Part shown: positions 1 through 64,000 of the stretch, piece by piece | How positions within the stretch are numbered: position 1 is the first letter of the stretch | Layout of the letters: each line of letters begins with the position of its first letter | Origin: Spirochaetia bacterium | Lineage (GTDB): Bacteria > Spirochaetota > Spirochaetia > UBA9216 | Direction of reading: 5' to 3' | Length of the DNA stretch: 64,000 bases | Assembly (NCBI GenBank): GCA_965140585.1 | Contig: OZ223267.1 | Span: 448,001 to 512,000 of the forward strand | Translations under genes and position numbers: made by a program | The notes under the pieces: generated by a model | Told to the model about the DNA's origin: nothing | What the model saw: the letters and a program-made list of their open reading frames with translations, nothing else | The model's database searches: none

Positions 1-1248
1 TATACGCTTCAGAAGGCCGGGTTCAATACAAGGGTTATTGAACGCGGGACTGATGTTGAGAAGCGTGCTGCGGCAATAGAGCGTTTTGAGGCGACAGGCG
101 AGTTTTCGACAGCTTCCAACTATGCCTTCGGTGAAGGCGGGGCCGGAACTTTCAGCGACGGAAAGCTGACAAGTCGTACAAAGAGTATAAAGCTTGAACG
201 CAACTATATTTTTGATACCTATATCGAAGCCGGTGCTCCGGCTGAAATAAAGTATATGACTCATCCCCATCTGGGAACTGATAACCTGAAAATGATAGTC
301 AAAAAGCTGAGGTTGATGTACGAGGAGCTCGGCGGAAAAATAATGTTTGAAACAGAACTTACAGACATCATTCCAGATTCATCCGGCGGCAGGATAACTG
401 AAGCAGTTACTCCAGCCGGCTGTCTGCCCTGTGATGCACTGCTCATCGCACCTGGGCACTCGGCTTTTGACACCTACCGTATGCTTATTAAAAGAAATGT
501 ACCGTTCCGGAACAAGAATTTTGCAATAGGAAGCCGGGTGGAACATCCCCAGACCCTGATTAACAGGGCGCAGTGGGGATTAGAGGCTTTGCCGGGCGTA
601 AAGGCGGCAGAATACCGGCTTACATCAAATACAGATGAAGGGCATCCAGTATATACATTCTGCATGTGTCCCGGCGGTAAAATTGTACAGGCGGCTGCAT
701 TTGAGAGCCAGAACATTGTAAACGGTATGAGCGAATATAAGCGGGACGGTAGGTTTGCTAATGCTGCATGTGTTGCCGGAATATCTATAGACAGGATTAC
801 CGGAAGAGAAAGCAGTCCGTTGGAAGCTTTGGACTGGCTTGAAAGCCTTGAACAGCGGTTTTTTAAAGCAACCGGCGGATACTCAGTTCCATGCTGTAGT
901 ATTGCAGACTTTACGGCAGCAAAAAACTCAGGGATACTGCCGGAGACCAGCTACAGTCTCGGCCTTTCCGAATACCCGTTGTGGGAACTTTTTCCGGATT
1001 CTGTTCATAAATCAATTAGAAAAGGTCTTCTGGATTTCTCATCGCGGATTCGGGGATTTGAAATCGGTGTTATAATGGGACTTGAGAGTAAAACAAGTTC
1101 ACCCGTCCAGGTCTGCCGAGATACAGCCGGGCTGGCGGAGGGATTTGAAAACCTTTATATAATAGGAGAGGGCAGCGGATATGCAGGCGGAATTATTTCG
1201 AGCGCTGCAGACGGTGTGAAGGCTGCCATGCATTTACTGAATCAGTGA
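1..1248 (+). CDS. FAD-dependent oxidoreductase/dehydrogenase (COG2509-like), 5'-truncated by window
   Basis: Frame is open from base 1 (YTLQKAG...GEGGAGTFSDGKLTSR) into the 256..1248 ORF; YTFCMCPGG and GEGSGYAGGIISSAADG motifs. Confidence 0.85.
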   Translation, partial: YTLQKAGFNTRVIERGTDVEKRAAAIERFEATGEFSTASNYAFGEGGAGTFSDGKLTSRTKSIKLERNYIFDTYIEAGAPAEIKYMTHPHLGTDNLKMIVKKLRLMYEELGGKIMFETELTDIIPDSSGGRITEAVTPAGCLPCDALLIAPGHSAFDTYRMLIKRNVPFRNKNFAIGSRVEHPQTLINRAQWGLEALPGVKAAEYRLTSNTDEGHPVYTFCMCPGGKIVQAAAFESQNIVNGMSEYKRDGRFANAACVAGISIDRITGRESSPLEALDWLESLEQRFFKATGGYSVPCCSIADFTAAKNSGILPETSYSLGLSEYPLWELFPDSVHKSIRKGLLDFSSRIRGFEIGVIMGLESKTSSPVQVCRDTAGLAEGFENLYIIGEGSGYAGGIISSAADGVKAAMHLLNQ

Positions 1249-1397
1249 GTTTTGAAATTGCCTTAGTATAATAATAGAATTACGAAAAAAAATAAAAAAT
1301 TTCGTTTGGGAAAAAAAAGAAGCGATATTTCTAAAAAATGTCACTATACTCTATTTTGATAATAAATATTATCGAATATTTGACATTAGAGGAAATT

Positions 1398-3785
1398 ATG
1401 GCGTCTGTGAAGAGTAAATCCAATTCCCGGGGGAGACAAGCTCTACTTGCAATCATCTTAAGCATCTTAGCGATAGGTGCTTATGCTTACATAGTTATAA
1501 CATATTTTAATTCGGTTGCTGTTCATATTGAGCGTATCGCCGAGAGTGCGCTAACCGGAACTTCGAAGGAAATTGACAACTGGGTGAAGCAGAAAGAACA
1601 GACTATCGATCTGATCAGCAAGAATATAAAATATTATCCGGATGATCCTGAACAATTACTAAAATTGCTTATGAGTATCAAAGCGGATGACGGCGATTAT
1701 ATCGATATCTTTTTTGGATCTGCAGCCTCGCCGGGTGCTGGCGGTTATGCGGTTTATGCAACAAACTGGACAGTTCCTGAAGATTATGACTGGACATCAC
1801 GAACCTGGTTTATAACCGCACTCGAATACGGCAATACCGTTATAACTCCCCCTTATGTGGATCTTCAGACGGGCAAGACCATTATCTCGATATCAAAACC
1901 TGTTTATGTTGATGGAATTCTTTATGGAGTCATATCGTCAGATATTTCCACAGACATTATCAGTGAAATTATTGAAACAACCTATGCAGCGGAGGGATCG
2001 ATAATAAGACTGTTTAACGGTCAGGGAGACTCCATTAATAGATCGATAGTCAGTGGGGAAAATAGTTATCTTGATATTTCGGATAAAAAATATAATGATG
2101 TATTTAAAGGTTCATTTTTAATTGAAACAGATGCTTTAAGTGATCGGTATACTGCCTACATAGGGCTTACAAAACTGGGCTGGATTTTATCAATAGAAGG
2201 TTCGCTTTCAAGTTTTGAAGATGTTTCAAGGACAGTTCTGTTATTTTTAATTATTCTATTCTCTCTTGCCGCACTTTTTATTTTCATGCTCATTCGCTCG
2301 ATGAGGGCTGCGGGAAAATTATCAGTTGTAAATGAGCAGGTGGAACAAATAAATAGGACGCTTGAGGAGACAGTTGCGGAACGAACTTCTTCTCTTAAAA
2401 ATATCCTTGACAGTGCAGAGGAAGGCTTTTTAACATTCGGTGAAAATTTCCAGGTCAATCCCGACTATTCGAAAGGGTGCACGGATATTTTCGGAAAAGA
2501 AATAAAAGATCTTTCTGTTGCTGATCTTCTTTTTGCAGGTCAAACTGAAATTATTTCGGATTTTAAACAGGGTTTTGGATTATATTTTCAGGGAAAATCC
2601 AAGGCTGAAATTATTTTTGATCTTACTGAAAAAGAAACAGATGTCTTAGGTAAAAATATCCGCATCAGCTATAAAGAGATTGCAGGGAACAAAATATTAT
2701 GTATCCTTCAGGATATCACACTTGAAAAACAGGTTGCAGAAAAGAATCGAAGTGAAGCTGAACGCCAAAACAGGATACTCCGGGCCATTCACAACAAGTA
2801 CTTTTTTGCTCATTTTCTTGAATCTGCAAATAATCTTTTTGCATATCTGGAAGTATATTCTTCCAATTTACCCGTTGAAGAAGAAAAGGTAAATCTGATG
2901 AGAATTCTTCATACGTTTAAAGGAGATTCCGGTTATTTCGGATTCACTGATACACAGAGTTTTGCACATGAATCTGAAACCATGATCTCAGACAGCATGC
3001 TGATTGAAACAAAAATATCATATAAAGAAATACTTATACAGCTTAGAAAATCCTACTTTAAAGAATTGAAATCAATAACAGATACAATGGGCGACGCTTG
3101 GATTGAAGAATCAAATGGAATCATAATTCCACGTCAGGAATTCCAAAAGTTATATGCATATGTTCTAAAGAAAGTCTCTAAAGATAAAAAATTAGCAATG
3201 TTCCTTGATTCATTCAGGAAGATTACGCTCGCTGAGTTATTTTCACGGCTCCCATTTATAGCGGCTGTTTCTGCTGAGAAACTTGGGAAAAGAATAAATC
3301 CAATGGTTATACAGGGTGGGAATTTTAAGATCGTGCCCGATCATTACCTTTCTCTAGTTGAGTCATGTTCCCATATAATCAATAATATGCTTGATCATGG
3401 AATAGAGTATCCATATGAACGTGAATCTCTCCAAAAGACACCAGAGGGTTCAATTATTTTAAATATTACTGTAAATAAAAAATCAATTTCTCTTGAATTC
3501 AGTGATGACGGAAGGGGAATCAATACCAGAATAATTGAGAAAAAAGCAAAGGATTCAGGTCTTATTGCTCAGGATCAAACTCTGCATACTTCCGAGCTAT
3601 ATTCATTACTGTTCGCAGACGGATTCTCAACACGCCAGGATGTTGATATTACTTCTGGGAGAGGTGTAGGACTTGCTTCTGTGAAGCAGGAGGTTGATAA
3701 ACTTGGTGGTTCAATTGAAGTCAGTTCAAAAATTGGCAAAGGTTCTACATTTGAAATTATAATTCCTATTACTAACAGAGTATAA
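1398..3785 (+). CDS. Membrane-bound CheA-like (class III-type) histidine kinase: TM-dCache-TM-PAS-like-Hpt-HATPase, no CheW domain
   Basis: AGAGGA RBS before ATG 1398; Cache motif (RTWF...PYVDLQTGK); Hpt LHTFKGDSG; CheA-type NMLDHGIE, DDGRGI, GFST, SGRGVGL. Confidence 0.85.
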   Translation: MASVKSKSNSRGRQALLAIILSILAIGAYAYIVITYFNSVAVHIERIAESALTGTSKEIDNWVKQKEQTIDLISKNIKYYPDDPEQLLKLLMSIKADDGDYIDIFFGSAASPGAGGYAVYATNWTVPEDYDWTSRTWFITALEYGNTVITPPYVDLQTGKTIISISKPVYVDGILYGVISSDISTDIISEIIETTYAAEGSIIRLFNGQGDSINRSIVSGENSYLDISDKKYNDVFKGSFLIETDALSDRYTAYIGLTKLGWILSIEGSLSSFEDVSRTVLLFLIILFSLAALFIFMLIRSMRAAGKLSVVNEQVEQINRTLEETVAERTSSLKNILDSAEEGFLTFGENFQVNPDYSKGCTDIFGKEIKDLSVADLLFAGQTEIISDFKQGFGLYFQGKSKAEIIFDLTEKETDVLGKNIRISYKEIAGNKILCILQDITLEKQVAEKNRSEAERQNRILRAIHNKYFFAHFLESANNLFAYLEVYSSNLPVEEEKVNLMRILHTFKGDSGYFGFTDTQSFAHESETMISDSMLIETKISYKEILIQLRKSYFKELKSITDTMGDAWIEESNGIIIPRQEFQKLYAYVLKKVSKDKKLAMFLDSFRKITLAELFSRLPFIAAVSAEKLGKRINPMVIQGGNFKIVPDHYLSLVESCSHIINNMLDHGIEYPYERESLQKTPEGSIILNITVNKKSISLEFSDDGRGINTRIIEKKAKDSGLIAQDQTLHTSELYSLLFADGFSTRQDVDITSGRGVGLASVKQEVDKLGGSIEVSSKIGKGSTFEIIIPITNRV

Positions 3786-3803
3786 ATATAAGGAGAAGTA
3801 AAG

Positions 3804-4274
3804 ATGAGAGCGGAATATGCAAATCCATTTATAACCGCAGCCGTGACTACATTTAAAAAGGAGCTGGGAGTACAATTAAATCGTAATGCTTTAAATGTAA
3901 AACAGTCTCCTGTCCCTTCAAAAGATCTATCAATTATTATAGGCGTTACCGGAGCGGTTAAGGGGCAGGTGGTATATTCAATGGACGCCTATGTAGGTAT
4001 GGCTGTTGCAAAAGCAATGCTTCCGGGTAAGCTTCCTGCTGAATTAAAGAAATTAACAAACAGTGCTGTTTCAGAGCTGGCAAATATAATTACAGGCCAG
4101 GCAAGTATCATCCTGGCAGGAGAAAATGATCGGATTGATATAACTCCTCCTGCTGTTTTCAGTGGAGGGGCATCGGTTATTGACTTTTTAACACTTCAGA
4201 CAATATCTCTATCTTTCCTTTCGGAGATAGGTTCTTTTGAGATAAATATTGCGTTAACGGAGGAAGGGCTATGA
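3804..4274 (+). CDS. cheX: CheY-P phosphatase CheX
   Basis: YANPFI, IIGVTGAVKG, SAVSELANIITG (ExxN), DITPP. Confidence 0.9.
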   Translation: MRAEYANPFITAAVTTFKKELGVQLNRNALNVKQSPVPSKDLSIIIGVTGAVKGQVVYSMDAYVGMAVAKAMLPGKLPAELKKLTNSAVSELANIITGQASIILAGENDRIDITPPAVFSGGASVIDFLTLQTISLSFLSEIGSFEINIALTEEGL

Positions 4275-4627
4275 AAAAAGGACTTATAGTAGACGATGCA
4301 GCAGTGATGAGAATGCGTCTCCGGGATATTCTTTCATCAAAGTATTCGATTGTTTCAGAGGCCGAGAACGGTAGGGAAGCAATTGAACTCTATAGAAAAC
4401 ATCAGCCTGATTTTGTTACGATGGACATTTCAATGGCAGAAATGAATGGTATGGAGGCATTAAAAAATCTTCTTGCTGAATTTCCGGATGCAAAGATAAT
4501 TATGGTAAGTGCTGTAGGCCAAAAAGCGCTTGTCTTCGAGGCTCTGAGCATGGGCGCCAAGGATTTTATCATAAAACCTTTTGAAGCGGATCGTGTACTT
4601 CTTTCAATCGATCGAATATTTGGGTGA
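4271..4627 (+). CDS. cheY: Single-domain response regulator CheY
   Basis: IVDD, TMDISM phospho-Asp, VSA, IKPF; ATGA overlap with cheX. Confidence 0.9.
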   Translation: MKKGLIVDDAAVMRMRLRDILSSKYSIVSEAENGREAIELYRKHQPDFVTMDISMAEMNGMEALKNLLAEFPDAKIIMVSAVGQKALVFEALSMGAKDFIIKPFEADRVLLSIDRIFG

Positions 4628-4653
4628 TGAACGTTAAATTTCTAAAAAGAATC

Positions 4654-4688
4654 ATACCATCTTAGCAAACAAATTGCTTGGATGGTAT
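4654..4688 (+). terminator. Hairpin after cheY (putative terminator)
   Basis: ataccatc-tt-agcaa / ttgct-tg-gatggtat inverted repeat; no clear U-tract. Confidence 0.4.
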
Positions 4689-4785
4689 AAATGCTGCGAT
4701 GAATACCATTAATCGGGTAGAAACTTTCTTTACGTATCTTTCTCCAATATAATTTTAGTTAATAACATCTTTTAGCGGAGAAAGA

Positions 4786-7401
4786 TTGCGTATGACTGAA
4801 TCCGGAATAGAAAACGGCCCGAACAAATATCATTCCAGACAGGATTATCTGAACAATATCCTGTATACCGCTATAGGCAGTATTCTGTCAGGAACCCTGA
4901 TAGTCTATCTACTGTTGGGTGTAACGCACCTTATATTTCTCAACGGAACAAACGCATTGATTATGTCTGTTACGGCATTCTCCTCTTCCGGGCTTTTTAT
5001 TATTCTAAAGTTCCTGTATTTAAAGAATAAACTGGATAAAAGAAATGCTCATCTATATTCATTTATTATATTTACAGCTGTTCTGGCAAACTCACTGATT
5101 CATATGCATGTTTCGGCAGATATACTTCAATCGATAAATATTATGATTATTATTATAGGGCTGTCGATGCTCCAGCCTGGTAGAAAATGGTTTATTACTT
5201 CAGCCTGTATAACTCTCGTTTGCTGGGTAATCTTTATTTCAGGAATCGCAGGTGTCAATTATCAGTCTGAATATCTGGTCCATTTTGTATTCAGTATGAC
5301 ATTATCACTTATTTTATCCGTAATATTTCATATTGCTATAAACAGCTTCATAGATAAGAAATATTATTCAGACTTGGAGCAGGCACATAGTAATGATGAA
5401 CTTACAACGGCGCTTGAAAAGGCTGACTATAATGAGAAGGTTTTAAAACGTCTCACGGAACTTGCGAACGAAGGTATCGGCTTTCATGACGGAAAAAGAA
5501 TTGTTAACTGCAATGAACAGTTCAGCAGAATGTTCGGATATTCTTCAAAGGCGGATATTAAAGGCTGTGAGATTCTGTCAATCATTGCTCCTGAGTCTCA
5601 TGAAACCGTTACTATAAAAATTGTAAATTCAATAGCCGGAAATTATGAAGCTCAGGGACTCCGGAAAGACGGAAGTAAATTCCCGATAGAGATGAATGCA
5701 AAGACCATAATTAAAGAGAATGATGAGATGCTCCGAGCCGTCATAGTTCATGATTTAACCGAGCAGAAGCGTACTCAGGAAAAACTTCGCAAGAGTGAAG
5801 AAATGTTCCGTACAATGAGCAAATATTCACCCGTAGGAATTTTTCTTTCAGATCTGGACGGAGACTGTGTATTCGTAAACGACAAGTTTCTGGAGATAAC
5901 CGGCCTGAGCTATAAACAGGCACTTGAAGACGGCTGGAAAAAAATCGTCTACCCGACTGATAAGGCCTCTGTTTATAAAAAATGGGAAGATTTTGTCAGA
6001 ACCAATGAAAATTTTCATACAATGTACAGAATAAAAAGCGGTATTGGAAATATACGCTGGATTGATGTGAGAATCTCAGTTTACCGGGATGGTGATACTA
6101 TCCTGGGCTATGTAGGCACTGTTGAAGACTTCACAGACCAGAGAAGGCAGGAGGAAGAACTGATAGAGTATTCACGGGATCTAGGTGAAATGGTGGAACT
6201 CCGTACCCGTGAACTGGAATCCCTGCAGGATGAACTAATAACACAGCAGCTCTTTCAGAAAGAACTTGAGATCGCTTCGGAAATCCAGATGAGCCTTCTT
6301 CCGACAAAAGCCCCGGTGATTGACGGATTTCAGATTGCCTCAATTGCGATACCGGCTCAGTATGTAAGCGGAGATTTTTATAACTGCTATAATATCACTG
6401 ATGAAATTCTTGAAATAGGAATAGCTGATATTGCAGGAAAGGGTGTGGCGGCTGCGCTGCTTGCCGCCGCTACAAGGGCATTTCTGCGTGCTTCTGTAAG
6501 CGAGGAAAATCTGCCGGATAAATCGCTTGCCTTCCTGAACAGTTCAATGTATGACGATCTTAATAACTCGGAAAAATTTATTACGATGCAGATGACGAGG
6601 ATAGACGGAGGAACCGGCCTGATAAGTTACACAAGCGCAGGGCATACTGAATCATTATTGTATCTCGCAAGAAAAAATAAAGTAGCGAGGCTTCTGCCTA
6701 CAACAATTCCGATCGGCATAGTTGAAGATCTTGTAACCGATATTAAAGAGTTTTATATGCTGCCCGGAGATCTTCTGTTCCTGTACAGTGACGGTGTAAC
6801 TGAAGCTGAAGATGCTGAACATGTTCTATTCGGTCTTGACCGGCTGAAAACTTCTATACAATCATGCTGTGAACAGAATATGGATGCGCCGACAGTGATC
6901 GCTACCTTATACAGTGAGTTAAATGACTTTATGAAGGCGGAAAATCCAAATGATGACATCACGATGGTCGCCATCAGGGCTGAAGAGCAGGAGTTCTCAA
7001 TAGAGGAACCCGGAGACTTTGAACACCTTGATTCTCTGGTTACCTGGGTGAGTGATAAATGCAGACGATACGGTGAAGAAATCATGAATGGCATCGAACT
7101 GGCTGCATCAGAACTAATAACCAATATGATTAAGCACTCTTACGGAAAAGGGGATGATGGAAAAAATGACGGTATAATTTCAATTACGGTTGAATTGAAT
7201 TATAATAATATTGAACTGAATCTGTATGACCGTGGAAAACCTTTTGAAATTACATCTGTGGCTGTACCCGATTTTGCATCACCGAATGAAAGCGGTTATG
7301 GGATATGGATGATCAACCAGATTATGGATTATGTTGAGTATCGTGCAGGCGGAGAAAACAGACCCGAAAATCACTGGATTTTAAGGAAAAATATTTCATA
7401 A
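4786..7401 (+). CDS. Multi-TM, PAS-PAS, SpoIIE/RsbU PP2C phosphatase fused to RsbW-type Ser kinase
   Basis: About 6 TM helices; two PAS; SGDFY, ADIAGKG, SAGH, YSDGVTEA, DDIT; C-terminal ELITNMIKH, DRGKPF, GYGIW. Confidence 0.9.
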   Translation: MRMTESGIENGPNKYHSRQDYLNNILYTAIGSILSGTLIVYLLLGVTHLIFLNGTNALIMSVTAFSSSGLFIILKFLYLKNKLDKRNAHLYSFIIFTAVLANSLIHMHVSADILQSINIMIIIIGLSMLQPGRKWFITSACITLVCWVIFISGIAGVNYQSEYLVHFVFSMTLSLILSVIFHIAINSFIDKKYYSDLEQAHSNDELTTALEKADYNEKVLKRLTELANEGIGFHDGKRIVNCNEQFSRMFGYSSKADIKGCEILSIIAPESHETVTIKIVNSIAGNYEAQGLRKDGSKFPIEMNAKTIIKENDEMLRAVIVHDLTEQKRTQEKLRKSEEMFRTMSKYSPVGIFLSDLDGDCVFVNDKFLEITGLSYKQALEDGWKKIVYPTDKASVYKKWEDFVRTNENFHTMYRIKSGIGNIRWIDVRISVYRDGDTILGYVGTVEDFTDQRRQEEELIEYSRDLGEMVELRTRELESLQDELITQQLFQKELEIASEIQMSLLPTKAPVIDGFQIASIAIPAQYVSGDFYNCYNITDEILEIGIADIAGKGVAAALLAAATRAFLRASVSEENLPDKSLAFLNSSMYDDLNNSEKFITMQMTRIDGGTGLISYTSAGHTESLLYLARKNKVARLLPTTIPIGIVEDLVTDIKEFYMLPGDLLFLYSDGVTEAEDAEHVLFGLDRLKTSIQSCCEQNMDAPTVIATLYSELNDFMKAENPNDDITMVAIRAEEQEFSIEEPGDFEHLDSLVTWVSDKCRRYGEEIMNGIELAASELITNMIKHSYGKGDDGKNDGIISITVELNYNNIELNLYDRGKPFEITSVAVPDFASPNESGYGIWMINQIMDYVEYRAGGENRPENHWILRKNIS

Positions 7402-7499
7402 GGAAAGGAATTGAACTGATGGGGTTGAAACTTAAAACAAAATTTATTGAAAACTTCGGTCCTAATGATGATCCCGTAAAATAGAAAAAGCGGATTGCA

Positions 7500-9440
7500 T
7501 TGTTCAGGTTTCTGGCTTTAATTACAGTCTTTGCCGCCCTAAATTACATAATCTGGCGTTATTTTAAAAGCCTCAATATAAATGCGCTCTGGTTTGCAAT
7601 TCCAGTTGTGATTGCTGAAACTTACGGTATCATCGAAAGCTTTCTTTTTATTTATATGGTCTGGAAGCCAATGAAGAGAACTTCTCCGAAGCCTCCAGAA
7701 AAAGCTGATGTAGATGTATTTATTGTTACCCTTAATGAACCGCCTGAGCTTGTCCGGATTACTGTCGCTGCAGCCTCGCGGATAAACTGGAAGGATAAAA
7801 GTATTCATATTCTTGATGACGGCAACAGGGTTGAAATGAAGTACCTTGCTGAGGAATTTAAATGCGGCTATATTACACGCGGAATCGAATGGGCACATAA
7901 ACCCAGACATGCAAAAGCCGGGAATATAAACAACGCGATGCTTCAGACCTCAGGAGAATTTATTCTGGTTCTGGATGCTGATCAGATTCCGGAAGCGTCG
8001 ATCATAGAAAAAATAATAGGATATTTTGAGGACCCTGAAGTTGCCTTTGTTCAGACTCCGCAGCATTTTTATAATATACCTCCGGGGGATCCATTCGGAA
8101 ACGATGCTCCGCTGTTTTACGGCCCTATACAGGAGGGGAAGGATGGACACAACGCCTCCTACTTCTGCGGGTCAAATGGAATGCTCAGACGTGAGGCCCT
8201 GGTTCAGCTGGGCATTGTCAATTTTGTCGAAGAGATGGAAGCTCAGATAAGGCACGGTATCAAGGCGCTTAAAAAGGAAGCAGGAAGACTGCAGACTGCT
8301 GAACCGGATATAACCCGTCAGGCAAAGCATATCCTTAATATCGGACTGAAAAAAGCAGAAAGGCTTCTGAAGCAGAATGAATCGCTTGAAATAGTCAGCG
8401 ATCAGATTAGGGCGACAATACATAAGGTTGAACATCTTGTAGCAATAGACAGCTTCGATGAAATAGCAGACATGCTAAAGAATCTTGCTGTTAACGGTGA
8501 TATGAATGCTGCTGAGGCATATAACCATATTATTAAGGATGGGGATTCAATTGCTGAACAGACCGGCTCAGCTAAAACAGGGACTTCAATAGGGATTAAT
8601 TCAGATGTATTTGAAAATATAAACCTTACACGTTCGGATGAAGCAATCCCGGTACAGTCAATGTCCACGATAAGTATTACCGAGGATATGGCTACATCCA
8701 TGCGTCTTCATGCAGCTGGGTGGAAAAGCATATATCATTCAGAAATTCTTGCATACGGACTGGCTCCTGAGGATCTTTCCAGTGCCCTGAAGCAGCGGCT
8801 GAGATGGGCTCAGGGAACAATTCAGGTATTTCTAAGATCAAATCCCTTCCTGCTGAAAGGTCTAACTGTTTCCCAGCGACTAATGTATTTTGCTACAATA
8901 AATTCATACTTTAACGGTATCTTCAATCTGCTACTGATAATTTCACCAATCCTTTATCTGTTTACCGGTATTGCCCCGGTCTCTGTCTGGTCCTGGGGCT
9001 TCCTCTTTAGACTTCTTCCATTTTTTATACTAAACAAGATCACATTCCGCTATCTGTCGTGGGGAATCTCGGTATGGAGAGGAGAGCAGTATAATCTTGC
9101 ACTGTTCCCACTGTTTATAAAGGCAACCTTTACAGCCCTGTTTAAAAAAGAATTACCCTTTGTTGTTACATCCAAAGACAGAAAACAGCGAGATAAATCG
9201 AAATTTAAGCTGTTCTGGCCCCAGCTGACGATAATTATATTAACTACAGCGGCAATAATTTATGGTTTTATTAGCTATTTTGTGCTTGGCTCCGAATTAA
9301 CTTTTTTCGGATTATTTATTAATACATTCTGGGGTCTTTATAATGCTATAATGCTTTCAGTAATAATCAGGGCGGCGTTTTACAAATTACCGGAAGGATG
9401 GTTCCCCCGGCCGCCGGAATCAATATTTCAACGCGGATAA
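7500..9440 (+). CDS. Cellulose synthase (BcsA)-like processive GT2 without PilZ; true start may be 7419 with in-frame TAG at 7482
   Basis: LDDG, HAKAGN, DAD, QTPQ, FCGS, TED, QRLRW, FVVTSK; TM helices at both ends. Confidence 0.85.
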   Translation: MFRFLALITVFAALNYIIWRYFKSLNINALWFAIPVVIAETYGIIESFLFIYMVWKPMKRTSPKPPEKADVDVFIVTLNEPPELVRITVAAASRINWKDKSIHILDDGNRVEMKYLAEEFKCGYITRGIEWAHKPRHAKAGNINNAMLQTSGEFILVLDADQIPEASIIEKIIGYFEDPEVAFVQTPQHFYNIPPGDPFGNDAPLFYGPIQEGKDGHNASYFCGSNGMLRREALVQLGIVNFVEEMEAQIRHGIKALKKEAGRLQTAEPDITRQAKHILNIGLKKAERLLKQNESLEIVSDQIRATIHKVEHLVAIDSFDEIADMLKNLAVNGDMNAAEAYNHIIKDGDSIAEQTGSAKTGTSIGINSDVFENINLTRSDEAIPVQSMSTISITEDMATSMRLHAAGWKSIYHSEILAYGLAPEDLSSALKQRLRWAQGTIQVFLRSNPFLLKGLTVSQRLMYFATINSYFNGIFNLLLIISPILYLFTGIAPVSVWSWGFLFRLLPFFILNKITFRYLSWGISVWRGEQYNLALFPLFIKATFTALFKKELPFVVTSKDRKQRDKSKFKLFWPQLTIIILTTAAIIYGFISYFVLGSELTFFGLFINTFWGLYNAIMLSVIIRAAFYKLPEGWFPRPPESIFQRG

Positions 9441-9463
9441 ACTGAAATAGGAGTGAATGCAAA

Positions 9464-9802
9464 ATGGATTTTGAAATTGAAGTACACGAATTCGACAATG
9501 AGAATATAAAAATTACTTTAATCGGACGACTTAATGCTTTAAGTGCTCCTGAACTTAAACGGACCACTGCTAATCTGATTGAAAAAGGCTTTAAGAAAAT
9601 TATTGTAGATTTATCATCCCTCCTGTTTATGGACAGCTCCGGAATGGCTGCGCTGGTTTCAGGCTTAAAGGCAACAAGGGAAGTTGATGGTTTTTTCAGA
9701 CTTTTCGGCGGACAGAAACAGGTAATCTCTGTTCTGAGACTCACAAAACTTGATCGTGTTTTCGAAATTTATCAGGATGAGGATTCAGCCCGTAAAATCT
9801 AA
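9464..9802 (+). CDS. STAS anti-sigma antagonist (RsbV/SpoIIAA-like)
   Basis: GRLNA, VDLS..LFMDSSGM phospho-Ser motif, LTKLD.VF. Confidence 0.9.
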   Translation: MDFEIEVHEFDNENIKITLIGRLNALSAPELKRTTANLIEKGFKKIIVDLSSLLFMDSSGMAALVSGLKATREVDGFFRLFGGQKQVISVLRLTKLDRVFEIYQDEDSARKI

Positions 9803-10236
9803 TAAGGTAAAATCCTTTGTTTACAGCAGTCATCTCCATTAAGGATAGTTTTCTCCAGAACCACCTGTACCTGTTTCCCGAGTAAGTATTCAAAGACTGC
9901 TTTTGTTTTTCCTATTGTACAGTTACAGAAATCCGGATCCACTATTGTACCGTTATTTACCAGAGGGCAGACGCAGGAAGGGGATTCAAGGACAATTGTT
10001 TTTCCTTCTTTGGATAATCTCTGATTATCTTTTAATTGAGGTTGTACCATATCTACCAGGTGATCAATATCCGCAAAATTGGGCAAATCTCCGGTTAAAG
10101 CCCTGGCTAATTCCTTTGAATATTGAGATTTCGCACAAGACTTGCCACATGTTTCCAGGAGTTTCTTGTGATCATCTCCATGCATTAGTTTTTTTACTCT
10201 GTGTATACTATGAATCTTCTCGTACAAAGTATTCAT
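9799..10236 (-). CDS. Small Cys-rich protein (DUF6144/V4R-like)
   Basis: CGKSCA, CVCP, FCNCTIG, GDDCC; GGAG RBS upstream. Confidence 0.65.
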   Translation of the reverse strand: MNTLYEKIHSIHRVKKLMHGDDHKKLLETCGKSCAKSQYSKELARALTGDLPNFADIDHLVDMVQPQLKDNQRLSKEGKTIVLESPSCVCPLVNNGTIVDPDFCNCTIGKTKAVFEYLLGKQVQVVLEKTILNGDDCCKQRILPY

Positions 10237-10398
10237 TACAACTCCTTTCCATACTCACCATAATTCAGCTGCATAAATATTTATCAATGATGAAGTCTGA
10301 GATAGTTAAAATGTAAACTCTTTAGAATGGCTATCTTTTTAAATAGATTTAGTAAATCAATTGAATATAAACCTGATGTGAGGTGAGTACAAGGAAAA

Positions 10399-10416
10399 TT
10401 ACACAAATTTGTGTAA
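10399..10416. promoter_or_regulatory. Perfect 18-bp palindrome TTACACAAATTTGTGTAA
   Basis: Self-reverse-complementary; lies in the AT-rich gap upstream of the Cys-rich gene. Confidence 0.45.
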
Positions 10417-10691
10417 AATCGTATAAAATTATTAGAGCTTCAAGTAATAAAGTCATACTTTTGTATATAAATTCTTGTTTTTTTTACTGAAGTAATACGC
10501 AGTTTTATATAAATTAGTGAAAAATGAGTATTTTTGAAATCTCAGCTTGTTTTTGGGAAATCTTTTAATTTTTAAGCCCTACACAGTATAAATATTTTTT
10601 ATGATTAGCAGCAATTATAAGGTAGATACATTCGCCTTCAAGTGTTGCATTTTATAGTGTTAGAAAATCATAATACCTCTGTTAACATCGA

Positions 10692-11478
10692 TTAACGAAC
10701 TGGAATTACTCGTATTGATTTTCCCTTTGGGATCCAGAAATCACCATCTTTATTGACTGTTTGAATTACCTTTATTCCATTATATTGCCAGTTAACAGCC
10801 TCCCAAACTAGAGCACGAGCTTCAGAGGTTCGTAATCCTGTAGAATACAATAAAGCCAAGAAAACCCCAAGATTATAGCCCTTTCCCCAAAGCTCCTTGA
10901 ATTCCTCAATGTTTTCCGGAAAAATTTTTAAAGCCATATCATCAGATAAAATTTCTTTCTCTGATTCATTTCGCGCAACAGGTGGTTCAATATCAGAGGA
11001 ACTGAAAGATATAAGATTTTCCCTTCTTAAATCGAATAATATGATTTTAAAAGTATTGTATATATGTCGTTTCCAATGATTAGAATAATCAAGATTAAAA
11101 ATCCAGTTCTCAATTGCCACAGGAGACAATTCAGAGAATCTATGATTGCTGAACTGTGGAAGAATATGAGTTTCTAACCTTGCTCGATGTTGTTCCCTGG
11201 TAAAACTAATAATCTTTTTTCCACTTCCTATTTTACGCGTCCACCAGGGACTGTCGTCATCCTTAAAATATTGTTCGGCATAATCGCCGAAAGTTGTATA
11301 TTGTCGAACTGAAGGGGATAGTGCGAGAAGTTTTTTACAGTATTGTTCTGCTTTTCTTCTAATGGTCTTTGGGTTTTCTATTGGGCCTAATAGAATGAAA
11401 AGACTTTTCATCTCTTAATTTATAATACAAGAATCCACTTTGCTGTTTTAACCGATATGGTTCTACTTTTCTTCCCAT
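10692..11478 (-). pseudogene. Tyrosine recombinase/integrase remnant (frameshifted and C-terminally truncated)
   Basis: N-terminus MGRKVEPYRLKQ...EKSFHS from ATG 11478 in another frame; TFGDYAE, HILPQF, STGLRTSEARALVW present; HxxR and catalytic Tyr absent; downstream of tRNA 3' end. Confidence 0.8.
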
Positions 11479-11623
11479 AACTAAACTCTAAAATATGTAT
11501 TAAAAAAGATAAAAGGCAGGATAAATGGCACATTTAGGTAATTTTTAGGAAGGAGCATATAGTCTGATTTAATGTTTTTTATGTAATTCATTGTATTGTA
11601 AGGAATAGTTCTTCATAAAATCA

Positions 11624-11695
11624 AGCCAACGGTGGGAATTGAACCCACGACCTACGCTTTACGAGAGCGTTGCTCTACCCCTGAGCTACGTTGGC
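11624..11695 (-). tRNA. tRNA-Thr(CGT)
   Basis: GCCAACG acceptor stem, TAGCTCAG..GGTAGAGC D arm, ACGCT-ctCGTaa-AGCGT anticodon arm, GGTTCAATTCC T arm; CCA not encoded. Confidence 0.95.
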
Positions 11696-11713
11696 AGGAT
11701 TTACTGAAAACAA

Positions 11714-11742
11714 ATAGTACTTAAAAAATCCCCTTCTTGCAA
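11714..11742 (-). promoter_or_regulatory. sigma70 promoter of tRNA-Thr
   Basis: TTGCAA-17 bp-TACTAT on minus strand. Confidence 0.55.
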
Positions 11743-11870
11743 GCAGAATCTTCGTCATTGCATATCCTAAGTATATTGCCCGCGGTTGATTAAAATTTGA
11801 CTTTTTGAAATAACCATGATAAATATTTAACAAATAATGGTAAAATATTACTAAATACATGGAGGCCAGG

Positions 11871-13130
11871 ATGACATCACGTGAAAGGGTACTTGCTTCA
11901 ATTGACCATAAAACACCGGATCAGGTTCCGGTTGATTTAGGCGCTACCCCGAGCTCAGGTATTTCGGTTAAAGCCTACAGCAACTTTACTTCCTATATGG
12001 GATTTGACAGCAGTCCAAAGGTTTATGATGTGGTTCAGCAGCTTGTGCTTCCCGAATCCCCTGTAATAGATTTTGCCGGTGTTGATGTTCTTGATATTGC
12101 GCAGGCATATGTAAATGATGCGGATGCTCCGGAATCAGACTGGACACCTGTACCAGGCAATGAAACAACCTTTTATCCATCATGGTTTAAGCCGGTGCAG
12201 AATACTTCCGGCGGCTGGGATGCCTTTCATGAAGACGGCACCAGAATAGCCTCGATGCCTGCCGGGGCTTCATTCTATGACCAGACCTGCTTTCCATGGG
12301 AATCAGGATATCCCGATTCCCGGACTGCCATGAGTGACGCGCTTGATGAAGCCATGGACAAGGTCCTGTGGCAGAAACTGGTGCATTCACCCTGGGACAG
12401 AACCGCAGCTCCGGATTTCTGGGAAGACCTGAGAAATAAAAGTATAAAGCTTCAGAAAGAAAGCGGGAAGGCTCTGATGATAGTCTGCGGCTGCAACCTA
12501 TTTGAATGGGGTACATTCCTCCGCCGTATGGACAACTTTTTAATGGATATCTATCTTGAAAAGGATAATGTGATAATCCTCATGGAACTGCTTATGGAAA
12601 AGCATATGGCCACACTTGAAAAGGTATGCAGTGCTGTAGGCGACACAATCGATATTCTTCGCTTCGGTGATGATCTAGGAATGGATACCGGCCCTTTTAT
12701 GGGAATTGATGCCTATCGCGAGCTTTTTCATCATCACCGTAAAAACCTCTGTTCCTATGTGCATAATAACAGCAGCATGCATACTTTTCTTCATTCATGC
12801 GGCTCCATCTACCAGTATCTGCCTGATCTCATCGATTCAGGAATAGAGATTATAAATCCTGTACAGACTAACTGCCGGGATATGGATCCGGTACGCTTAA
12901 AAGCCGAGTTCGGCGATGATATAGTCTTCTGGGGGGCCGGAGCAGATACACGTGAGATCCTTAACAGCGGGACACCGCAGCAGGTCAGAGCTGATGTACT
13001 TAACCGTATGGAAATATTTTCAAAAAATGGAGGTTTTGTTTTTAACACAATCCATAATATACTGGGAGATGTACCTCCGCAGAATATTGAAGCAATGTTT
13101 AATGCGGTAAAAGAATTTAATTTAAAATGA
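11871..13130 (+). CDS. Uroporphyrinogen decarboxylase / MtaA-CmuA methyltransferase family protein
   Basis: MTSRERV, PDQVPVDLG, GDDLG, HSCG, NPVQ, FWG, HNI; GGAGG RBS. Confidence 0.85.
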   Translation: MTSRERVLASIDHKTPDQVPVDLGATPSSGISVKAYSNFTSYMGFDSSPKVYDVVQQLVLPESPVIDFAGVDVLDIAQAYVNDADAPESDWTPVPGNETTFYPSWFKPVQNTSGGWDAFHEDGTRIASMPAGASFYDQTCFPWESGYPDSRTAMSDALDEAMDKVLWQKLVHSPWDRTAAPDFWEDLRNKSIKLQKESGKALMIVCGCNLFEWGTFLRRMDNFLMDIYLEKDNVIILMELLMEKHMATLEKVCSAVGDTIDILRFGDDLGMDTGPFMGIDAYRELFHHHRKNLCSYVHNNSSMHTFLHSCGSIYQYLPDLIDSGIEIINPVQTNCRDMDPVRLKAEFGDDIVFWGAGADTREILNSGTPQQVRADVLNRMEIFSKNGGFVFNTIHNILGDVPPQNIEAMFNAVKEFNLK

Positions 13131-13138
13131 GGTCTCCT

Positions 13139-13564
13139 ATGATTAAAAAAATCCTTATAGCTGTTAATGATAATGAAACCAGTACTGAGATTCTTGATAC
13201 CGGCTTTTCTCTTGCCGAACAGCTCGGAGCAGAAGTCGGTATTGTTGATGTCGCAAGGCTTTCATTCGGATATATAGATGCGGGAATATATGCAAGGCAG
13301 ATAGAAGAGGTAAACCTCAACATAGCAAAACATACAGTTAAATCAATAAAAGAGAACTATCCGGGGAAGATTGCAGCTGATTTTGAACCGGTGGGTGACC
13401 CGGTTAGTGAGATAAGAAAAATCTTAGATGAATGGAGTGCCGATCTGATTATAATAGGTCATCATCAGCGTTCTGTTTTTCGAAAGATTGCTGATACAAG
13501 TCAGGAAAGAAGACTTGTTAACCAGATTGATGTTCCGGTAATGGTAGTTCCATGCTGTAATTAA
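13139..13564 (+). CDS. Universal stress protein
   Basis: KKILIAVND, GDPVSEI, ADLIIIGHH, VPVMVVP. Confidence 0.85.
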   Translation: MIKKILIAVNDNETSTEILDTGFSLAEQLGAEVGIVDVARLSFGYIDAGIYARQIEEVNLNIAKHTVKSIKENYPGKIAADFEPVGDPVSEIRKILDEWSADLIIIGHHQRSVFRKIADTSQERRLVNQIDVPVMVVPCCN

Positions 13565-14354
13565 TCCGGTATTCCCTCGGCGGAATGCCTTTGGACTGCT
13601 TGAAACTCTTGCTGAAGTGAAATTCGCTGTAAAAGCAGAGCCTTTCTGAAATCTCATAAATCGGCATTCCTGTACTTATCAGCATTGAAGATGCTGCTTC
13701 TATTTTCAAATGATTCAGATACTTCATCGGCGTTGTATTCATCTTTCTGCTGAAAAGCCTGATAAGGTATGATTTATTAAGTTTCAATCTGTCAGCAAGC
13801 TCATCCAGACTTAGCCTGCTGAAGACATTGTTCTGCATAATCTTCAGTGCTTTCTCAATATGGGCGTTTGAACTGTCGCTGTAATGAAAAGACCCGGGCC
13901 CCTCCGTCATCATATATAAAAAGGATATAAACTGATGAATCCCCGAGTTCATTCGTGAGCGGTTATTTGACAGAAATTTGTCCTTCAGCTCCTCAAAGAA
14001 AAACCTGTAATTTGTACCGATATTGTAGTATTTCTTTCTGCTCATGAGTTCAGTCATCAGGTTTGTGATCTCTTCATCATTGTTGTCGGTTTTAAAAAGA
14101 ATTGCATAATAGGTTACCGGATTGGTTTTTGAAGCTGGAACAATAGTGTGAGTATCTCCAGGTGATGAGAAAAACAGCGAACCCTGACTTAACGACCATG
14201 TAACCCCGGCATTCTTAAAGCTGCCTGCACCCTGAATGAAGTAATGTAGTTCATATTCAGTATCGCTGTGCCTGTGTGTCCTGCTGTGCCAGCGCAGCTG
14301 ATCCTCATCCTGAAGTAGATATACAAATACAGCATCTGAAATTGATATCTGCAT
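13518..14354 (-). CDS. AraC-family regulator (cupin + HTH), probable xylose regulator
   Basis: HRH..YELHY cupin; SLDELA...YLIRLF and FYSEFHFSKSFK..G.PPREYR; divergent from xylB. Confidence 0.85.
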   Translation of the reverse strand: MQISISDAVFVYLLQDEDQLRWHSRTHRHSDTEYELHYFIQGAGSFKNAGVTWSLSQGSLFFSSPGDTHTIVPASKTNPVTYYAILFKTDNNDEEITNLMTELMSRKKYYNIGTNYRFFFEELKDKFLSNNRSRMNSGIHQFISFLYMMTEGPGSFHYSDSSNAHIEKALKIMQNNVFSRLSLDELADRLKLNKSYLIRLFSRKMNTTPMKYLNHLKIEAASSMLISTGMPIYEISERLCFYSEFHFSKSFKQSKGIPPREYRINYSMELPLPEHQSG

Positions 14355-14474
14355 ATACAGAAAATAACATTTCAAAAAGTTAATGTCAATTTTATATATG
14401 AAACCTCAATCCTTTCCATATTAAAAGACAGCAACCGAATATAAACTTTATATAGATTAAATACAGGAGGTCTT

Positions 14475-15965
14475 ATGGAAACAGTACTGGGTATTGATAT
14501 GGGTACGCAGAGTATTAAATTCCTCGTATATGACTATAAGCAGAAAAAGACAGTTGCAGTTACGCAGCAGAAACTTGATATTATTTCAGATTCAGACGGT
14601 ACAAGTGAACAGAAGGCAGAATGGTGGATAGAAGCTGCTGTGAAATGTGCACAGGGAATATCTCCGGATATCCTGAAATCGGTAAAGGCTGTCGGAGTCT
14701 CGGGACAGCAGCATGGTTTTGTTCCGCTTGATTCTGAAGGAAAGAATGTTTATAACGTAAAACTCTGGAATGATGTATCAACAGCCGCAGAATGTGATGA
14801 AATAACTGCAGCTTTCGGGGGTGAGGAAAAGCTTATTTCCGATGCGGGGAATAAGATACTTCCCGGATACACTGCACCAAAGGTCCTCTGGCTTAAAAAA
14901 AACAGGCCGGATGCATACAAAAAGCTCTCGCATATCCTGCTTCCACACGATTACATGAATTACTATTTGACTGGAGAGTATTCAGCCGAATACGGCGATG
15001 CTTCGGGAACGGCTTTTCTGGATGTCAGAAAACGATGCTGGTCTGAAGCTGTGCTTAATGCTCTTGACCCGGACAGGTCTCTGCTTGAATGTCTGCCGGA
15101 GCTTAGAGAAGCCTCAGCTTCTGCCGGAACAGTAACTGCCCGGGCCGCTGCAGCCTTCGGAATTCCGGCTGGAATTCCTGTGTCAACGGGCGGCGGAGAT
15201 AATATGATGGGTGCCGTTGGAACCGGAACCGTCCACGAGGGCGTTATGACGATGAGTCTGGGTACTTCCGGAACAATATACGTTTACGGTGATAGCCCGC
15301 TTATCGATCCGGAAGGTAATCTTGCAGCCTTCTGCTCATCAACCGGCGGATGGCTTCCGCTGCTGTGCACCATGAACTGTACAGTAGCGACAGAAAAGAT
15401 CAGATCGCTTTTTGATATGGAACACGAGGCACTCACCAGGCTTGCCGCTGAGACCGCGCCAGGTTCAAACGGTGTTATAGTCCTTCCGTATTTCAGCGGT
15501 GAACGTACACCGAGTCTTCCCAACGGCCGGGGGGTAATCACAGGCCTGAGCATGAATAACGTAAATCAGTCAAACATTACCCGCGCAGCAATGGAATCCG
15601 CAGTATTCGGGCTGAAGCTCGGGTATGAATCGCTGCAGGCTCTCGGCGTCAGCACACAGGAGGTCCGTCTTATAGGCGGAGGTTCAAAAAACCCGGTGTG
15701 GCGGCAGATAGCTGCTGATGTGCTGAATGCAGAGGTTGTTACTCCTGTAAATGAGGAAGCCGCCGCTTTCGGTGCGGCACTCCAGGCTCTCTGGATGCTG
15801 GAGGCCGGTGGCGCAGGCACGGGTATCAAAGAAATTACAGATGAACATATAAGGCTTGATGAAGAAAATACTGTTATTCCGGAAGCCTCTGCTGTAAAAG
15901 AATATGAATCAGTTTATAGAGAATATAAAAGTTATCTGGAACTGTTAAAACCAAAATTTGAATAA
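14475..15965 (+). CDS. xylB: Xylulokinase
   Basis: [30 protein letters not shown]; adjacent to xylA. Confidence 0.92.
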
Positions 15966-15984
15966 TTGCCAGGAGGAAAAGATT

Positions 15985-17322
15985 ATGTCGAATTATTACA
16001 AGGGAAACAAAGAATACTTTGAGGGAATAGGGAAAATTAATTACGAAGGCCCGGCCTCGGATAATCCGCTTGCATTCAAATTCTATGATGAGAATAAAGT
16101 CATAGGAGGCAAGACAATGAAAGAACAGCTTAGGTTTGCAATAGCCTACTGGCATTCTTTCTGCGGTGACGGAGGAGACCCCTTCGGCGGAAGAACTCAC
16201 TTCTTTCCATGGGATACAAAATCTGATCCCGTGGATGCTGCAATGGATAAACTTGATGCAGCTTTTGAATTTTTTACGAAGATAGGTGCACCCTTCTACT
16301 GCTTTCATGACAGGGATCTCGCTCCTGAAGGATCTTCAGTTACAGAGTCTGAAAAGAACCTGCAGACATTGATAGAAGCGGCAAAAGAAAGGCAGGATGC
16401 TACAGGTGTTAAACTGCTCTGGGGAACTGCAAACCTTTTCGGACACCCCCGTTATATGAACGGTGCTTTTACAAACCCGGATTTTAATGTTGTTGCACAT
16501 GCTGCGGCACAGGTTAAAGCTGCTATAGATGCAACAATTTACCTCGGCGGCGACGGTTATGTCTTCTGGGGAGGCCGTGAAGGCTATATGAGCCTGCTTA
16601 ATACCGATATGAAGCGAGAAAAAGACCATCTTCTCAAGGCTCTTACCGCAGCACGTGATTACGGACGGAAAGCCGGATTTAAGGGAATGTTCATGATAGA
16701 ACCAAAACCCATGGAACCTTCAAAACATCAGTATGATTATGATACCGAGACTGTCGTAAGCTTCCTGAAGCAGAACGGCCTCGATAGTGATTTCCGTTTG
16801 AATATAGAAAATAATCATGCAACCCTTGCCGGACATACTTTTTGGCATGATCTGCAGGTTGCTGTAGATGCCGGAATGCTCGGCAGTATTGATGCAAACC
16901 AGGGTGATTATCAGAACGGCTGGGATACTGACCAGTTCCCCACAAGTGTTTATGAAACAACAAGAGCCATGATGGTTGTACTTGAAAACGGAGGTCTTGG
17001 AAAAGGCGGACTCAATTTTGATGCAAAAATCAGAAGAAACTCCACAGATCCTGCTGATCTCTTTATAGCCCACATAGGTGGTATGGATGCCTTTGCTCTC
17101 GGATTGGAAGCTGCATATAAGGTAAAGAATGAAAGCAGCATTCCTTCAATGCTCAAGGACCGCTACAGCTCATTTGACAGCGGAAAGGGTGCTGACTTTG
17201 AGGCTGGAAAACTCGGTCTTGAAGCACTCAGAGACCTTGCTGCAGCCTACGGGGAACCTGAAATGCTCAGCGGCAGACAGGAACTCTACGAAAATATCCT
17301 CAACAGCATGCTGTTCAGATAA
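15985..17322 (+). CDS. xylA: Xylose isomerase (class II)
   Basis: [45 protein letters not shown]. Confidence 0.96.
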
Positions 17323-17338
17323 GATCCATCATTTTTGC

Positions 17339-17384
17339 CTTTACCGGCGGTATTTATTATATTTGATATATACCGCTGGTAAAA
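17339..17384 (+). terminator. Hairpin after xylA
   Basis: ttttaccggcggtat / ataccgctggtaaaa inverted repeat. Confidence 0.55.
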
Positions 17385-17432
17385 CTTGAAACCTGTAGGT
17401 ACGGTAAATTCATTAATTGGTGAGGTGGAATT

Positions 17433-17861
17433 ATGATTACTAAAATTCTAATCGCTGTGAATGATGAAGAAGCTGGGACAGGATACATTCAGGATGCATT
17501 TGAAATCGCCGAAAAATTCGGCGGTGAAATAGCCCTTATTGATGTTGCTCAGCTTGTCATCGAATATTCAGAGGCCGGAAGAATGGTTGCTCCTGTAGAG
17601 AATGTTAATATTGAGATTGCTGAGCACACTGTAAAAGCAATTAAAGAGCTCTTCCCCGGACGTGTTTCAGCAGATTTCGAACCGGAAGGTGATCCGGTAA
17701 CAGAAATACGACGGATTATCAATGAATGGAAGGCCGATATGCTTATTGTAGGCCATCATAAGAAGTCTTTTTTCCAGAAAATGTCTGATACGAGCAGGGA
17801 AAAACGACTTATTAACAACATCGATATTCCGGTGCTTGTTCTGCCCTGTGTAAAACAATAG
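17433..17861 (+). CDS. Universal stress protein (paralogue of 13139..13564)
   Basis: KILIAVND, ADFEPEGDPVTEI, IVGHH, IDIPVLVLP. Confidence 0.85.
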   Translation: MITKILIAVNDEEAGTGYIQDAFEIAEKFGGEIALIDVAQLVIEYSEAGRMVAPVENVNIEIAEHTVKAIKELFPGRVSADFEPEGDPVTEIRRIINEWKADMLIVGHHKKSFFQKMSDTSREKRLINNIDIPVLVLPCVKQ

Positions 17862-17954
17862 CTGTCTGAAAAGATATAAAAATAAAATCAGATTCATCTT
17901 AAGACATTTTTTCGTATTCCGATATTTACTATAGAAGTATTTGCGGAGGAAAAA

Positions 17955-18800
17955 ATGCTTAGAGGCTTATATACAGGCGCAAGCGGCATGCAGGCTCAGA
18001 TCCATAAAATGGATGCCCTTGCCAATAATCTCGCCAATGTTGATACAACAGGATACAAAAAAGACACATCAGTACAGAAAGCTTTTCCGCAGATGCTAAT
18101 CCGCAGAATGAACGATGAAGTATATAAGTTCCCATTCGGTTCTGTAGATACTACCCCGGAGGTTGGAAAGCTCGGAACCGGCGTTGAGTTAAATGAAATA
18201 TATACACAGTTTTCACAGGGTTCTTTAAAAGAGACTTCAAATCCCTTTGATATAGCGCTAGACGGTACCGGTTTTTTTACAATCGAAACTCCGATGGGTG
18301 AAAGGTACACAAGAAACGGAACCTTCCTTATTGATGATAACGGTATGCTTGTAACAAAAGAGGGACTGCCTGTAGAAGGTGAAAACGGTCATATTTATCT
18401 TAAAAAGAACAATTTCGTTATTGATAAACAGGGAAGAGTGTTTCAGAATAAGGATCTTGCGCAGGACCCTCAGCGTCTTGTTTCAATGGAAGAAAACGAC
18501 TGGGCTAATCTTGAGCAGGTTGATACCCTGAAAATCGTCGATTTCCGACGTCCCAGATATCTCGACAAACAGGGCCAGTCACTCTGGTCAGCCAACAATG
18601 AATCAGGTGCGCCCAGGGCAGTGGAACTCGGCGGTACAACAAAGACTATACAGGGATTCCTGGAAACTGCAAACGTAAATCCGGTTACCGAGATGGTAAG
18701 TATGATAAGCGTCAACAGAGCATATGAAGCAAACCAGAAAGTAATACAGGCACACGATGCCATGACCGATAAACTTATAAATCAGGCAGCAAGGGTATAG
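17955..18800 (+). CDS. flgF: Flagellar basal-body rod protein FlgF/FlhO
   Basis: MLRGLYTGASGM, ANNLANVDTTGYK, YTRNG, LETANVNPVTEM. Confidence 0.88.
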   Translation: MLRGLYTGASGMQAQIHKMDALANNLANVDTTGYKKDTSVQKAFPQMLIRRMNDEVYKFPFGSVDTTPEVGKLGTGVELNEIYTQFSQGSLKETSNPFDIALDGTGFFTIETPMGERYTRNGTFLIDDNGMLVTKEGLPVEGENGHIYLKKNNFVIDKQGRVFQNKDLAQDPQRLVSMEENDWANLEQVDTLKIVDFRRPRYLDKQGQSLWSANNESGAPRAVELGGTTKTIQGFLETANVNPVTEMVSMISVNRAYEANQKVIQAHDAMTDKLINQAARV

Positions 18801-18813
18801 GGGGTAAAAAGTC

Positions 18814-19608
18814 ATGATGAGATCACTTTACACAGCAGCATCAGGAATGACAGGACAGCAGTACAACATTGATACTATTTCAAATAACCTGTCAAACGTG
18901 AACACAACCGGTTTCAAGCAGAACCGTGTTGATTTTGAAGACCTCCTCTACCAGACAACCAGAGTCGCCGGAACCCCGGCTACAGAGCTTACAGTGGTGC
19001 CTACAGGTGTTCAGGTGGGTCATGGTGTAAGAGTAGCCGCTACTCAGAAAATGTACACTCAGGGCGCTCTTCAGAATACAGGCAATGTATCGGATGTAGC
19101 CATTACCGGCGAAGGCTTTATGAGAGTACTCCTTATGGACGGCTCCTACGGCTACACAAGAGACGGTGCACTTAAAATTGACTCTAACGGTCAGATTGTA
19201 ACTTCCAACGGATATAAACTGATGCCTGAGGTTGTCCTTCCTGAAGGATTTGAAAGAGACTCTCTTACTATTACCCAGGATGGAAGAATTACCGTAAAAG
19301 TTCCCGGAAGTGATGATCCGATTCTTGTCGGACAGATGCAGCTTTACCGCTTTGTAAACCCGGCAGGGCTTTCCGCAATCGGTGAAAACCTTTTAAAGGT
19401 AACAAACGCATCAGGTGACCCGATAGGAGGTCGTCCAGGTTTTGATGGAATGGGTAAAATCCAGCATAAGTTTCTTGAAATGTCGAATGTTTCAGTTGTT
19501 CAGGAAATGGTAAACATGATAGTTGCACAGCGTGCCTATGAACTTAACTCAAAGGCGATCCAGACATCAGACTCAATGCTCCAGATTGCAAATAACTTAA
19601 AGAGATAA
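18814..19608 (+). CDS. flgG: Flagellar distal rod protein FlgG
   Basis: SNNLSNVNTTGFK, FEDLLYQ, LEMSNV..VQEMVNMIVAQRAYELNSK. Confidence 0.95.
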   Translation: MMRSLYTAASGMTGQQYNIDTISNNLSNVNTTGFKQNRVDFEDLLYQTTRVAGTPATELTVVPTGVQVGHGVRVAATQKMYTQGALQNTGNVSDVAITGEGFMRVLLMDGSYGYTRDGALKIDSNGQIVTSNGYKLMPEVVLPEGFERDSLTITQDGRITVKVPGSDDPILVGQMQLYRFVNPAGLSAIGENLLKVTNASGDPIGGRPGFDGMGKIQHKFLEMSNVSVVQEMVNMIVAQRAYELNSKAIQTSDSMLQIANNLKR

Positions 19609-19611
19609 TAG

Positions 19612-19935
19612 ATGGAAATAGCAGATATCGCTGATCTTCAGTACAGAAACCTAAAAACTTCAGATGCGGGAAATATTCTTAATAAAAAAATGCAGAATGA
19701 AGCAGAAGCTAAAAAACTGAAAGATGCCTGCAGAGATTTCGAGTCTCTTTTTATCAAGCAGATGCTCGATTCAATGAAAAAGACTGTCAACAAGTCCGGG
19801 CTGCTTGACGGCGGAATGGCTGAAGATATATTTGAAGATATGCTCTATGATGAATATGCAACCAAAATGGCTGATACTGCTAATCTTGGTATAGCAAAAA
19901 TGATGTATAAGCAGCTTTCTGCCGGCCTTCAATAA
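19612..19935 (+). CDS. flgJ: Single-domain FlgJ-like rod-binding protein
   Basis: LKDACRDFESLFIKQMLDSMKKT, LGIAKMMYKQL; no muramidase domain. Confidence 0.85.
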   Translation: MEIADIADLQYRNLKTSDAGNILNKKMQNEAEAKKLKDACRDFESLFIKQMLDSMKKTVNKSGLLDGGMAEDIFEDMLYDEYATKMADTANLGIAKMMYKQLSAGLQ

Positions 19936-20152
19936 CAGATCCGGATATTTAAATTAATTGTAAAAGTTCAAAAAACTTCATGAAAACTTCCATCTGAGTG
20001 TTATATTCAAAATAGTAATATTGTTTATTTTATAACGACTCCTGTACAAAAAAGTATACATTTTTTTCTGTTTCTATTTAGAGTAATCTTTGTAAATTTT
20101 GTAAATCACTGCTATGTAAGTAAATACAAGCTTTTTATTTGTGAAATATAAA

Positions 20153-20169
20153 TTGGCACGTTTCCTGCT
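20153..20169 (+). promoter_or_regulatory. sigma54 (-24/-12) promoter of the RpoS-like gene
   Basis: TTGGCACGTTTCCTGCT, GG-N10-GC, ending 24 bp upstream of the ATG. Confidence 0.8.
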
Positions 20170-20193
20170 ATATTATATGCGAGGTGATGCCAG

Positions 20194-21033
20194 ATGAATA
20201 AGAATGAAAACATTCAGGACAATACTTTAAAATCTTATTTTAAACAGATTCAGAAATACCCGCTTCTTGATTTTGATCAGGAAATTGAACTTTCAAAGCG
20301 TATTCAGGCTGGCGACAGAAAAGCTGTTGAAACGCTAATTGAATCAAATCTGCGACTTGTTGTAAAAATAGCCAAACCATATGTAAGCAGAGAAATGAGT
20401 TTTCTTGATGTTATCCAGGAAGGTAATCTTGGGCTGATGAAGGCAGCTGAAAAATATGATTTCAGAAAGAATGTAAGATTTTCCACATATGCAGCATGGT
20501 GGATTAGACAGGCAATTGTAAGAGCTATCTCAAATAAAAAGAGACCTATAAGACTTCCGCACCGGAAGGAGGAAACTCTCAGAAAGATTAAACAGGCTTA
20601 CTACACATTAAGTCAGTCATTTATGAGAGAGCCTAATTATGAAGAAATTGGAATTGAGTTGGGGATGAGTGCAGATGAAGTTGAAACAATCCTTCAGATC
20701 AGCGGAGATGTTATTTCACTTGATGCTGAAATGAATGAAGATTCAGGAACTCTTATTACAATGTTTGAAGATATGTCATACGAACCTGCCCAGACTGTAA
20801 TCAAGCAGATTATGCGTGATGATACTCTCAAAACTCTTGATATTCTCCCTGAGAAAGAGAAAAAAGTTCTAATGTACCGTTATTCATTTTATGACGGCAA
20901 GAAATACACACTTAAGAAAATAGGCGACAAATTTGGAATATCACCAGAAACTGTAAGACAGATAGAAATGAGAGCTCTTAAAAAGCTTGAAAAAGAAGCA
21001 GATAAACTTAAAGAGTATGTATATACTGCATAG
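20194..21033 (+). CDS. rpoS: RpoD/RpoS-family alternative sigma factor (no region 1.1)
   Basis: [38 protein letters not shown]; context as in the Borrelia rpoS locus. Confidence 0.75.
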
Positions 21034-21081
21034 ATTCTGTATTACTTGACGAAACGGTAATTTAATAATAACTTTTAGCCG

Positions 21082-22020
21082 GTGGTTAATAAACGCGTAA
21101 AAAAAAAGGGTTTGGGTCTTAAGGGGCTTAAACCCTATTATATTATTTCAGCTTTTATCATAGTACTGCTTGTGTTATTAATCTTTTTGATGAACAGACA
21201 GGCTAAAATTAAAAATCCGGAAAATAGTCCTGCAGTAATTGAGTCAGGAAATAACCGGGTGCCGGAAACCGTACCAGAGAATACGATAACTGAAACATCT
21301 GTTATTCCGGAGCATCCTGAGTATCCTGAAAAAAAGGATATGGGTGAACTGGTTTTTGTGATAGATGATGTTGGAAACAGTATCGAACTGCTTAAAGCTT
21401 TTCTTGATATTCCATACCCTGTTACGTTTGCAATTATGCCTGACAGGCAATATACTGAGGAATGCGCTGCAATGATTACAGCAGCAGGTAAAGAATATAT
21501 CCTTCATCAGCCGATGGAGGCCTTGGGCGATTCAGATCCGGGAGCTTCTGCTATATATACCGGTATGAGCCGCACTGAAATAAGAGAAATTCTTGCCCAT
21601 AATTTTAGTCAGCTTCCGGATGCAAAGGGCATGAATAATCATATGGGATCAAAAGCAACATCGGATCCCGAAGTAATGAGTATTGTGATGGAATATCTGT
21701 CAGAAAACGGGCTTTTTTTTCTTGATAGTTACACAATAGCCGAAACTAACTCAGCTGAAAAAGCTGCGGAAAAATCGGTATCTTACCTTAAGAGGAATAC
21801 AATGTTTTTGGACAATGAAAAGGATCAGGATTCCATTATAGAAGCAATAAACGAAGGGAAAAAAGCGGCCGGTAAAAAGGGTCATGCAGTTATGATTGGT
21901 CATGTAGTAAGCGATGAGCTTGCAAAGGCAATGCTGGAGCTGTATCCTAGTTTTATCGAAGACGGTTTTACTCTCAAGGAGATATCAGAAATCTTTCTTG
22001 AAATGAATCAGCAGGAATAG
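21082..22020 (+). CDS. Divergent polysaccharide deacetylase (YibQ-like)
   Basis: VIDDVG, LHQPME, NNHMGS, FLDS, IGH; N-terminal TM. Confidence 0.9.
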   Translation: MVNKRVKKKGLGLKGLKPYYIISAFIIVLLVLLIFLMNRQAKIKNPENSPAVIESGNNRVPETVPENTITETSVIPEHPEYPEKKDMGELVFVIDDVGNSIELLKAFLDIPYPVTFAIMPDRQYTEECAAMITAAGKEYILHQPMEALGDSDPGASAIYTGMSRTEIREILAHNFSQLPDAKGMNNHMGSKATSDPEVMSIVMEYLSENGLFFLDSYTIAETNSAEKAAEKSVSYLKRNTMFLDNEKDQDSIIEAINEGKKAAGKKGHAVMIGHVVSDELAKAMLELYPSFIEDGFTLKEISEIFLEMNQQE

Positions 22021-22030
22021 ATTTACAGTT

Positions 22031-23044
22031 ATGCTTGTTCTCGGTATTGAAAGTTCTTGTGATGAATGTGCCGCCTCGGTTGTGGAGGACGGTAGAAGAA
22101 TTCTCAGCAATGAAATTGCTACACAGATAGATATACACGTTCCTTATAACGGAGTTGTCCCTGAAATTGCTTCGAGGACTCATACAGAATGGATCTCTGG
22201 AGTGGTCAATCGGGCTCTAGAAGCTTCAGGTAAAACGCTGCCCGAAATTGACGGAATTGCAGTTACCAACCGTCCCGGGCTTATCGGTTCACTGCTTGTC
22301 GGACTTTCTTTTGCAAAGGGTTTATCACTCTCAAGCGGTATTCCTTTTATCGGTGTCGATCATATTCTTGCCCATCTATATGCAGCCAGACTTGAGTTTG
22401 AAATTGAATACCCATATATGGGTTTGCTCGTTTCCGGCGGACACACTATTATCTCAATAGTTAAAGCCTTTGATGATATTGAAGTTCTAGGAACCACGAT
22501 CGATGATGCGTGCGGAGAAGCATATGATAAGGTTGCAAAGCACTATGGTTTCGGATATCCGGGCGGAGCTGTAATTGATAAAATGGCTCAGAACGGGAAT
22601 TCGGCGGCCTTCAGTTTTCCTGACCCCTCACTCCATAAGGGTGATCACAGATATGATGTTTCATATTCGGGTCTTAAAACAGCAGTAATAAACCAGCTTG
22701 AGCAGTTCAGGAATGATGGTTTTGAAGCTACAAAAGAGAATATCTCCGCCGGCTTTCAAAAAGCGGCAATTGATATGCTGACTAAAAGGCTGTTCAAGGC
22801 CGCCCAGGATAATAATATTAATAGAATAGTTGCAGGCGGCGGAGTTGCAGCCAATTCCTACCTTAGAGAATCCTTGAAATCCAGAAATAATTTTAAGATG
22901 TTTTTCCCGTCAATGGCGCTCTGTACTGATAATGCAGCAATGATAGCAGGAATCGGCTACCACCATCTTGCAAGAGGTGAGAAGTCTGAACTTTCCTTAA
23001 ATGCCGGTTCCAGGGTGGATGGCTTTCGAAAAAAATACCCCTGA
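22031..23044 (+). CDS. tsaD: tRNA t6A37 threonylcarbamoyltransferase TsaD
   Basis: GIESSCDE, GVVPEIASR.H, H..AH, VSGGHT, DDACGEAYDK, CTDNAAMI. Confidence 0.95.
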   Translation: MLVLGIESSCDECAASVVEDGRRILSNEIATQIDIHVPYNGVVPEIASRTHTEWISGVVNRALEASGKTLPEIDGIAVTNRPGLIGSLLVGLSFAKGLSLSSGIPFIGVDHILAHLYAARLEFEIEYPYMGLLVSGGHTIISIVKAFDDIEVLGTTIDDACGEAYDKVAKHYGFGYPGGAVIDKMAQNGNSAAFSFPDPSLHKGDHRYDVSYSGLKTAVINQLEQFRNDGFEATKENISAGFQKAAIDMLTKRLFKAAQDNNINRIVAGGGVAANSYLRESLKSRNNFKMFFPSMALCTDNAAMIAGIGYHHLARGEKSELSLNAGSRVDGFRKKYP

Positions 23045-23076
23045 TTTCTCAGGGGTTCCAATTATTTATTTAATAA

Positions 23077-23643
23077 TTAATTGACCATACCAAGCGGCAG
23101 AACTGTTTTACCGTAAATCTCATTGAGGATAAGGGCAATAGCAGTATAGAAAGCTGAAAAACCGCAGAAGATTCCCTCTATTCCGGCAATGGTATGCAGC
23201 ACATGACTTCCGGTAAAATCGGATAAGGCAAGAAGCACAAAAAGAACAGTAAGTGAACCGAAAATAGTCTGATGGGCTTTACTGATCCTGAGAGTTCCGA
23301 AATACATGCAGAAAGTAAAGATGCCCCAGAGAAGCAGGTAGAAACCGGCATCAAGGCTTGTTGAAGATGTTACCATTTCTGCCGGAAGCAGTTTTAGGGC
23401 GACAAAGGAGAGCCAGAAAAAACCATACATGGTAAATGCTGTAGCTCCGAAAGTATTACCGATTTTCCATTCCTGTACACCGGCTATTACCTGTGCGATA
23501 CCTCCTACGAAAATCCCCATGCCCAGAATCATAGCTGTAAGAGGGAACACCCCGGCATTATGGATATTTAGCAGAATAGTAGTCATTCCGAACCCGAGCA
23601 GACCTAGCGGCGCCGGATTTCCAGTACTTGAGTTTGCAGACAC
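23077..23643 (-). CDS. satP: Acetate uptake channel SatP/YaaH (GPR1/FUN34)
   Basis: NPAPLGLLGFGMTT, GNTFGATAF..YGFFW. Confidence 0.9.
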   Translation of the reverse strand: MSANSSTGNPAPLGLLGFGMTTILLNIHNAGVFPLTAMILGMGIFVGGIAQVIAGVQEWKIGNTFGATAFTMYGFFWLSFVALKLLPAEMVTSSTSLDAGFYLLLWGIFTFCMYFGTLRISKAHQTIFGSLTVLFVLLALSDFTGSHVLHTIAGIEGIFCGFSAFYTAIALILNEIYGKTVLPLGMVN

Positions 23644-23665
23644 TAATACACTCCTGATAGATAAT

Positions 23666-23692
23666 AAAAAAAACCGCTGCGACCGCAGCGGC
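23666..23692 (-). terminator. Rho-independent terminator after fba
   Basis: ccgctgcg/cgcagcgg stem followed by T8 on minus strand. Confidence 0.75.
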
Positions 23693-23730
23693 TTGTATAC
23701 TAACTTAAAACACTTTTTTTGGAAAGACCC

Positions 23731-24729
23731 TCAGGCTTTTCCTGCTGAGCCGAGAACGTTATTATTCTTAGCCATGTACAGTTCTTTTAGTGCATCTCTG
23801 GCAGGTGAAAGATACTGTCTCGGATCAAAATGACCAGGATTTTCAGCCATGTATTTCCTTATGGCAGCAGTCATTGCAAGACGACCGTCAGAATCTATGT
23901 TGATTTTACATACTGCAGAAGCAGCTGCTTTTCTCAGCTGTTCTTCGGGAATTCCGACAGCATCTTTAAGTGCACCGCCGTTTGCGTTAATGGTATTTAC
24001 CTGATCCTGGGGAACAGAGGATGAACCGTGAAGAACAATGGGAAATCCCGGAAGTTTTTCTTCAATTTCTTCAAGGATATCAAATCTCAGCGGAGGCGGA
24101 ACAAGAACACCATCAGCATTCCTTGTACACTGTTCAGGTTTGAATTTATTAGCACCATGAGAAGTTCCTATTGATATTGCAAGTGAATCAACACCGGTTT
24201 TTGATACAAAGTCAATTACTTCCTCAGGTCTGGTGTATGTTGATTTTTCAGCAACAACATCGTCTTCTATACCAGCAAGTACTCCAAGTTCACCTTCAAC
24301 AGTTACATAGTTTTCCTGTGAGTGTGCGTAGTCAACAACTTTCTTGGTAAGTGCAACGTTTTCTTCATATGAATGATGTGAACCGTCGATCATTACTGAG
24401 GAAAAACCATTATCAATACATTCTTTGCAGATTTCAAAATCGGCGCCGTGATCAAGATGCAGTACTACAGGTATGTCATAACCAAGTTCGTGTGCATATT
24501 CAACTGCACCCTTAGCCATGTTTCTCAGCAGCGTACCGTTTGCATATTTTCTTGCACCTGCTGATACCTGAAGGATAACAGGTGATTTTGTTTCGACACA
24601 AGCCTGAATAATAGCCTGCATCTGCTCCATATTGTTGAAGTTATATGCGGGTATAGCATAACCGCCTTCAACAGCCTTGGCAAACATTTCCTTGGTGTTA
24701 ACCAGGCCAAGTTCCTTGTATGAAGTCAT
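23731..24729 (-). CDS. fba: Class II fructose-1,6-bisphosphate aldolase
   Basis: HLDHG, SSVMIDGS, EGELG, GTSHG, VLHGSS, KINIDSD; AAGGAG RBS before ATG 24729. Confidence 0.95.
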   Translation of the reverse strand: MTSYKELGLVNTKEMFAKAVEGGYAIPAYNFNNMEQMQAIIQACVETKSPVILQVSAGARKYANGTLLRNMAKGAVEYAHELGYDIPVVLHLDHGADFEICKECIDNGFSSVMIDGSHHSYEENVALTKKVVDYAHSQENYVTVEGELGVLAGIEDDVVAEKSTYTRPEEVIDFVSKTGVDSLAISIGTSHGANKFKPEQCTRNADGVLVPPPLRFDILEEIEEKLPGFPIVLHGSSSVPQDQVNTINANGGALKDAVGIPEEQLRKAAASAVCKINIDSDGRLAMTAAIRKYMAENPGHFDPRQYLSPARDALKELYMAKNNNVLGSAGKA

Positions 24730-24878
24730 ACTTTTAACTCCTTGTATATTCATTCGAGATAAAGATTAATCACGGATGTGCACACTGTCAAGGCAAACCC
24801 GAAACTTTTGAACAAGTTCTTCATTTTATTGGAAAATCTCGCTTGATTATTAATTACAGGAATATTAGCATAAATCCG

Positions 24879-25793
24879 ATGAAGCTCAGAAATACAGTTT
24901 TACTCATGTCTTTTCTTTTAATTTCAATGACGCCTTTATATGCAGATTCCTATGTTCTAATTACCGACAAGTACTGGAACACGATGCTTCAGCAGGAGTA
25001 TGAACCCGGACTCATTACGAAGATTAATACTTTTATTGAAGAACGTACCGGGTTGAAAATTGAGAATAATATAAGAGTTGACGGAACGAAAATCAGGCTT
25101 GATGTAATAGAGAATGACTCGGTGCTTGGTTCTATTGAAAAGCTGAGCAGTGAAATCAGAACATCCGCCGAAGATACAGTCCTGCTCAGTCCCTACATCT
25201 CCTCTGCGGCTGAAGAATTGGCTTCAATGTTTCCTGATAAAAAAATTATAGCCTTGAAAGCTGAAGATTTTCACGATTCTGAACCTCTCCCGGAGACAGG
25301 GGATAATCTGTTCCGTCTGATTTGGGATTATGAGCAGGCTTTCATCAGTGCCGGAGAATATGCCGGTAAACTCGAAAAACCTCTTATCGGTGTTTTTTAC
25401 ACAGGTACTCCGGAATCCAGGAATCAATATGAAGCCTTTATGGAGGGGGTTGATTCGGTTAATTCAGCTTTGGAGAAAGATATATTAAAATTTTCCAGCA
25501 TTGATGATAAAAATGTTGTAAGAAAATTCACTGAAAAAATTGAGAACCATGACATTTTTTCTGCAGCAGTATTTGCCGGCCCATATAATCCTGATATACT
25601 TGCAGGAGAAGAAGGTGCGGGAACTGAAGATATTCTAACTGCGAATACACTTATCTGGCCGAATTCCGGTTTTCAGGTAAAAGGTTCAGTGGAATTGACT
25701 CCTTTGACGGTTATCGGCTATGGAATTCGTGAATTTTCGGCAAAAGATGCTGAAAATTCAAAAAAAATATATGCGGATTTTATTTTATACTGA
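24879..25793 (+). CDS. Hypothetical exported protein (possible periplasmic-binding-protein fold)
   Basis: Signal peptide ending LYA-D; AFISAGEYAG and YEAFMEGV loosely resemble BMP-family helices. Confidence 0.55.
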   Translation: MKLRNTVLLMSFLLISMTPLYADSYVLITDKYWNTMLQQEYEPGLITKINTFIEERTGLKIENNIRVDGTKIRLDVIENDSVLGSIEKLSSEIRTSAEDTVLLSPYISSAAEELASMFPDKKIIALKAEDFHDSEPLPETGDNLFRLIWDYEQAFISAGEYAGKLEKPLIGVFYTGTPESRNQYEAFMEGVDSVNSALEKDILKFSSIDDKNVVRKFTEKIENHDIFSAAVFAGPYNPDILAGEEGAGTEDILTANTLIWPNSGFQVKGSVELTPLTVIGYGIREFSAKDAENSKKIYADFILY

Positions 25794-25816
25794 AAAGACC
25801 CGAAAAAGAAAAAGAT

Positions 25817-25845
25817 TTGACAAACATATTTGTAAGAAATATAAT
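25817..25845 (+). promoter_or_regulatory. Consensus sigma70 promoter of flaA operon
   Basis: TTGACA-17 bp-TATAAT. Confidence 0.8.
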
Positions 25846-25895
25846 TCAAATTGTCTTGGATTCTGTGACTTTTGTTACTACATTAAGGAGTAAAA

Positions 25896-26630
25896 ATGAT
25901 GAAACGAGGTAGCTTCCTATTCCTGTGCATTTTACTCGCCATTGCCTTCGTTATTCCTTCGAATGCGTTCGCAGATGAATCAACCGAGAATCTGGTCTCA
26001 TGGGTTATCGAAAGCTTCGATCCTGAAGATAGAACCAGTGACTGGGTTGTTACAGCGAGTAAGTTTGTAACAGAGGGTTATCCAAAGCAGATTTATGCTA
26101 AAAACTGGCCTGAAGCTCTGTGGGGATACAATCTGGAAGGAAAGGATTACGAAGTTCTTGGTATAAATGCCAAATTTGATCGGAAAGGATATAATTATCT
26201 TGAGATTGTGCCTATTACCGGTGATCCGGCAGGTGATTGGCAGCACAATCCCATAGAGCTGAAGGGTCGGGTTCAGAAATTCGACTGCTGGGTATGGGGT
26301 TCAATGTATGATTATAATATAGAACTTCATCTAATGGATTATAACGGTGTAAACTGGGTTCTTCCTGTCGGAAACCTTAAATACAGCGGATGGAAAAACC
26401 TCGCGGTTGATATTCCTGCATATGTTCCGCAGTCTGCCGTTTATATTCCATATTACAAACAGCTTACATTTGAAAAAATGGTTATCTGGACCATGCCTTA
26501 TGAAGCTGTAGATAATTTCTATATCTATATCGATCATCTCAAGATTCTTACAGACGTATTCGAATCCAGGTTTGACGGAGATACTCTGACATGGCCTGAT
26601 AAGATCGGTGAAATGTGGGGTAATGAATGA
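25896..26630 (+). CDS. flaA: Periplasmic flagellar sheath protein FlaA family
   Basis: Signal peptide; LGINAKFDRKGYN, WVWG, GNLKYSGWKNL, FYIYIDHLK. Confidence 0.85.
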   Translation: MMKRGSFLFLCILLAIAFVIPSNAFADESTENLVSWVIESFDPEDRTSDWVVTASKFVTEGYPKQIYAKNWPEALWGYNLEGKDYEVLGINAKFDRKGYNYLEIVPITGDPAGDWQHNPIELKGRVQKFDCWVWGSMYDYNIELHLMDYNGVNWVLPVGNLKYSGWKNLAVDIPAYVPQSAVYIPYYKQLTFEKMVIWTMPYEAVDNFYIYIDHLKILTDVFESRFDGDTLTWPDKIGEMWGNE

Positions 26631-27358
26631 TGACTCGAACGAATAAAATACTTGTTATACTTTTAGTATTGACTGTTGCGGCAGTTTCAATGGTTTCTGC
26701 TCAGGCCGCTAACAGGGCAGTCGGTGATCCGGATCCCACACAGATTGGTGTTGACACTGCACAGCAGGAACTGAAGGAAGTCTCAATCTCAAAGTTTGAG
26801 GATGCCGGCTTCTGGAGAACTACAATGCCGAGAGATTCCGGTATTTCTGCTATTAGAAAGATTACCGGCGGTCCTATTGATAAGGAACCCATTCCTGAAG
26901 AGGAAGAACTTGGAATAAGCACACCTGATGATTATGTTCTTGGTGCCAGAGTTAATTTCTATAAAAGATCTGTAACTTCTTTTGCAATTATGCCTGCTAA
27001 TCCTCTTCCTGTGGAAGGCATCTGTAAAACTGTTTCAGTCTGGGTAATTGGAAGAAATACCGATCATGTTCTGAAACTTTTAATTAAAGACCATTTTGGA
27101 CAGAGAGCTGAAATTACTATGGGAAAACTTAATTTCAGCGGCTGGAAGAAAATGACCGTTGCAGTACCGACAAATATAACCCAGAAAGATTATCATTATG
27201 TTAATAAGATGGGTATTGAGATTCTTGGTTTCAAGGTTGACTGTAATGTAGAAGAAACCTACGGTTCATACTACATTTATTTTGATGACCTTAGAGCTAC
27301 AACAGACCTTTTCAGTGAAAACAACAGAGATGTTGATGATATAGCTGATACATGGTAG
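26627..27358 (+). CDS. flaA: Second FlaA-family sheath protein
   Basis: Signal peptide; FEDAGFW, VSVWVIGRN, MGKLNFSGWKK, YYIYFDDLRA. Confidence 0.85.
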   Translation: MMTRTNKILVILLVLTVAAVSMVSAQAANRAVGDPDPTQIGVDTAQQELKEVSISKFEDAGFWRTTMPRDSGISAIRKITGGPIDKEPIPEEEELGISTPDDYVLGARVNFYKRSVTSFAIMPANPLPVEGICKTVSVWVIGRNTDHVLKLLIKDHFGQRAEITMGKLNFSGWKKMTVAVPTNITQKDYHYVNKMGIEILGFKVDCNVEETYGSYYIYFDDLRATTDLFSENNRDVDDIADTW

Positions 27359-27387
27359 ACCGGAGATTCATTTTATAGAGAGATATG

Positions 27388-27419
27388 GGACTGACTGAAA
27401 TATGTCAGTCCTTTTTTTT
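27388..27419 (+). terminator. Rho-independent terminator after flaA pair
   Basis: ggactgac/gtcagtcc stem plus T8. Confidence 0.8.
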
Positions 27420-27423
27420 AATT

Positions 27424-28644
27424 ATGTGTAAAGTCACAAATATATATAAAATACTTTTTCTCGCTGCTTTTTTTATATTTGGAACTCTTGTGTATGCAGA
27501 TACTATTAGTTCTGAAGGTTATATATTCAGTTTCAGCAGTGCCAGTCGCCTGAAGATAACCGAACGTTCCAATATAAGAGTCACAGTTAACGGACAGTAT
27601 CAGGGATTGACTTATAATGAATCAAGATGTGTTCTTGATTATATGTGGCATAAAGAAGGCAAGTCTCAGTATGCCGGCAATTTCCTTGTATATCAGAATT
27701 CCATCCAGGATACAAGAACTATCTCAAATCTTATAGACCGGGATGAATATTGTGAGATCCAGATTGATTCTGCCGGGCATTATTCTGTCGCTTATGATCA
27801 GACAGTCCCGGTTCTTCGAAGTTTTCCGGTTTTCAGCATAAATCCTGTCACCCCCGGTGATAAGTGGAGAGATTTCGCCGAGAGAATTGTAGATCCATTG
27901 AATAACGGCAAGCTTACAGCAGTAATATTTTATTGTGAATACAGCTATGCAGGTATACAGAATACTTCACTTGGTGAAAAGCATATCATAAATGCGCAGT
28001 ATGCCATGCGCTATAAAAAAGGTGATTCCAATCTTTCTGATGAGAATCTTAAGCAGATCTCAGGAAGGCATCTGGTAACAATAATGATTGATACCAGAGA
28101 CAGTTCTTCAATATTTATTCGTGATATGCTGGATGAACAGTATCAGTATACAGATGGAACCAGACTTGAGCATTCTGGCTTTATTCTTACCTGGTACAAT
28201 GATGTTGTAGGTATGGATAGAGAAGAAGTTGTTAGAAACGTTTCGGAGCTCATTGCAGAACATGATTTAAAGGATGTAGAAGTTACTGAAAAACAGGAAG
28301 GAATATCAATAAGTCTTCAGGATATTCATTTTGTACCCGATTCACCAGAGATCCTGCCGGAAGAAATAAACAGAATAAACAGGATAGCAGAAATTCTGCA
28401 TGATATCGATCCGTCGAAGATTATGGTTGTCGGTCACACAGCTGACGTGGGTACAAAAGCAAGCCAATATGAGCTTTCAGAGAAGAGAGCTGAAACTGTA
28501 ATTAATCTTCTTGTTGTAAATGGGTTTCCCCCAGCATTATTTGTATACAAGGGAGCTGGCGGTGATGAACCTGTCGCCGATAACGGAACTGAAGAAGGCC
28601 GGGCAAAAAACAGAAGGGTTGAGTTTATAATTCTTGAAGATTAA
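27424..28644 (+). CDS. OmpA/MotB C-terminal domain protein
   Basis: IHF.PDS, VGHTA, LSEKRA, PVADN.TEEGRAKNRRVE. Confidence 0.85.
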   Translation: MCKVTNIYKILFLAAFFIFGTLVYADTISSEGYIFSFSSASRLKITERSNIRVTVNGQYQGLTYNESRCVLDYMWHKEGKSQYAGNFLVYQNSIQDTRTISNLIDRDEYCEIQIDSAGHYSVAYDQTVPVLRSFPVFSINPVTPGDKWRDFAERIVDPLNNGKLTAVIFYCEYSYAGIQNTSLGEKHIINAQYAMRYKKGDSNLSDENLKQISGRHLVTIMIDTRDSSSIFIRDMLDEQYQYTDGTRLEHSGFILTWYNDVVGMDREEVVRNVSELIAEHDLKDVEVTEKQEGISISLQDIHFVPDSPEILPEEINRINRIAEILHDIDPSKIMVVGHTADVGTKASQYELSEKRAETVINLLVVNGFPPALFVYKGAGGDEPVADNGTEEGRAKNRRVEFIILED

Positions 28645-29449
28645 ACAGTTTTAAAAAATTCTTTCTTACAGAGAAAACCAGTTCTTCCAGCGGTATCTGA
28701 CGAAGCTCAGCTATATAATCATACGTATAACCGATAAAACCAGGGTGATTGGGTTTTGATCTTACTTTCTGCGGTGATAAAAATGGTGCATCGGTTTCTA
28801 AGAGAAGTTTTTCCAGGGGAACTGACCTTGCTGCATTCTGGATAATATCAGCATTTTTATAAGTAGCATTACCGGCAAAGGAAATATGGTAACCAAGCTC
28901 ACAAAATTTAAGGGCAGTTTCGGCGCTGTAGGAATAACAGTGAATAATTCCCTTTCTTTCCGGACTGTATGAGGCAAGCACAGAAAGGGTATCCTCTTCC
29001 GCATCCCTTGAATGAATTACTACAGGCAGTGAAAGCTCATCAGCCAGTTTCAGCTGTTTTTCAAGAAGTGATATTTGAAGTTCCCTTGTTCCCTGCATTC
29101 TGAAATAATCAAGTCCGATTTCACCCAGGGCTACAGCTTTTTTATCCTGAAGCAGTATTTCTTTAAGATATTCTATATCTGAGTCTATTTTGGAATTCTC
29201 ACACTCCGAAGGATAATAGCCGTGAGCAGTGAAAAGCTGTGGAATTTTACCAGCTGTTTCGGCCCTTAATGCAAAGTTTGCACGATTTATTCCGATATCC
29301 AGTGCATAGGCAAGACCATTGCTGAAGCAGTAGTTAATGATTTCAGTCTCCTGCATGCCCCGGTTCTTCATATGGAAAAGATGAAAATGAGAGTCTATGC
29401 AGCCTTTGGATATATTATATTTTGAAGTGTCAACTGAGTATTGATTCAA
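28625..29449 (-). CDS. tatD: TatD-family hydrolase
   Basis: DSHFH, GEIGLDY, IHSRDA, HCYS, ETDAPFL. Confidence 0.9.
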   Translation of the reverse strand: MNQYSVDTSKYNISKGCIDSHFHLFHMKNRGMQETEIINYCFSNGLAYALDIGINRANFALRAETAGKIPQLFTAHGYYPSECENSKIDSDIEYLKEILLQDKKAVALGEIGLDYFRMQGTRELQISLLEKQLKLADELSLPVVIHSRDAEEDTLSVLASYSPERKGIIHCYSYSAETALKFCELGYHISFAGNATYKNADIIQNAARSVPLEKLLLETDAPFLSPQKVRSKPNHPGFIGYTYDYIAELRQIPLEELVFSVRKNFLKLFNLQEL

Positions 29450-31361
29450 GGTTTTCCTCTTTCAGGAAGTCGGTAAACGTTCTGGCTATTTCAGGGTCAT
29501 ATTGTCTTCCGCTGTATTTTCTAATTTCATCAATAGCTTCATCAAAGCTTTTACCTTTTTTATACGGTGTATCATGGGTCATCGAATCGAAACTGTCAAG
29601 AATTGAAAATATTCTCGATTCAATCGGAATATTTTTCTCTTTAAGACCGGACGGATATCCGCTTCCATCCCAGCATTCATGATGGTAAAGTATCAGTTCT
29701 GCTATTGATGAAAACTCCGGAATAGCTTTTACAATTCTGTAGCCGATAATACTATGTTGTTTAATAGTGTTATACTCTTCATCAGTTAGCATACCGTCTT
29801 TGGTAAGAATTTTTGACGGTATTCTGATTTTTCCAATATCATGAAGCTTAGCAAGATTATTCAGTTTCTCAGCAGTCGTTGCCGAAAGATTTAATTTTTT
29901 AGAGAAAAGTTTATTAATAGTAATTAGGTTTGAAATGTGTCTGTGGGTTTCATATCCGCGGGTTTGAGCCGTCTCAATAATATCAGCAAAAAGCTGTTCA
30001 AGATGATTTCCCCGGTTTTGAAGTTTCATTTTGTACATCAGCTCATCGGCCTTATGTACGGCATCAATGAGAGACTCTTCCTGTGATGTTTTGGCAGCAC
30101 AACCGATGGATACACTGGGCCTGGAAAAAATATCGTCATATACACTTTCGTTACAGGCTGTTATTATATTTGATGCAAGTTTTTCAGCTCTGGAAAGGGT
30201 GCTTCCGGGAAGAAGTATCGCAAACTCATCACCTCCGGTTCTTGCTATTACATCGCTTTTCCGGCAGTTAGCTGATAGTATTTCGGAAACCTTTTTAAGA
30301 AGCTGATCGCCGAACGCGTGTCCGAAAGCGTCATTGGTCAGTTTAAGGCTGTTTACATCAACAATCAGGACACTGGTGGGAATTGCGTTTCGGTTGAGTT
30401 CGAGCCTTTTAAGTTCCTCGTCGAAATAAGCCCGGTTATAGAGTCCGGTCAGTACATCATGAAAACTTTTAAAATAGTAATCATTTTCCTTACTTTTTCT
30501 TGAACTTATATCCCTGATAATACAAGCATTCTCGTGAATACCTGATTTAACAACCTTGCATTCGAAATATTTATTTTCGCCTGTTGATGCATGATTGTAT
30601 TCGAAAGTTCGGACTGAGCCTTCATTATGAAGTGTTCCTGTATTTTTGATTATAGTGCTGGCAAGATGTTCAGGCATTATTTCAGTAAGATGCCTACCTT
30701 CCACAGCGTTTTCGCTCTGAAAGAGTTCGAATTCTGTTGATTCATGGTAATCTATAAAAAGGCCATTATCATTGAAAACTACAAGCAGATCAGGAATGGC
30801 GTTTAGAAGCGCTTTTGAGCGTTTCTGGCTTCTTTCCAGCGCATTTTCCATCTCTTTTCTCATTGAGATGTCAAGCATTACTTCGATGACACCTTTAATT
30901 TTACCGTTTTCATCAAGAACGGGCTGAGAGGAGATCAGAAATGTTTCGCCTTTACTATTGGAAATCTCTTCTTTCCAGGGCCAGCCTGTTTTAATTGTCC
31001 CTGTTACCGGACAACCTTCACATGGTTTATCGGTATTATGATATACCTGATAGCAGGGATTGCCTATGATGTTTTCGATTTTTTTATTATCTGGAATTGC
31101 TTTCAGTCCGGCTTTATTAATCCATTTAATGTTATAGTCCAGATCAATATAGCAGACCCTTTCAACCAGACTGTTTAGAATCTGTTCCTTTTCACGTTCA
31201 GATTCCTTCAATGATTCTTTAATGACATCATCAAGAAAGTTTTTTCTGCTGCCTTCAGCAATGTTTTCAAATTCAAGATTGCCGGCTTTAATTTTTTCTT
31301 TAAGCTCCGCGATTTCATTTTCAAGCAGTTCAATCTTTTTCTGTTGAGGATCCTTACTCAT
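29430..31361 (-). CDS. PAS-PAS-GGDEF-HD-GYP c-di-GMP enzyme
   Basis: HDVLTGLYNR, RTGGDEF, LHDIGK, HHECWDGSGYP. Confidence 0.9.
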   Translation of the reverse strand: MSKDPQQKKIELLENEIAELKEKIKAGNLEFENIAEGSRKNFLDDVIKESLKESEREKEQILNSLVERVCYIDLDYNIKWINKAGLKAIPDNKKIENIIGNPCYQVYHNTDKPCEGCPVTGTIKTGWPWKEEISNSKGETFLISSQPVLDENGKIKGVIEVMLDISMRKEMENALERSQKRSKALLNAIPDLLVVFNDNGLFIDYHESTEFELFQSENAVEGRHLTEIMPEHLASTIIKNTGTLHNEGSVRTFEYNHASTGENKYFECKVVKSGIHENACIIRDISSRKSKENDYYFKSFHDVLTGLYNRAYFDEELKRLELNRNAIPTSVLIVDVNSLKLTNDAFGHAFGDQLLKKVSEILSANCRKSDVIARTGGDEFAILLPGSTLSRAEKLASNIITACNESVYDDIFSRPSVSIGCAAKTSQEESLIDAVHKADELMYKMKLQNRGNHLEQLFADIIETAQTRGYETHRHISNLITINKLFSKKLNLSATTAEKLNNLAKLHDIGKIRIPSKILTKDGMLTDEEYNTIKQHSIIGYRIVKAIPEFSSIAELILYHHECWDGSGYPSGLKEKNIPIESRIFSILDSFDSMTHDTPYKKGKSFDEAIDEIRKYSGRQYDPEIARTFTDFLKEENLESILS

Positions 31362-31472
31362 TGAATATAATTTAATATATAACCCAAAAAAATTCTATAA
31401 TAAGATACATTCTGTTAAATTTATTGACAAATGAGCTTTTGCGCTTCACACTTTTATACAGGAGGATGATTT

Positions 31473-32342
31473 ATGGAAAGAATTGTAAAATGCGGACATA
31501 TTCAGGCCTCAAATGCTCTTGATACAGGCAGTGTCGCCGAAATCAAGGAAGCTATGATTGCTAAACACATTCCATTAATTGAACAGGCCGGTAAGCAGGG
31601 GGTGCAGATTCTCTGTCTGCAGGAGATTTTCTGGGGACCATATTTCTGTGCTGAGCAGGATATCAAGTGGTATGCTACTGCAGAGACTGTTCCCGGACCT
31701 ACTACTGAGAGACTTGCGGAGTATGCTAAAAAATATAAAATGGTCCTGATTCTACCGGTATATGAAAAGACTCTTGAAGGAGTTTATTATAATACAGCGG
31801 CTGTCATTGATGCAGATGGAAAGTTTCTGGGTAAATTCCAGAAGATTCATATTCCGCATACATGGCCCGGATTCTGGGAGAAATTTTATTTTAAACCGGG
31901 AAATGCAGGTTTTCCTGTTTTTGAGACAGCTTATGCTAAGATTGGAATCTTTATCTGTTATGACAGGCATTTCCCTGAATGTGCCAGAATTCTTGCACTG
32001 AACGGCGCAGAGATCCTGTTTAACCCGTCAGCTACTGTAAGCGGTAAGTCCCAGTACCTCTGGGAGCTTGAGCAGCCGGCTCAGGCTGTTGCTAATGGCG
32101 TCTTTATAGGTGCCAATAACCGCGTAGGCGTTGAAAAGCCTTGGGAAATTGGAAAATTCTACGGTTCAAGCTATTTTGTAGATCCCAGAGGAAAACTTCT
32201 AGTTAAAGGCAGTGAAGATAGTGATGAACTGGTCACTGCAGATCTTGATCTGGAGCAGATCCGTGAGGTTCGCGACGGCTGGCAGTTTTTTAGAGACCGC
32301 AGGCCGGAGACCTACTACGATATATGTGATTTTCTTCCCTGA
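31473..32342 (+). CDS. Nitrilase-superfamily carbamoylase (beta-ureidopropionase-like)
   Basis: LQE, YYNTA, KIHIP, FWEKFYF.PG, ICYDRHFPE (Glu-Lys-Cys triad). Confidence 0.85.
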   Translation: MERIVKCGHIQASNALDTGSVAEIKEAMIAKHIPLIEQAGKQGVQILCLQEIFWGPYFCAEQDIKWYATAETVPGPTTERLAEYAKKYKMVLILPVYEKTLEGVYYNTAAVIDADGKFLGKFQKIHIPHTWPGFWEKFYFKPGNAGFPVFETAYAKIGIFICYDRHFPECARILALNGAEILFNPSATVSGKSQYLWELEQPAQAVANGVFIGANNRVGVEKPWEIGKFYGSSYFVDPRGKLLVKGSEDSDELVTADLDLEQIREVRDGWQFFRDRRPETYYDICDFLP

Positions 32343-32347
32343 GGCAA

Positions 32348-33604
32348 CTATTCATACCTCAGGGCTTCATGCGGGATAAGTTTGGCCGCTCTTGCCGCAG
32401 GATAAAACCCCGACAGCAGGCCGGTAATTATTGAAAGCATTACTGCTGTCACAGCAGTTACCGGATTAATTATTACCGGCCAGGTGGCTGCTTTTCCTAT
32501 GATTACAGAGGCCAGTGCTGCCATGCCAAGTCCGCCGAGGCCTCCGCCGCCGCAAAGAATCAGTGTTTCAATCAGAAACTGTAATCTGATATCAGCCTGT
32601 CTTGCTCCCAGTGCCTTTCTGATTCCAATTTCACGGGTTCTTTCTTTTACTGAAACCAACATAATATTCATAATTCCGATAGCTGCTACAAGAAGTGCTA
32701 TTCCTGCAAGGACCGCCACGCCTGTTGTTATTGCAGATATTACGTTATTTATCATTTCAAGCTGCTCTTTCATTGAGGTTACTGCAAATTTATCAAAACG
32801 GCTTTCCCATTTTCCATGATTTTTTGCAAGTACACGTAAAATTTCTTTTCTTGCTTCCGGAATGTCTTCTATTGAAGTAGCTTTTGCCATTACATTCCAG
32901 TATTTTCCATCTCCTCCGAAGACTCTTTTAAACAGTGAGACCGGAACTACAAGGGCATTATTGAAGGTTTGATCAGGATCCGAAAGCGACATTGTTCCGG
33001 TTTTCTCTTTTTTGGCTAAGACTCCTACTATTTTGAGAGGTGTCCCCAGGGCATATATATATTCACCGATAGGGTCTATCCCATGAAAGAATTCTTCCTT
33101 TATTGAGTATCCTATCATTACAACCTTTGCCTGGTATTTAACCTCATCATCAGTGATGACACGGCCAGAATGAAGGCTGAAATCTACATATTCAATATAG
33201 GCATCTGTTGTGCCTGTCACAGTAAGCTGTTTGACAATATCATTCACCTTTATCACAGACCGAACCTGCTGAAGCGGTGCTATTGCCGTTACATGTTCTG
33301 CATACTTTTCAAGATCTTCTATGTCCCTGGCAGTTAAAGCTTCAGTTTTAAATGATCTGTTGAAGCTGTAGGTCTGCCAGTTTACACCGACAGACAGGGC
33401 TGTAGGTGTAAGACCTTCAAACTCGTTCATTACAATGCTTCTTCCTCCCGCACCTGCTGCAAGAACTGTCACAACAGAAGCTATTCCTATTATTATTCCA
33501 AGCAGGGTGAGGAAAGAACGGGATTTATTTGATACTACAGCTGAGAAGGCTTCGTATAAAATTTCTTTGAAAGCCGCTTTATTATTAACTTTTTTTATTT
33601 TCAT
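32348..33604 (-). CDS. MacB/YknZ-type ABC permease
   Basis: [42 protein letters not shown]. Confidence 0.9.
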   Translation of the reverse strand: MKIKKVNNKAAFKEILYEAFSAVVSNKSRSFLTLLGIIIGIASVVTVLAAGAGGRSIVMNEFEGLTPTALSVGVNWQTYSFNRSFKTEALTARDIEDLEKYAEHVTAIAPLQQVRSVIKVNDIVKQLTVTGTTDAYIEYVDFSLHSGRVITDDEVKYQAKVVMIGYSIKEEFFHGIDPIGEYIYALGTPLKIVGVLAKKEKTGTMSLSDPDQTFNNALVVPVSLFKRVFGGDGKYWNVMAKATSIEDIPEARKEILRVLAKNHGKWESRFDKFAVTSMKEQLEMINNVISAITTGVAVLAGIALLVAAIGIMNIMLVSVKERTREIGIRKALGARQADIRLQFLIETLILCGGGGLGGLGMAALASVIIGKAATWPVIINPVTAVTAVMLSIITGLLSGFYPAARAAKLIPHEALRYE

Positions 33605-33605
33605 A

Positions 33606-34820
33606 TCAGTACTCCGACCTCAGTGCCTCAACCGGCATCAGCCTGGAAGCCTTCCATGCAGGATATATTCCGAAGATTATTCCGATAATACTCGAAATAC
33701 CCAAGGCTCCGGCAACCATAACAGCGGGTAAGGCGAATTTCCATTCGAGAATTGAGCAGGCGATTGCAGAAAGACTGATGCCGAAGATAACACCGGTTCC
33801 TCCGCCGATAAGACAGAGTACAATGGCCTCAATAATGAACTGAATGATGATATCAGTTCTGGTTGCTCCGACGGCCATTCTTATACCTATTTCTCTGGTG
33901 CGTTCAGTAACAGCTACCAGCATTATATTCATTATTCCCAGACCGCCGACTACCAGCGATATTGATGCAATGACGAGAATAAGTGTAGAAATGATATTGA
34001 GAATGTTATCAGCCATATCCACATAGCTGTCTAGCCTCTCTATTCGAAACCTCGGATTGCCGCGGAGATCTCCGTACTTTTTATCGAGATAGTTTGAAAT
34101 CCTTTGTTCGGCAATGTTAACATCATCGATAGTTTTGAATTTCAACAGGTATACCCAGTATTTTATATTGATTCCTCCCCATATTTTCGAAGAGATGAAG
34201 TTTTCCGGTACGAATATAGTATTGTCATCAGACCCGTCACTTAAAAAATTATTGTTAACTCTTTCTGTGATTCCGATAACTGTGTAATTTCGATTTCCGA
34301 TTCTGACCTGCTTTCCAAGCGGAGGTTCGGAGTTGAAGAGTTTTGCTGCTATGTCCGGACGAAGAATGCAGACCGGCCGTCTAAGTTCAAGATCCTGCTG
34401 AATAAAAAGTCTTCCCTCAGAGATTTTAATATCGAAGATATCGAAGTATCCCGGTGATGAACCGTAGACCATGGTTGTGTAGGTTTCTCCCCGGTATGAA
34501 GCCGTATACCTTTGGTCAAAAATAGACCCGGAATTCTCTAAACCTGGAAGTGCCTGCAGGAAATAATTGATATCTTTGCGGTCAAGCAGGACTCTTCTTT
34601 CACTGTTTGCATATGACCTGGAATCGGGCTGAACCCAGAGCATCGTTGAACCGTAGCGTCCAATCTCATTTTCTATTGAATTCCGGAATGCAAGACCAAC
34701 TACTGATATTGCAATGAGACAGCCGACTCCAAAATTAATTCCTAGAATTGTGAGAAATGATCTAACTTTATTGCCGCCGATTACCCCAAGTGACTCACGC
34801 AGCCCTTCGGTAAATTTCAT
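33606..34820 (-). CDS. MacB/YknZ-type ABC permease (second)
   Basis: [33 protein letters not shown]. Confidence 0.9.
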
Positions 34821-35599
34821 GATTCACGGCTCCGGGAATGATTGTCGATAACATGGCTCAGTACGGAGTTGTCTGTGTCAGGCATGCTGTTCAGACTGGC
34901 TAAAGCATTGCTTGGATTCTTTATCGCTTCATCCGCCTGTATACTTCCGTCGCTTAGTCTGATTATTCTATCGCCGTGCATTGCAATATCCATTTCATGG
35001 GTAACCATCACAATTGTTGCGCCCTCGGAATGAAGATTCTGAAACAGAGCCATAATTGATAATCCTGTTTTTGAGTCGAGATTTCCGGTGGGTTCATCGG
35101 CAAATATTATGTCCGGGCTGTTGACAAGAGCCCTGGCTATTGCAACCCGCTGTCTTTGACCGCCTGAAAGTTCATTTGGTTTATGCGATGCACGATCTGA
35201 AAGCCCGACGCGTTCCAGAGCTTCATCAGCCTTTGCTTTCCGTTCTGCCGCAGAGTAGCCGGAATATATCAGGGGAAGTTCAACATTTCTTCTTGCGGAT
35301 ATTCTTGGCAGCAGATTAAATGTCTGGAATACAAACCCGATTCTGCGGTTCCTGACTTCTGCTAGTTCATTGTCGCTTAGTTTTGAAACATTGCTGCCGT
35401 TAAGAAAATAGTCGCCGGAATTCGGCCGATCAAGGCAGCCTATAATATTCATAAGAGTGGATTTACCTGAACCGGATGCTCCCATTATGCATACGAACTC
35501 ATGCTCATTAATTGTGAGATTTATGTCTTTCAGGGCATGAACGCTCATCATTCCCATAGAATAGGTTTTTTCGATACTTTCAAGTTTTATAATTTCCAA
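34817..35599 (-). CDS. ABC ATP-binding protein (MacB/LolD type)
   Basis: [25 protein letters not shown]. Confidence 0.93.
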
Positions 35600-35602
35600 T
35601 TT

Positions 35603-36880
35603 CTAAACTCCGTCTTTTTTCTCCGCTGCAGCCTGCTTAACTTCCATATCCAGATAGTTCACTGCATCGGCTCCGCTGATTATGATATCTCCGCTGTTTA
35701 GTCCTGAAATTATTTCAACTGTTTCTATATCAAGAATACCTGTTGTTACTTCTCTTTTTTCTACCTTATACACAGCAGAACCTTCATATTCTGCAACGAG
35801 GAGGGCTGCATAACTCTTTCCTTCATCCATAAAAAAGGCGTCAATTGGAATTGAAACTGCATTATCCTTTTTTTCTACTGTAATAAAAATAGAGGCACTT
35901 GCACCTATTCTTGCAATATTATCCGGGTTTTCAAGAAGTTCGACTTCAACCTCACAGACTCTGGTGTTATCAATATTTTTTATAATAGGAGCAATACGGC
36001 TTACACGTCCTTTTATTTCACTTCCAATGAAGGAATCTGAGGTGACAGTCACTTCCTGACCGGTTCTGATGTAAGAAAGATCTACTTCATCTACCAGTGC
36101 TTTTACTACAAGGAGGTTGAGATCATGAATAACTGCGAACACAGAACCGGGTTCAACAACACTGCTGTCCTCAACCGCAAGCGTGGTGATCGTTCCGTCA
36201 ATTTCAGCCTTTATTCGGTAATATTTAAGATTTTCGCTGATGTTCTGATAATCTATAGTTGCCTTTCGAACCTCGGGCGAATCATTCACTATTGCCTCAT
36301 CACTTCTGAAATAGTTTTCCCTCATATCCGCAAGAGGTCTGCCTTCCCGAAAATTGACGCGCTGTCTGGCAGAATCAAGAGCCTGTTCGGCAACAAAGAG
36401 TTTTTCTTCGGCCATACGGAAAGCCTCATCACTGATTGAACCTATTTTATGCAGCTCTGAAGATCTATCATAATCACGCTTTGCCTGATCCCTCCCTGTT
36501 AATGCTGAAGAGTAGGATGAGCGCAGTGAAAGCAGTTCACCCCTGACAGACATCCTTGCATTTGCAAGAGTATTTTCAGAAATTACCAGATTATTCTCAA
36601 GGCTTTCCCGGTCCAGACTTAGTAGAATATCTTCAGCCTGAATATGGTCGCCTTCTTCAAAATAAACCTTTTCAACTGCTGCGGTAACAGCTGAAAACAG
36701 CTGTTTATGATGTTTTGATGAGATTTCTCCATTAGCTGTTACTTCTCTGAGAAAATCTGCAGTTTCCACCACAGCAGTATGTACCTCTGGAAGCCTTGCA
36801 CTGTTTTTCTTAATTATGCTTAGAGTTATTGTTGCAGCAAGAATAACTGATGCCGCAATTATTATGATCTTTTTTTTCAT
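35603..36880 (-). CDS. Periplasmic adaptor (MFP/HlyD, YknX-like)
   Basis: N-terminal TM, V.FEEGD, helical hairpin, VDEVDL...GQ.V, EIISGL..GD. Confidence 0.88.
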   Translation of the reverse strand: MKKKIIIIAASVILAATITLSIIKKNSARLPEVHTAVVETADFLREVTANGEISSKHHKQLFSAVTAAVEKVYFEEGDHIQAEDILLSLDRESLENNLVISENTLANARMSVRGELLSLRSSYSSALTGRDQAKRDYDRSSELHKIGSISDEAFRMAEEKLFVAEQALDSARQRVNFREGRPLADMRENYFRSDEAIVNDSPEVRKATIDYQNISENLKYYRIKAEIDGTITTLAVEDSSVVEPGSVFAVIHDLNLLVVKALVDEVDLSYIRTGQEVTVTSDSFIGSEIKGRVSRIAPIIKNIDNTRVCEVEVELLENPDNIARIGASASIFITVEKKDNAVSIPIDAFFMDEGKSYAALLVAEYEGSAVYKVEKREVTTGILDIETVEIISGLNSGDIIISGADAVNYLDMEVKQAAAEKKDGV

Positions 36881-38364
36881 TAGTTTTTCTCCATCTCAGG
36901 TGCCAGCATTTGAAGCAGATCAAGACCTGATATTTTATAAAGTTCCAGCACTGTCCTGATAATCTCAGCACGGTTGCTGAATACTGAAAGCTTCGCGTTC
37001 TCAAGGTTTATCTGAGTTTCAAACAATTCTTTTCTTGTGGCGGTGCCCAGACTGAATTCAGCCTCAGTTTTTTCAAGTTCAAACTCAGCTGTTTCCACCT
37101 GCAGAATATAAATTTCGTCAAGTCTTGTATTTACTCTGATACTGTCGGTAAGAGACTGAAATTCGGCTATAGTTGTTTTAATTTGTTCATCGAGCAGATA
37201 TCCGGCCCTTTCGGCTTCAGATTCTGCAGCTTTTTGCCCAGTGCTGTTCCATTTCCGGATTGGAGGAGCGGACATGGAAAGTGTGAAACTCAGAGTATCT
37301 GCAGCATAGTCATTGTCTATGCCGCTATCTAATGAGTATTCCGCAGAAGCATTCAAATTGAAATGTCTGTCTTTTTTTTCTACAACAGTATTGGATTCTG
37401 CGGATGAAAAGGTAAGTCTTGCGATTCGGATATCCGGTGATGATTCATGCAGATTCTTCTCAAGCCCGTTAAGTTCAGAATCGTTTATTTCAAGCAGATT
37501 GATTTTTTCGAGAACCTTGTCTGATGCATCAATGCCGTAGAGGTTTAAAATCTGCTGCCTGATAAGATTCAGACTCCGTTCAGCCTTAAGCAGGTCTGTT
37601 TCGGACTGGAGCATCGCGGCTTTTGCAGAGTTAAGTTGAGATTTGGTCCAATAGCCGAGTTCAAACTCTCTTTCAATTTTTCGGTACTCCTCTCTGTATC
37701 CTTCAAGTCTGCTTTTTATAAGTGTAACCTGGTAAGCGGTAATAGACTGATTCAGATAGTCGTTAGCCGCTTTGATGACAAGCAGATTCCGGTTATTGAG
37801 GTATCCGGCTTCAGATATCTTAAGACTGTTGGAAACGATTGTTTCTGATGCCTTATAGATATTATCTGTTGTCAGCGGCTGGGCGAAACTAAGACCCAAA
37901 TCAAGAGAGTTTATATATTCACCTTCTGATTGAGGGTAGGATGGATAGCTTGATTCTTCAATGCCGCTGTATGATAGAGAATCTGAAACAGAGCCGCTGA
38001 TTGTTCCCGAGCTGGGCAGAAGCTGAGAGAAGCTGAGACTTGGGCCTGCATAATAAGAATAATTATTTTTGATTTCTATGCCTTCCGCATAGCGGGTGTT
38101 AAAGTTGTCGCTTCCACCACCTGTCAGATTTAGATTCAGCTGCGGATAGACAGAAGATTTTGAGTTCTTGTATTCAAAATCAGATCGGTTTAAATATTCC
38201 TGATTAGCAGCATACGCCGGATGATTTTTAACCATAGCGTCCAGAAATGAAGAAAATCCGGATATGCTTTCTGATATATCAGACTGATTCCGGAAGTCTC
38301 CGGTGTCTGAAAATACCGGTAGCGTAACAATAAATAACGATAGAAGAAATAGTAATTTTTTCAT
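36880..38364 (-). CDS. TolC-family outer membrane factor
   Basis: Signal peptide, YPQLNL, repeated helical units; position in efflux operon. Confidence 0.75.
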   Translation of the reverse strand: MKKLLFLLSLFIVTLPVFSDTGDFRNQSDISESISGFSSFLDAMVKNHPAYAANQEYLNRSDFEYKNSKSSVYPQLNLNLTGGGSDNFNTRYAEGIEIKNNYSYYAGPSLSFSQLLPSSGTISGSVSDSLSYSGIEESSYPSYPQSEGEYINSLDLGLSFAQPLTTDNIYKASETIVSNSLKISEAGYLNNRNLLVIKAANDYLNQSITAYQVTLIKSRLEGYREEYRKIEREFELGYWTKSQLNSAKAAMLQSETDLLKAERSLNLIRQQILNLYGIDASDKVLEKINLLEINDSELNGLEKNLHESSPDIRIARLTFSSAESNTVVEKKDRHFNLNASAEYSLDSGIDNDYAADTLSFTLSMSAPPIRKWNSTGQKAAESEAERAGYLLDEQIKTTIAEFQSLTDSIRVNTRLDEIYILQVETAEFELEKTEAEFSLGTATRKELFETQINLENAKLSVFSNRAEIIRTVLELYKISGLDLLQMLAPEMEKN

Positions 38365-38374
38365 TGTTTACCTT

Positions 38375-39136
38375 TTAAAACAGACTTGTCAAAACCAGCC
38401 CAACAGCAATCAGCAGAACAGCCATTACTATGGTGAGAGGCAGGGCTTTACGCTGTTCAATCCCGCAGGAATATCTTAATCCTGCATAAACAAACCCGTA
38501 GTAAAGCCAGTTGAAAATATCGGTCAGGGTATCAACAAGATATATCAGTGCTGTTCCTGTTTTTCCGGGAGTTAATAGCACTGCAAGGCTTATCTGTGAG
38601 CTTAAAGCATATTGAAGATCGGCAGTTGTCATTACACCGGCAAGAACCCTTTCATAGTCAGTTACCAATGTGATGATATTTTTAATCAGCATCTGGGCAA
38701 TGCTTATCACTGATACGAAGACTATGATTTTAAATAGATGTCCGAATTTTGTTTTTTCTCTGAAGATAAGTGTAAGGATTTTTAAAAGAACCACTGTCAA
38801 CAGTATGGTTAGCAGGTACCCGATTGAACCTCCAACCGTTGTTGATATCAGGCTTATAGTTTTAGTTGCGGAAGAGTTGAGGCTTTGGGTAACCTGTTCT
38901 TTCTGTGAGTCACTCATAACACCGCTGCGTTCCTCAAGAACCTTTAGCTGTACTCTTACCATGGCGTCTGAATAGGCTTTACTGCTTAGTATCGGTATAA
39001 GCAGGGTAGATGCGATAAGCGCAAAAATGATGACGATAAAAACCGGAAGAAGAATTTTGGTTTTATCATTAACTTTACTAAATCCTGACTCCGGAGATTT
39101 GAAGATACTGATCCAAAGAGAAATTGTGTTTTTCAT
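38375..39136 (-). CDS. Yip1-domain membrane protein (YknW-like)
   Basis: IFKSP..GF start, about 5 TM, DIFNWLYY; first gene of ABC operon. Confidence 0.7.
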   Translation of the reverse strand: MKNTISLWISIFKSPESGFSKVNDKTKILLPVFIVIIFALIASTLLIPILSSKAYSDAMVRVQLKVLEERSGVMSDSQKEQVTQSLNSSATKTISLISTTVGGSIGYLLTILLTVVLLKILTLIFREKTKFGHLFKIIVFVSVISIAQMLIKNIITLVTDYERVLAGVMTTADLQYALSSQISLAVLLTPGKTGTALIYLVDTLTDIFNWLYYGFVYAGLRYSCGIEQRKALPLTIVMAVLLIAVGLVLTSLF

Positions 39137-39204
39137 TTTTTACCTTCCTGAATATTTACTTTCAATTATTAAACACAGTATATCACAAAAAATATTCAAA
39201 AAAA

Positions 39205-39234
39205 ATTAGTGTACTAAGAAAATGGTACACTAAT
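39205..39234. promoter_or_regulatory. Operator-like inverted repeat ATTAGTGTAC-N10-GTACACTAAT
   Basis: Perfect 10-bp arms about 70 bp upstream of the Yip1/ABC operon. Confidence 0.65.
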
Positions 39235-39270
39235 AAGGTAAAGTGTATTTCTCTTTATGTCAACTGGAAT

Positions 39271-39618
39271 CTAAACAGTAATAATTTCATATCCCTTATT
39301 CAGGTAATCCATGATTGAAGGGTGGCCGTAAAGTGAAGATTCCATCTTATAACCGTGCTGTTTTGCGTATTCCAGTGTTCCCATCTTGTTTGCGCATGCC
39401 TGGCATACAGAGATTAGTTCTGAATTTTCTTTAAGCTTGCTGTAAATTTTAAGAAAAGGATTGCTGTCTGAATCCAGAGCAGGCAGCAGAGATGTTGAGC
39501 GTCCCTCGATAATAATCTTTACTTCATATCCTTCAGCAAGCATCTGTTCTGCGTTGAACAAGATATGGGCGAAACACATAAGCTCACCTGTAAATCCGAA
39601 AAATGCTATTTTTTTCAA
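39271..39618 (-). CDS. DsrE-family small protein
   Basis: MCFAHILFNA, IIIEGRS, VCQACA, GHPS; TTG start with GGAGG RBS. Confidence 0.75.
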   Translation of the reverse strand: MKKIAFFGFTGELMCFAHILFNAEQMLAEGYEVKIIIEGRSTSLLPALDSDSNPFLKIYSKLKENSELISVCQACANKMGTLEYAKQHGYKMESSLYGHPSIMDYLNKGYEIITV

Positions 39619-39747
39619 ATGAAACCTCCATAAAAGTTAAAAGAATACAATAAAAATTGAACTATCCGTTATTATAGCATAATTCTATTGAAATATAGAA
39701 TTCTGAGTTGTATAATAAAGCACCGTACAGACAAAGGGGATATCATA

Positions 39748-40212
39748 ATGAAGATTGACAAACTTGATACCGAGATTATCAAGCTTCTGCAGAAAGACGG
39801 CAGAATGAAAAGTAAAACCATGAGTAAGATTCTCGGTGTTTCTGAGACTACTATCCGTAACAGGCTTGGAAAACTTCTTGAAGAAGATGTAATTCAGATA
39901 GTTGCGGTAGCTGATCCTCATAAGATAGGTTATGAGATAGTAGGTAGTTTCAAACTGCAGGTTGATCCAATAAAAATTGAAAATGTAATAAGTGAGCTTG
40001 GGAAAATTGAAGAAATCTGGTATATCGCAAAAGCTACAGGCAGTGTAGATATTGTCACTGAATTTAATGTGAAATCTATGAATGCTCTCAACGACCTTAT
40101 TTACAACAGACTGGTTAAAATTGACGGAATAACAAAAACCGAAACATCTATAATTATGAATTATGAAAAACGTGATTATGCATGGGGTACCGGTATTTCT
40201 ATTCCTGAATAG
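39748..40212 (+). CDS. Lrp/AsnC transcriptional regulator
   Basis: LDTEIIKLLQKDGR, GVSETTIRNRL, ATGSVD, TETSI. Confidence 0.9.
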   Translation: MKIDKLDTEIIKLLQKDGRMKSKTMSKILGVSETTIRNRLGKLLEEDVIQIVAVADPHKIGYEIVGSFKLQVDPIKIENVISELGKIEEIWYIAKATGSVDIVTEFNVKSMNALNDLIYNRLVKIDGITKTETSIIMNYEKRDYAWGTGISIPE

Positions 40213-40234
40213 TCTGCATTCCGGTTAAACTGAA

Positions 40235-40284
40235 TATAAATTTAAAAAATGCGGCCTTGAACGGTCGCATTTTTTAAATTTATA
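40235..40284. terminator. 22-bp hairpin (bidirectional terminator-like)
   Basis: tataaatttaaaaaatgcggcc / ggtcgcattttttaaatttata, 21 of 22 pairs Watson-Crick. Confidence 0.65.
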
Positions 40285-40378
40285 CAATTTTACATATTTA
40301 ACATTTGTTTTACCTACCATTAACCGCATAAAATTATGCAGGTAATAAATTATATAAACCGATTTACAGGAGTATAAG

Positions 40379-41677
40379 ATGAAAAGAAGTCTTTTAACCG
40401 GACTCATTTTATTTTGTGTATTTTTTATTCAAACGGTCTCGGCTGAGGAGAGAACTATTTCAATAGAAGAGTCGCTGAACCTCGCGCTTGAGAACAATGC
40501 CGATTTGATTGATGCATCAATATCACTTGAAAGCTCAAAAAGAGCTGAAAGATACAGTTGGAATAATTACCTGCCTTCGCTTACTGCTTCACTAAGACTG
40601 GCCGGCAATGCGGTATCAGAGAGTTTTTCAACCACTTTAACTCCGGGTATATCATTAAACTATTCGCTGAACCCGGGAATTGCACAAATCATTTTGCAGC
40701 TGCAGCTTGCAGTTGAAAAAGAAGAGATAAGTTTTGAAAGTGCAAGACTCAACCTGATAATGAGTGTTGAAACAGAATTCTATTATCTATTGACAGCTGA
40801 GAGCAATCTTAAAATAGAAAAAAACAACATTGAACTGGCTAAAAAGCAGCTTGAACAGACAACTGCAAAGTACAACAGCGGAATGGCTTCTGAGCTTCAG
40901 GTTCTGCAGGCACGTGTTAATGTTGAAAACCTGAAGCCTTCATACAGTTCCCTTGTTTCAAGTTACAATAATCGTTTGAAGGAGTTTCTTCTTGTTCTGG
41001 GGCTTGATCCGCAGGAAGATGTAAAGCTTTCAGGAAGCCTTGAGTTTGAAGATATTGTACCGGATTCAGAAGTTCTTATCAGCGCATATCTAATGAACCG
41101 TACCGATATAAGGACTAATAAGAAAAATCTTGAGGTGCTGAACAGTAATTTAAAGCTTGCAAATGCGAACGGATTTTCTCCAACCTTTTCATTATCAGCT
41201 TCATGGAGTGATGCGGTTTCTGATCCATTTTCCGGTGATACATGGAGCAGCCGCAGTTACGGCGGAAGCACCTCTGTCAGTCTGGGCGTAAGCCTCGGAC
41301 TCGATGATTTTATCCCGGGATCATCAACTAAGATTGATATTGAAGAGCTTAAAGACTCAATAAGTCAGGCAGAACTTGCTTTGAACAGTCTTGTTCAGGA
41401 GGCCGAGCTTGAAGTTCTGAATCTTATTGATTCAATAAATACTGACAAGGAAAATGTCGAGTTGTCCAAACTGAACCTGGAGCTTGCACAGAAGTCATAT
41501 GATATGACCGCAAGAAGTTTCGAGCGTGGAACAACGGATCGTATTACTCTTGACGATTCACAGCAGGATCTGCTTACAGCACAGCAGAATCTTATTGAAA
41601 GCAGATATGAATATCTTGCAGATCTAATAAGTCTGAGCGGTGCGCTCGGTCTTGATTCTATAGAATATCTAAAATAA
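40379..41677 (+). CDS. TolC-family outer membrane factor
   Basis: Signal peptide; SIEESLNLALENN, YLPSL, Y.SG..SELQVLQA. Confidence 0.85.
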   Translation: MKRSLLTGLILFCVFFIQTVSAEERTISIEESLNLALENNADLIDASISLESSKRAERYSWNNYLPSLTASLRLAGNAVSESFSTTLTPGISLNYSLNPGIAQIILQLQLAVEKEEISFESARLNLIMSVETEFYYLLTAESNLKIEKNNIELAKKQLEQTTAKYNSGMASELQVLQARVNVENLKPSYSSLVSSYNNRLKEFLLVLGLDPQEDVKLSGSLEFEDIVPDSEVLISAYLMNRTDIRTNKKNLEVLNSNLKLANANGFSPTFSLSASWSDAVSDPFSGDTWSSRSYGGSTSVSLGVSLGLDDFIPGSSTKIDIEELKDSISQAELALNSLVQEAELEVLNLIDSINTDKENVELSKLNLELAQKSYDMTARSFERGTTDRITLDDSQQDLLTAQQNLIESRYEYLADLISLSGALGLDSIEYLK

Positions 41678-41703
41678 TCAGTTGAATGGATAAGGAGAAA
41701 ATT

Positions 41704-42711
41704 ATGGCAAAGAATGTTGCAGAGAGGATAATACAGATTGTTCTTCTGTTGATCATAGCCGCCGGATTCGGCGGAATCATATATACTTTAGGCGGTTCGG
41801 GAAGCAGTGCCGGCGGACCTCCGGGAAGAATGCCGGGGGCTTCAAGCGGTGCTCCTTCCGGAATGCCTGCCGCCTTCGGAAAAAGTTCTTCAAATACCAC
41901 CGCAACAACAGTTGCAGTCGAGGCTGAGATTTCCGAGCTTGGTGATGTTAACCAGTTCATACGTGTGAACGGTGATGTCGTCAGTGATGTCTCGGTTGAG
42001 ATTTATCCGGATGTTTCCGGTAAACTGATTGAGCGGAAAATACAGCTTGGCAGCTATGTCAAGAAGGGTGATGTCATAGCGGTTGTTGATCCGTCAACCC
42101 CTGGTGTAGTTTACAGTAAAAGCAGCGTTGTTTCCACAATCAGCGGTACTGTTACAGCGGTGAATGCCACGGTCGGTGATACTGTAAGTACAGGCAGTTC
42201 AATTGCTGAGGTCGGGGATCTTTCAAATCTGTCACTCGTAACCTATGTACCTGAAAGATATATCAGTTATCTTAAAACTGGTCTGACTGCAGAAGTAACA
42301 TTTGAAGCTTTCGAAGATCAGGTTTTTCAGGCTCGGGTCGTTCAGCTTAATCCTGTAGTTGATACAAGTTCACGTTCACTCGAAATTAAGCTTGAAATAC
42401 TTAACCCGGACTCAGGAATACGGGCCGGAATGTTTTCTTCAATGAAACTGATCACTAGGGAAAGTAAGAACTGTATTTCAGTTCTTAACACCGCCCTTTC
42501 TTCCTATTACGAAGATACAGTAGTCTTTGTGCTTAATGATGACGACACCGTTGAACGCAGAGTAGTAACGACAGGTCTTGTTTCCGATTCCAGAACTGAA
42601 ATTACCAGCGGACTTGAAGAAGGCGAAATTGTTATTACCCAGGGAACATCATCACTTACCGATGGAACAGCAGTAAGGGTTGTTAATGAGCTTGAAGGCC
42701 TGGAGGGCTAA
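41704..42711 (+). CDS. RND periplasmic adaptor subunit
   Basis: GSYVKKGD, STISGTV, VPERYI, PVVD..SRS, IRAGMF. Confidence 0.9.
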   Translation: MAKNVAERIIQIVLLLIIAAGFGGIIYTLGGSGSSAGGPPGRMPGASSGAPSGMPAAFGKSSSNTTATTVAVEAEISELGDVNQFIRVNGDVVSDVSVEIYPDVSGKLIERKIQLGSYVKKGDVIAVVDPSTPGVVYSKSSVVSTISGTVTAVNATVGDTVSTGSSIAEVGDLSNLSLVTYVPERYISYLKTGLTAEVTFEAFEDQVFQARVVQLNPVVDTSSRSLEIKLEILNPDSGIRAGMFSSMKLITRESKNCISVLNTALSSYYEDTVVFVLNDDDTVERRVVTTGLVSDSRTEITSGLEEGEIVITQGTSSLTDGTAVRVVNELEGLEG

Positions 42712-45700
42712 ATGAATGTTACTGATTTATCGGTAAAACGGCCTGTTACTATCCTTGTTGTAACACTTTTACTTGTCGGGCTTGCTGTTTTTATGGTGCC
42801 AAGCCTTGCGGTTGAGATGTTTCCGGATACCGACATGCCTGTAATTATGATAAGAACCACTTATTCGGGAGCCAGCCCTGAGGAGGTCGAGGAAAGTGTG
42901 ACCTCACTCCTTGAGCAGCAGCTTTCAAATGTAAGCGGAATTGAAAATATAACTTCTACTTCCAGCGAGGGAAGCAGTACGATCCGTCTTGAGTTTGGTT
43001 ATGATATAGATCTTGATGATGCAACAAACGACATACGTGATTCACTCGAGCGTGTAAATTCAGCTCTTCCGGACGGGTCCGGATCTCCGCAGATTATGAA
43101 GTTCAGTGCATCCAGTATGCCTATACTCAGGTTGATTGTTACCGGAAATGAAACAGCCGACACTCTGACAGCCCTTGCAGAGGACACAATACAGCCACGG
43201 CTTGAACGAATAGTCGGAGTTGCCTCTGCAGAGGTGAGTGGTGGTGAAACAAAGGAAGTAAAGGTTGATGTCTCACTGAACAGGCTTCAGGCCTACGGAA
43301 TATCGCTTTCATCAGTAAGAACCGCTTTGGCGAACCAGGATGTACTGTTAAGTGCTGGCGATCTTACTAAGGACGGTATGGAATATACCCTGAGGTTTAA
43401 TGAAACCTTTGAAACCCTTGATGATATGAGACGTACCGTCATTACAAATATTTCAACCCAGGATTCAACAGGGTCTGTCAACAGATCGAATGTCGTCCGT
43501 CTTGAAGACATTGCTGATGTCTACATGGGTACGGAAGATTCAAGCAGAAGGGTATACATAAACGGTACTTCATCTGTTTCAATCCGTGTAATGAACGAGA
43601 CTGATACAAATACTGTTCAGATAGCTGAGGCCGTACGTGCCGAGCTGCCTTCAATAAATGCTGATCTGCCGACCGGTGTTAAACTGCAGATTCTGTATGA
43701 CCAGACCACAATGATTTCAAGTCTGCTCAACCAGGTATACCAGAATGCTATTCAGGGCGGTATTCTGGCCATGATTATTTTGCTGCTGTTTTTAAGAAAT
43801 ATAAAAACTACCCTGGTAATAGGTGTTTCGATCCCTGTGTCACTGTTCATTACCCTGGGTGCAATGTATTTCTTTGATCTTACCCTGAACATGATTTCAC
43901 TTACCGGACTTATAATGGGCCTCGGAATGATAGTCGATAACTCGATTGTTATTCTGGAAAATATTTACAAGTACCGGGAAAGGGGTGCAAAGCTGAAGCC
44001 CTCGGCCATCCTCGGTTCAAGAGAGATGGTTACTGCCATCACTGCATCAACGCTCACAACTATATGTGTATTTATCCCGATGATAATATGGAAAGATGAT
44101 CTTGAAATGCTTGGTCAGATGTTCCAGGATATGATTTTTACCATAGTAATATCACTTATATCCTCACTGCTTGTAGCGCTTATGCTTGTTCCGGCTTTGA
44201 GCAGTCATTACATAAAGATATATTCCAAGAAGCAGAAGCCGCTTAAGAATAAGCTTATAATTGCTTTTGACAACACATTCGAGAAGGGATTTCTTGCTGT
44301 TGAAAATGCATATACAAAGGCGCTTGATTTTACACTTAGAAACAGAGCTCTTGTTCTGACCTTTGTATCTGTTCTGCTGATTATCTCGGTGGCAAAATTT
44401 ACAACAATGGGAATAGCCTTTCAGCCTTCATCAAATACTGATGACTCTGTTACTGTATCTCTTACAATGCCTATAGGTACTTCAATTGACAGAACAGAGA
44501 CTGTTCTTATGGATATGAAAGATATCATTGAAGAAGAGATTGAAGGCTACGAAAATATTATAGTCACAGCCGGATCAGGCGGCGGTTTCGGATCATCAAG
44601 TTCATATAAGGGTAATATTGAAATTACTCTGCCTGATGTCGATGAGCAGATTGATAATCCAACATCGATAAAACAGAAGTTGAGACCATATCTCAATGAA
44701 GTTCCCGACGCGACATTCGAATTTTCTTCAGGCAGACGCTTTGGTGGTTCAAGCGATCCTATTGATATTGAAATAATATCAAGTGACCTGACTCTTGCCG
44801 GAAACACAGCTTCTGAAATAAGAGATCTGATACGTGAACTTCCGCAGATTGTAGACCCGGTGTCTTCTCTTGAAAACGGAGCTCCTGAATACCGGATTGT
44901 AGTCGATAAAGACAGAGCCGCAGCAATGGGGCTTACTGTAACATCAGTTGCTTCAGCGGTTAATTACATGGTTGACGGTTCATCTCCTGTCACTTTCTGG
45001 GAGGACGGTGAGGAACTTGATGTAATGGTTCAGCTGCAGGATTCAGATCGCGACAGCATGTCCGACCTGGAGTCGCTTACTATAGTGACATCAAGCGGTA
45101 AAGAAATACCGCTGTCAAATATTGCCTCTTTTATACTTACTGTCGGACCAGAGGATATCGATCGTGAAAATGAAAAGAGGGTTGTTCATGTTACATCGGA
45201 TATCGCCAGCGGCTTAACCGCTACTGAGGTGCTTGCACAGGTAGAAGACTACATTGATTCATCATATGTTGTTCCTGACGGAGTATCAATTTCTTTCGGT
45301 GGAGAATCTGAAGATATATCAAGAATGGGCGGCCCGCTTATAATTGTGCTAATAGTTGCCATTATCCTCGTATTCGGTGTTATGGCAAGTTTATTTGAAT
45401 CATTTGTCGACCCCTTTATAATATTCTTCTCGATTCCGCTGATGGTTATTGGTGTAGTAGGTATCTATACACTAATGGGTGAGACATTCAGCATGTTTTC
45501 GGCAGTCGGAATGGTTGCCCTGGTCGGAATTGTAGTAAACAACGGTATTGTTCTTGTAGACTATATGAATCTTCTGCGAAACAAGGGCATTCCTTTGATG
45601 GAAGCCTGTCACGAAGCCGCAAGAAGCAGATTGAGGCCTGTTCTAATGACCACACTCACTACTGTCCTTGGAATGGTTCCCCTGGCGTTCTTTGGAGGTG

Positions 45701-45888
45701 AGGGTACCGAATCTATTCAGGCTATTGCCCAGACCATTGTTGGCGGATTGTCCGGCAGCATGATTTTTACTCTTTTTGTTATTCCTGCTCTGTACTCTAT
45801 CTTTAATAAAAAGAGATCATTTTTTAAAAAGAAAAAGAAAGAGCAGGATTCCATGGACAGGCTTGCATCTGAAGGAGGTGCATTATGA
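42712..45888 (+). CDS. RND efflux permease (AcrB/SwrC-like)
   Basis: SVKRPV, GASPEEVE, GMIVDNSIVILEN, GIVVNNGIVLVD, RLRPVLMT. Confidence 0.93.
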   Translation: MNVTDLSVKRPVTILVVTLLLVGLAVFMVPSLAVEMFPDTDMPVIMIRTTYSGASPEEVEESVTSLLEQQLSNVSGIENITSTSSEGSSTIRLEFGYDIDLDDATNDIRDSLERVNSALPDGSGSPQIMKFSASSMPILRLIVTGNETADTLTALAEDTIQPRLERIVGVASAEVSGGETKEVKVDVSLNRLQAYGISLSSVRTALANQDVLLSAGDLTKDGMEYTLRFNETFETLDDMRRTVITNISTQDSTGSVNRSNVVRLEDIADVYMGTEDSSRRVYINGTSSVSIRVMNETDTNTVQIAEAVRAELPSINADLPTGVKLQILYDQTTMISSLLNQVYQNAIQGGILAMIILLLFLRNIKTTLVIGVSIPVSLFITLGAMYFFDLTLNMISLTGLIMGLGMIVDNSIVILENIYKYRERGAKLKPSAILGSREMVTAITASTLTTICVFIPMIIWKDDLEMLGQMFQDMIFTIVISLISSLLVALMLVPALSSHYIKIYSKKQKPLKNKLIIAFDNTFEKGFLAVENAYTKALDFTLRNRALVLTFVSVLLIISVAKFTTMGIAFQPSSNTDDSVTVSLTMPIGTSIDRTETVLMDMKDIIEEEIEGYENIIVTAGSGGGFGSSSSYKGNIEITLPDVDEQIDNPTSIKQKLRPYLNEVPDATFEFSSGRRFGGSSDPIDIEIISSDLTLAGNTASEIRDLIRELPQIVDPVSSLENGAPEYRIVVDKDRAAAMGLTVTSVASAVNYMVDGSSPVTFWEDGEELDVMVQLQDSDRDSMSDLESLTIVTSSGKEIPLSNIASFILTVGPEDIDRENEKRVVHVTSDIASGLTATEVLAQVEDYIDSSYVVPDGVSISFGGESEDISRMGGPLIIVLIVAIILVFGVMASLFESFVDPFIIFFSIPLMVIGVVGIYTLMGETFSMFSAVGMVALVGIVVNNGIVLVDYMNLLRNKGIPLMEACHEAARSRLRPVLMTTLTTVLGMVPLAFFGGEGTESIQAIAQTIVGGLSGSMIFTLFVIPALYSIFNKKRSFFKKKKKEQDSMDRLASEGGAL

Positions 45889-46178
45889 TTAGAATTGAAG
45901 TTATTGCAAATCAGGCAATTGAAGAGGATGTTATTGCTGCACTTACCGCAAGTAAAATTGGTGACTGCTTTACATACATAGCTCCTGTCTACGGCAGAGG
46001 ACGTAATGGCCGCCGTGAAGGCTCTGCCGTATGGCCCGAGGAGAATGTAATTTTTATAGTTTATACAGATGAAGAAAAAAAGGATGATTTTCTGATTTGC
46101 CTGAAAAAAATAAAGACTGATTTTCCTGATGAGGGTCTGCAGTGTTTTATAACAGATAATGCTCAGAGGGTTGTTTAG
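45885..46178 (+). CDS. PII-like transporter-associated protein (PG0541 family)
   Basis: VYGRGRNGRREGSAVWPEEN; ATGA overlap with RND gene. Confidence 0.75.
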   Translation: MIRIEVIANQAIEEDVIAALTASKIGDCFTYIAPVYGRGRNGRREGSAVWPEENVIFIVYTDEEKKDDFLICLKKIKTDFPDEGLQCFITDNAQRVV

Positions 46179-46207
46179 ACTTTTCTGACAAGTTTTCAAG
46201 TATACTG

Positions 46208-46240
46208 AACTGTCCGGAACATTCCGGGCAGTTTTTTTTT
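46208..46240 (+). terminator. Rho-independent terminator
   Basis: aactgtccgga/tccgggcagtt stem plus long T run. Confidence 0.75.
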
Positions 46241-46587
46241 TACGAATGTGTAGGATTGTTTGTATGGACATTCAAAATAAAACTGTTAAGACAGTCCGCG
46301 ATTCGATTGTTTTCCTGAACATTTTGATAGATGGATAAAGTAGATTGCAATTAGAAGCGTTTCATAGGTTTGTTATTAAAATATCATAATTATAACAGCG
46401 GGTACTATGCAATTCAGCACATTTATAATACAGTCATTCATCCTTGATCTATGAAAAACACCCATAAAACTACATTTAGGTAGCAAAGACAGGGTGAAAA
46501 TTACATTAATGTAGGCTTTTGCAGCGTTTTAACCCCTATAAACGGTGAATAAAGCAATTAACCCATGACTATTTTACCGATTATGAC

Positions 46588-46604
46588 TTGGCACGCATGT
46601 TGCT
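46588..46604 (+). promoter_or_regulatory. sigma54 (-24/-12) promoter of peptide ABC operon
   Basis: TTGGCACGCATGTTGCT, matches TGGCAC-N5-TTGC. Confidence 0.85.
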
Positions 46605-46767
46605 CATATTAAGCAAACAAATATGAGAGGGAATTAACATAATGAAAGTAAATCATTTCAGAGAACCGTGAGATTCGGCGTGTTTTTTCAGCTCATCCAG
46701 AAGGATGTGCAATGCCCGGGCGGAATGCATTTGCCGGGGTAATTCAACTTTAAAGAGGTAAAACGGT

Positions 46768-47754
46768 TTGAATATGAAGTTTATTCTCCGGAAACTGTTA
46801 GCATCTTTGTTAACGCTTCTGGTCATTACATTCGTAAATTTTGTAATTTTCCGAATGGCGCCCGGCGATCCTGTCAGGCTGATGTTTAAGGACCCCAGAG
46901 TTTCAATTGAAGATATCGAGGCTATGAAAGTAAAATTCGGACTCGATAAACCTATTCCCGGTCAGTATGTCGACTATATGAAAAACCTGCTTAAAGGAGA
47001 TATGGGAATCTCATTTTGGCAGAAGAAACCAGTATCAGAAGTTATTGCTGCACGAATACCGCAGACTCTTATGCTGATAGGGACAGCCTTGTTTCTTGCT
47101 GTTGTGATAGGAACACTTTTCGGTGCAATTGCCGGATGGAAAGGAGGTTCGAGGACAGACTCGACGATTGTCGGTGTCTCGATGACTCTGTATTCGGTTC
47201 CAAGTTTCGCATTCGGTATTCTTCTGATGCTGGGGCTTGCGTATCATCTTGCAATTTTCCCGCTGGGCGGAATCGAGACGCCTGCTTCCGGTTATTCCGG
47301 AATACGCCGTTGGCTTGATATTGCCTGGCATATGGTTCTTCCATCATTCTCGATTGTTCTATGGTATATCGGTCAGTATATAATCATCACAAGATCGTCC
47401 ATGAAGGATGTTTTAAGTCAGCCCTTTATTATGACGGCAAGGTCAAAGGGTGTTCGTGAAAAAGTTATCCTCAGCAAGCATGCCCTGAGAAATGCCTTCC
47501 TTCCGCTCATTACTATAACCGGTGTAAATATTGCCTTTATGACCGGCGGTATTATTGAGGCAGAAACTGTATTTTCATGGCCCGGCCTTGGACGACTGCT
47601 TTATGACGCAGTTATGAAGCGTGATTATCCGCTTCTGCAGGGATGTTTTATGGTTTTCGCAATCGCAGTCGTTGTACTGAACTTTGCAGTCGATTTGCTT
47701 TACAGCAGAGTTGATCCACGCGTTAGAATCGGAGGTATGAGCGATGAACATTAA
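46768..47754 (+). CDS. Peptide/nickel ABC permease (DppB/OppB-like)
   Basis: PGDP, FGLDKP, GDMGIS, TARSKG, HALRNA, ETVFSWPGLG, RDYP. Confidence 0.92.
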   Translation: MNMKFILRKLLASLLTLLVITFVNFVIFRMAPGDPVRLMFKDPRVSIEDIEAMKVKFGLDKPIPGQYVDYMKNLLKGDMGISFWQKKPVSEVIAARIPQTLMLIGTALFLAVVIGTLFGAIAGWKGGSRTDSTIVGVSMTLYSVPSFAFGILLMLGLAYHLAIFPLGGIETPASGYSGIRRWLDIAWHMVLPSFSIVLWYIGQYIIITRSSMKDVLSQPFIMTARSKGVREKVILSKHALRNAFLPLITITGVNIAFMTGGIIEAETVFSWPGLGRLLYDAVMKRDYPLLQGCFMVFAIAVVVLNFAVDLLYSRVDPRVRIGGMSDEH

Positions 47755-48625
47755 AAGTTATAAACTGGAGAAGGCAAGAAACTTTGCGCAGATGTTCTTT
47801 TCTCATCGAATGGGGCTCTGGGGATTTATAATTTTCAGTCTGTTTATTGTGATGGCTCTTTTTGCCCCTTTTCTTGGAACTGTCGATCCTCACCGGTCGG
47901 GAGATGTTGATAAAATCCTGATCAGTCCCAATGCGGGGGCATGGCTGGGAACAGATGACCTTGCACGCGATGTCTGGAGCCAGGTTATCTACGGCAGCCG
48001 CATATCGCTCACAATCGGTTTTATTACAGCAATTATTACTGTGATCACGGGGACTATAGTAGGTATGATTGCAGGCTTCAAAGGCGGAGTTGTAGATGAA
48101 ATACTTATGAGGGTTGTAGACTTCTTTATGATGCTTCCCCAGCTCCCGCTTATGATTGTGCTTGCCGCAGTTATGGGTGCAAGTATATGGAATATAGTCA
48201 TCGTAATCAGTATTGTCAGCTGGCCGTCAACAGCAAGACTTGTACGCTCTCAGGTTCTTTCTCTTAAGGAACGGCCCTTTGTTGAAGCGGCAAGATGTCT
48301 AGGCGCAGGTGATGCAACCATGATGCTGCGTGAGATTCTTCCTAATGTTATCCCGGTTATGTTCGCTCAGGCGGTTCTGATGGTTACAGAAACTATCTAT
48401 GCTGAAGCAGTTCTGAGCTTTCTCGGGCTTGGCGATCCAACCAAGATAAGCTGGGGAACAATGCTGCATTTCTGTTTTGAGTCAGGAGCCATGGCAAGAG
48501 CTGTATGGTGGGTACTTCCACCGATTGCATGTATTGTAGGCTTGATAATCAGTTTTTCTTTTCTGGGGACCTCGGTTACAGATATTCTGACACCCGGTTA
48601 TAAAGAGAAAATGGGATATTCGTGA
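47744..48625 (+). CDS. Peptide/nickel ABC permease (DppC/OppC-like)
   Basis: LGTDDLARD, YGSRISL, FVEAARCLGA, ILPN, LSFLGLG. Confidence 0.92.
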   Translation: MNIKSYKLEKARNFAQMFFSHRMGLWGFIIFSLFIVMALFAPFLGTVDPHRSGDVDKILISPNAGAWLGTDDLARDVWSQVIYGSRISLTIGFITAIITVITGTIVGMIAGFKGGVVDEILMRVVDFFMMLPQLPLMIVLAAVMGASIWNIVIVISIVSWPSTARLVRSQVLSLKERPFVEAARCLGAGDATMMLREILPNVIPVMFAQAVLMVTETIYAEAVLSFLGLGDPTKISWGTMLHFCFESGAMARAVWWVLPPIACIVGLIISFSFLGTSVTDILTPGYKEKMGYS

Positions 48626-48634
48626 GGTACCTGA

Positions 48635-49594
48635 ATGAACTTACTTGAAGTAAAAGACCTTTGTGTTGACTATGAAATGAAAAAAGGAACTGCAAGGGCT
48701 GTAAATAATGTTAATTTTGAATTGAAGAAGGGTGAAACCTTCGGACTGATTGGAGAATCCGGTTGTGGTAAGACAACAACCGCTATGGCTCTGATGGGCT
48801 TTGTTTCTCCTCCCGGAAGAATAAGCCAGGGGTCGGTCGAGTTTAAAGGCGAAGATATTAGAACTTATTCAAAGGAAAAGATGCGTCAGCTGCGAGGTAA
48901 TTCTATCTCCATAGTCAGGCAGGAAGCTCAGAACGCTCTGAATCCAGTATTAACTATCGGTGATCAGATTGCAGAGGTTTTGAAGGAACATGGTATTACC
49001 AAACAGTCTGAAGTCGACGCAAGGGTGAAAAAGCAGCTTGAGATGGTCGGTATTACACCTGATCGAAAAAACAGTTATCCCTTTGAGTTCAGCGGCGGAA
49101 TGAGACAGAGGGTAATGATTGCTCTTGCAGCTATATGTGAGCCTGATCTGATGATACTTGACGAGCCTATAACCGGTCTGGATGTAATTGTTCAGCGACA
49201 GCTTCTGACTCTGCTTACAGACCTTAGAAAGAAGATGAATCTTACAGCACTGCTGATTGCCCATGACCTTGCAGTTATTGCTGAGATGTGTGACAGGGTT
49301 GCTGTTATGTACGGCGGTTATATTGTAGAAAATTCTGAAGTGGCAAAACTCTATGAAGATCCCCAGCATCCGTACAGTAAGGCTCTTATTGAGTCATATC
49401 CGAAGATAACCGGAGAGAAGAAGGAACTTAAGAGTATTCCTGGCGCACCTCCAAAGCTGCTTGAGAAGCCGGACGGATGTCTTTTTGCGGACAGATGTCC
49501 TCAGGCCATGCCTGTCTGCCGGAAAACTGTACCTGAGCTTATTGATGTAGACGGCAGCCAAGTTAGATGCCATCTGTATGGAGGAGAGAAATGA
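48635..49594 (+). CDS. Peptide ABC ATPase (DppD-like)
   Basis: GESGCGKT, FSGGMRQR, HPY, C-terminal Cys motif. Confidence 0.92.
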   Translation: MNLLEVKDLCVDYEMKKGTARAVNNVNFELKKGETFGLIGESGCGKTTTAMALMGFVSPPGRISQGSVEFKGEDIRTYSKEKMRQLRGNSISIVRQEAQNALNPVLTIGDQIAEVLKEHGITKQSEVDARVKKQLEMVGITPDRKNSYPFEFSGGMRQRVMIALAAICEPDLMILDEPITGLDVIVQRQLLTLLTDLRKKMNLTALLIAHDLAVIAEMCDRVAVMYGGYIVENSEVAKLYEDPQHPYSKALIESYPKITGEKKELKSIPGAPPKLLEKPDGCLFADRCPQAMPVCRKTVPELIDVDGSQVRCHLYGGEK

Positions 49595-50598
49595 GCGACG
49601 CAGTGAATATACTTGAGGTCCGAGACCTGAAAAAATATTTCCCGCTGAAAAAAGATAATATTTTTTCGAAAAAGCCGCGAAAGATACTCAAGGCTGTAGA
49701 CGGGCTTAACTTTTCCGTAGGAAAGGGTGAAATCCTTGGGTTCGTCGGAGAGTCAGGCTGCGGTAAATCAACAATGAGCCGTTCGATAATACAGCTTATA
49801 CAGCCGACATCCGGTAATGTGATACATGACGGAGTTGATCTAACAACACTGTCAAAGCCGGAAATGAGAGCTCGGAGAAAATGTATACAGATGATCTTTC
49901 AGGATCCTTTCGGCTCTCTTAATCCAAGGAGATCTGTATCAGAAACGCTCCGGATGGTTTTGAAAATTCATGATGTATGCAAGACTCTTGAAGAAGAGGA
50001 TCAGCTGATACATAATGTTCTTGAAGAAGTAGGGCTTACCCCGGTTGAATCCTTCTGGGACAAATTTCCGGCCATGATGAGCGGAGGTCAGCTTCAGCGT
50101 GTGAGTATGGCGAGGGTTCTGATGCTCAGACCTGATTTTATAATAGCAGATGAACCGGTATCTATGCTTGATGTTTCAGTACGTATCGGCGTTCTGGATC
50201 TGCTTCTCAGAATGAGGAAGAAGTACGATATATCATTCATCTATATTACTCATGACCTTGCCACAGCCAGGTACGTTTGTGACAGAATTGCGATTATGTA
50301 TCTCGGGAGGATTGTTGAGATGGGTCCGACAGAAGAGATTCTGCATAACCCGCAGCATCCATATACTAAGGCACTCATAGCCGCGGTTCCCGAACCGGAT
50401 CCAAGACGTGAAAAGCTGGAACTTCCGATCAAGGAATGGACCAAGGATTCTTATATAGAGAATGATAATGCCTGTCTGTTCTTTCCAAGGTGTCCTGAAG
50501 GCCGTGAAGTCTGCCGTCATAAAAAGCCTGTGATGATTGATATTGTAAAAGGGCATACTGCTGCCTGTCATGCCGTGCATAAAGACAGTGAGTATTGA
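49591..50598 (+). CDS. Peptide ABC ATPase (DppF-like)
   Basis: KAVDG, GESGCGKS, SGGQLQR, DEPVSMLDVS, HPYT. Confidence 0.92.
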   Translation: MSDAVNILEVRDLKKYFPLKKDNIFSKKPRKILKAVDGLNFSVGKGEILGFVGESGCGKSTMSRSIIQLIQPTSGNVIHDGVDLTTLSKPEMRARRKCIQMIFQDPFGSLNPRRSVSETLRMVLKIHDVCKTLEEEDQLIHNVLEEVGLTPVESFWDKFPAMMSGGQLQRVSMARVLMLRPDFIIADEPVSMLDVSVRIGVLDLLLRMRKKYDISFIYITHDLATARYVCDRIAIMYLGRIVEMGPTEEILHNPQHPYTKALIAAVPEPDPRREKLELPIKEWTKDSYIENDNACLFFPRCPEGREVCRHKKPVMIDIVKGHTAACHAVHKDSEY

Positions 50599-50618
50599 TT
50601 CTGATATAATAAACTAAT

Positions 50619-50646
50619 GGCCGGGATTGCCCGGCTTTTTTATTTT
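50619..50646 (+). terminator. Rho-independent terminator
   Basis: gccggg-attg-cccggc plus T run. Confidence 0.75.
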
Positions 50647-50675
50647 AAGATAAATATCAGGGATGCGATTTTGAT

Positions 50676-51890
50676 ATGAAGAAGCGGTCTGCCTTGTTTG
50701 AGCGGAACAAGATAGAAGAACTAAATATAATCACTAATTTTCAACCTCTTTACTCAGTAACTGAAAAGAAGTACATAGGTGTCGAAGCTCTTTCCCGTGC
50801 AGATTACAAGGGTGATTTTCTGTCTGCAGGCCAGCTGTTCTCAATTCCGTCAAATGATAATGAAAAACTTTCCCTGAATATGAAGTGTATTTATTCTGCT
50901 ATATACACTTTTAAAAAGCAGAACTACTCCGATGAGTATACAATGTTTCTTAACTTCGATTCATCCATTCTCGACAGCGGACTGATCGAAGAAGAGCATT
51001 TTCTGAGTGTCGACCAGATTGATGTTAATCCGAACCAGATAGTCATAGAACTCATTGAATCGAATGTTGGTGATTTCGATCTTCTTATTAATTTTGTTAA
51101 ATTCTATCGAAATTTAGGTTTTCTGATAGCGCTTGACGATGTCGGTGCAGGGTATTCAGGTCTGGACAGACTTGTGAAGATTAAACCGGATATTATTAAA
51201 ATTGACCGCTCTCTGGTCAACGGTGTTTCAAAGGAATACCATAAAAGGGAAGTCTGCAGGTCTCTGATTGAACTTACTCATAATATCGGAGCGCTATCTC
51301 TTTCAGAGGGAGTTGAAACCCTTGATGACGCAATAGAATGTCAGCAGCTGGGAACAGATTTAATTCAGGGATATTTCTTTTCAAAGCCGCTTTCCCGGCT
51401 TCCTTCTCCTTATGACAGTAGTGATCAGGGAAATCAGCTGGTTTCAGCCTGGAAGACAAAGGTTGAGTTCAAGCAGAAAATACTCACGCATAATATTCAG
51501 AGTATCAAATCCAGAGCTTCTGAAATTGCAGCAAGCCTTGAGAAGAAGGATTCTTCAGAAGTTGATCGTATTTTACTGGCGTATCTTGATTGCTCATCGG
51601 ATATTGAATGCATGTATATACTTAATGAATGGGGAATTCAGGTATCAGAAACTTATCTAAACTCTGAAGTCAGCCGTAAAACACATTCCCTGTTTCAGCC
51701 GGCAAGAATGGGGACGGATCATTCATTGAAGCACTATTTTCAGAAGAGGCTCAAGAATCAGAAATACTATATCTCCGACCCTTACATATCCAGAGCAACC
51801 GGGAATTTCTGCAGGACTATATCCTGCAGCTGGCATGATGGTGCAGCTTCAGAATATTACCTATGCCTCGATATTTCGCATTCCTATTGA
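50676..51890 (+). CDS. EAL c-di-GMP phosphodiesterase with C-terminal YkuI-like PAS/Cache domain
   Basis: FQP, EALSR, IEL.E, DDVGAG, KIDRS, EGVE, QGYFF; C-terminal SDPYISRATG. Confidence 0.88.
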   Translation: MKKRSALFERNKIEELNIITNFQPLYSVTEKKYIGVEALSRADYKGDFLSAGQLFSIPSNDNEKLSLNMKCIYSAIYTFKKQNYSDEYTMFLNFDSSILDSGLIEEEHFLSVDQIDVNPNQIVIELIESNVGDFDLLINFVKFYRNLGFLIALDDVGAGYSGLDRLVKIKPDIIKIDRSLVNGVSKEYHKREVCRSLIELTHNIGALSLSEGVETLDDAIECQQLGTDLIQGYFFSKPLSRLPSPYDSSDQGNQLVSAWKTKVEFKQKILTHNIQSIKSRASEIAASLEKKDSSEVDRILLAYLDCSSDIECMYILNEWGIQVSETYLNSEVSRKTHSLFQPARMGTDHSLKHYFQKRLKNQKYYISDPYISRATGNFCRTISCSWHDGAASEYYLCLDISHSY

Positions 51891-51899
51891 TAGCTCTGT

Positions 51900-52070
51900 T
51901 TATTTTCTCAGCACAGTGGTGGTGCATGAGCTCTGAATTAGAAACAGCAGATCGTGATATTGTTTTTCAAGCATTAATAGGCGTATGCAGTCAGGGTTTT
52001 CTGAGAAGAAGATCTTCAGTCTTAAGTTGATTATGGCTTTTTTCAAGCAGGTTCTCTGTTCTATAGTCAT
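51900..52070 (-). CDS. Putative 56-aa small protein (below ORF-track cutoff)
   Basis: AGGA RBS then ATG; MTIEQRTCLKKAIINLRLKIFFSENPDCIRLLMLEKQYHDLLFLIQSSCTTTVLRK; fills an otherwise empty gap. Confidence 0.4.
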   Translation of the reverse strand: MTIEQRTCLKKAIINLRLKIFFSENPDCIRLLMLEKQYHDLLFLIQSSCTTTVLRK

Positions 52071-52262
52071 ATCTTTTCCTGATGACTAATCAAGCCATCC
52101 TAAGAATATACATTCTTTTTATAAAAAATCTATAAAACCAGTGTAAATTAGATATAAATTCTATAAAACCAGCTTATAAACCTCCCAAAGGCTCCATTCT
52201 TAGCAGAATTTATCCGGGACAATCAGAATTGGATTATGGAATATCATTTATTGACATCAGGA

Positions 52263-52291
52263 TTGACAGTAGAAAAAATGACACTTAACAT
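52263..52291 (+). promoter_or_regulatory. sigma70 promoter of abfD-like gene
   Basis: TTGACA-17 bp-TAACAT. Confidence 0.6.
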
Positions 52292-52434
52292 CTGTCTATA
52301 ACAGCACGACCCTTCCGTTTCTATTGAAACAATGCTGTTGCCATGGATGAATAAGAGCAATTGGGAGATATGCAGCTGTATATCTCCCATACCTTTCAAC
52401 CAGAAAAAATTACCTTAACTATGGAGGAAATTAG

Positions 52435-54015
52435 ATGGGTATTGGAACATATGAACAGTACAAAGAACGACTTCTCAAGATGAAGCCAAATGTATATTTA
52501 CATGGTGAGAAAGTAGACAGATCAGGCGATTGGATTGACGGCGGAACATACGTTATGAAGCAGACCTATGACTGCGCTAACGATCCTGACTACGAAGATC
52601 TCTGTACTGCTACTTCACATCTTACAGGTGAAAAAATCAGCCGATGGACTCACATTCACAGAACCCAGGATGACCTTTTTAAAAAGCAGCTCATGACCAG
52701 GATTATGTGTCACAGAGTTGGCGGATGTACACAGAGATGTATGGGTACAGATGCTCTCAACGCTCTTGCTGTTGTTACCTATGATATGGATCAGGCTTGC
52801 GGAACTAAGTACCACGAGAGATTCAACAAGTACCTTGAGTACTCACAGAAGAACGACCTTGTTGCCAACTGTGCTCAGACTGATGTTAAGGGTTCAAGAA
52901 ATCCGAAATACAAGAGAGCTCACATGCAGCCGGATCCTGACCAGTTCGTACACGTTGTAGAAACAAACGTAGATGGTATCGGTCTTGACGGAAAGCCCTG
53001 TAAGGGTATGATCGTTCGCGGTGCAAAGATTTGTAACTCAAACGCTCCTTATGTTGATGAAATCATCGTTACTCCTACCAAGTTCATGGGTTCAGGTGAC
53101 GAAGCATACGCTTGTGCATTTGCTCTTCCTGCCGACTGGCCCGGCGTTAAGCTCATGGCTCTTCCCGGAAAGCATCACAAGAGAAAGCATATCGAAGCTC
53201 CTTTTGCACTCGTAGGTGATGTTGAATCACTCACAATCTTCGATGATACTTTCGTACCTGAAGACAGAATCTTCATGAACGGTCTTGATCAGCCGGATGT
53301 TCTTCAGTATGCAGGTTACCTTGCCCTGATGTTCGCTCACTTCCACAGACACTCATACACCGGTTGTAAGACTGCTGTATCAGAAGTTATTGCAGCACAG
53401 GCAGCACTTGTTGCAGACGTTAACGACATTGCTAAAGAGCACCACGTAAGAGAGAAGATCTCTGACATCGTTGGTACTGCAGAGCTTGTTTTCGCAGCAG
53501 GTCAGGCAGCAGCTCTCAGAGCTGTTCAGTTCCCCAACGGTTCATGGGTACCTGATGAGGTTCTTACCAACGCTGGTAGAAAGCTTGCAGGTCAGAAGAT
53601 TTACCACGAGTACGAAACTCTTGCAGACCTTACAGGCGGTATTTCTGCATCACTTCCTACAGAAGAATCATTCTATGATCCTGAAACTGCAGAACTCTGT
53701 AACAAGTACATCATGAGAAATCCTGCTTACACAGCAGAAGAAACTCACAGAGTTATGAGAATGATGGAGAACAAGCTTTGTGACGCTTTCGAAGGTGCAC
53801 AGGCTGTAGCCGGTGTTCACGGCGGTGGTTCACCTCTTATGGAAACTATCGTTATGATGGCAAGATACGATCTCGAAGCTCTTAAAGATATTGCAAAATA
53901 CCTTGCAGGTTTCGAAGGCTACGAGAAGTGCCCGAGATACGAAAGAGCAACTGCTACACCAAGAGCTATGCTTGACAGATTCAGAAAAACTGAAATGGGA
54001 AAGAAAGAAGCGTAA
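52435..54015 (+). CDS. 4-hydroxybutyryl-CoA dehydratase (AbfD)-like FAD/[4Fe-4S] protein (HpaB/AbfD family)
   Basis: GGCTQRCMGTD, AQTDVKG.R, VRGAK, HRHSYTGCK, HGGGSP; Cys3-His cluster ligands retained. Confidence 0.8.
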   Translation: MGIGTYEQYKERLLKMKPNVYLHGEKVDRSGDWIDGGTYVMKQTYDCANDPDYEDLCTATSHLTGEKISRWTHIHRTQDDLFKKQLMTRIMCHRVGGCTQRCMGTDALNALAVVTYDMDQACGTKYHERFNKYLEYSQKNDLVANCAQTDVKGSRNPKYKRAHMQPDPDQFVHVVETNVDGIGLDGKPCKGMIVRGAKICNSNAPYVDEIIVTPTKFMGSGDEAYACAFALPADWPGVKLMALPGKHHKRKHIEAPFALVGDVESLTIFDDTFVPEDRIFMNGLDQPDVLQYAGYLALMFAHFHRHSYTGCKTAVSEVIAAQAALVADVNDIAKEHHVREKISDIVGTAELVFAAGQAAALRAVQFPNGSWVPDEVLTNAGRKLAGQKIYHEYETLADLTGGISASLPTEESFYDPETAELCNKYIMRNPAYTAEETHRVMRMMENKLCDAFEGAQAVAGVHGGGSPLMETIVMMARYDLEALKDIAKYLAGFEGYEKCPRYERATATPRAMLDRFRKTEMGKKEA

Positions 54016-54037
54016 GTTTACTTTCCTGACTATATAC

Positions 54038-54074
54038 AAAGGCCCTGTGAAGTTCTGCTTTGCGGGGCTTTTTT
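54038..54074. terminator. Bidirectional terminator between convergent genes
   Basis: aaaggccctgtgaag / ctttgcggggcttttt. Confidence 0.65.
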
Positions 54075-54780
54075 ATTCATCATATATTGAGACTATACCA
54101 TTAATGGTTTTTTTAAGGGATTCCTGAAAGGTGCTGACTGCGCCTTTGGTATCCTTTTCTTTTATGTTTTTCACAAGTTCGAGGGTGTTCTTGTACAGCT
54201 GCTCATTTCCATGCAGGGTAAAATACTTTTCCCACAACATGGTAGAGAGCTCCTTGAAAGAGTAGAAGATGACCGGAAGCATTGTGTTGCCTGAAAGAAT
54301 ACAGAGTTCCTGATGGAATATGAAAATTGTTTCAGCAGAGTTTTCAGGGGTTCTGGATTTTCCAAAATTATCCGCCAGCTGCATCAGCACTCCTATATCA
54401 GATTCTGATACCGCAGGTACAAGCAGCTCAAGCGCCAGTGTCTCGAAGACCAGCCTGATCTCGAGAAGTGATTTCATTTCAGTTTTTTTCAGATTGCCGC
54501 CGTTGTACCGCAGAATGGCCATCAGAGTTTCAACAGTTCCCCGCCTGTGGTAGTCAGCTACAAATGCTCCGATTCTCGGCTTTATTTCAACAAAGCCGAT
54601 TCCGGCGAGTTCTGTAAGTCCTGAATTAACTACGGCGCGGCTGACGCCCATTTTCTCAGCCAGTTCTCTCTCAGGGGGAAGTCTGTCGCCTATACTTAGT
54701 TTTCCTGAAATTATCATATTCTCAATTTCTCTTACAAAAAGATCCTTTAATGAAGGGGAGGATAGTCTTGAAAACTCCAT
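54073..54780 (-). CDS. GntR/FadR-family regulator
   Basis: GDRLPPERELAEKMGVSR, EIRL..E, FH......SGN; AAGGAG RBS before ATG 54780. Confidence 0.9.
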   Translation of the reverse strand: MEFSRLSSPSLKDLFVREIENMIISGKLSIGDRLPPERELAEKMGVSRAVVNSGLTELAGIGFVEIKPRIGAFVADYHRRGTVETLMAILRYNGGNLKKTEMKSLLEIRLVFETLALELLVPAVSESDIGVLMQLADNFGKSRTPENSAETIFIFHQELCILSGNTMLPVIFYSFKELSTMLWEKYFTLHGNEQLYKNTLELVKNIKEKDTKGAVSTFQESLKKTINGIVSIYDE

Positions 54781-54796
54781 AAAAATGCTCCTTGTA

Positions 54797-54809
54797 CTGG
54801 TACAACCAG
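54797..54809. promoter_or_regulatory. FadR-type operator CTGGTACAACCAG
   Basis: TGGT-N3-ACCA palindrome just upstream of gntR. Confidence 0.65.
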
Positions 54810-54890
54810 AAACCAAAAAATAATTATATTATGTAAAAATCTATAAATCAATATATTTAAACAAAATAAAATTCTATAGATAAATATTTA

Positions 54891-54919
54891 TTGACAATAC
54901 CAGAATGTAGATTTAGACT
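54891..54919 (+). promoter_or_regulatory. sigma70 promoter of the hypB/hypA operon
   Basis: TTGACA-17 bp-TAGACT. Confidence 0.6.
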
Positions 54920-54945
54920 GGATCTGTCAAATAAGGAGTCGAAAA

Positions 54946-55620
54946 ATGAATATTACCTTCTCTATGCTGCTGACTGCAGCATTCACAGCGGGAATACTGC
55001 ATACTCTGACAGGTCCCGATCATTACATCCCGTTTATTGTCCTATCAAGTTCCGGAAACTGGTCTATGAAGAAAACGCTCGGCATGACTTTAATCTGTGG
55101 ACTGGGGCACATTCTTTCAGCAGTCCTCGTTGCATATGGAGCACTGAAAATCAGTTCAATCATGCTAAGCCTTGAAACGATTGAAGCAATCCGAGGCGGT
55201 TTTGCAGCCTGGGCATTGACTGTCTTCGGGTTTACCTATGCGCTTTGGGGACTTAGAAAGATTATATCAGGAAGAAAAGCTGTGAAGGAACATACTGAGA
55301 ATGTTGGACAAAACAGCAATTATGGTAAAAAGCAGTCTGTACTTGGCTGGACGCTTTTTCTAATCTTTGTCTTCGGGCCCTGTGAACCTCTCATTCCCTT
55401 CATCCTTTTTCCGGAAACTTCAGTATCAGTCAATCAGATTATTGCTGTAACTTCAGTTTTCGGTGCAGCAACCCTGCTCACAATGCTTACAGTAGTAACA
55501 TTTGCAACAGCAGGTTTAAAAAGATTTCCGCTGCATAATTTTTTCAGCCGCTTCGGACATACTCTTGCCGGCAGTATTGTAGGCTGCTGCGGACTTGCTA
55601 TGACCTTTCTTGGACTTTAG
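54946..55620 (+). CDS. UreH/NiCoT-like (DsbD_2/TauE-like) putative nickel permease
   Basis: LHTLTGPDHY, GLGH, GPCEP; about 6 TM helices. Confidence 0.7.
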   Translation: MNITFSMLLTAAFTAGILHTLTGPDHYIPFIVLSSSGNWSMKKTLGMTLICGLGHILSAVLVAYGALKISSIMLSLETIEAIRGGFAAWALTVFGFTYALWGLRKIISGRKAVKEHTENVGQNSNYGKKQSVLGWTLFLIFVFGPCEPLIPFILFPETSVSVNQIIAVTSVFGAATLLTMLTVVTFATAGLKRFPLHNFFSRFGHTLAGSIVGCCGLAMTFLGL

Positions 55621-55641
55621 TAAGGCTTAAGGAGTACGACA

Positions 55642-56313
55642 ATGGATAAATACAAGGTTATAGAAATAAAAAAAAATGTTTTTGAAAGCAACGATAATGA
55701 AGCTGCAAAGCTCAGAGCAGGTCTAAAAAAAGACGGGGTTTTCCTTCTTAACCTGATGTCTTCACCTGGATCCGGAAAAACTACTACAGTGATGCAGACA
55801 ATAGAAAAACTAAGAGCCAGTTTGAATATTCGCGTACTGGAGGCTGACCTTGATTCTGATGTTGATGCTGCAACTGTTCACAGTTCAGGGGTCAAGGTTC
55901 TTCAGCTTCATTCAGGCGGAATGTGTCATTTGAATGCAGATATGGTCAGACAGGGGCTGACTGAACTGGGCACAGAGGATACAGACCTTGTTATCCTGGA
56001 GAATATTGGAAATCTGATATGTACTGCAGAGTTTGATACAGGAGCCGCAAAAAACGCAATGATACTCAGTGTGCCGGAAGGTGATGACAAGCCGCTGAAA
56101 TATCCAGCGATGTTCAGAATGACTGATGTTCTTATAGTTAACAAGATTGATGCAATGGAATTCTTTGATTTTAATCTTGAGCGGCTTGAAGGATATGTGA
56201 GGAAACTGAATCAGGATGTGAAGATATTTCCCGTATCCGCGAAGACGGGTGAAGGCATTGATGCCTGGACTGCCTGGCTAAAAAATGAAGTTGAACTTTG
56301 GAGGAAATCCTGA
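55642..56313 (+). CDS. hypB: Nickel-insertion GTPase HypB
   Basis: SSPGSGKTT, GGMCHL, ENIGNLIC, SVPEGDDKPLKYP, NKID, SAKTGEG. Confidence 0.93.
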   Translation: MDKYKVIEIKKNVFESNDNEAAKLRAGLKKDGVFLLNLMSSPGSGKTTTVMQTIEKLRASLNIRVLEADLDSDVDAATVHSSGVKVLQLHSGGMCHLNADMVRQGLTELGTEDTDLVILENIGNLICTAEFDTGAAKNAMILSVPEGDDKPLKYPAMFRMTDVLIVNKIDAMEFFDFNLERLEGYVRKLNQDVKIFPVSAKTGEGIDAWTAWLKNEVELWRKS

Positions 56314-59003
56314 TGGACTACAGAGAAAAGATTCTCGATCTTGCAAATCATATAAACAGAACAAAGAAAGGCTCTTCAAGGGCAATTAAACCAGGAGATC
56401 CTGAATACATGATTCTGGAACCTGTTGTTACTGATGACATGGCTGAGGCTGCTATGTGCCTTGAGCTGCGGAAACCTAAAAGTGCAGTCGAAGTTGCATT
56501 GCTCTGCGGCAGGGATTCTGCTGATACTTCATCACTGCTTTGGGAACTTGCAATGGCCGGAGTCTGTTTTGTAAATGAAATAGACGGCATTGACAAGTAC
56601 TGGCTTGAAACCTGGATTCCGGGTGTCATGGAAATGATGACCAACAATAAAGAGAATGTCGCCAGATTTCCGCAGATAGCTGAAGCTTTCGAGGCTTACG
56701 GCCGGGTTCGCGGGCCTCAGTCGGCAGGAAATTTTCCGGTTGGTGTAGGTCTAATGCGGGTTATTCCAATCGAACGCTCTATTGAAGGTGAGACTCGCAA
56801 GGCCTCCTATGAGGAAGTTTCGAAATACCTGAATGAAAACGACCGCTTTTCGGTTTCCGACTGTGCCTGCCGTACAGCCCGTGAGGCAATGGGTGAAGGC
56901 TGCGGCCATCTGAAAGAGGACATGTGCATACAGATGGGACATGCAGCGGAGTACTACATTCGAACTGGCCGTGGCCGTGAGATAGATCGCAACGAAGCCT
57001 TCGAAATCATCAAAAGGGCTGAAGATAATGGACTGATGCACCAGATACCCAATACCGACGGCTCGGGTAACACGCATGCTATATGCAACTGCTGCGGCTG
57101 CTCCTGTCTTTCTCTAAGAACAGCAGAGATGTTTATCAACAACGATATGGTCCGTTCAAATTATGTATCTGATGTAGATATTGATAACTGTGTGGCCTGC
57201 GGAGAATGTGTTGAAGTCTGTCCGGTAAATGCGCTTCAGCTTGGTCATAAACTCTGTTCTGAGACACCCCAGAACATCCCGGTACGTGAAACCCCCGAGG
57301 TCACAGAATGGGGACCTGAAAAGTGGAATCCTGATTACCGCATAAACAGGCAGGTCGTTCTTGAATCGGGAACCAGTCCCTGCAAGGCTGAATGCCCTGC
57401 GCATATCGGTATTCAGGGATATGTGAAGCTGGCTTCACAGGGTAAGTATACAGAGGCTCTGGAGCTAATAAAAACCGAGAATCCCTTTCCTGCTGTCTGC
57501 GGCCGTATCTGTCCTCGAAAATGCGAATCTGCGTGTACCAGGGGAGATATAGATGACCCAATTGCGATTGATGATATTAAGAAGTATATTGCCGAGAAGG
57601 ACCTTCATGCAGAAAGCAGATTTATTCCCCGAAAGCGCCACGACTATGGTAAGAAAATTGCTGTTATAGGCTCCGGTCCGGCAGGGCTTTCCTGTGCTTA
57701 CTACCTTGCGGTAGACGGTTACAAAGTTACTGTTTTTGAAAAAAACAGCAGACCCGGCGGAATGCTCACAACAGGTATTCCCTCATTCAGGCTCGAAAAG
57801 GATGTGGTAAGCGCTGAAATAGAAATTATTAAAGAACTCGGCGTAGAAATCCGCTGCGGGGTGGATGTCGGAAAAGACGTTTCAATTGCCGGACTTAGAA
57901 AAGATGGATTTGAAGCCTTCTATCTTGCAATCGGTGCACAGTCGGGAAGAGTCCTTGGAATTGAAGGTGAGGACGCTGAAGGTGTCATTACCGGAGTTGA
58001 TTTTCTGCTGAATGTGAGCTGTGGGACTCTGAATGATTTCACAGGCAGAACCGTTGTAATAGGCGGCGGCAATGTTGCAATTGATGTAGCCCGGACTGCT
58101 GTGAGGTCAGGGGCTGATAAAACCAAAATGTTCTGCCTTGAAAGCAGGGACCAGATGCCGGCGCTTGAAGAAGAAGTTGATGAGGCGCTTTCTGAAGGAA
58201 TAGAAATTAACAATTCCTGGGGCCCGAAACGAATAATAACCGAAAACGGAAAAGTGAAGGCTGTTGAGTTTCGAAAGTGCATATCGGTGTTTAATTCCGA
58301 TGGAAGGTTTTCACCTGTATACGACGAATCGAATACTCTTGCTGTTGAAGCTGATAATGTTCTGATTTCTGTAGGACAGGCAATTTACTGGGGGAATCTG
58401 CTTGATGGTTCCGGTGTAAAACTGAATACCAACAATACCGTGATTGCTGATCCGGAAACATGGCAGACGGGTGAGGCTGATATTTTTGCCGGAGGCGATG
58501 CCGTAACTGGACCAAAATTTGCTATTGATGCAATTGCGTTAGGCAAGGAGGGCGCTGTTTCCATCCACCGCTACGTACAGGCGGGGCAGAGTCTTGTTTA
58601 TGGACGAACTAAACGCAACTATAAACCTCTTGATAAGGAAAACCTCATCCTTGCAGGATTCGACAGAATGCCAAGGCAGAGCACATCTCATGTGAGCGGA
58701 GATGATTCGAAAAACACCTTCAGAGATCTGCGGGAAACCTTTACCGAAGAACAGGTCATCAAAGAAACTGAACGCTGTCTTGGCTGCGGGGCAGTTGTTG
58801 TTGATAAATATATGTGTGTCGGCTGCGGAGCCTGTACTCTGAAGTGCCGCTTTGATGCAATAAAACTCGAAAGAAAATACGACGCTGAAGGCCTTGTACT
58901 TACAGATATAAGACCTGCTGTTATGAAGCAGATGGTGAAGCGGAAGCTGAAAATAGCTGTTAACAAACCGATCAAGGCTGTTAAGTCGGCTCTGGGCGGG
59001 TGA
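56313..59003 (+). CDS. Multi-[4Fe-4S] NAD(P)/FAD oxidoreductase (GltD/SudA-like core with Cys-rich N-terminal domain)
   Basis: CACR, CGHL...C, ICNCCGCSC; CVACGECVEVCP; SPCKAECP...CGRICPRKCE; GSGPAG; GGGNVAID; CVGCGACTLKC; TGATG coupling to hypB. Confidence 0.88.
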   Translation: MDYREKILDLANHINRTKKGSSRAIKPGDPEYMILEPVVTDDMAEAAMCLELRKPKSAVEVALLCGRDSADTSSLLWELAMAGVCFVNEIDGIDKYWLETWIPGVMEMMTNNKENVARFPQIAEAFEAYGRVRGPQSAGNFPVGVGLMRVIPIERSIEGETRKASYEEVSKYLNENDRFSVSDCACRTAREAMGEGCGHLKEDMCIQMGHAAEYYIRTGRGREIDRNEAFEIIKRAEDNGLMHQIPNTDGSGNTHAICNCCGCSCLSLRTAEMFINNDMVRSNYVSDVDIDNCVACGECVEVCPVNALQLGHKLCSETPQNIPVRETPEVTEWGPEKWNPDYRINRQVVLESGTSPCKAECPAHIGIQGYVKLASQGKYTEALELIKTENPFPAVCGRICPRKCESACTRGDIDDPIAIDDIKKYIAEKDLHAESRFIPRKRHDYGKKIAVIGSGPAGLSCAYYLAVDGYKVTVFEKNSRPGGMLTTGIPSFRLEKDVVSAEIEIIKELGVEIRCGVDVGKDVSIAGLRKDGFEAFYLAIGAQSGRVLGIEGEDAEGVITGVDFLLNVSCGTLNDFTGRTVVIGGGNVAIDVARTAVRSGADKTKMFCLESRDQMPALEEEVDEALSEGIEINNSWGPKRIITENGKVKAVEFRKCISVFNSDGRFSPVYDESNTLAVEADNVLISVGQAIYWGNLLDGSGVKLNTNNTVIADPETWQTGEADIFAGGDAVTGPKFAIDAIALGKEGAVSIHRYVQAGQSLVYGRTKRNYKPLDKENLILAGFDRMPRQSTSHVSGDDSKNTFRDLRETFTEEQVIKETERCLGCGAVVVDKYMCVGCGACTLKCRFDAIKLERKYDAEGLVLTDIRPAVMKQMVKRKLKIAVNKPIKAVKSALGG

Positions 59004-59007
59004 TGCT

Positions 59008-59349
59008 TTGCACGAACTTGGAGTTGTAATCGAAGTGATTAAAACCGTTGAGGAAATTGCAGCGGAAAACGGGGTAAGCAGTATTGAGTCAATGGTTCTT
59101 CAGATAGGAGAACTTTCATCAATAATTCCCCGTTATGTGGAGGATTGCTACCCCGCAGCCGCCGACGGAACACTTCTCGAGAATACCAGGCTTGAAATTG
59201 AGATACTTCCCGGAAACGGGCTCTGCCGCGGCTGCGGTAAGGTATTCAACCTTGCAGCAGAGAAACACGTTTGTCCATCCTGTTCGGCTTCGGATTTTGA
59301 AATCCTCGGCGGAAAGGAATTTATGATCAAAGAAATTGTCGCCTGTTAG
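59008..59349 (+). CDS. hypA: Nickel metallochaperone HypA
   Basis: MHE Ni motif, IGELS, CRGC and CPSC Zn finger, GKEF.IKEI. Confidence 0.92.
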   Translation: MHELGVVIEVIKTVEEIAAENGVSSIESMVLQIGELSSIIPRYVEDCYPAAADGTLLENTRLEIEILPGNGLCRGCGKVFNLAAEKHVCPSCSASDFEILGGKEFMIKEIVAC

Positions 59350-59383
59350 GCCGGCATGAAAATCTATTTATATGGAGTAATAG

Positions 59384-60385
59384 ATGTTTACTTTTAATAC
59401 TGCCGCCGGTGCAAGTATCGCGTCGGCCTGGGGAATGTGGATAGTTGTATTCGCGGCCCTGTTTATTCTTAATGAACTTGCACGCAGGTGGAAGGCTGCG
59501 GGATTCACTGCCTTTGTAGTTCTGCCTGCAGTACTCACTGTTTTGTGGTTTACAGTTATGAGTGATACCACATATACCGACTGGTTTCACCTTGCAAAGG
59601 TGTACTCATCAACTGCCGGCTGTATTGGCTTCTGGCTGATACGTCACCTAAAAGGAACAAACAAACTTACAGGCAGGCAATGGAGACTTTCAGACAAGAA
59701 ACTCGCTCTGATATTTCCTCCGCTCATCCTCGCCATCAATATTCTTGAAGCATGTGTACGGGATTTTCAGATTGGTCTTCAGTACACCGGTGGAGGAATA
59801 ACTGCCGATGAGGGAGTTTATGTTCTTGGCGGTATATGGAATTATATGAACGGAATTGCAGGACTCCTTAATATTATAGCTATCACAGGATGGTTTGGTA
59901 TTGTAATCAGGCGACAGACAGACCGGGATAAAAGCCGCGACATGCTCTGGCCTGATATGCTCTGGTTCTGGATCATTGCCTATGATATCTGGAATTTCAC
60001 CTACACATACAACTGTCTGCCTCATCACGCATGGTACTGTGGATTTGCTTTACTGCTTGCACCTACACTTTGTGCTTTCACAGTTGGAAAGGGCGCCTGG
60101 CTTCAGCATCGTGCTCAGACTCTGGCTCTCTGGTGCATGTTCGCACAGACCTTTCCGGCATTCCAGGATGAGGGTATGTTTGCTGTTACCTCTACCTACA
60201 AGCCGGGGCTGTATATGTTCTGGGGAGTTCTTTCGCTTGCAGTTAACATTGCAGTAATTGTTTATATGCTTATCAGGGTTAAGAAAACCGGACGCAATCC
60301 ATACAAAGGTGAATTGTACACCGATAACCCCAAGTATCTTGAAGTTAAGGCGCTTGCAGAAGAACCGGCAGGTGCGGCTTTATAA
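59384..60385 (+). CDS. Polytopic membrane protein (DUF5692-like)
   Basis: About 8 TM; WFHLAKVYS, PPLILAINILEA..RDF, WPDM...WIIAYDIWN, WLQHRAQTL. Confidence 0.7.
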   Translation: MFTFNTAAGASIASAWGMWIVVFAALFILNELARRWKAAGFTAFVVLPAVLTVLWFTVMSDTTYTDWFHLAKVYSSTAGCIGFWLIRHLKGTNKLTGRQWRLSDKKLALIFPPLILAINILEACVRDFQIGLQYTGGGITADEGVYVLGGIWNYMNGIAGLLNIIAITGWFGIVIRRQTDRDKSRDMLWPDMLWFWIIAYDIWNFTYTYNCLPHHAWYCGFALLLAPTLCAFTVGKGAWLQHRAQTLALWCMFAQTFPAFQDEGMFAVTSTYKPGLYMFWGVLSLAVNIAVIVYMLIRVKKTGRNPYKGELYTDNPKYLEVKALAEEPAGAAL

Positions 60386-60416
60386 GCTGGAGCAAATTAA
60401 TATATTGTGATTTACC

Positions 60417-60439
60417 ACCGCGTCTTCGGGCGCGGTTTT
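60417..60439 (+). terminator. Terminator with cUUCGg tetraloop closing the hyp operon
   Basis: accgcgtc-ttcg-ggcgcggt-ttt. Confidence 0.75.
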
Positions 60440-60506
60440 ATACTATTTACTAAACTTTTATTTCCTTGCATTAAGCCTGACGACACCTTAGACTTATACT
60501 TATCGT

Positions 60507-63500
60507 ATGACAGATAAAAATGTAAAAGCTGACAGAGTAATTGCTCCAGTCGTTGCTATTGGTGCATCCGCAGGCGGTCTGAAAGAACTTGAAGTCTTTT
60601 TTAAAAACCTGACAAATTTGGACAGAGTTGCCTTTGTTGTTATTCTGCATCTTGCGCCTTCACATGAAAGCTCACTTGCTGATATTGTGAGCCGATTTAC
60701 AAATCTTAATGTTACTCAACCAACCAGGAAAACTACAGTTAAACCCGGGAATGTTTATATAATTCCTCCTAATAAAATTATTGAATTAAATGCCGGAAAA
60801 ATTTGTCTGAAACCCTATCCTGAAGATATCAAAAATAGAAAGCCTATTGATATATTTTTTAAATCTATGAGTCTTTCTCTGAAGGAAAATTCTGTAAGTG
60901 TAATTCTGAGCGGTGCCGGGACTGACGGCTCTGAAGGTATAAAGTCAGTAAGTGAACAAAACGGCCTTGTCATAGTACAGGAACCTGAAACTGCTGAATA
61001 CACGTCTATGCCTGAGACTGCGATTTCAACAGGCACTGTCGATTTTATCCTGCCTACTTCTGAGATGCCGGGTATTATTCAGGAATATCTAAAACATATC
61101 CATGATGATAAAATCCTTCATATTTCAGCAGATAATCGGCTGATATTTGATTCAATTTTCAAATATTTACTCAAGCAGACCGGAAATGATTTTTCAGGTT
61201 ATAAGATAAATACTGTATACCGTAGAATTCAGCGAAGAATGAAGTCAAAAAAAATAATTAACTTAAATGGTTATTTTGAATTTCTTAAACAGAATAGCGA
61301 AGAAACTACTTTTTTATATAAAGAACTTCTGATAAGTGTTACAAATTTTTTCAGAGATGAAGAAACTTACCACTATCTCAAAGATAATTTAATACCAAGG
61401 ATAGTTTCAAAGGCTTATACAGATACCATTAGAATATGGGTGCCTGCTTGCGCTACCGGTGAAGAGGCATATTCTATTGCAATTCTGTTTATGGAATATC
61501 TTGATAGACACGAATTCAATCTAAAATTACAGATTTTTGCTTCTGATCTGGATAAAGATGCTATTGAAAAAGCCAGAAAAGGATTATATCCGCTTAAAAT
61601 TAAAGACGATATCAGTGAAAAGATCCTGCATAAATATTTTGAGAAGATATTAACCGGATATCAGATAAAGGCAGAAGTCCGAGAACATTTGATTTTCGCC
61701 GAACAGAATTTATTATCAGATCCGCCCTATTCCAAACTTGATCTGATAAGCTGTAGAAATTTTCTTATCTATTTAAATAATGCTCAGCAAAAAAAAGTAT
61801 TATCCATTTTTCACTATGCCTTAAATCCTGACGGTTATCTGCTGCTCGGCAGATCTGAAAGTCTTGGAATGTCATCCGGTCTTTTCACAACCGAGGACAG
61901 GAAGAATAAGGTCTTCCATAAAATCAATGGACTTAAAGTGGAAAGAAATGTATGGAAATTGAATTTTGAGGAGAAAAGACACCCAGTGGGCACACATAAG
62001 GAAATAAAGACAGAGATAGCAGATTTTACAAAAGCATATATTCTTGAGAATTTAAGCCCGCCGTGTGTTGTAATAGATCCAGAAGGTGAAATGCTTTATG
62101 TTCAGGGAAGAACCGGCAAATACCTGGAAAATACTTCAGGCGTCGTCAGTACCAATATTCTGAAAAACGCCAGGGAGGGCTTAAAAATTCCGCTTACAAA
62201 TGCTATTAAGCAGGCTGGATTTGAGCAGCATGAAATATATCAAAGAAAAATTAATGTAAAAACTAACGGAAGTTATGAACTTATAGATCTGCGTGTTGCC
62301 CCTCTTAATAACGCAGACGAACATACTAAACTTTTTATAGTCTCTTTTTTTCCTTCGGTGGAAGTGCATGATGGTACAGATTCAGAAACTTTTCAATCAA
62401 ATGATGGTGTTATAGAATCTTTAAAAAAAGAGCTCGCAAATAAGGATGTGTATCTGCGTAATACGATTGAAGAACTCGAATCAACCAACGAGGAATTAAA
62501 ATCGTCCAACGAAGAAGCTCAAAGTGCTAATGAAGAGCTGCAGAGTGCCAATGAAGAACTTGAAACATCAAAGGAAGAACTGCAGTCGGTTAATGAGGAA
62601 CTTGTTACAACAAACAGTGAACTTAATCAGAGGGTGGACGAATTAAGTGAACTTAACAACAATATGAAAAATCTTCTAGCTGCAACTGATATTGCAACAA
62701 TCTTTGTTGACAGAGAACTAAAAATTTTCAAGTTTACACCTGCGGCAAAAAAGATTATCAACCTGCTTGAATCTGATATTGGCCGTTCTATTTCACAATT
62801 CACAAATACATTGAATTATAAATCACTTGCAGATGATATCAGAACAGTGTTAAGCAATCTTCGTCCTGTCGAGACTGCGGTCAAGGATCAGGAGTTAAAC
62901 CATTTCTGGATGAGGATTTCACCCTACAGAACTACCGACGAGAAGATTGAAGGGGCAGTGATAACATTTACAGATATAACAGAGAGAAAAAAGGCTGATA
63001 ATCAAATATCACTATTAAACAGTATCATAGAAAATTCTTTGGATGGTTTTGACATAGTTAATGAAAATGGGCTGCTTGAATATGTTAATAAAGCGTATCT
63101 GAAAATGTGGGGATATGATAGTCAGGATGAAATTCTCGGAACTTCGCCTGCTGGACATTGTGCCGATGAAGAAATGCCTTTGATTATTATAAACAAGGTT
63201 AATAAAGAACAGAAAGCAGATTTTGAATTTAAGGCTAAGCGTAAAGACGGCTCAACCTTTGATGTCTTTATGAGTGTTTCAACATATGAAGATATAGACG
63301 GCAAAAGATATTATGCCGGTTTTTCCCAGGATATCAGTGAAAAAGTTCAACAGAAAAAGGAATTGGATGAGTATAGAAACAATCTAGAAGAAATTCTAAA
63401 AGAAAAAAATGAACAGCTTTATAAAAGTGAAGTTATTCATAGGAAAATCTCGCTGATGTCTTCTGATTACTCTTACAGCTACAAGGTAAATGATCTCAAT

Positions 63501-64000
63501 GAATACGAGCTTGAATGGTCTTTCGGTGCGTTTGAAAAAATTACAGGATATAAACCGGCAGAAATATTAAACACAGCTTTTATCAAAAAACTTATTCATC
63601 CTGATGATTTCTCTGAAATCATCAACAGAAGAAAAAAGAATGCTGCCGGTGAAACTGCAACATCCGATGTCCGAATTATTACAAAAAGAGGAGAAATCAA
63701 ATGGATACAGGACAAATCTGTTCCTGAACTTGATGAAAAAACAGGCAAGCTTATTCGGATTATCTCTTCAGCCACGGAAATAACCAAGCGGAAAAATGTG
63801 GAAAAAGCTCTGGAGCTCAGTGAAAGAAAATTCCGGAATATAGCAGAAAACATTCCAGGGCTGGTCTATAAATACAGAGTATCCAATGCTGATGATATTA
63901 CGCTTATGTATCTTAGTAGAAGTGTTGAATCAATATTTAAAATCCCGTACAGCGAAGCAAAAAATGATATAAATCTTTTTTTGAGCCTAATTCATGAAGA
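60507..64000 (+). CDS. CheB-CheR fusion with coiled coil and multiple PAS domains, 3'-truncated (absent from ORF track)
   Basis: GASAGG, LHLAP, ILSGAGTDG (CheB); SVTNFFRD, WVPACATGEEAYS, DLISCRN (CheR); NEELQS repeats; frame consistent at points checked to window end. Confidence 0.9.
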   Translation, partial: MTDKNVKADRVIAPVVAIGASAGGLKELEVFFKNLTNLDRVAFVVILHLAPSHESSLADIVSRFTNLNVTQPTRKTTVKPGNVYIIPPNKIIELNAGKICLKPYPEDIKNRKPIDIFFKSMSLSLKENSVSVILSGAGTDGSEGIKSVSEQNGLVIVQEPETAEYTSMPETAISTGTVDFILPTSEMPGIIQEYLKHIHDDKILHISADNRLIFDSIFKYLLKQTGNDFSGYKINTVYRRIQRRMKSKKIINLNGYFEFLKQNSEETTFLYKELLISVTNFFRDEETYHYLKDNLIPRIVSKAYTDTIRIWVPACATGEEAYSIAILFMEYLDRHEFNLKLQIFASDLDKDAIEKARKGLYPLKIKDDISEKILHKYFEKILTGYQIKAEVREHLIFAEQNLLSDPPYSKLDLISCRNFLIYLNNAQQKKVLSIFHYALNPDGYLLLGRSESLGMSSGLFTTEDRKNKVFHKINGLKVERNVWKLNFEEKRHPVGTHKEIKTEIADFTKAYILENLSPPCVVIDPEGEMLYVQGRTGKYLENTSGVVSTNILKNAREGLKIPLTNAIKQAGFEQHEIYQRKINVKTNGSYELIDLRVAPLNNADEHTKLFIVSFFPSVEVHDGTDSETFQSNDGVIESLKKELANKDVYLRNTIEELESTNEELKSSNEEAQSANEELQSANEELETSKEELQSVNEELVTTNSELNQRVDELSELNNNMKNLLAATDIATIFVDRELKIFKFTPAAKKIINLLESDIGRSISQFTNTLNYKSLADDIRTVLSNLRPVETAVKDQELNHFWMRISPYRTTDEKIEGAVITFTDITERKKADNQISLLNSIIENSLDGFDIVNENGLLEYVNKAYLKMWGYDSQDEILGTSPAGHCADEEMPLIIINKVNKEQKADFEFKAKRKDGSTFDVFMSVSTYEDIDGKRYYAGFSQDISEKVQQKKELDEYRNNLEEILKEKNEQLYKSEVIHRKISLMSSDYSYSYKVNDLNEYELEWSFGAFEKITGYKPAEILNTAFIKKLIHPDDFSEIINRRKKNAAGETATSDVRIITKRGEIKWIQDKSVPELDEKTGKLIRIISSATEITKRKNVEKALELSERKFRNIAENIPGLVYKYRVSNADDITLMYLSRSVESIFKIPYSEAKNDINLFLSLIHE

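Follow-up and report, generated by a model that had tools for sequence, protein, structure and literature searches.

The metallochaperones HypA and HypB take part in the maturation of [NiFe]-hydrogenases and, in Helicobacter, also of urease. Other clients of HypA/B-like chaperones outside the hydrogenases include nickel-dependent guanidine or metformin hydrolases. Synthesis of the LarA cofactor uses LarB, LarC and LarE, and is not known to use HypAB. The known nickel enzymes are a small set. A further family that bound nickel would be a new member of it, with a new type of active-site domain.

The closest described system is IsrA, the putative isoprene reductase of Acetobacterium wieringae ISORED-2 (accession VUZ27132.1; Kronen et al. 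2023, PMC10134865). In the parts of that paper that deal with gene neighbourhoods, a nickel-client hypothesis is proposed for IsrA and 988 homologues, among whose neighbours HypA is given at 0.73, HypB at 0.56 and DUF5692 at 0.40. Isoprene co-induces hypA, hypB and isrA in A. wieringae, the genome of which is described there as having no [NiFe]-hydrogenase (PMC10134865). Acetobacterium woodii is reported by the same authors to carry a homologue (PMC10134865). The isoprene-induced isr operon has five genes, including a second hypA and a gene for a ‘4Fe-4S ferredoxin’ that carries the N-domain, and in the authors' account of the operon this ferredoxin has no association with HypA or HypB (PMC10134865). 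A site of six Cys in IsrA, termed ‘Cys6 cluster V’, contains two CxC motifs, Cys180/182 and Cys254/256 (PMC10134865). In a Pelotomaculum enrichment, hypA was up 373-fold and hypB 585-fold, and the passages of this 2026 preprint on the IsrA-type family still term nickel a suggestion (10.64898/2026.02.25.708027). The literature searched contained no published nickel measurement for any member of the family.

The locus analysed here lies in the window, a stretch of 64,000 nucleotides from a Spirochaetia bacterium (contig OZ223267.1) whose genome is 98.5% complete. A preliminary description presented it as a candidate new nickel enzyme system. The word ‘new’ in that claim does not stand, as a hypothesis with identical neighbours was printed in 2023 (in the neighbourhood account of PMC10134865). 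The value of the window therefore lies in what it adds to the hypothesis: co-occurrence that is unusually clean, in a lineage without hydrogenase, linked HypAs that form a separate clade, and a conserved core of oxidoreductase and hypA.

Gene order, expression signals and accessory proteins

The features of the locus are as follows.

54073..54816, minus strand: GntR-family regulator with an FCD ligand domain (Pfam GntR 9.2e-18, FCD 3.8e-6)
54851-54823, minus strand: divergent promoter-like site
54891..54919, plus strand: promoter-like site, from a consensus match alone (TTGACA, 17 nt, TAGACT; 10/12 matches)
54946..55620, plus strand: polytopic membrane protein of 224 aa, DsbD_2/TauE-like (Pfam DsbD_2 E 1.3e-5, the sole Pfam match)
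55642..56313, plus strand: hypB, metal-binding GTPase (TIGR00073, 234 bits; cut-off 121)
56313..59003, plus strand: Fe-S flavoprotein of 896 aa, of the IsrA (‘clade 9’) kind (Pfam, PDB and alignment matches)
56862..57107, plus strand: codons of C184, C186, C205, C258, C260 and C265, a candidate Ni/Fe-S active site (alignment)
59008..59349, plus strand: hypA, nickel metallochaperone (PF01155 E 2e-30; TTG start, MHE N-terminus)
59384..60385, plus strand: DUF5692 membrane protein (PF18948 E 4.8e-118)
60417..60445, plus strand: terminator-like stem-loop of 8 pairs (6 GC) at 60417-60436, then a T-rich tail

Five genes on the plus strand form one unit, and their order (membrane protein, hypB, oxidoreductase, hypA, DUF5692) is the one first reported. 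The junctions also agree with that report: the hypB stop and the oxidoreductase ATG overlap as TGATG, and hypA starts 4 nt past the oxidoreductase stop. For the promoter and terminator that were proposed, matching sites are present at both ends of the operon, but sites of this kind are no more numerous in the region than in shuffled sequences, so that placement alone favours the promoter-like site and the stem-loop.

Related loci were taken as the best 80 of 409; in 69 of these the flanks extend for 1.5 kb or more on each side (full-flank loci). The divergent regulator, whose start is probably a few codons downstream of the TTG listed for its open reading frame, had been called FadR; its GntR and FCD domains were matched, but its FadR_C score is below the cut-off. 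A conserved element close to the regulator gene, TGGTACAnCCA, may serve as its operator. A homologue is divergent and upstream in 25 of the 69 full-flank loci among the best 80 of 409. Further upstream, an HpaB/AbfD-like gene (52435-54015) was considered as a pathway partner and rejected, with no homologue in the 80 related loci (best 80 of 409). An Opp/Nik-type ABC transporter is encoded 4 kb upstream.

The first gene of the operon had been described as Ni-permease-like. Its product has about six membrane spans, the first of which holds an H-x5-D-H motif that we take to resemble the nickel-cobalt transporter signature. Like NiCoT, UreH and RcnA transporters, it has these spans and some relatives with the automatic name of nickel/cobalt exporter. 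It differs from them in having no NicO (PF03824) match, even at E up to 10, in that its NCBI relatives are named TauE/SafE, and in its linkage to the cluster in 1 of the 69 full-flank loci (L010; among the best 80 of 409). Relatives at 40-63% identity carry automatic names of two kinds, ‘sulfite exporter TauE/SafE’ and ‘nickel/cobalt exporter/RcnA/NicO’; one Atlas row, at rank 21, is the other support for nickel transport, and the NCBIfam search returned no match for the protein. This mixture of names, the low-ranked Atlas row, the missing NicO match and the sparse linkage weaken the permease description. The protein may, judged by its sequence, be a Ni/Co transporter, and it is outside the conserved part of the system.

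The DUF5692 gene is present in a single copy in the genome. With 42 of the 69 full-flank loci (among the best 80 of 409) containing it, DUF5692 is a frequent, not universal, partner. Residues conserved in its alignment include many that are polar, one Cys and no His. Without a conserved His, DUF5692 is unlike the His-rich nickel carriers; a role as nickel importer, considered on the basis of this alignment, is not favoured.

The oxidoreductase and its cysteine-rich domain

In the oxidoreductase, Pfam matches Fer4 (residues 293-313), Fer4_20 (358-436) and Pyr_redox_2 (453-747). Ferredoxin motifs lie at 293-303 and, towards the C-terminus, at 822-845, the latter a Cys motif of the Fer4 type. Residues 355-760 make up a GltD/NfnB-like module with two [4Fe-4S] clusters, together with an FAD/NAD(P)H module. 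A phmmer search of the PDB matched residues 343-830 to NfnB/GltD-type proteins with E values from 1e-108 to 1e-57, and a DPD domain II, two [4Fe-4S] clusters and a nested FAD/NAD(P)H fold are accordingly predicted. Two [4Fe-4S], FAD and NAD(P)H sites are common to these flavoproteins (4ylf_B and 5jca_L; the fused 9bov_A, 8oh5_C and 9n5u_A), with which residues 355-830 align at E 1e-64 to 1e-108. Unlike them, the window's protein carries an N-terminal region of 290 residues with no sequence or fold match; furthermore, its locus has no NfnA or GltB partner, and nickel chaperone genes flank the oxidoreductase gene.

The N-terminal region (residues 1-290) consists of a winged-helix and a Cys-rich domain. 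No Pfam family matched it, its Atlas look-alikes are clusters named ‘hypothetical’ and ‘4Fe-4S binding’ alone, and the best Foldseek match among known folds (E 0.02) covers the winged-helix part alone. A set of 69 diverse proteins with this N-domain keeps C184, C186, C205, C258, C260 and C265 without exception, and several other residues for the most part (C197 in 61, H243 in 62, C261 in 54 and C263 in 51). The alignment also includes 46 short proteins (<450 aa) with a stand-alone N-domain plus ferredoxin, in which these six Cys are just as invariant, so the Cys set may be another Fe-S cluster. A prediction of the complex between the N-domain (residues 1-350) and HypA gave a score of 0.00, which weighs neither for nor against binding.

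An analogy can be suggested with the A-cluster of acetyl-CoA synthase and the C-cluster of CODH, in that here too a Cys-rich site would end a chain of Fe-S clusters and a dedicated NTPase chaperone would load nickel; the same analogy is drawn by Kronen et al. in their discussion of the site (PMC10134865). There is no sequence or fold relation that we found between them, and the chaperones here are HypA/HypB, not CooC/AcsF.

The protein agrees with IsrA, as far as the latter is described in PMC10134865, in architecture, Cys set and neighbours. Both have about 900 aa, ferredoxin motifs near 290 and 850, a DPD domain II and FAD/NAD(P)H sites, and in both an N-terminal domain of about 270 aa belongs to no family and holds two CxC motifs within a set of six Cys. 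The window's C184-x-C186, C258-x-C260, C205 and C265 appear to correspond to ‘Cys6 cluster V’. At both loci hypA and hypB are adjacent and DUF5692 is a frequent neighbour, and both host genomes, as reported for IsrA, are without [NiFe]-hydrogenase or hypCDEF (HypD being the member searched in the window's genome). Domain layout, six-Cys site and the hypA/hypB/DUF5692 neighbours are all those of ‘clade 9’, an assignment to the IsrA family that rests on the published description of architecture, Cys set and neighbours.

The window is distinct from the isr operon in other respects. No second hypA and no gene for an N-domain ‘4Fe-4S ferredoxin’ was found in the whole genome, and the locus has a GntR/FCD regulator, an additional DsbD_2-like gene and the order hypB-oxidoreductase-hypA. 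Identity within the window's subclade is 66-75% over six or more phyla (judged from record titles), whereas 47-49% identity is reported between IsrA and other Acetobacterium homologues in the comparison given in PMC10134865.

HypA, HypB and their co-occurrence with the oxidoreductase

HypB retains the Cys-His...Cys residues of its G-domain and is without an N-terminal metal-binding extension, and HypA has a zinc site of four Cys. Across 40 HypAs linked to the cluster, M1, H2, E3, C73, C76, C89 and C92 are all invariant. The MHE N-terminus is the nickel-binding end of HypA, according to established work cited in PMC10134865. These features (MHE, the zinc site, and a TIGR00073 HypB with its G-domain metal ligands) are shared with the chaperones of hydrogenase maturation. 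Two differences set the window apart from the latter. Its genome is without a large subunit, urease or a HypC/D/E/F set (HypD being the member searched), and the oxidoreductase-linked HypAs are a distinct clade: in a tree of 40 linked and 20 hydrogenase-adjacent sequences, drawn from one genome set, a single branch of length 3.59 separates the two with 100/100 support.

The preliminary description stated that genes for hydrogenase, hypCDEF, urease and CODH are missing from the window. None was found there, and a search of the whole genome for PF00374 (the [NiFe]-hydrogenase large subunit), HypD and urease alpha gave 0 matches; with neither PF00374 nor HypD matched, the genome offers no sign of a [NiFe]-hydrogenase elsewhere that hypA and hypB could serve, which had been named as a possible refutation. 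Two apparent exceptions were dismissed. The single Prismane protein, a candidate for CODH, is Hcp (873 bits). An Mbx-like complex on contig 2, a candidate for a hidden hydrogenase, has a PF00346 match that is NuoD-like (NF004739, 371.8 bits; cut-off 360) and lacks a Cys pair at its C-terminus (no terminal CxxC). The whole genome has one HypA match and one match to the oxidoreductase N-domain. It also has 4 strong and 3 weaker matches to the LarA family (Lar_N), which are other likely nickel users, so that the chaperones need not idle without the oxidoreductase.

A survey of gene neighbourhoods had been proposed as a check on the linkage of hypA, hypB and DUF5692, and the linkage proved to be conserved across phyla. 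Among the best 80 of 409 loci, hypA is present in 62 of the 69 with full flanks, hypB in 62 and both in 60; hypB immediately precedes the oxidoreductase gene in 61, and the exact order hypB-oxidoreductase-hypA is found in 54. The record titles of these loci include Clostridia, Spirochaetes, Chloroflexi, Thermotogae, Deltaproteobacteria, Bacteriovoracaceae and Shewanella. Neither chaperone gene is nearby in 5 of the 69 (among the best 80 of 409), which counts against the oxidoreductase being their client. Clustering of open reading frames from the 80 loci (best 80 of 409), beyond the five core families, identified as recurrent extra neighbours a generic ABC ATPase in 21 loci, an amine-oxidase-like flavoprotein and an HTH protein in 11 each, and TetR in 6, none of which gives a clue to the substrate.

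A divergent subfamily from gut Oscillospiraceae (P0137) has an N-domain 41% identical to that of the window. In this subfamily hypA is directly downstream in 55/55 full-flank loci and 77/80 overall, the other three being cut contigs. Within 5 kb, hypB was found in 0/55 loci, which also counts against a client role, and DUF5692 in 0/55. The oxidoreductase and hypA are thus the conserved core.

Whole genomes point in the same direction, and the following counts are of HMM matches, which are not copy numbers, over related genomes that are not independent and many of which are incomplete MAGs. Among the genomes from which the 80 loci (best 80 of 409) come, 77 were scored: 34 are without PF00374, and 28 of these have exactly one HypA match; among the 43 with PF00374, 37 have at least two HypA matches, many of the extras beside hydrogenase. 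An even sample of 301 genomes from the phylum included 46 from the window's class. PF00374 is found in 0/46 of the latter, and HypA in 11/46, exactly the 11 with a strong match to the oxidoreductase N-domain. Over the whole phylum sample, 13 of the 15 genomes with HypA and without PF00374 hold the large oxidoreductase, and HypA is present in 12/12 genomes where a frame of at least 890 aa matches the N-domain. Genomic coupling of the oxidoreductase to HypA is near-exclusive, and usually extends to HypB.

A proposed nickel client and the alternatives

The preliminary description took the flavoprotein to be the client of HypA and HypB, and the comparisons strengthen this proposal. Since the linkage is conserved, the classical clients are missing, HypA and the oxidoreductase co-occur throughout the class and the linked HypAs form a separate clade, comparative genomics gives good support to the flavoprotein as a putative nickel client of HypA/HypB. 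On balance, we read the operon as encoding an IsrA-family (‘clade 9’) Fe-S flavoprotein of about 900 aa together with its own nickel maturation factors. We infer nickel as the metal, the Cys-rich site as its holder and the direction of electron flow. In the mechanism envisaged, NAD(P)H would reduce FAD in the GltD/NfnB-like module, and electrons would run through four ferredoxin-type [4Fe-4S] clusters to the N-terminal Cys-rich site, composed of the six invariant Cys with C197, C261, C263 and H243. HypA, with HypB as the GTPase, would put nickel into this site, and the resulting Ni-Fe-S centre would reduce an unactivated substrate.

Different explanations can be proposed for the same linkage. 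It is rather unlikely, in our estimate, that HypA and HypB act on zinc, iron or cobalt here, or that HypA is a permanent zinc-ribbon subunit or an assembly factor, the enzyme being all-Fe-S with a fifth cluster in its Cys-rich site. Such a role would account for the six Cys of the stand-alone N-domain ferredoxins, which are mostly without a nearby HypA; hypA without hypB in the Oscillospiraceae subfamily (55/55 and 0/55) fits a subunit-like HypA, and the lack of a published nickel measurement in the literature searched is in keeping with it. The invariance of MHE in 40/40 linked HypAs speaks for nickel instead, this being the nickel-binding end as cited in PMC10134865, as do the retained Cys-His...Cys residues of HypB and the presence of hypB in 62 of the 69 close loci (among the best 80 of 409).

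Were the chaperones supplying nickel to enzymes elsewhere, such as the LarA family or an unrecognised client, adjacency would reflect co-regulation or co-transfer. The Lar_N matches (4 strong, 3 weaker), the Opp/Nik-type transporter and the 5 of 69 loci with neither chaperone gene (among the best 80 of 409) are compatible with this, yet we consider it improbable: adjacency is kept across phyla and in two subfamilies with N-domains 41% identical, HypA is in 11/11 class genomes with the oxidoreductase and 0/35 without, and the linked HypAs travel with the oxidoreductase as a separate clade. The discussion in PMC10134865 likewise has the LarA cofactor made through LarB/C/E, not HypAB. A client role for the DUF5692 protein, or for a complex of it with a flavoprotein that served as electron-input module alone, is very hard to sustain. 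DUF5692 is inside the operon, single-copy here and present in 42 of 69 loci (best 80 of 409), with many conserved polar residues within a membrane protein, but it is missing from 27 of these 69 close loci (best 80 of 409) and, within 5 kb, from 55/55 loci of the second subfamily, where hypA is retained, and it has no conserved His and one conserved Cys.

A wider and more tentative proposal can be made, for which the case is somewhat less than even. The window's subclade, with its order hypB-oxidoreductase-hypA and often paired with the GntR/FCD regulator and DUF5692, would be a horizontally mobile nickel-dependent reductase of a common, non-isoprene substrate, with a Ni-Fe-S domain that has no solved relative and a HypA lineage outside the hydrogenases. 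The substrate of this subclade is probably not isoprene. A mobile nickel reductase, if confirmed, would add a class to the nickel enzymes and would account for the majority of ‘orphan’ hypA genes of anaerobes. The oxidoreductase family is very common, with >7999 relatives scored and the N-domain found in 1780 cluster representatives.

Layout of the operon and its surroundings

Five tightly packed genes, all on the + strand, lie at positions 54946-60385 of the window, and this operon, in which hypA and hypB flank an Fe-S flavoprotein, is real.

Features of the five-gene unit and its borders
Divergent to the operon: GntR/FCD regulator
54891-54919: promoter-like site, 5' border
First gene, +: 224-aa membrane protein, weak family match, to DsbD_2 only
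Second gene, +: hypB
Third gene, +: Fe-S flavoprotein (oxidoreductase), 896 aa
Fourth gene, +: hypA
Fifth gene, +: DUF5692 membrane protein
60417-60436: stem-loop with T tail, 3' border

The packing, gene junctions, and divergent regulator noted in the preliminary description were confirmed in the window. The hypB stop overlaps the flavoprotein ATG (TGATG), with GGAGG 8 nt upstream of that ATG, and 4 nt separate the flavoprotein stop from hypA, which opens with TTG-CAC-GAA (M-H-E). Across 64 related loci, the oxidoreductase-linked hypA starts with TTG in 33, ATG in 25, and GTG in 4, so a non-ATG start is common in the linked clade. Promoter-like and stem-loop sites turn up at least as often in shuffled sequence, and thus only their positions count. 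The divergent GntR gene carries a near-palindrome, TGGTACA(A/G)CCAGA(A/T)ACCA, at its 5' end in the window (54797-54812) and also in L010 (5483-5500), a syntenic locus labelled Oceanispirochaeta. The motif is a candidate operator, and presumably resembles FadR-type sites.

The first gene had been called Ni-permease-like. Some of its relatives are automatically named nickel/cobalt exporter, but others are named TauE/SafE and its own match is to DsbD_2, so that it is at best a tentative candidate for nickel transport. Among the related loci, only L010, from an Oceanispirochaeta-labelled MAG that shares the window's gene order, has it beside the cluster. The DUF5692 gene is single-copy in the window's genome, and its conserved residues include many polar ones and no His.

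Several other genes lie nearby. An Opp/Dpp/Nik-type ABC transporter 4 kb upstream (46768-50598, +) comprises two permeases and two ATPases with no adjoining binding-protein gene; it could import nickel or peptides, and is not conserved beside the cluster elsewhere. A 526-aa protein resembling HpaB and 4-hydroxybutyryl-CoA dehydratase (AbfD; 52435-54015, +) scores 122.8 bits, far below the HpaB equivalog cut-off of 480, and was rejected as a substrate clue because its adjacency to the cluster is not conserved. Among the 80 related loci surveyed below, no further conserved neighbour hinted at a substrate. Directly 3' of the terminator is a gene (60507-63998, +) for a fusion of CheB methylesterase, CheR methyltransferase, a coiled coil, and several PAS domains, exceeding 1164 aa and running off the window's end.

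Conservation of the linkage

Close relatives were surveyed on one-genome-per-species contigs. The best 80 of 409 relatives (66-75% identical) come, by record titles, from Clostridia, Spirochaetes, Chloroflexi, Thermotogae, Deltaproteobacteria, Bacteriovoracaceae, and Shewanella, and 69 of these loci have at least 1.5 kb on each side.

Neighbours of the oxidoreductase in the full-flank loci
hypA: 62/69
hypB: 62/69
hypA and hypB both: 60/69
Exact order hypB-oxidoreductase-hypA: 54/69
DUF5692: 42/69
GntR regulator: 25/69
First membrane gene: 1/69
Neither hypA nor hypB: 5/69

A second subfamily (N-domain, residues 1-290 in the window protein, 41% identical) is hosted by gut and rumen Oscillospiraceae. 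Here hypA lies directly downstream of the oxidoreductase in 55 of 55 full-flank loci, with neither hypB nor DUF5692 within 5 kb; the conserved core is therefore the oxidoreductase plus hypA. The proposed linkage thus holds for hypA in both groups, and for hypB and, less often, DUF5692 among the close relatives. In one Spirochaetia MAG (L021), a single hypB and a single hypA enclose a tandem pair of oxidoreductase genes (978-3653 and 3749-6418), which are 70% and 59% identical to that of the window. Three loci with the Oscillospiraceae-type pair are titled Hallerella sp., Escherichia coli, and Bacteroidaceae bacterium (L113, L120, L130); all are 'cleanbin' isolate assemblies, and these names seem to stem from errors of binning or labelling.

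Nickel clients and possible dedication of the chaperones

Searches of the window's genome (98.5% complete, in 10 contigs) for the large subunit of [NiFe]-hydrogenase (PF00374), HypD, and urease alpha gave no match, and the operon's hypA is the sole copy there. The absence of classical clients, first described for the window, thus extends genome-wide, and no [NiFe]-hydrogenase elsewhere is served by these genes. The only protein of the Prismane family scores 873 bits as hydroxylamine reductase (Hcp) and is not a CODH. The one Complex1_49kDa protein, within an Mbx/Mrp-like cluster, was rejected as a hydrogenase because it passes the NuoD model and lacks the hydrogenase C-terminal Cys pair. The locus of that Mbx/MBS-like membrane complex (contig 2, ~266400-275900; L087 5921-15908, − strand) encodes MnhB/MbhE and NuoK-, NuoL/Mrp-, NuoH-, NuoB-, NuoC-, and NuoD-like subunits, the last keeping its N-terminal CxxC; after these comes a NuoI-GltD fusion of 614 aa. 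The LarA family (Lar_N) has four strong matches (C7:660596, C1:135736, C6:577339, and C9:241636) and three weaker ones in the genome, which indicate that nickel is used elsewhere in the organism, and suggest several nickel-pincer-cofactor enzymes.

For the genomes behind the best 80 loci (77 scored, 2 unscored), PF00374 is absent in 34, of which 28 have exactly one HypA match, and present in 43, of which 37 have two or more. Many of the extra HypA copies adjoin a hydrogenase match. In a HypA tree (40 oxidoreductase-linked, 20 hydrogenase-adjacent), one branch splits the groups with support of 100/100 and a length of 3.59. Of 301 evenly sampled genomes from the window's phylum, 107 have PF00374 and 116 have HypA. 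Among the 46 sampled from the window's class, none has PF00374 and 11 have HypA, exactly those with a strong N-domain match. Fifteen genomes of the phylum sample have HypA without PF00374; 13 carry the large oxidoreductase, another carries a short N-domain protein alone, and the last carries neither. Where an N-domain match lies in a frame of at least 890 aa (12 genomes), HypA is always present. All these counts are of HMM matches rather than gene copies, in genomes that are not independent and include many incomplete MAGs.

Relation to IsrA and the nature of the cysteine site

The system had been put forward as a candidate new nickel enzyme; by its architecture it adds a member to a kind that is published but still putative, and the proposal rediscovers a hypothesis already in print. 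According to Kronen et al. (2023, mSystems, PMC10134865), IsrA of Acetobacterium wieringae is an isoprene-induced, 901-aa oxidoreductase, proposed as a nickel client, whose N-terminal domain (~270 aa) has no assigned family and whose 'Cys6' site includes two CxC motifs (Cys180/182 and Cys254/256). In the isr operon, isrA is accompanied by a pair of hypA genes, a single hypB, and a ferredoxin gene, and the host genome lacks both [NiFe]-hydrogenase and hypCDEF; neighbour frequencies for 988 homologues are 0.73 for HypA, 0.56 for HypB, 0.40 for DUF5692, and 0.21 for TetR. Judged by that description, the window protein shares the domain order and architecture of IsrA, and its C184/C186, C258/C260, C205, and C265 match the site. 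The window cluster is not the isr operon proper, however, because a single hypA and a single N-domain gene are all that its genome contains. No biochemical characterization of the family was found in print, and nickel dependence is still only a suggestion in a 2026 preprint (10.64898/2026.02.25.708027).

In an N-domain alignment of the window protein and 68 diverse relatives (25-58% identical; picked from 150 listed representatives among 1780 matches), C184, C186, C205, C258, C260, and C265 are invariant (n = 69), and C197 (61/69), H243 (62/69), C261 (54/69), and C263 (51/69) are largely kept. AlphaFold2 models residues 1-350 with confidence (pLDDT 87.3, pTM 0.86), and the model has no PDB fold match at E ≤ 0.001; its likeness to MarR/ArsR-type domains is confined to a predicted winged-helix part (~residues 40-100). 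A PDB sequence search matched only residues 343-830, to NfnB/GltD/DPD-type proteins.

The cysteine set could instead be an ordinary Fe-S site. The main internal argument for this comes from stand-alone proteins (~330-400 aa) that join the N-domain to a ferredoxin tail: they keep all six invariant Cys, and in the phylum sample they mostly do not adjoin hypA, with two exceptions. The putative delivery of nickel to the flavoprotein by HypA/HypB withstood the genomic tests capable of overturning it, in that the linkage is conserved and no hydrogenase is served elsewhere, and we lean slightly towards the flavoprotein being a nickel client. In several of the phylum's families, stand-alone proteins of this N-domain-plus-ferredoxin type (~360-450 aa) number 1-3 per genome, and in the two exceptional genomes (G250:C31:50983-53076 and G255:C398:456-2662) one copy adjoins a second hypA.
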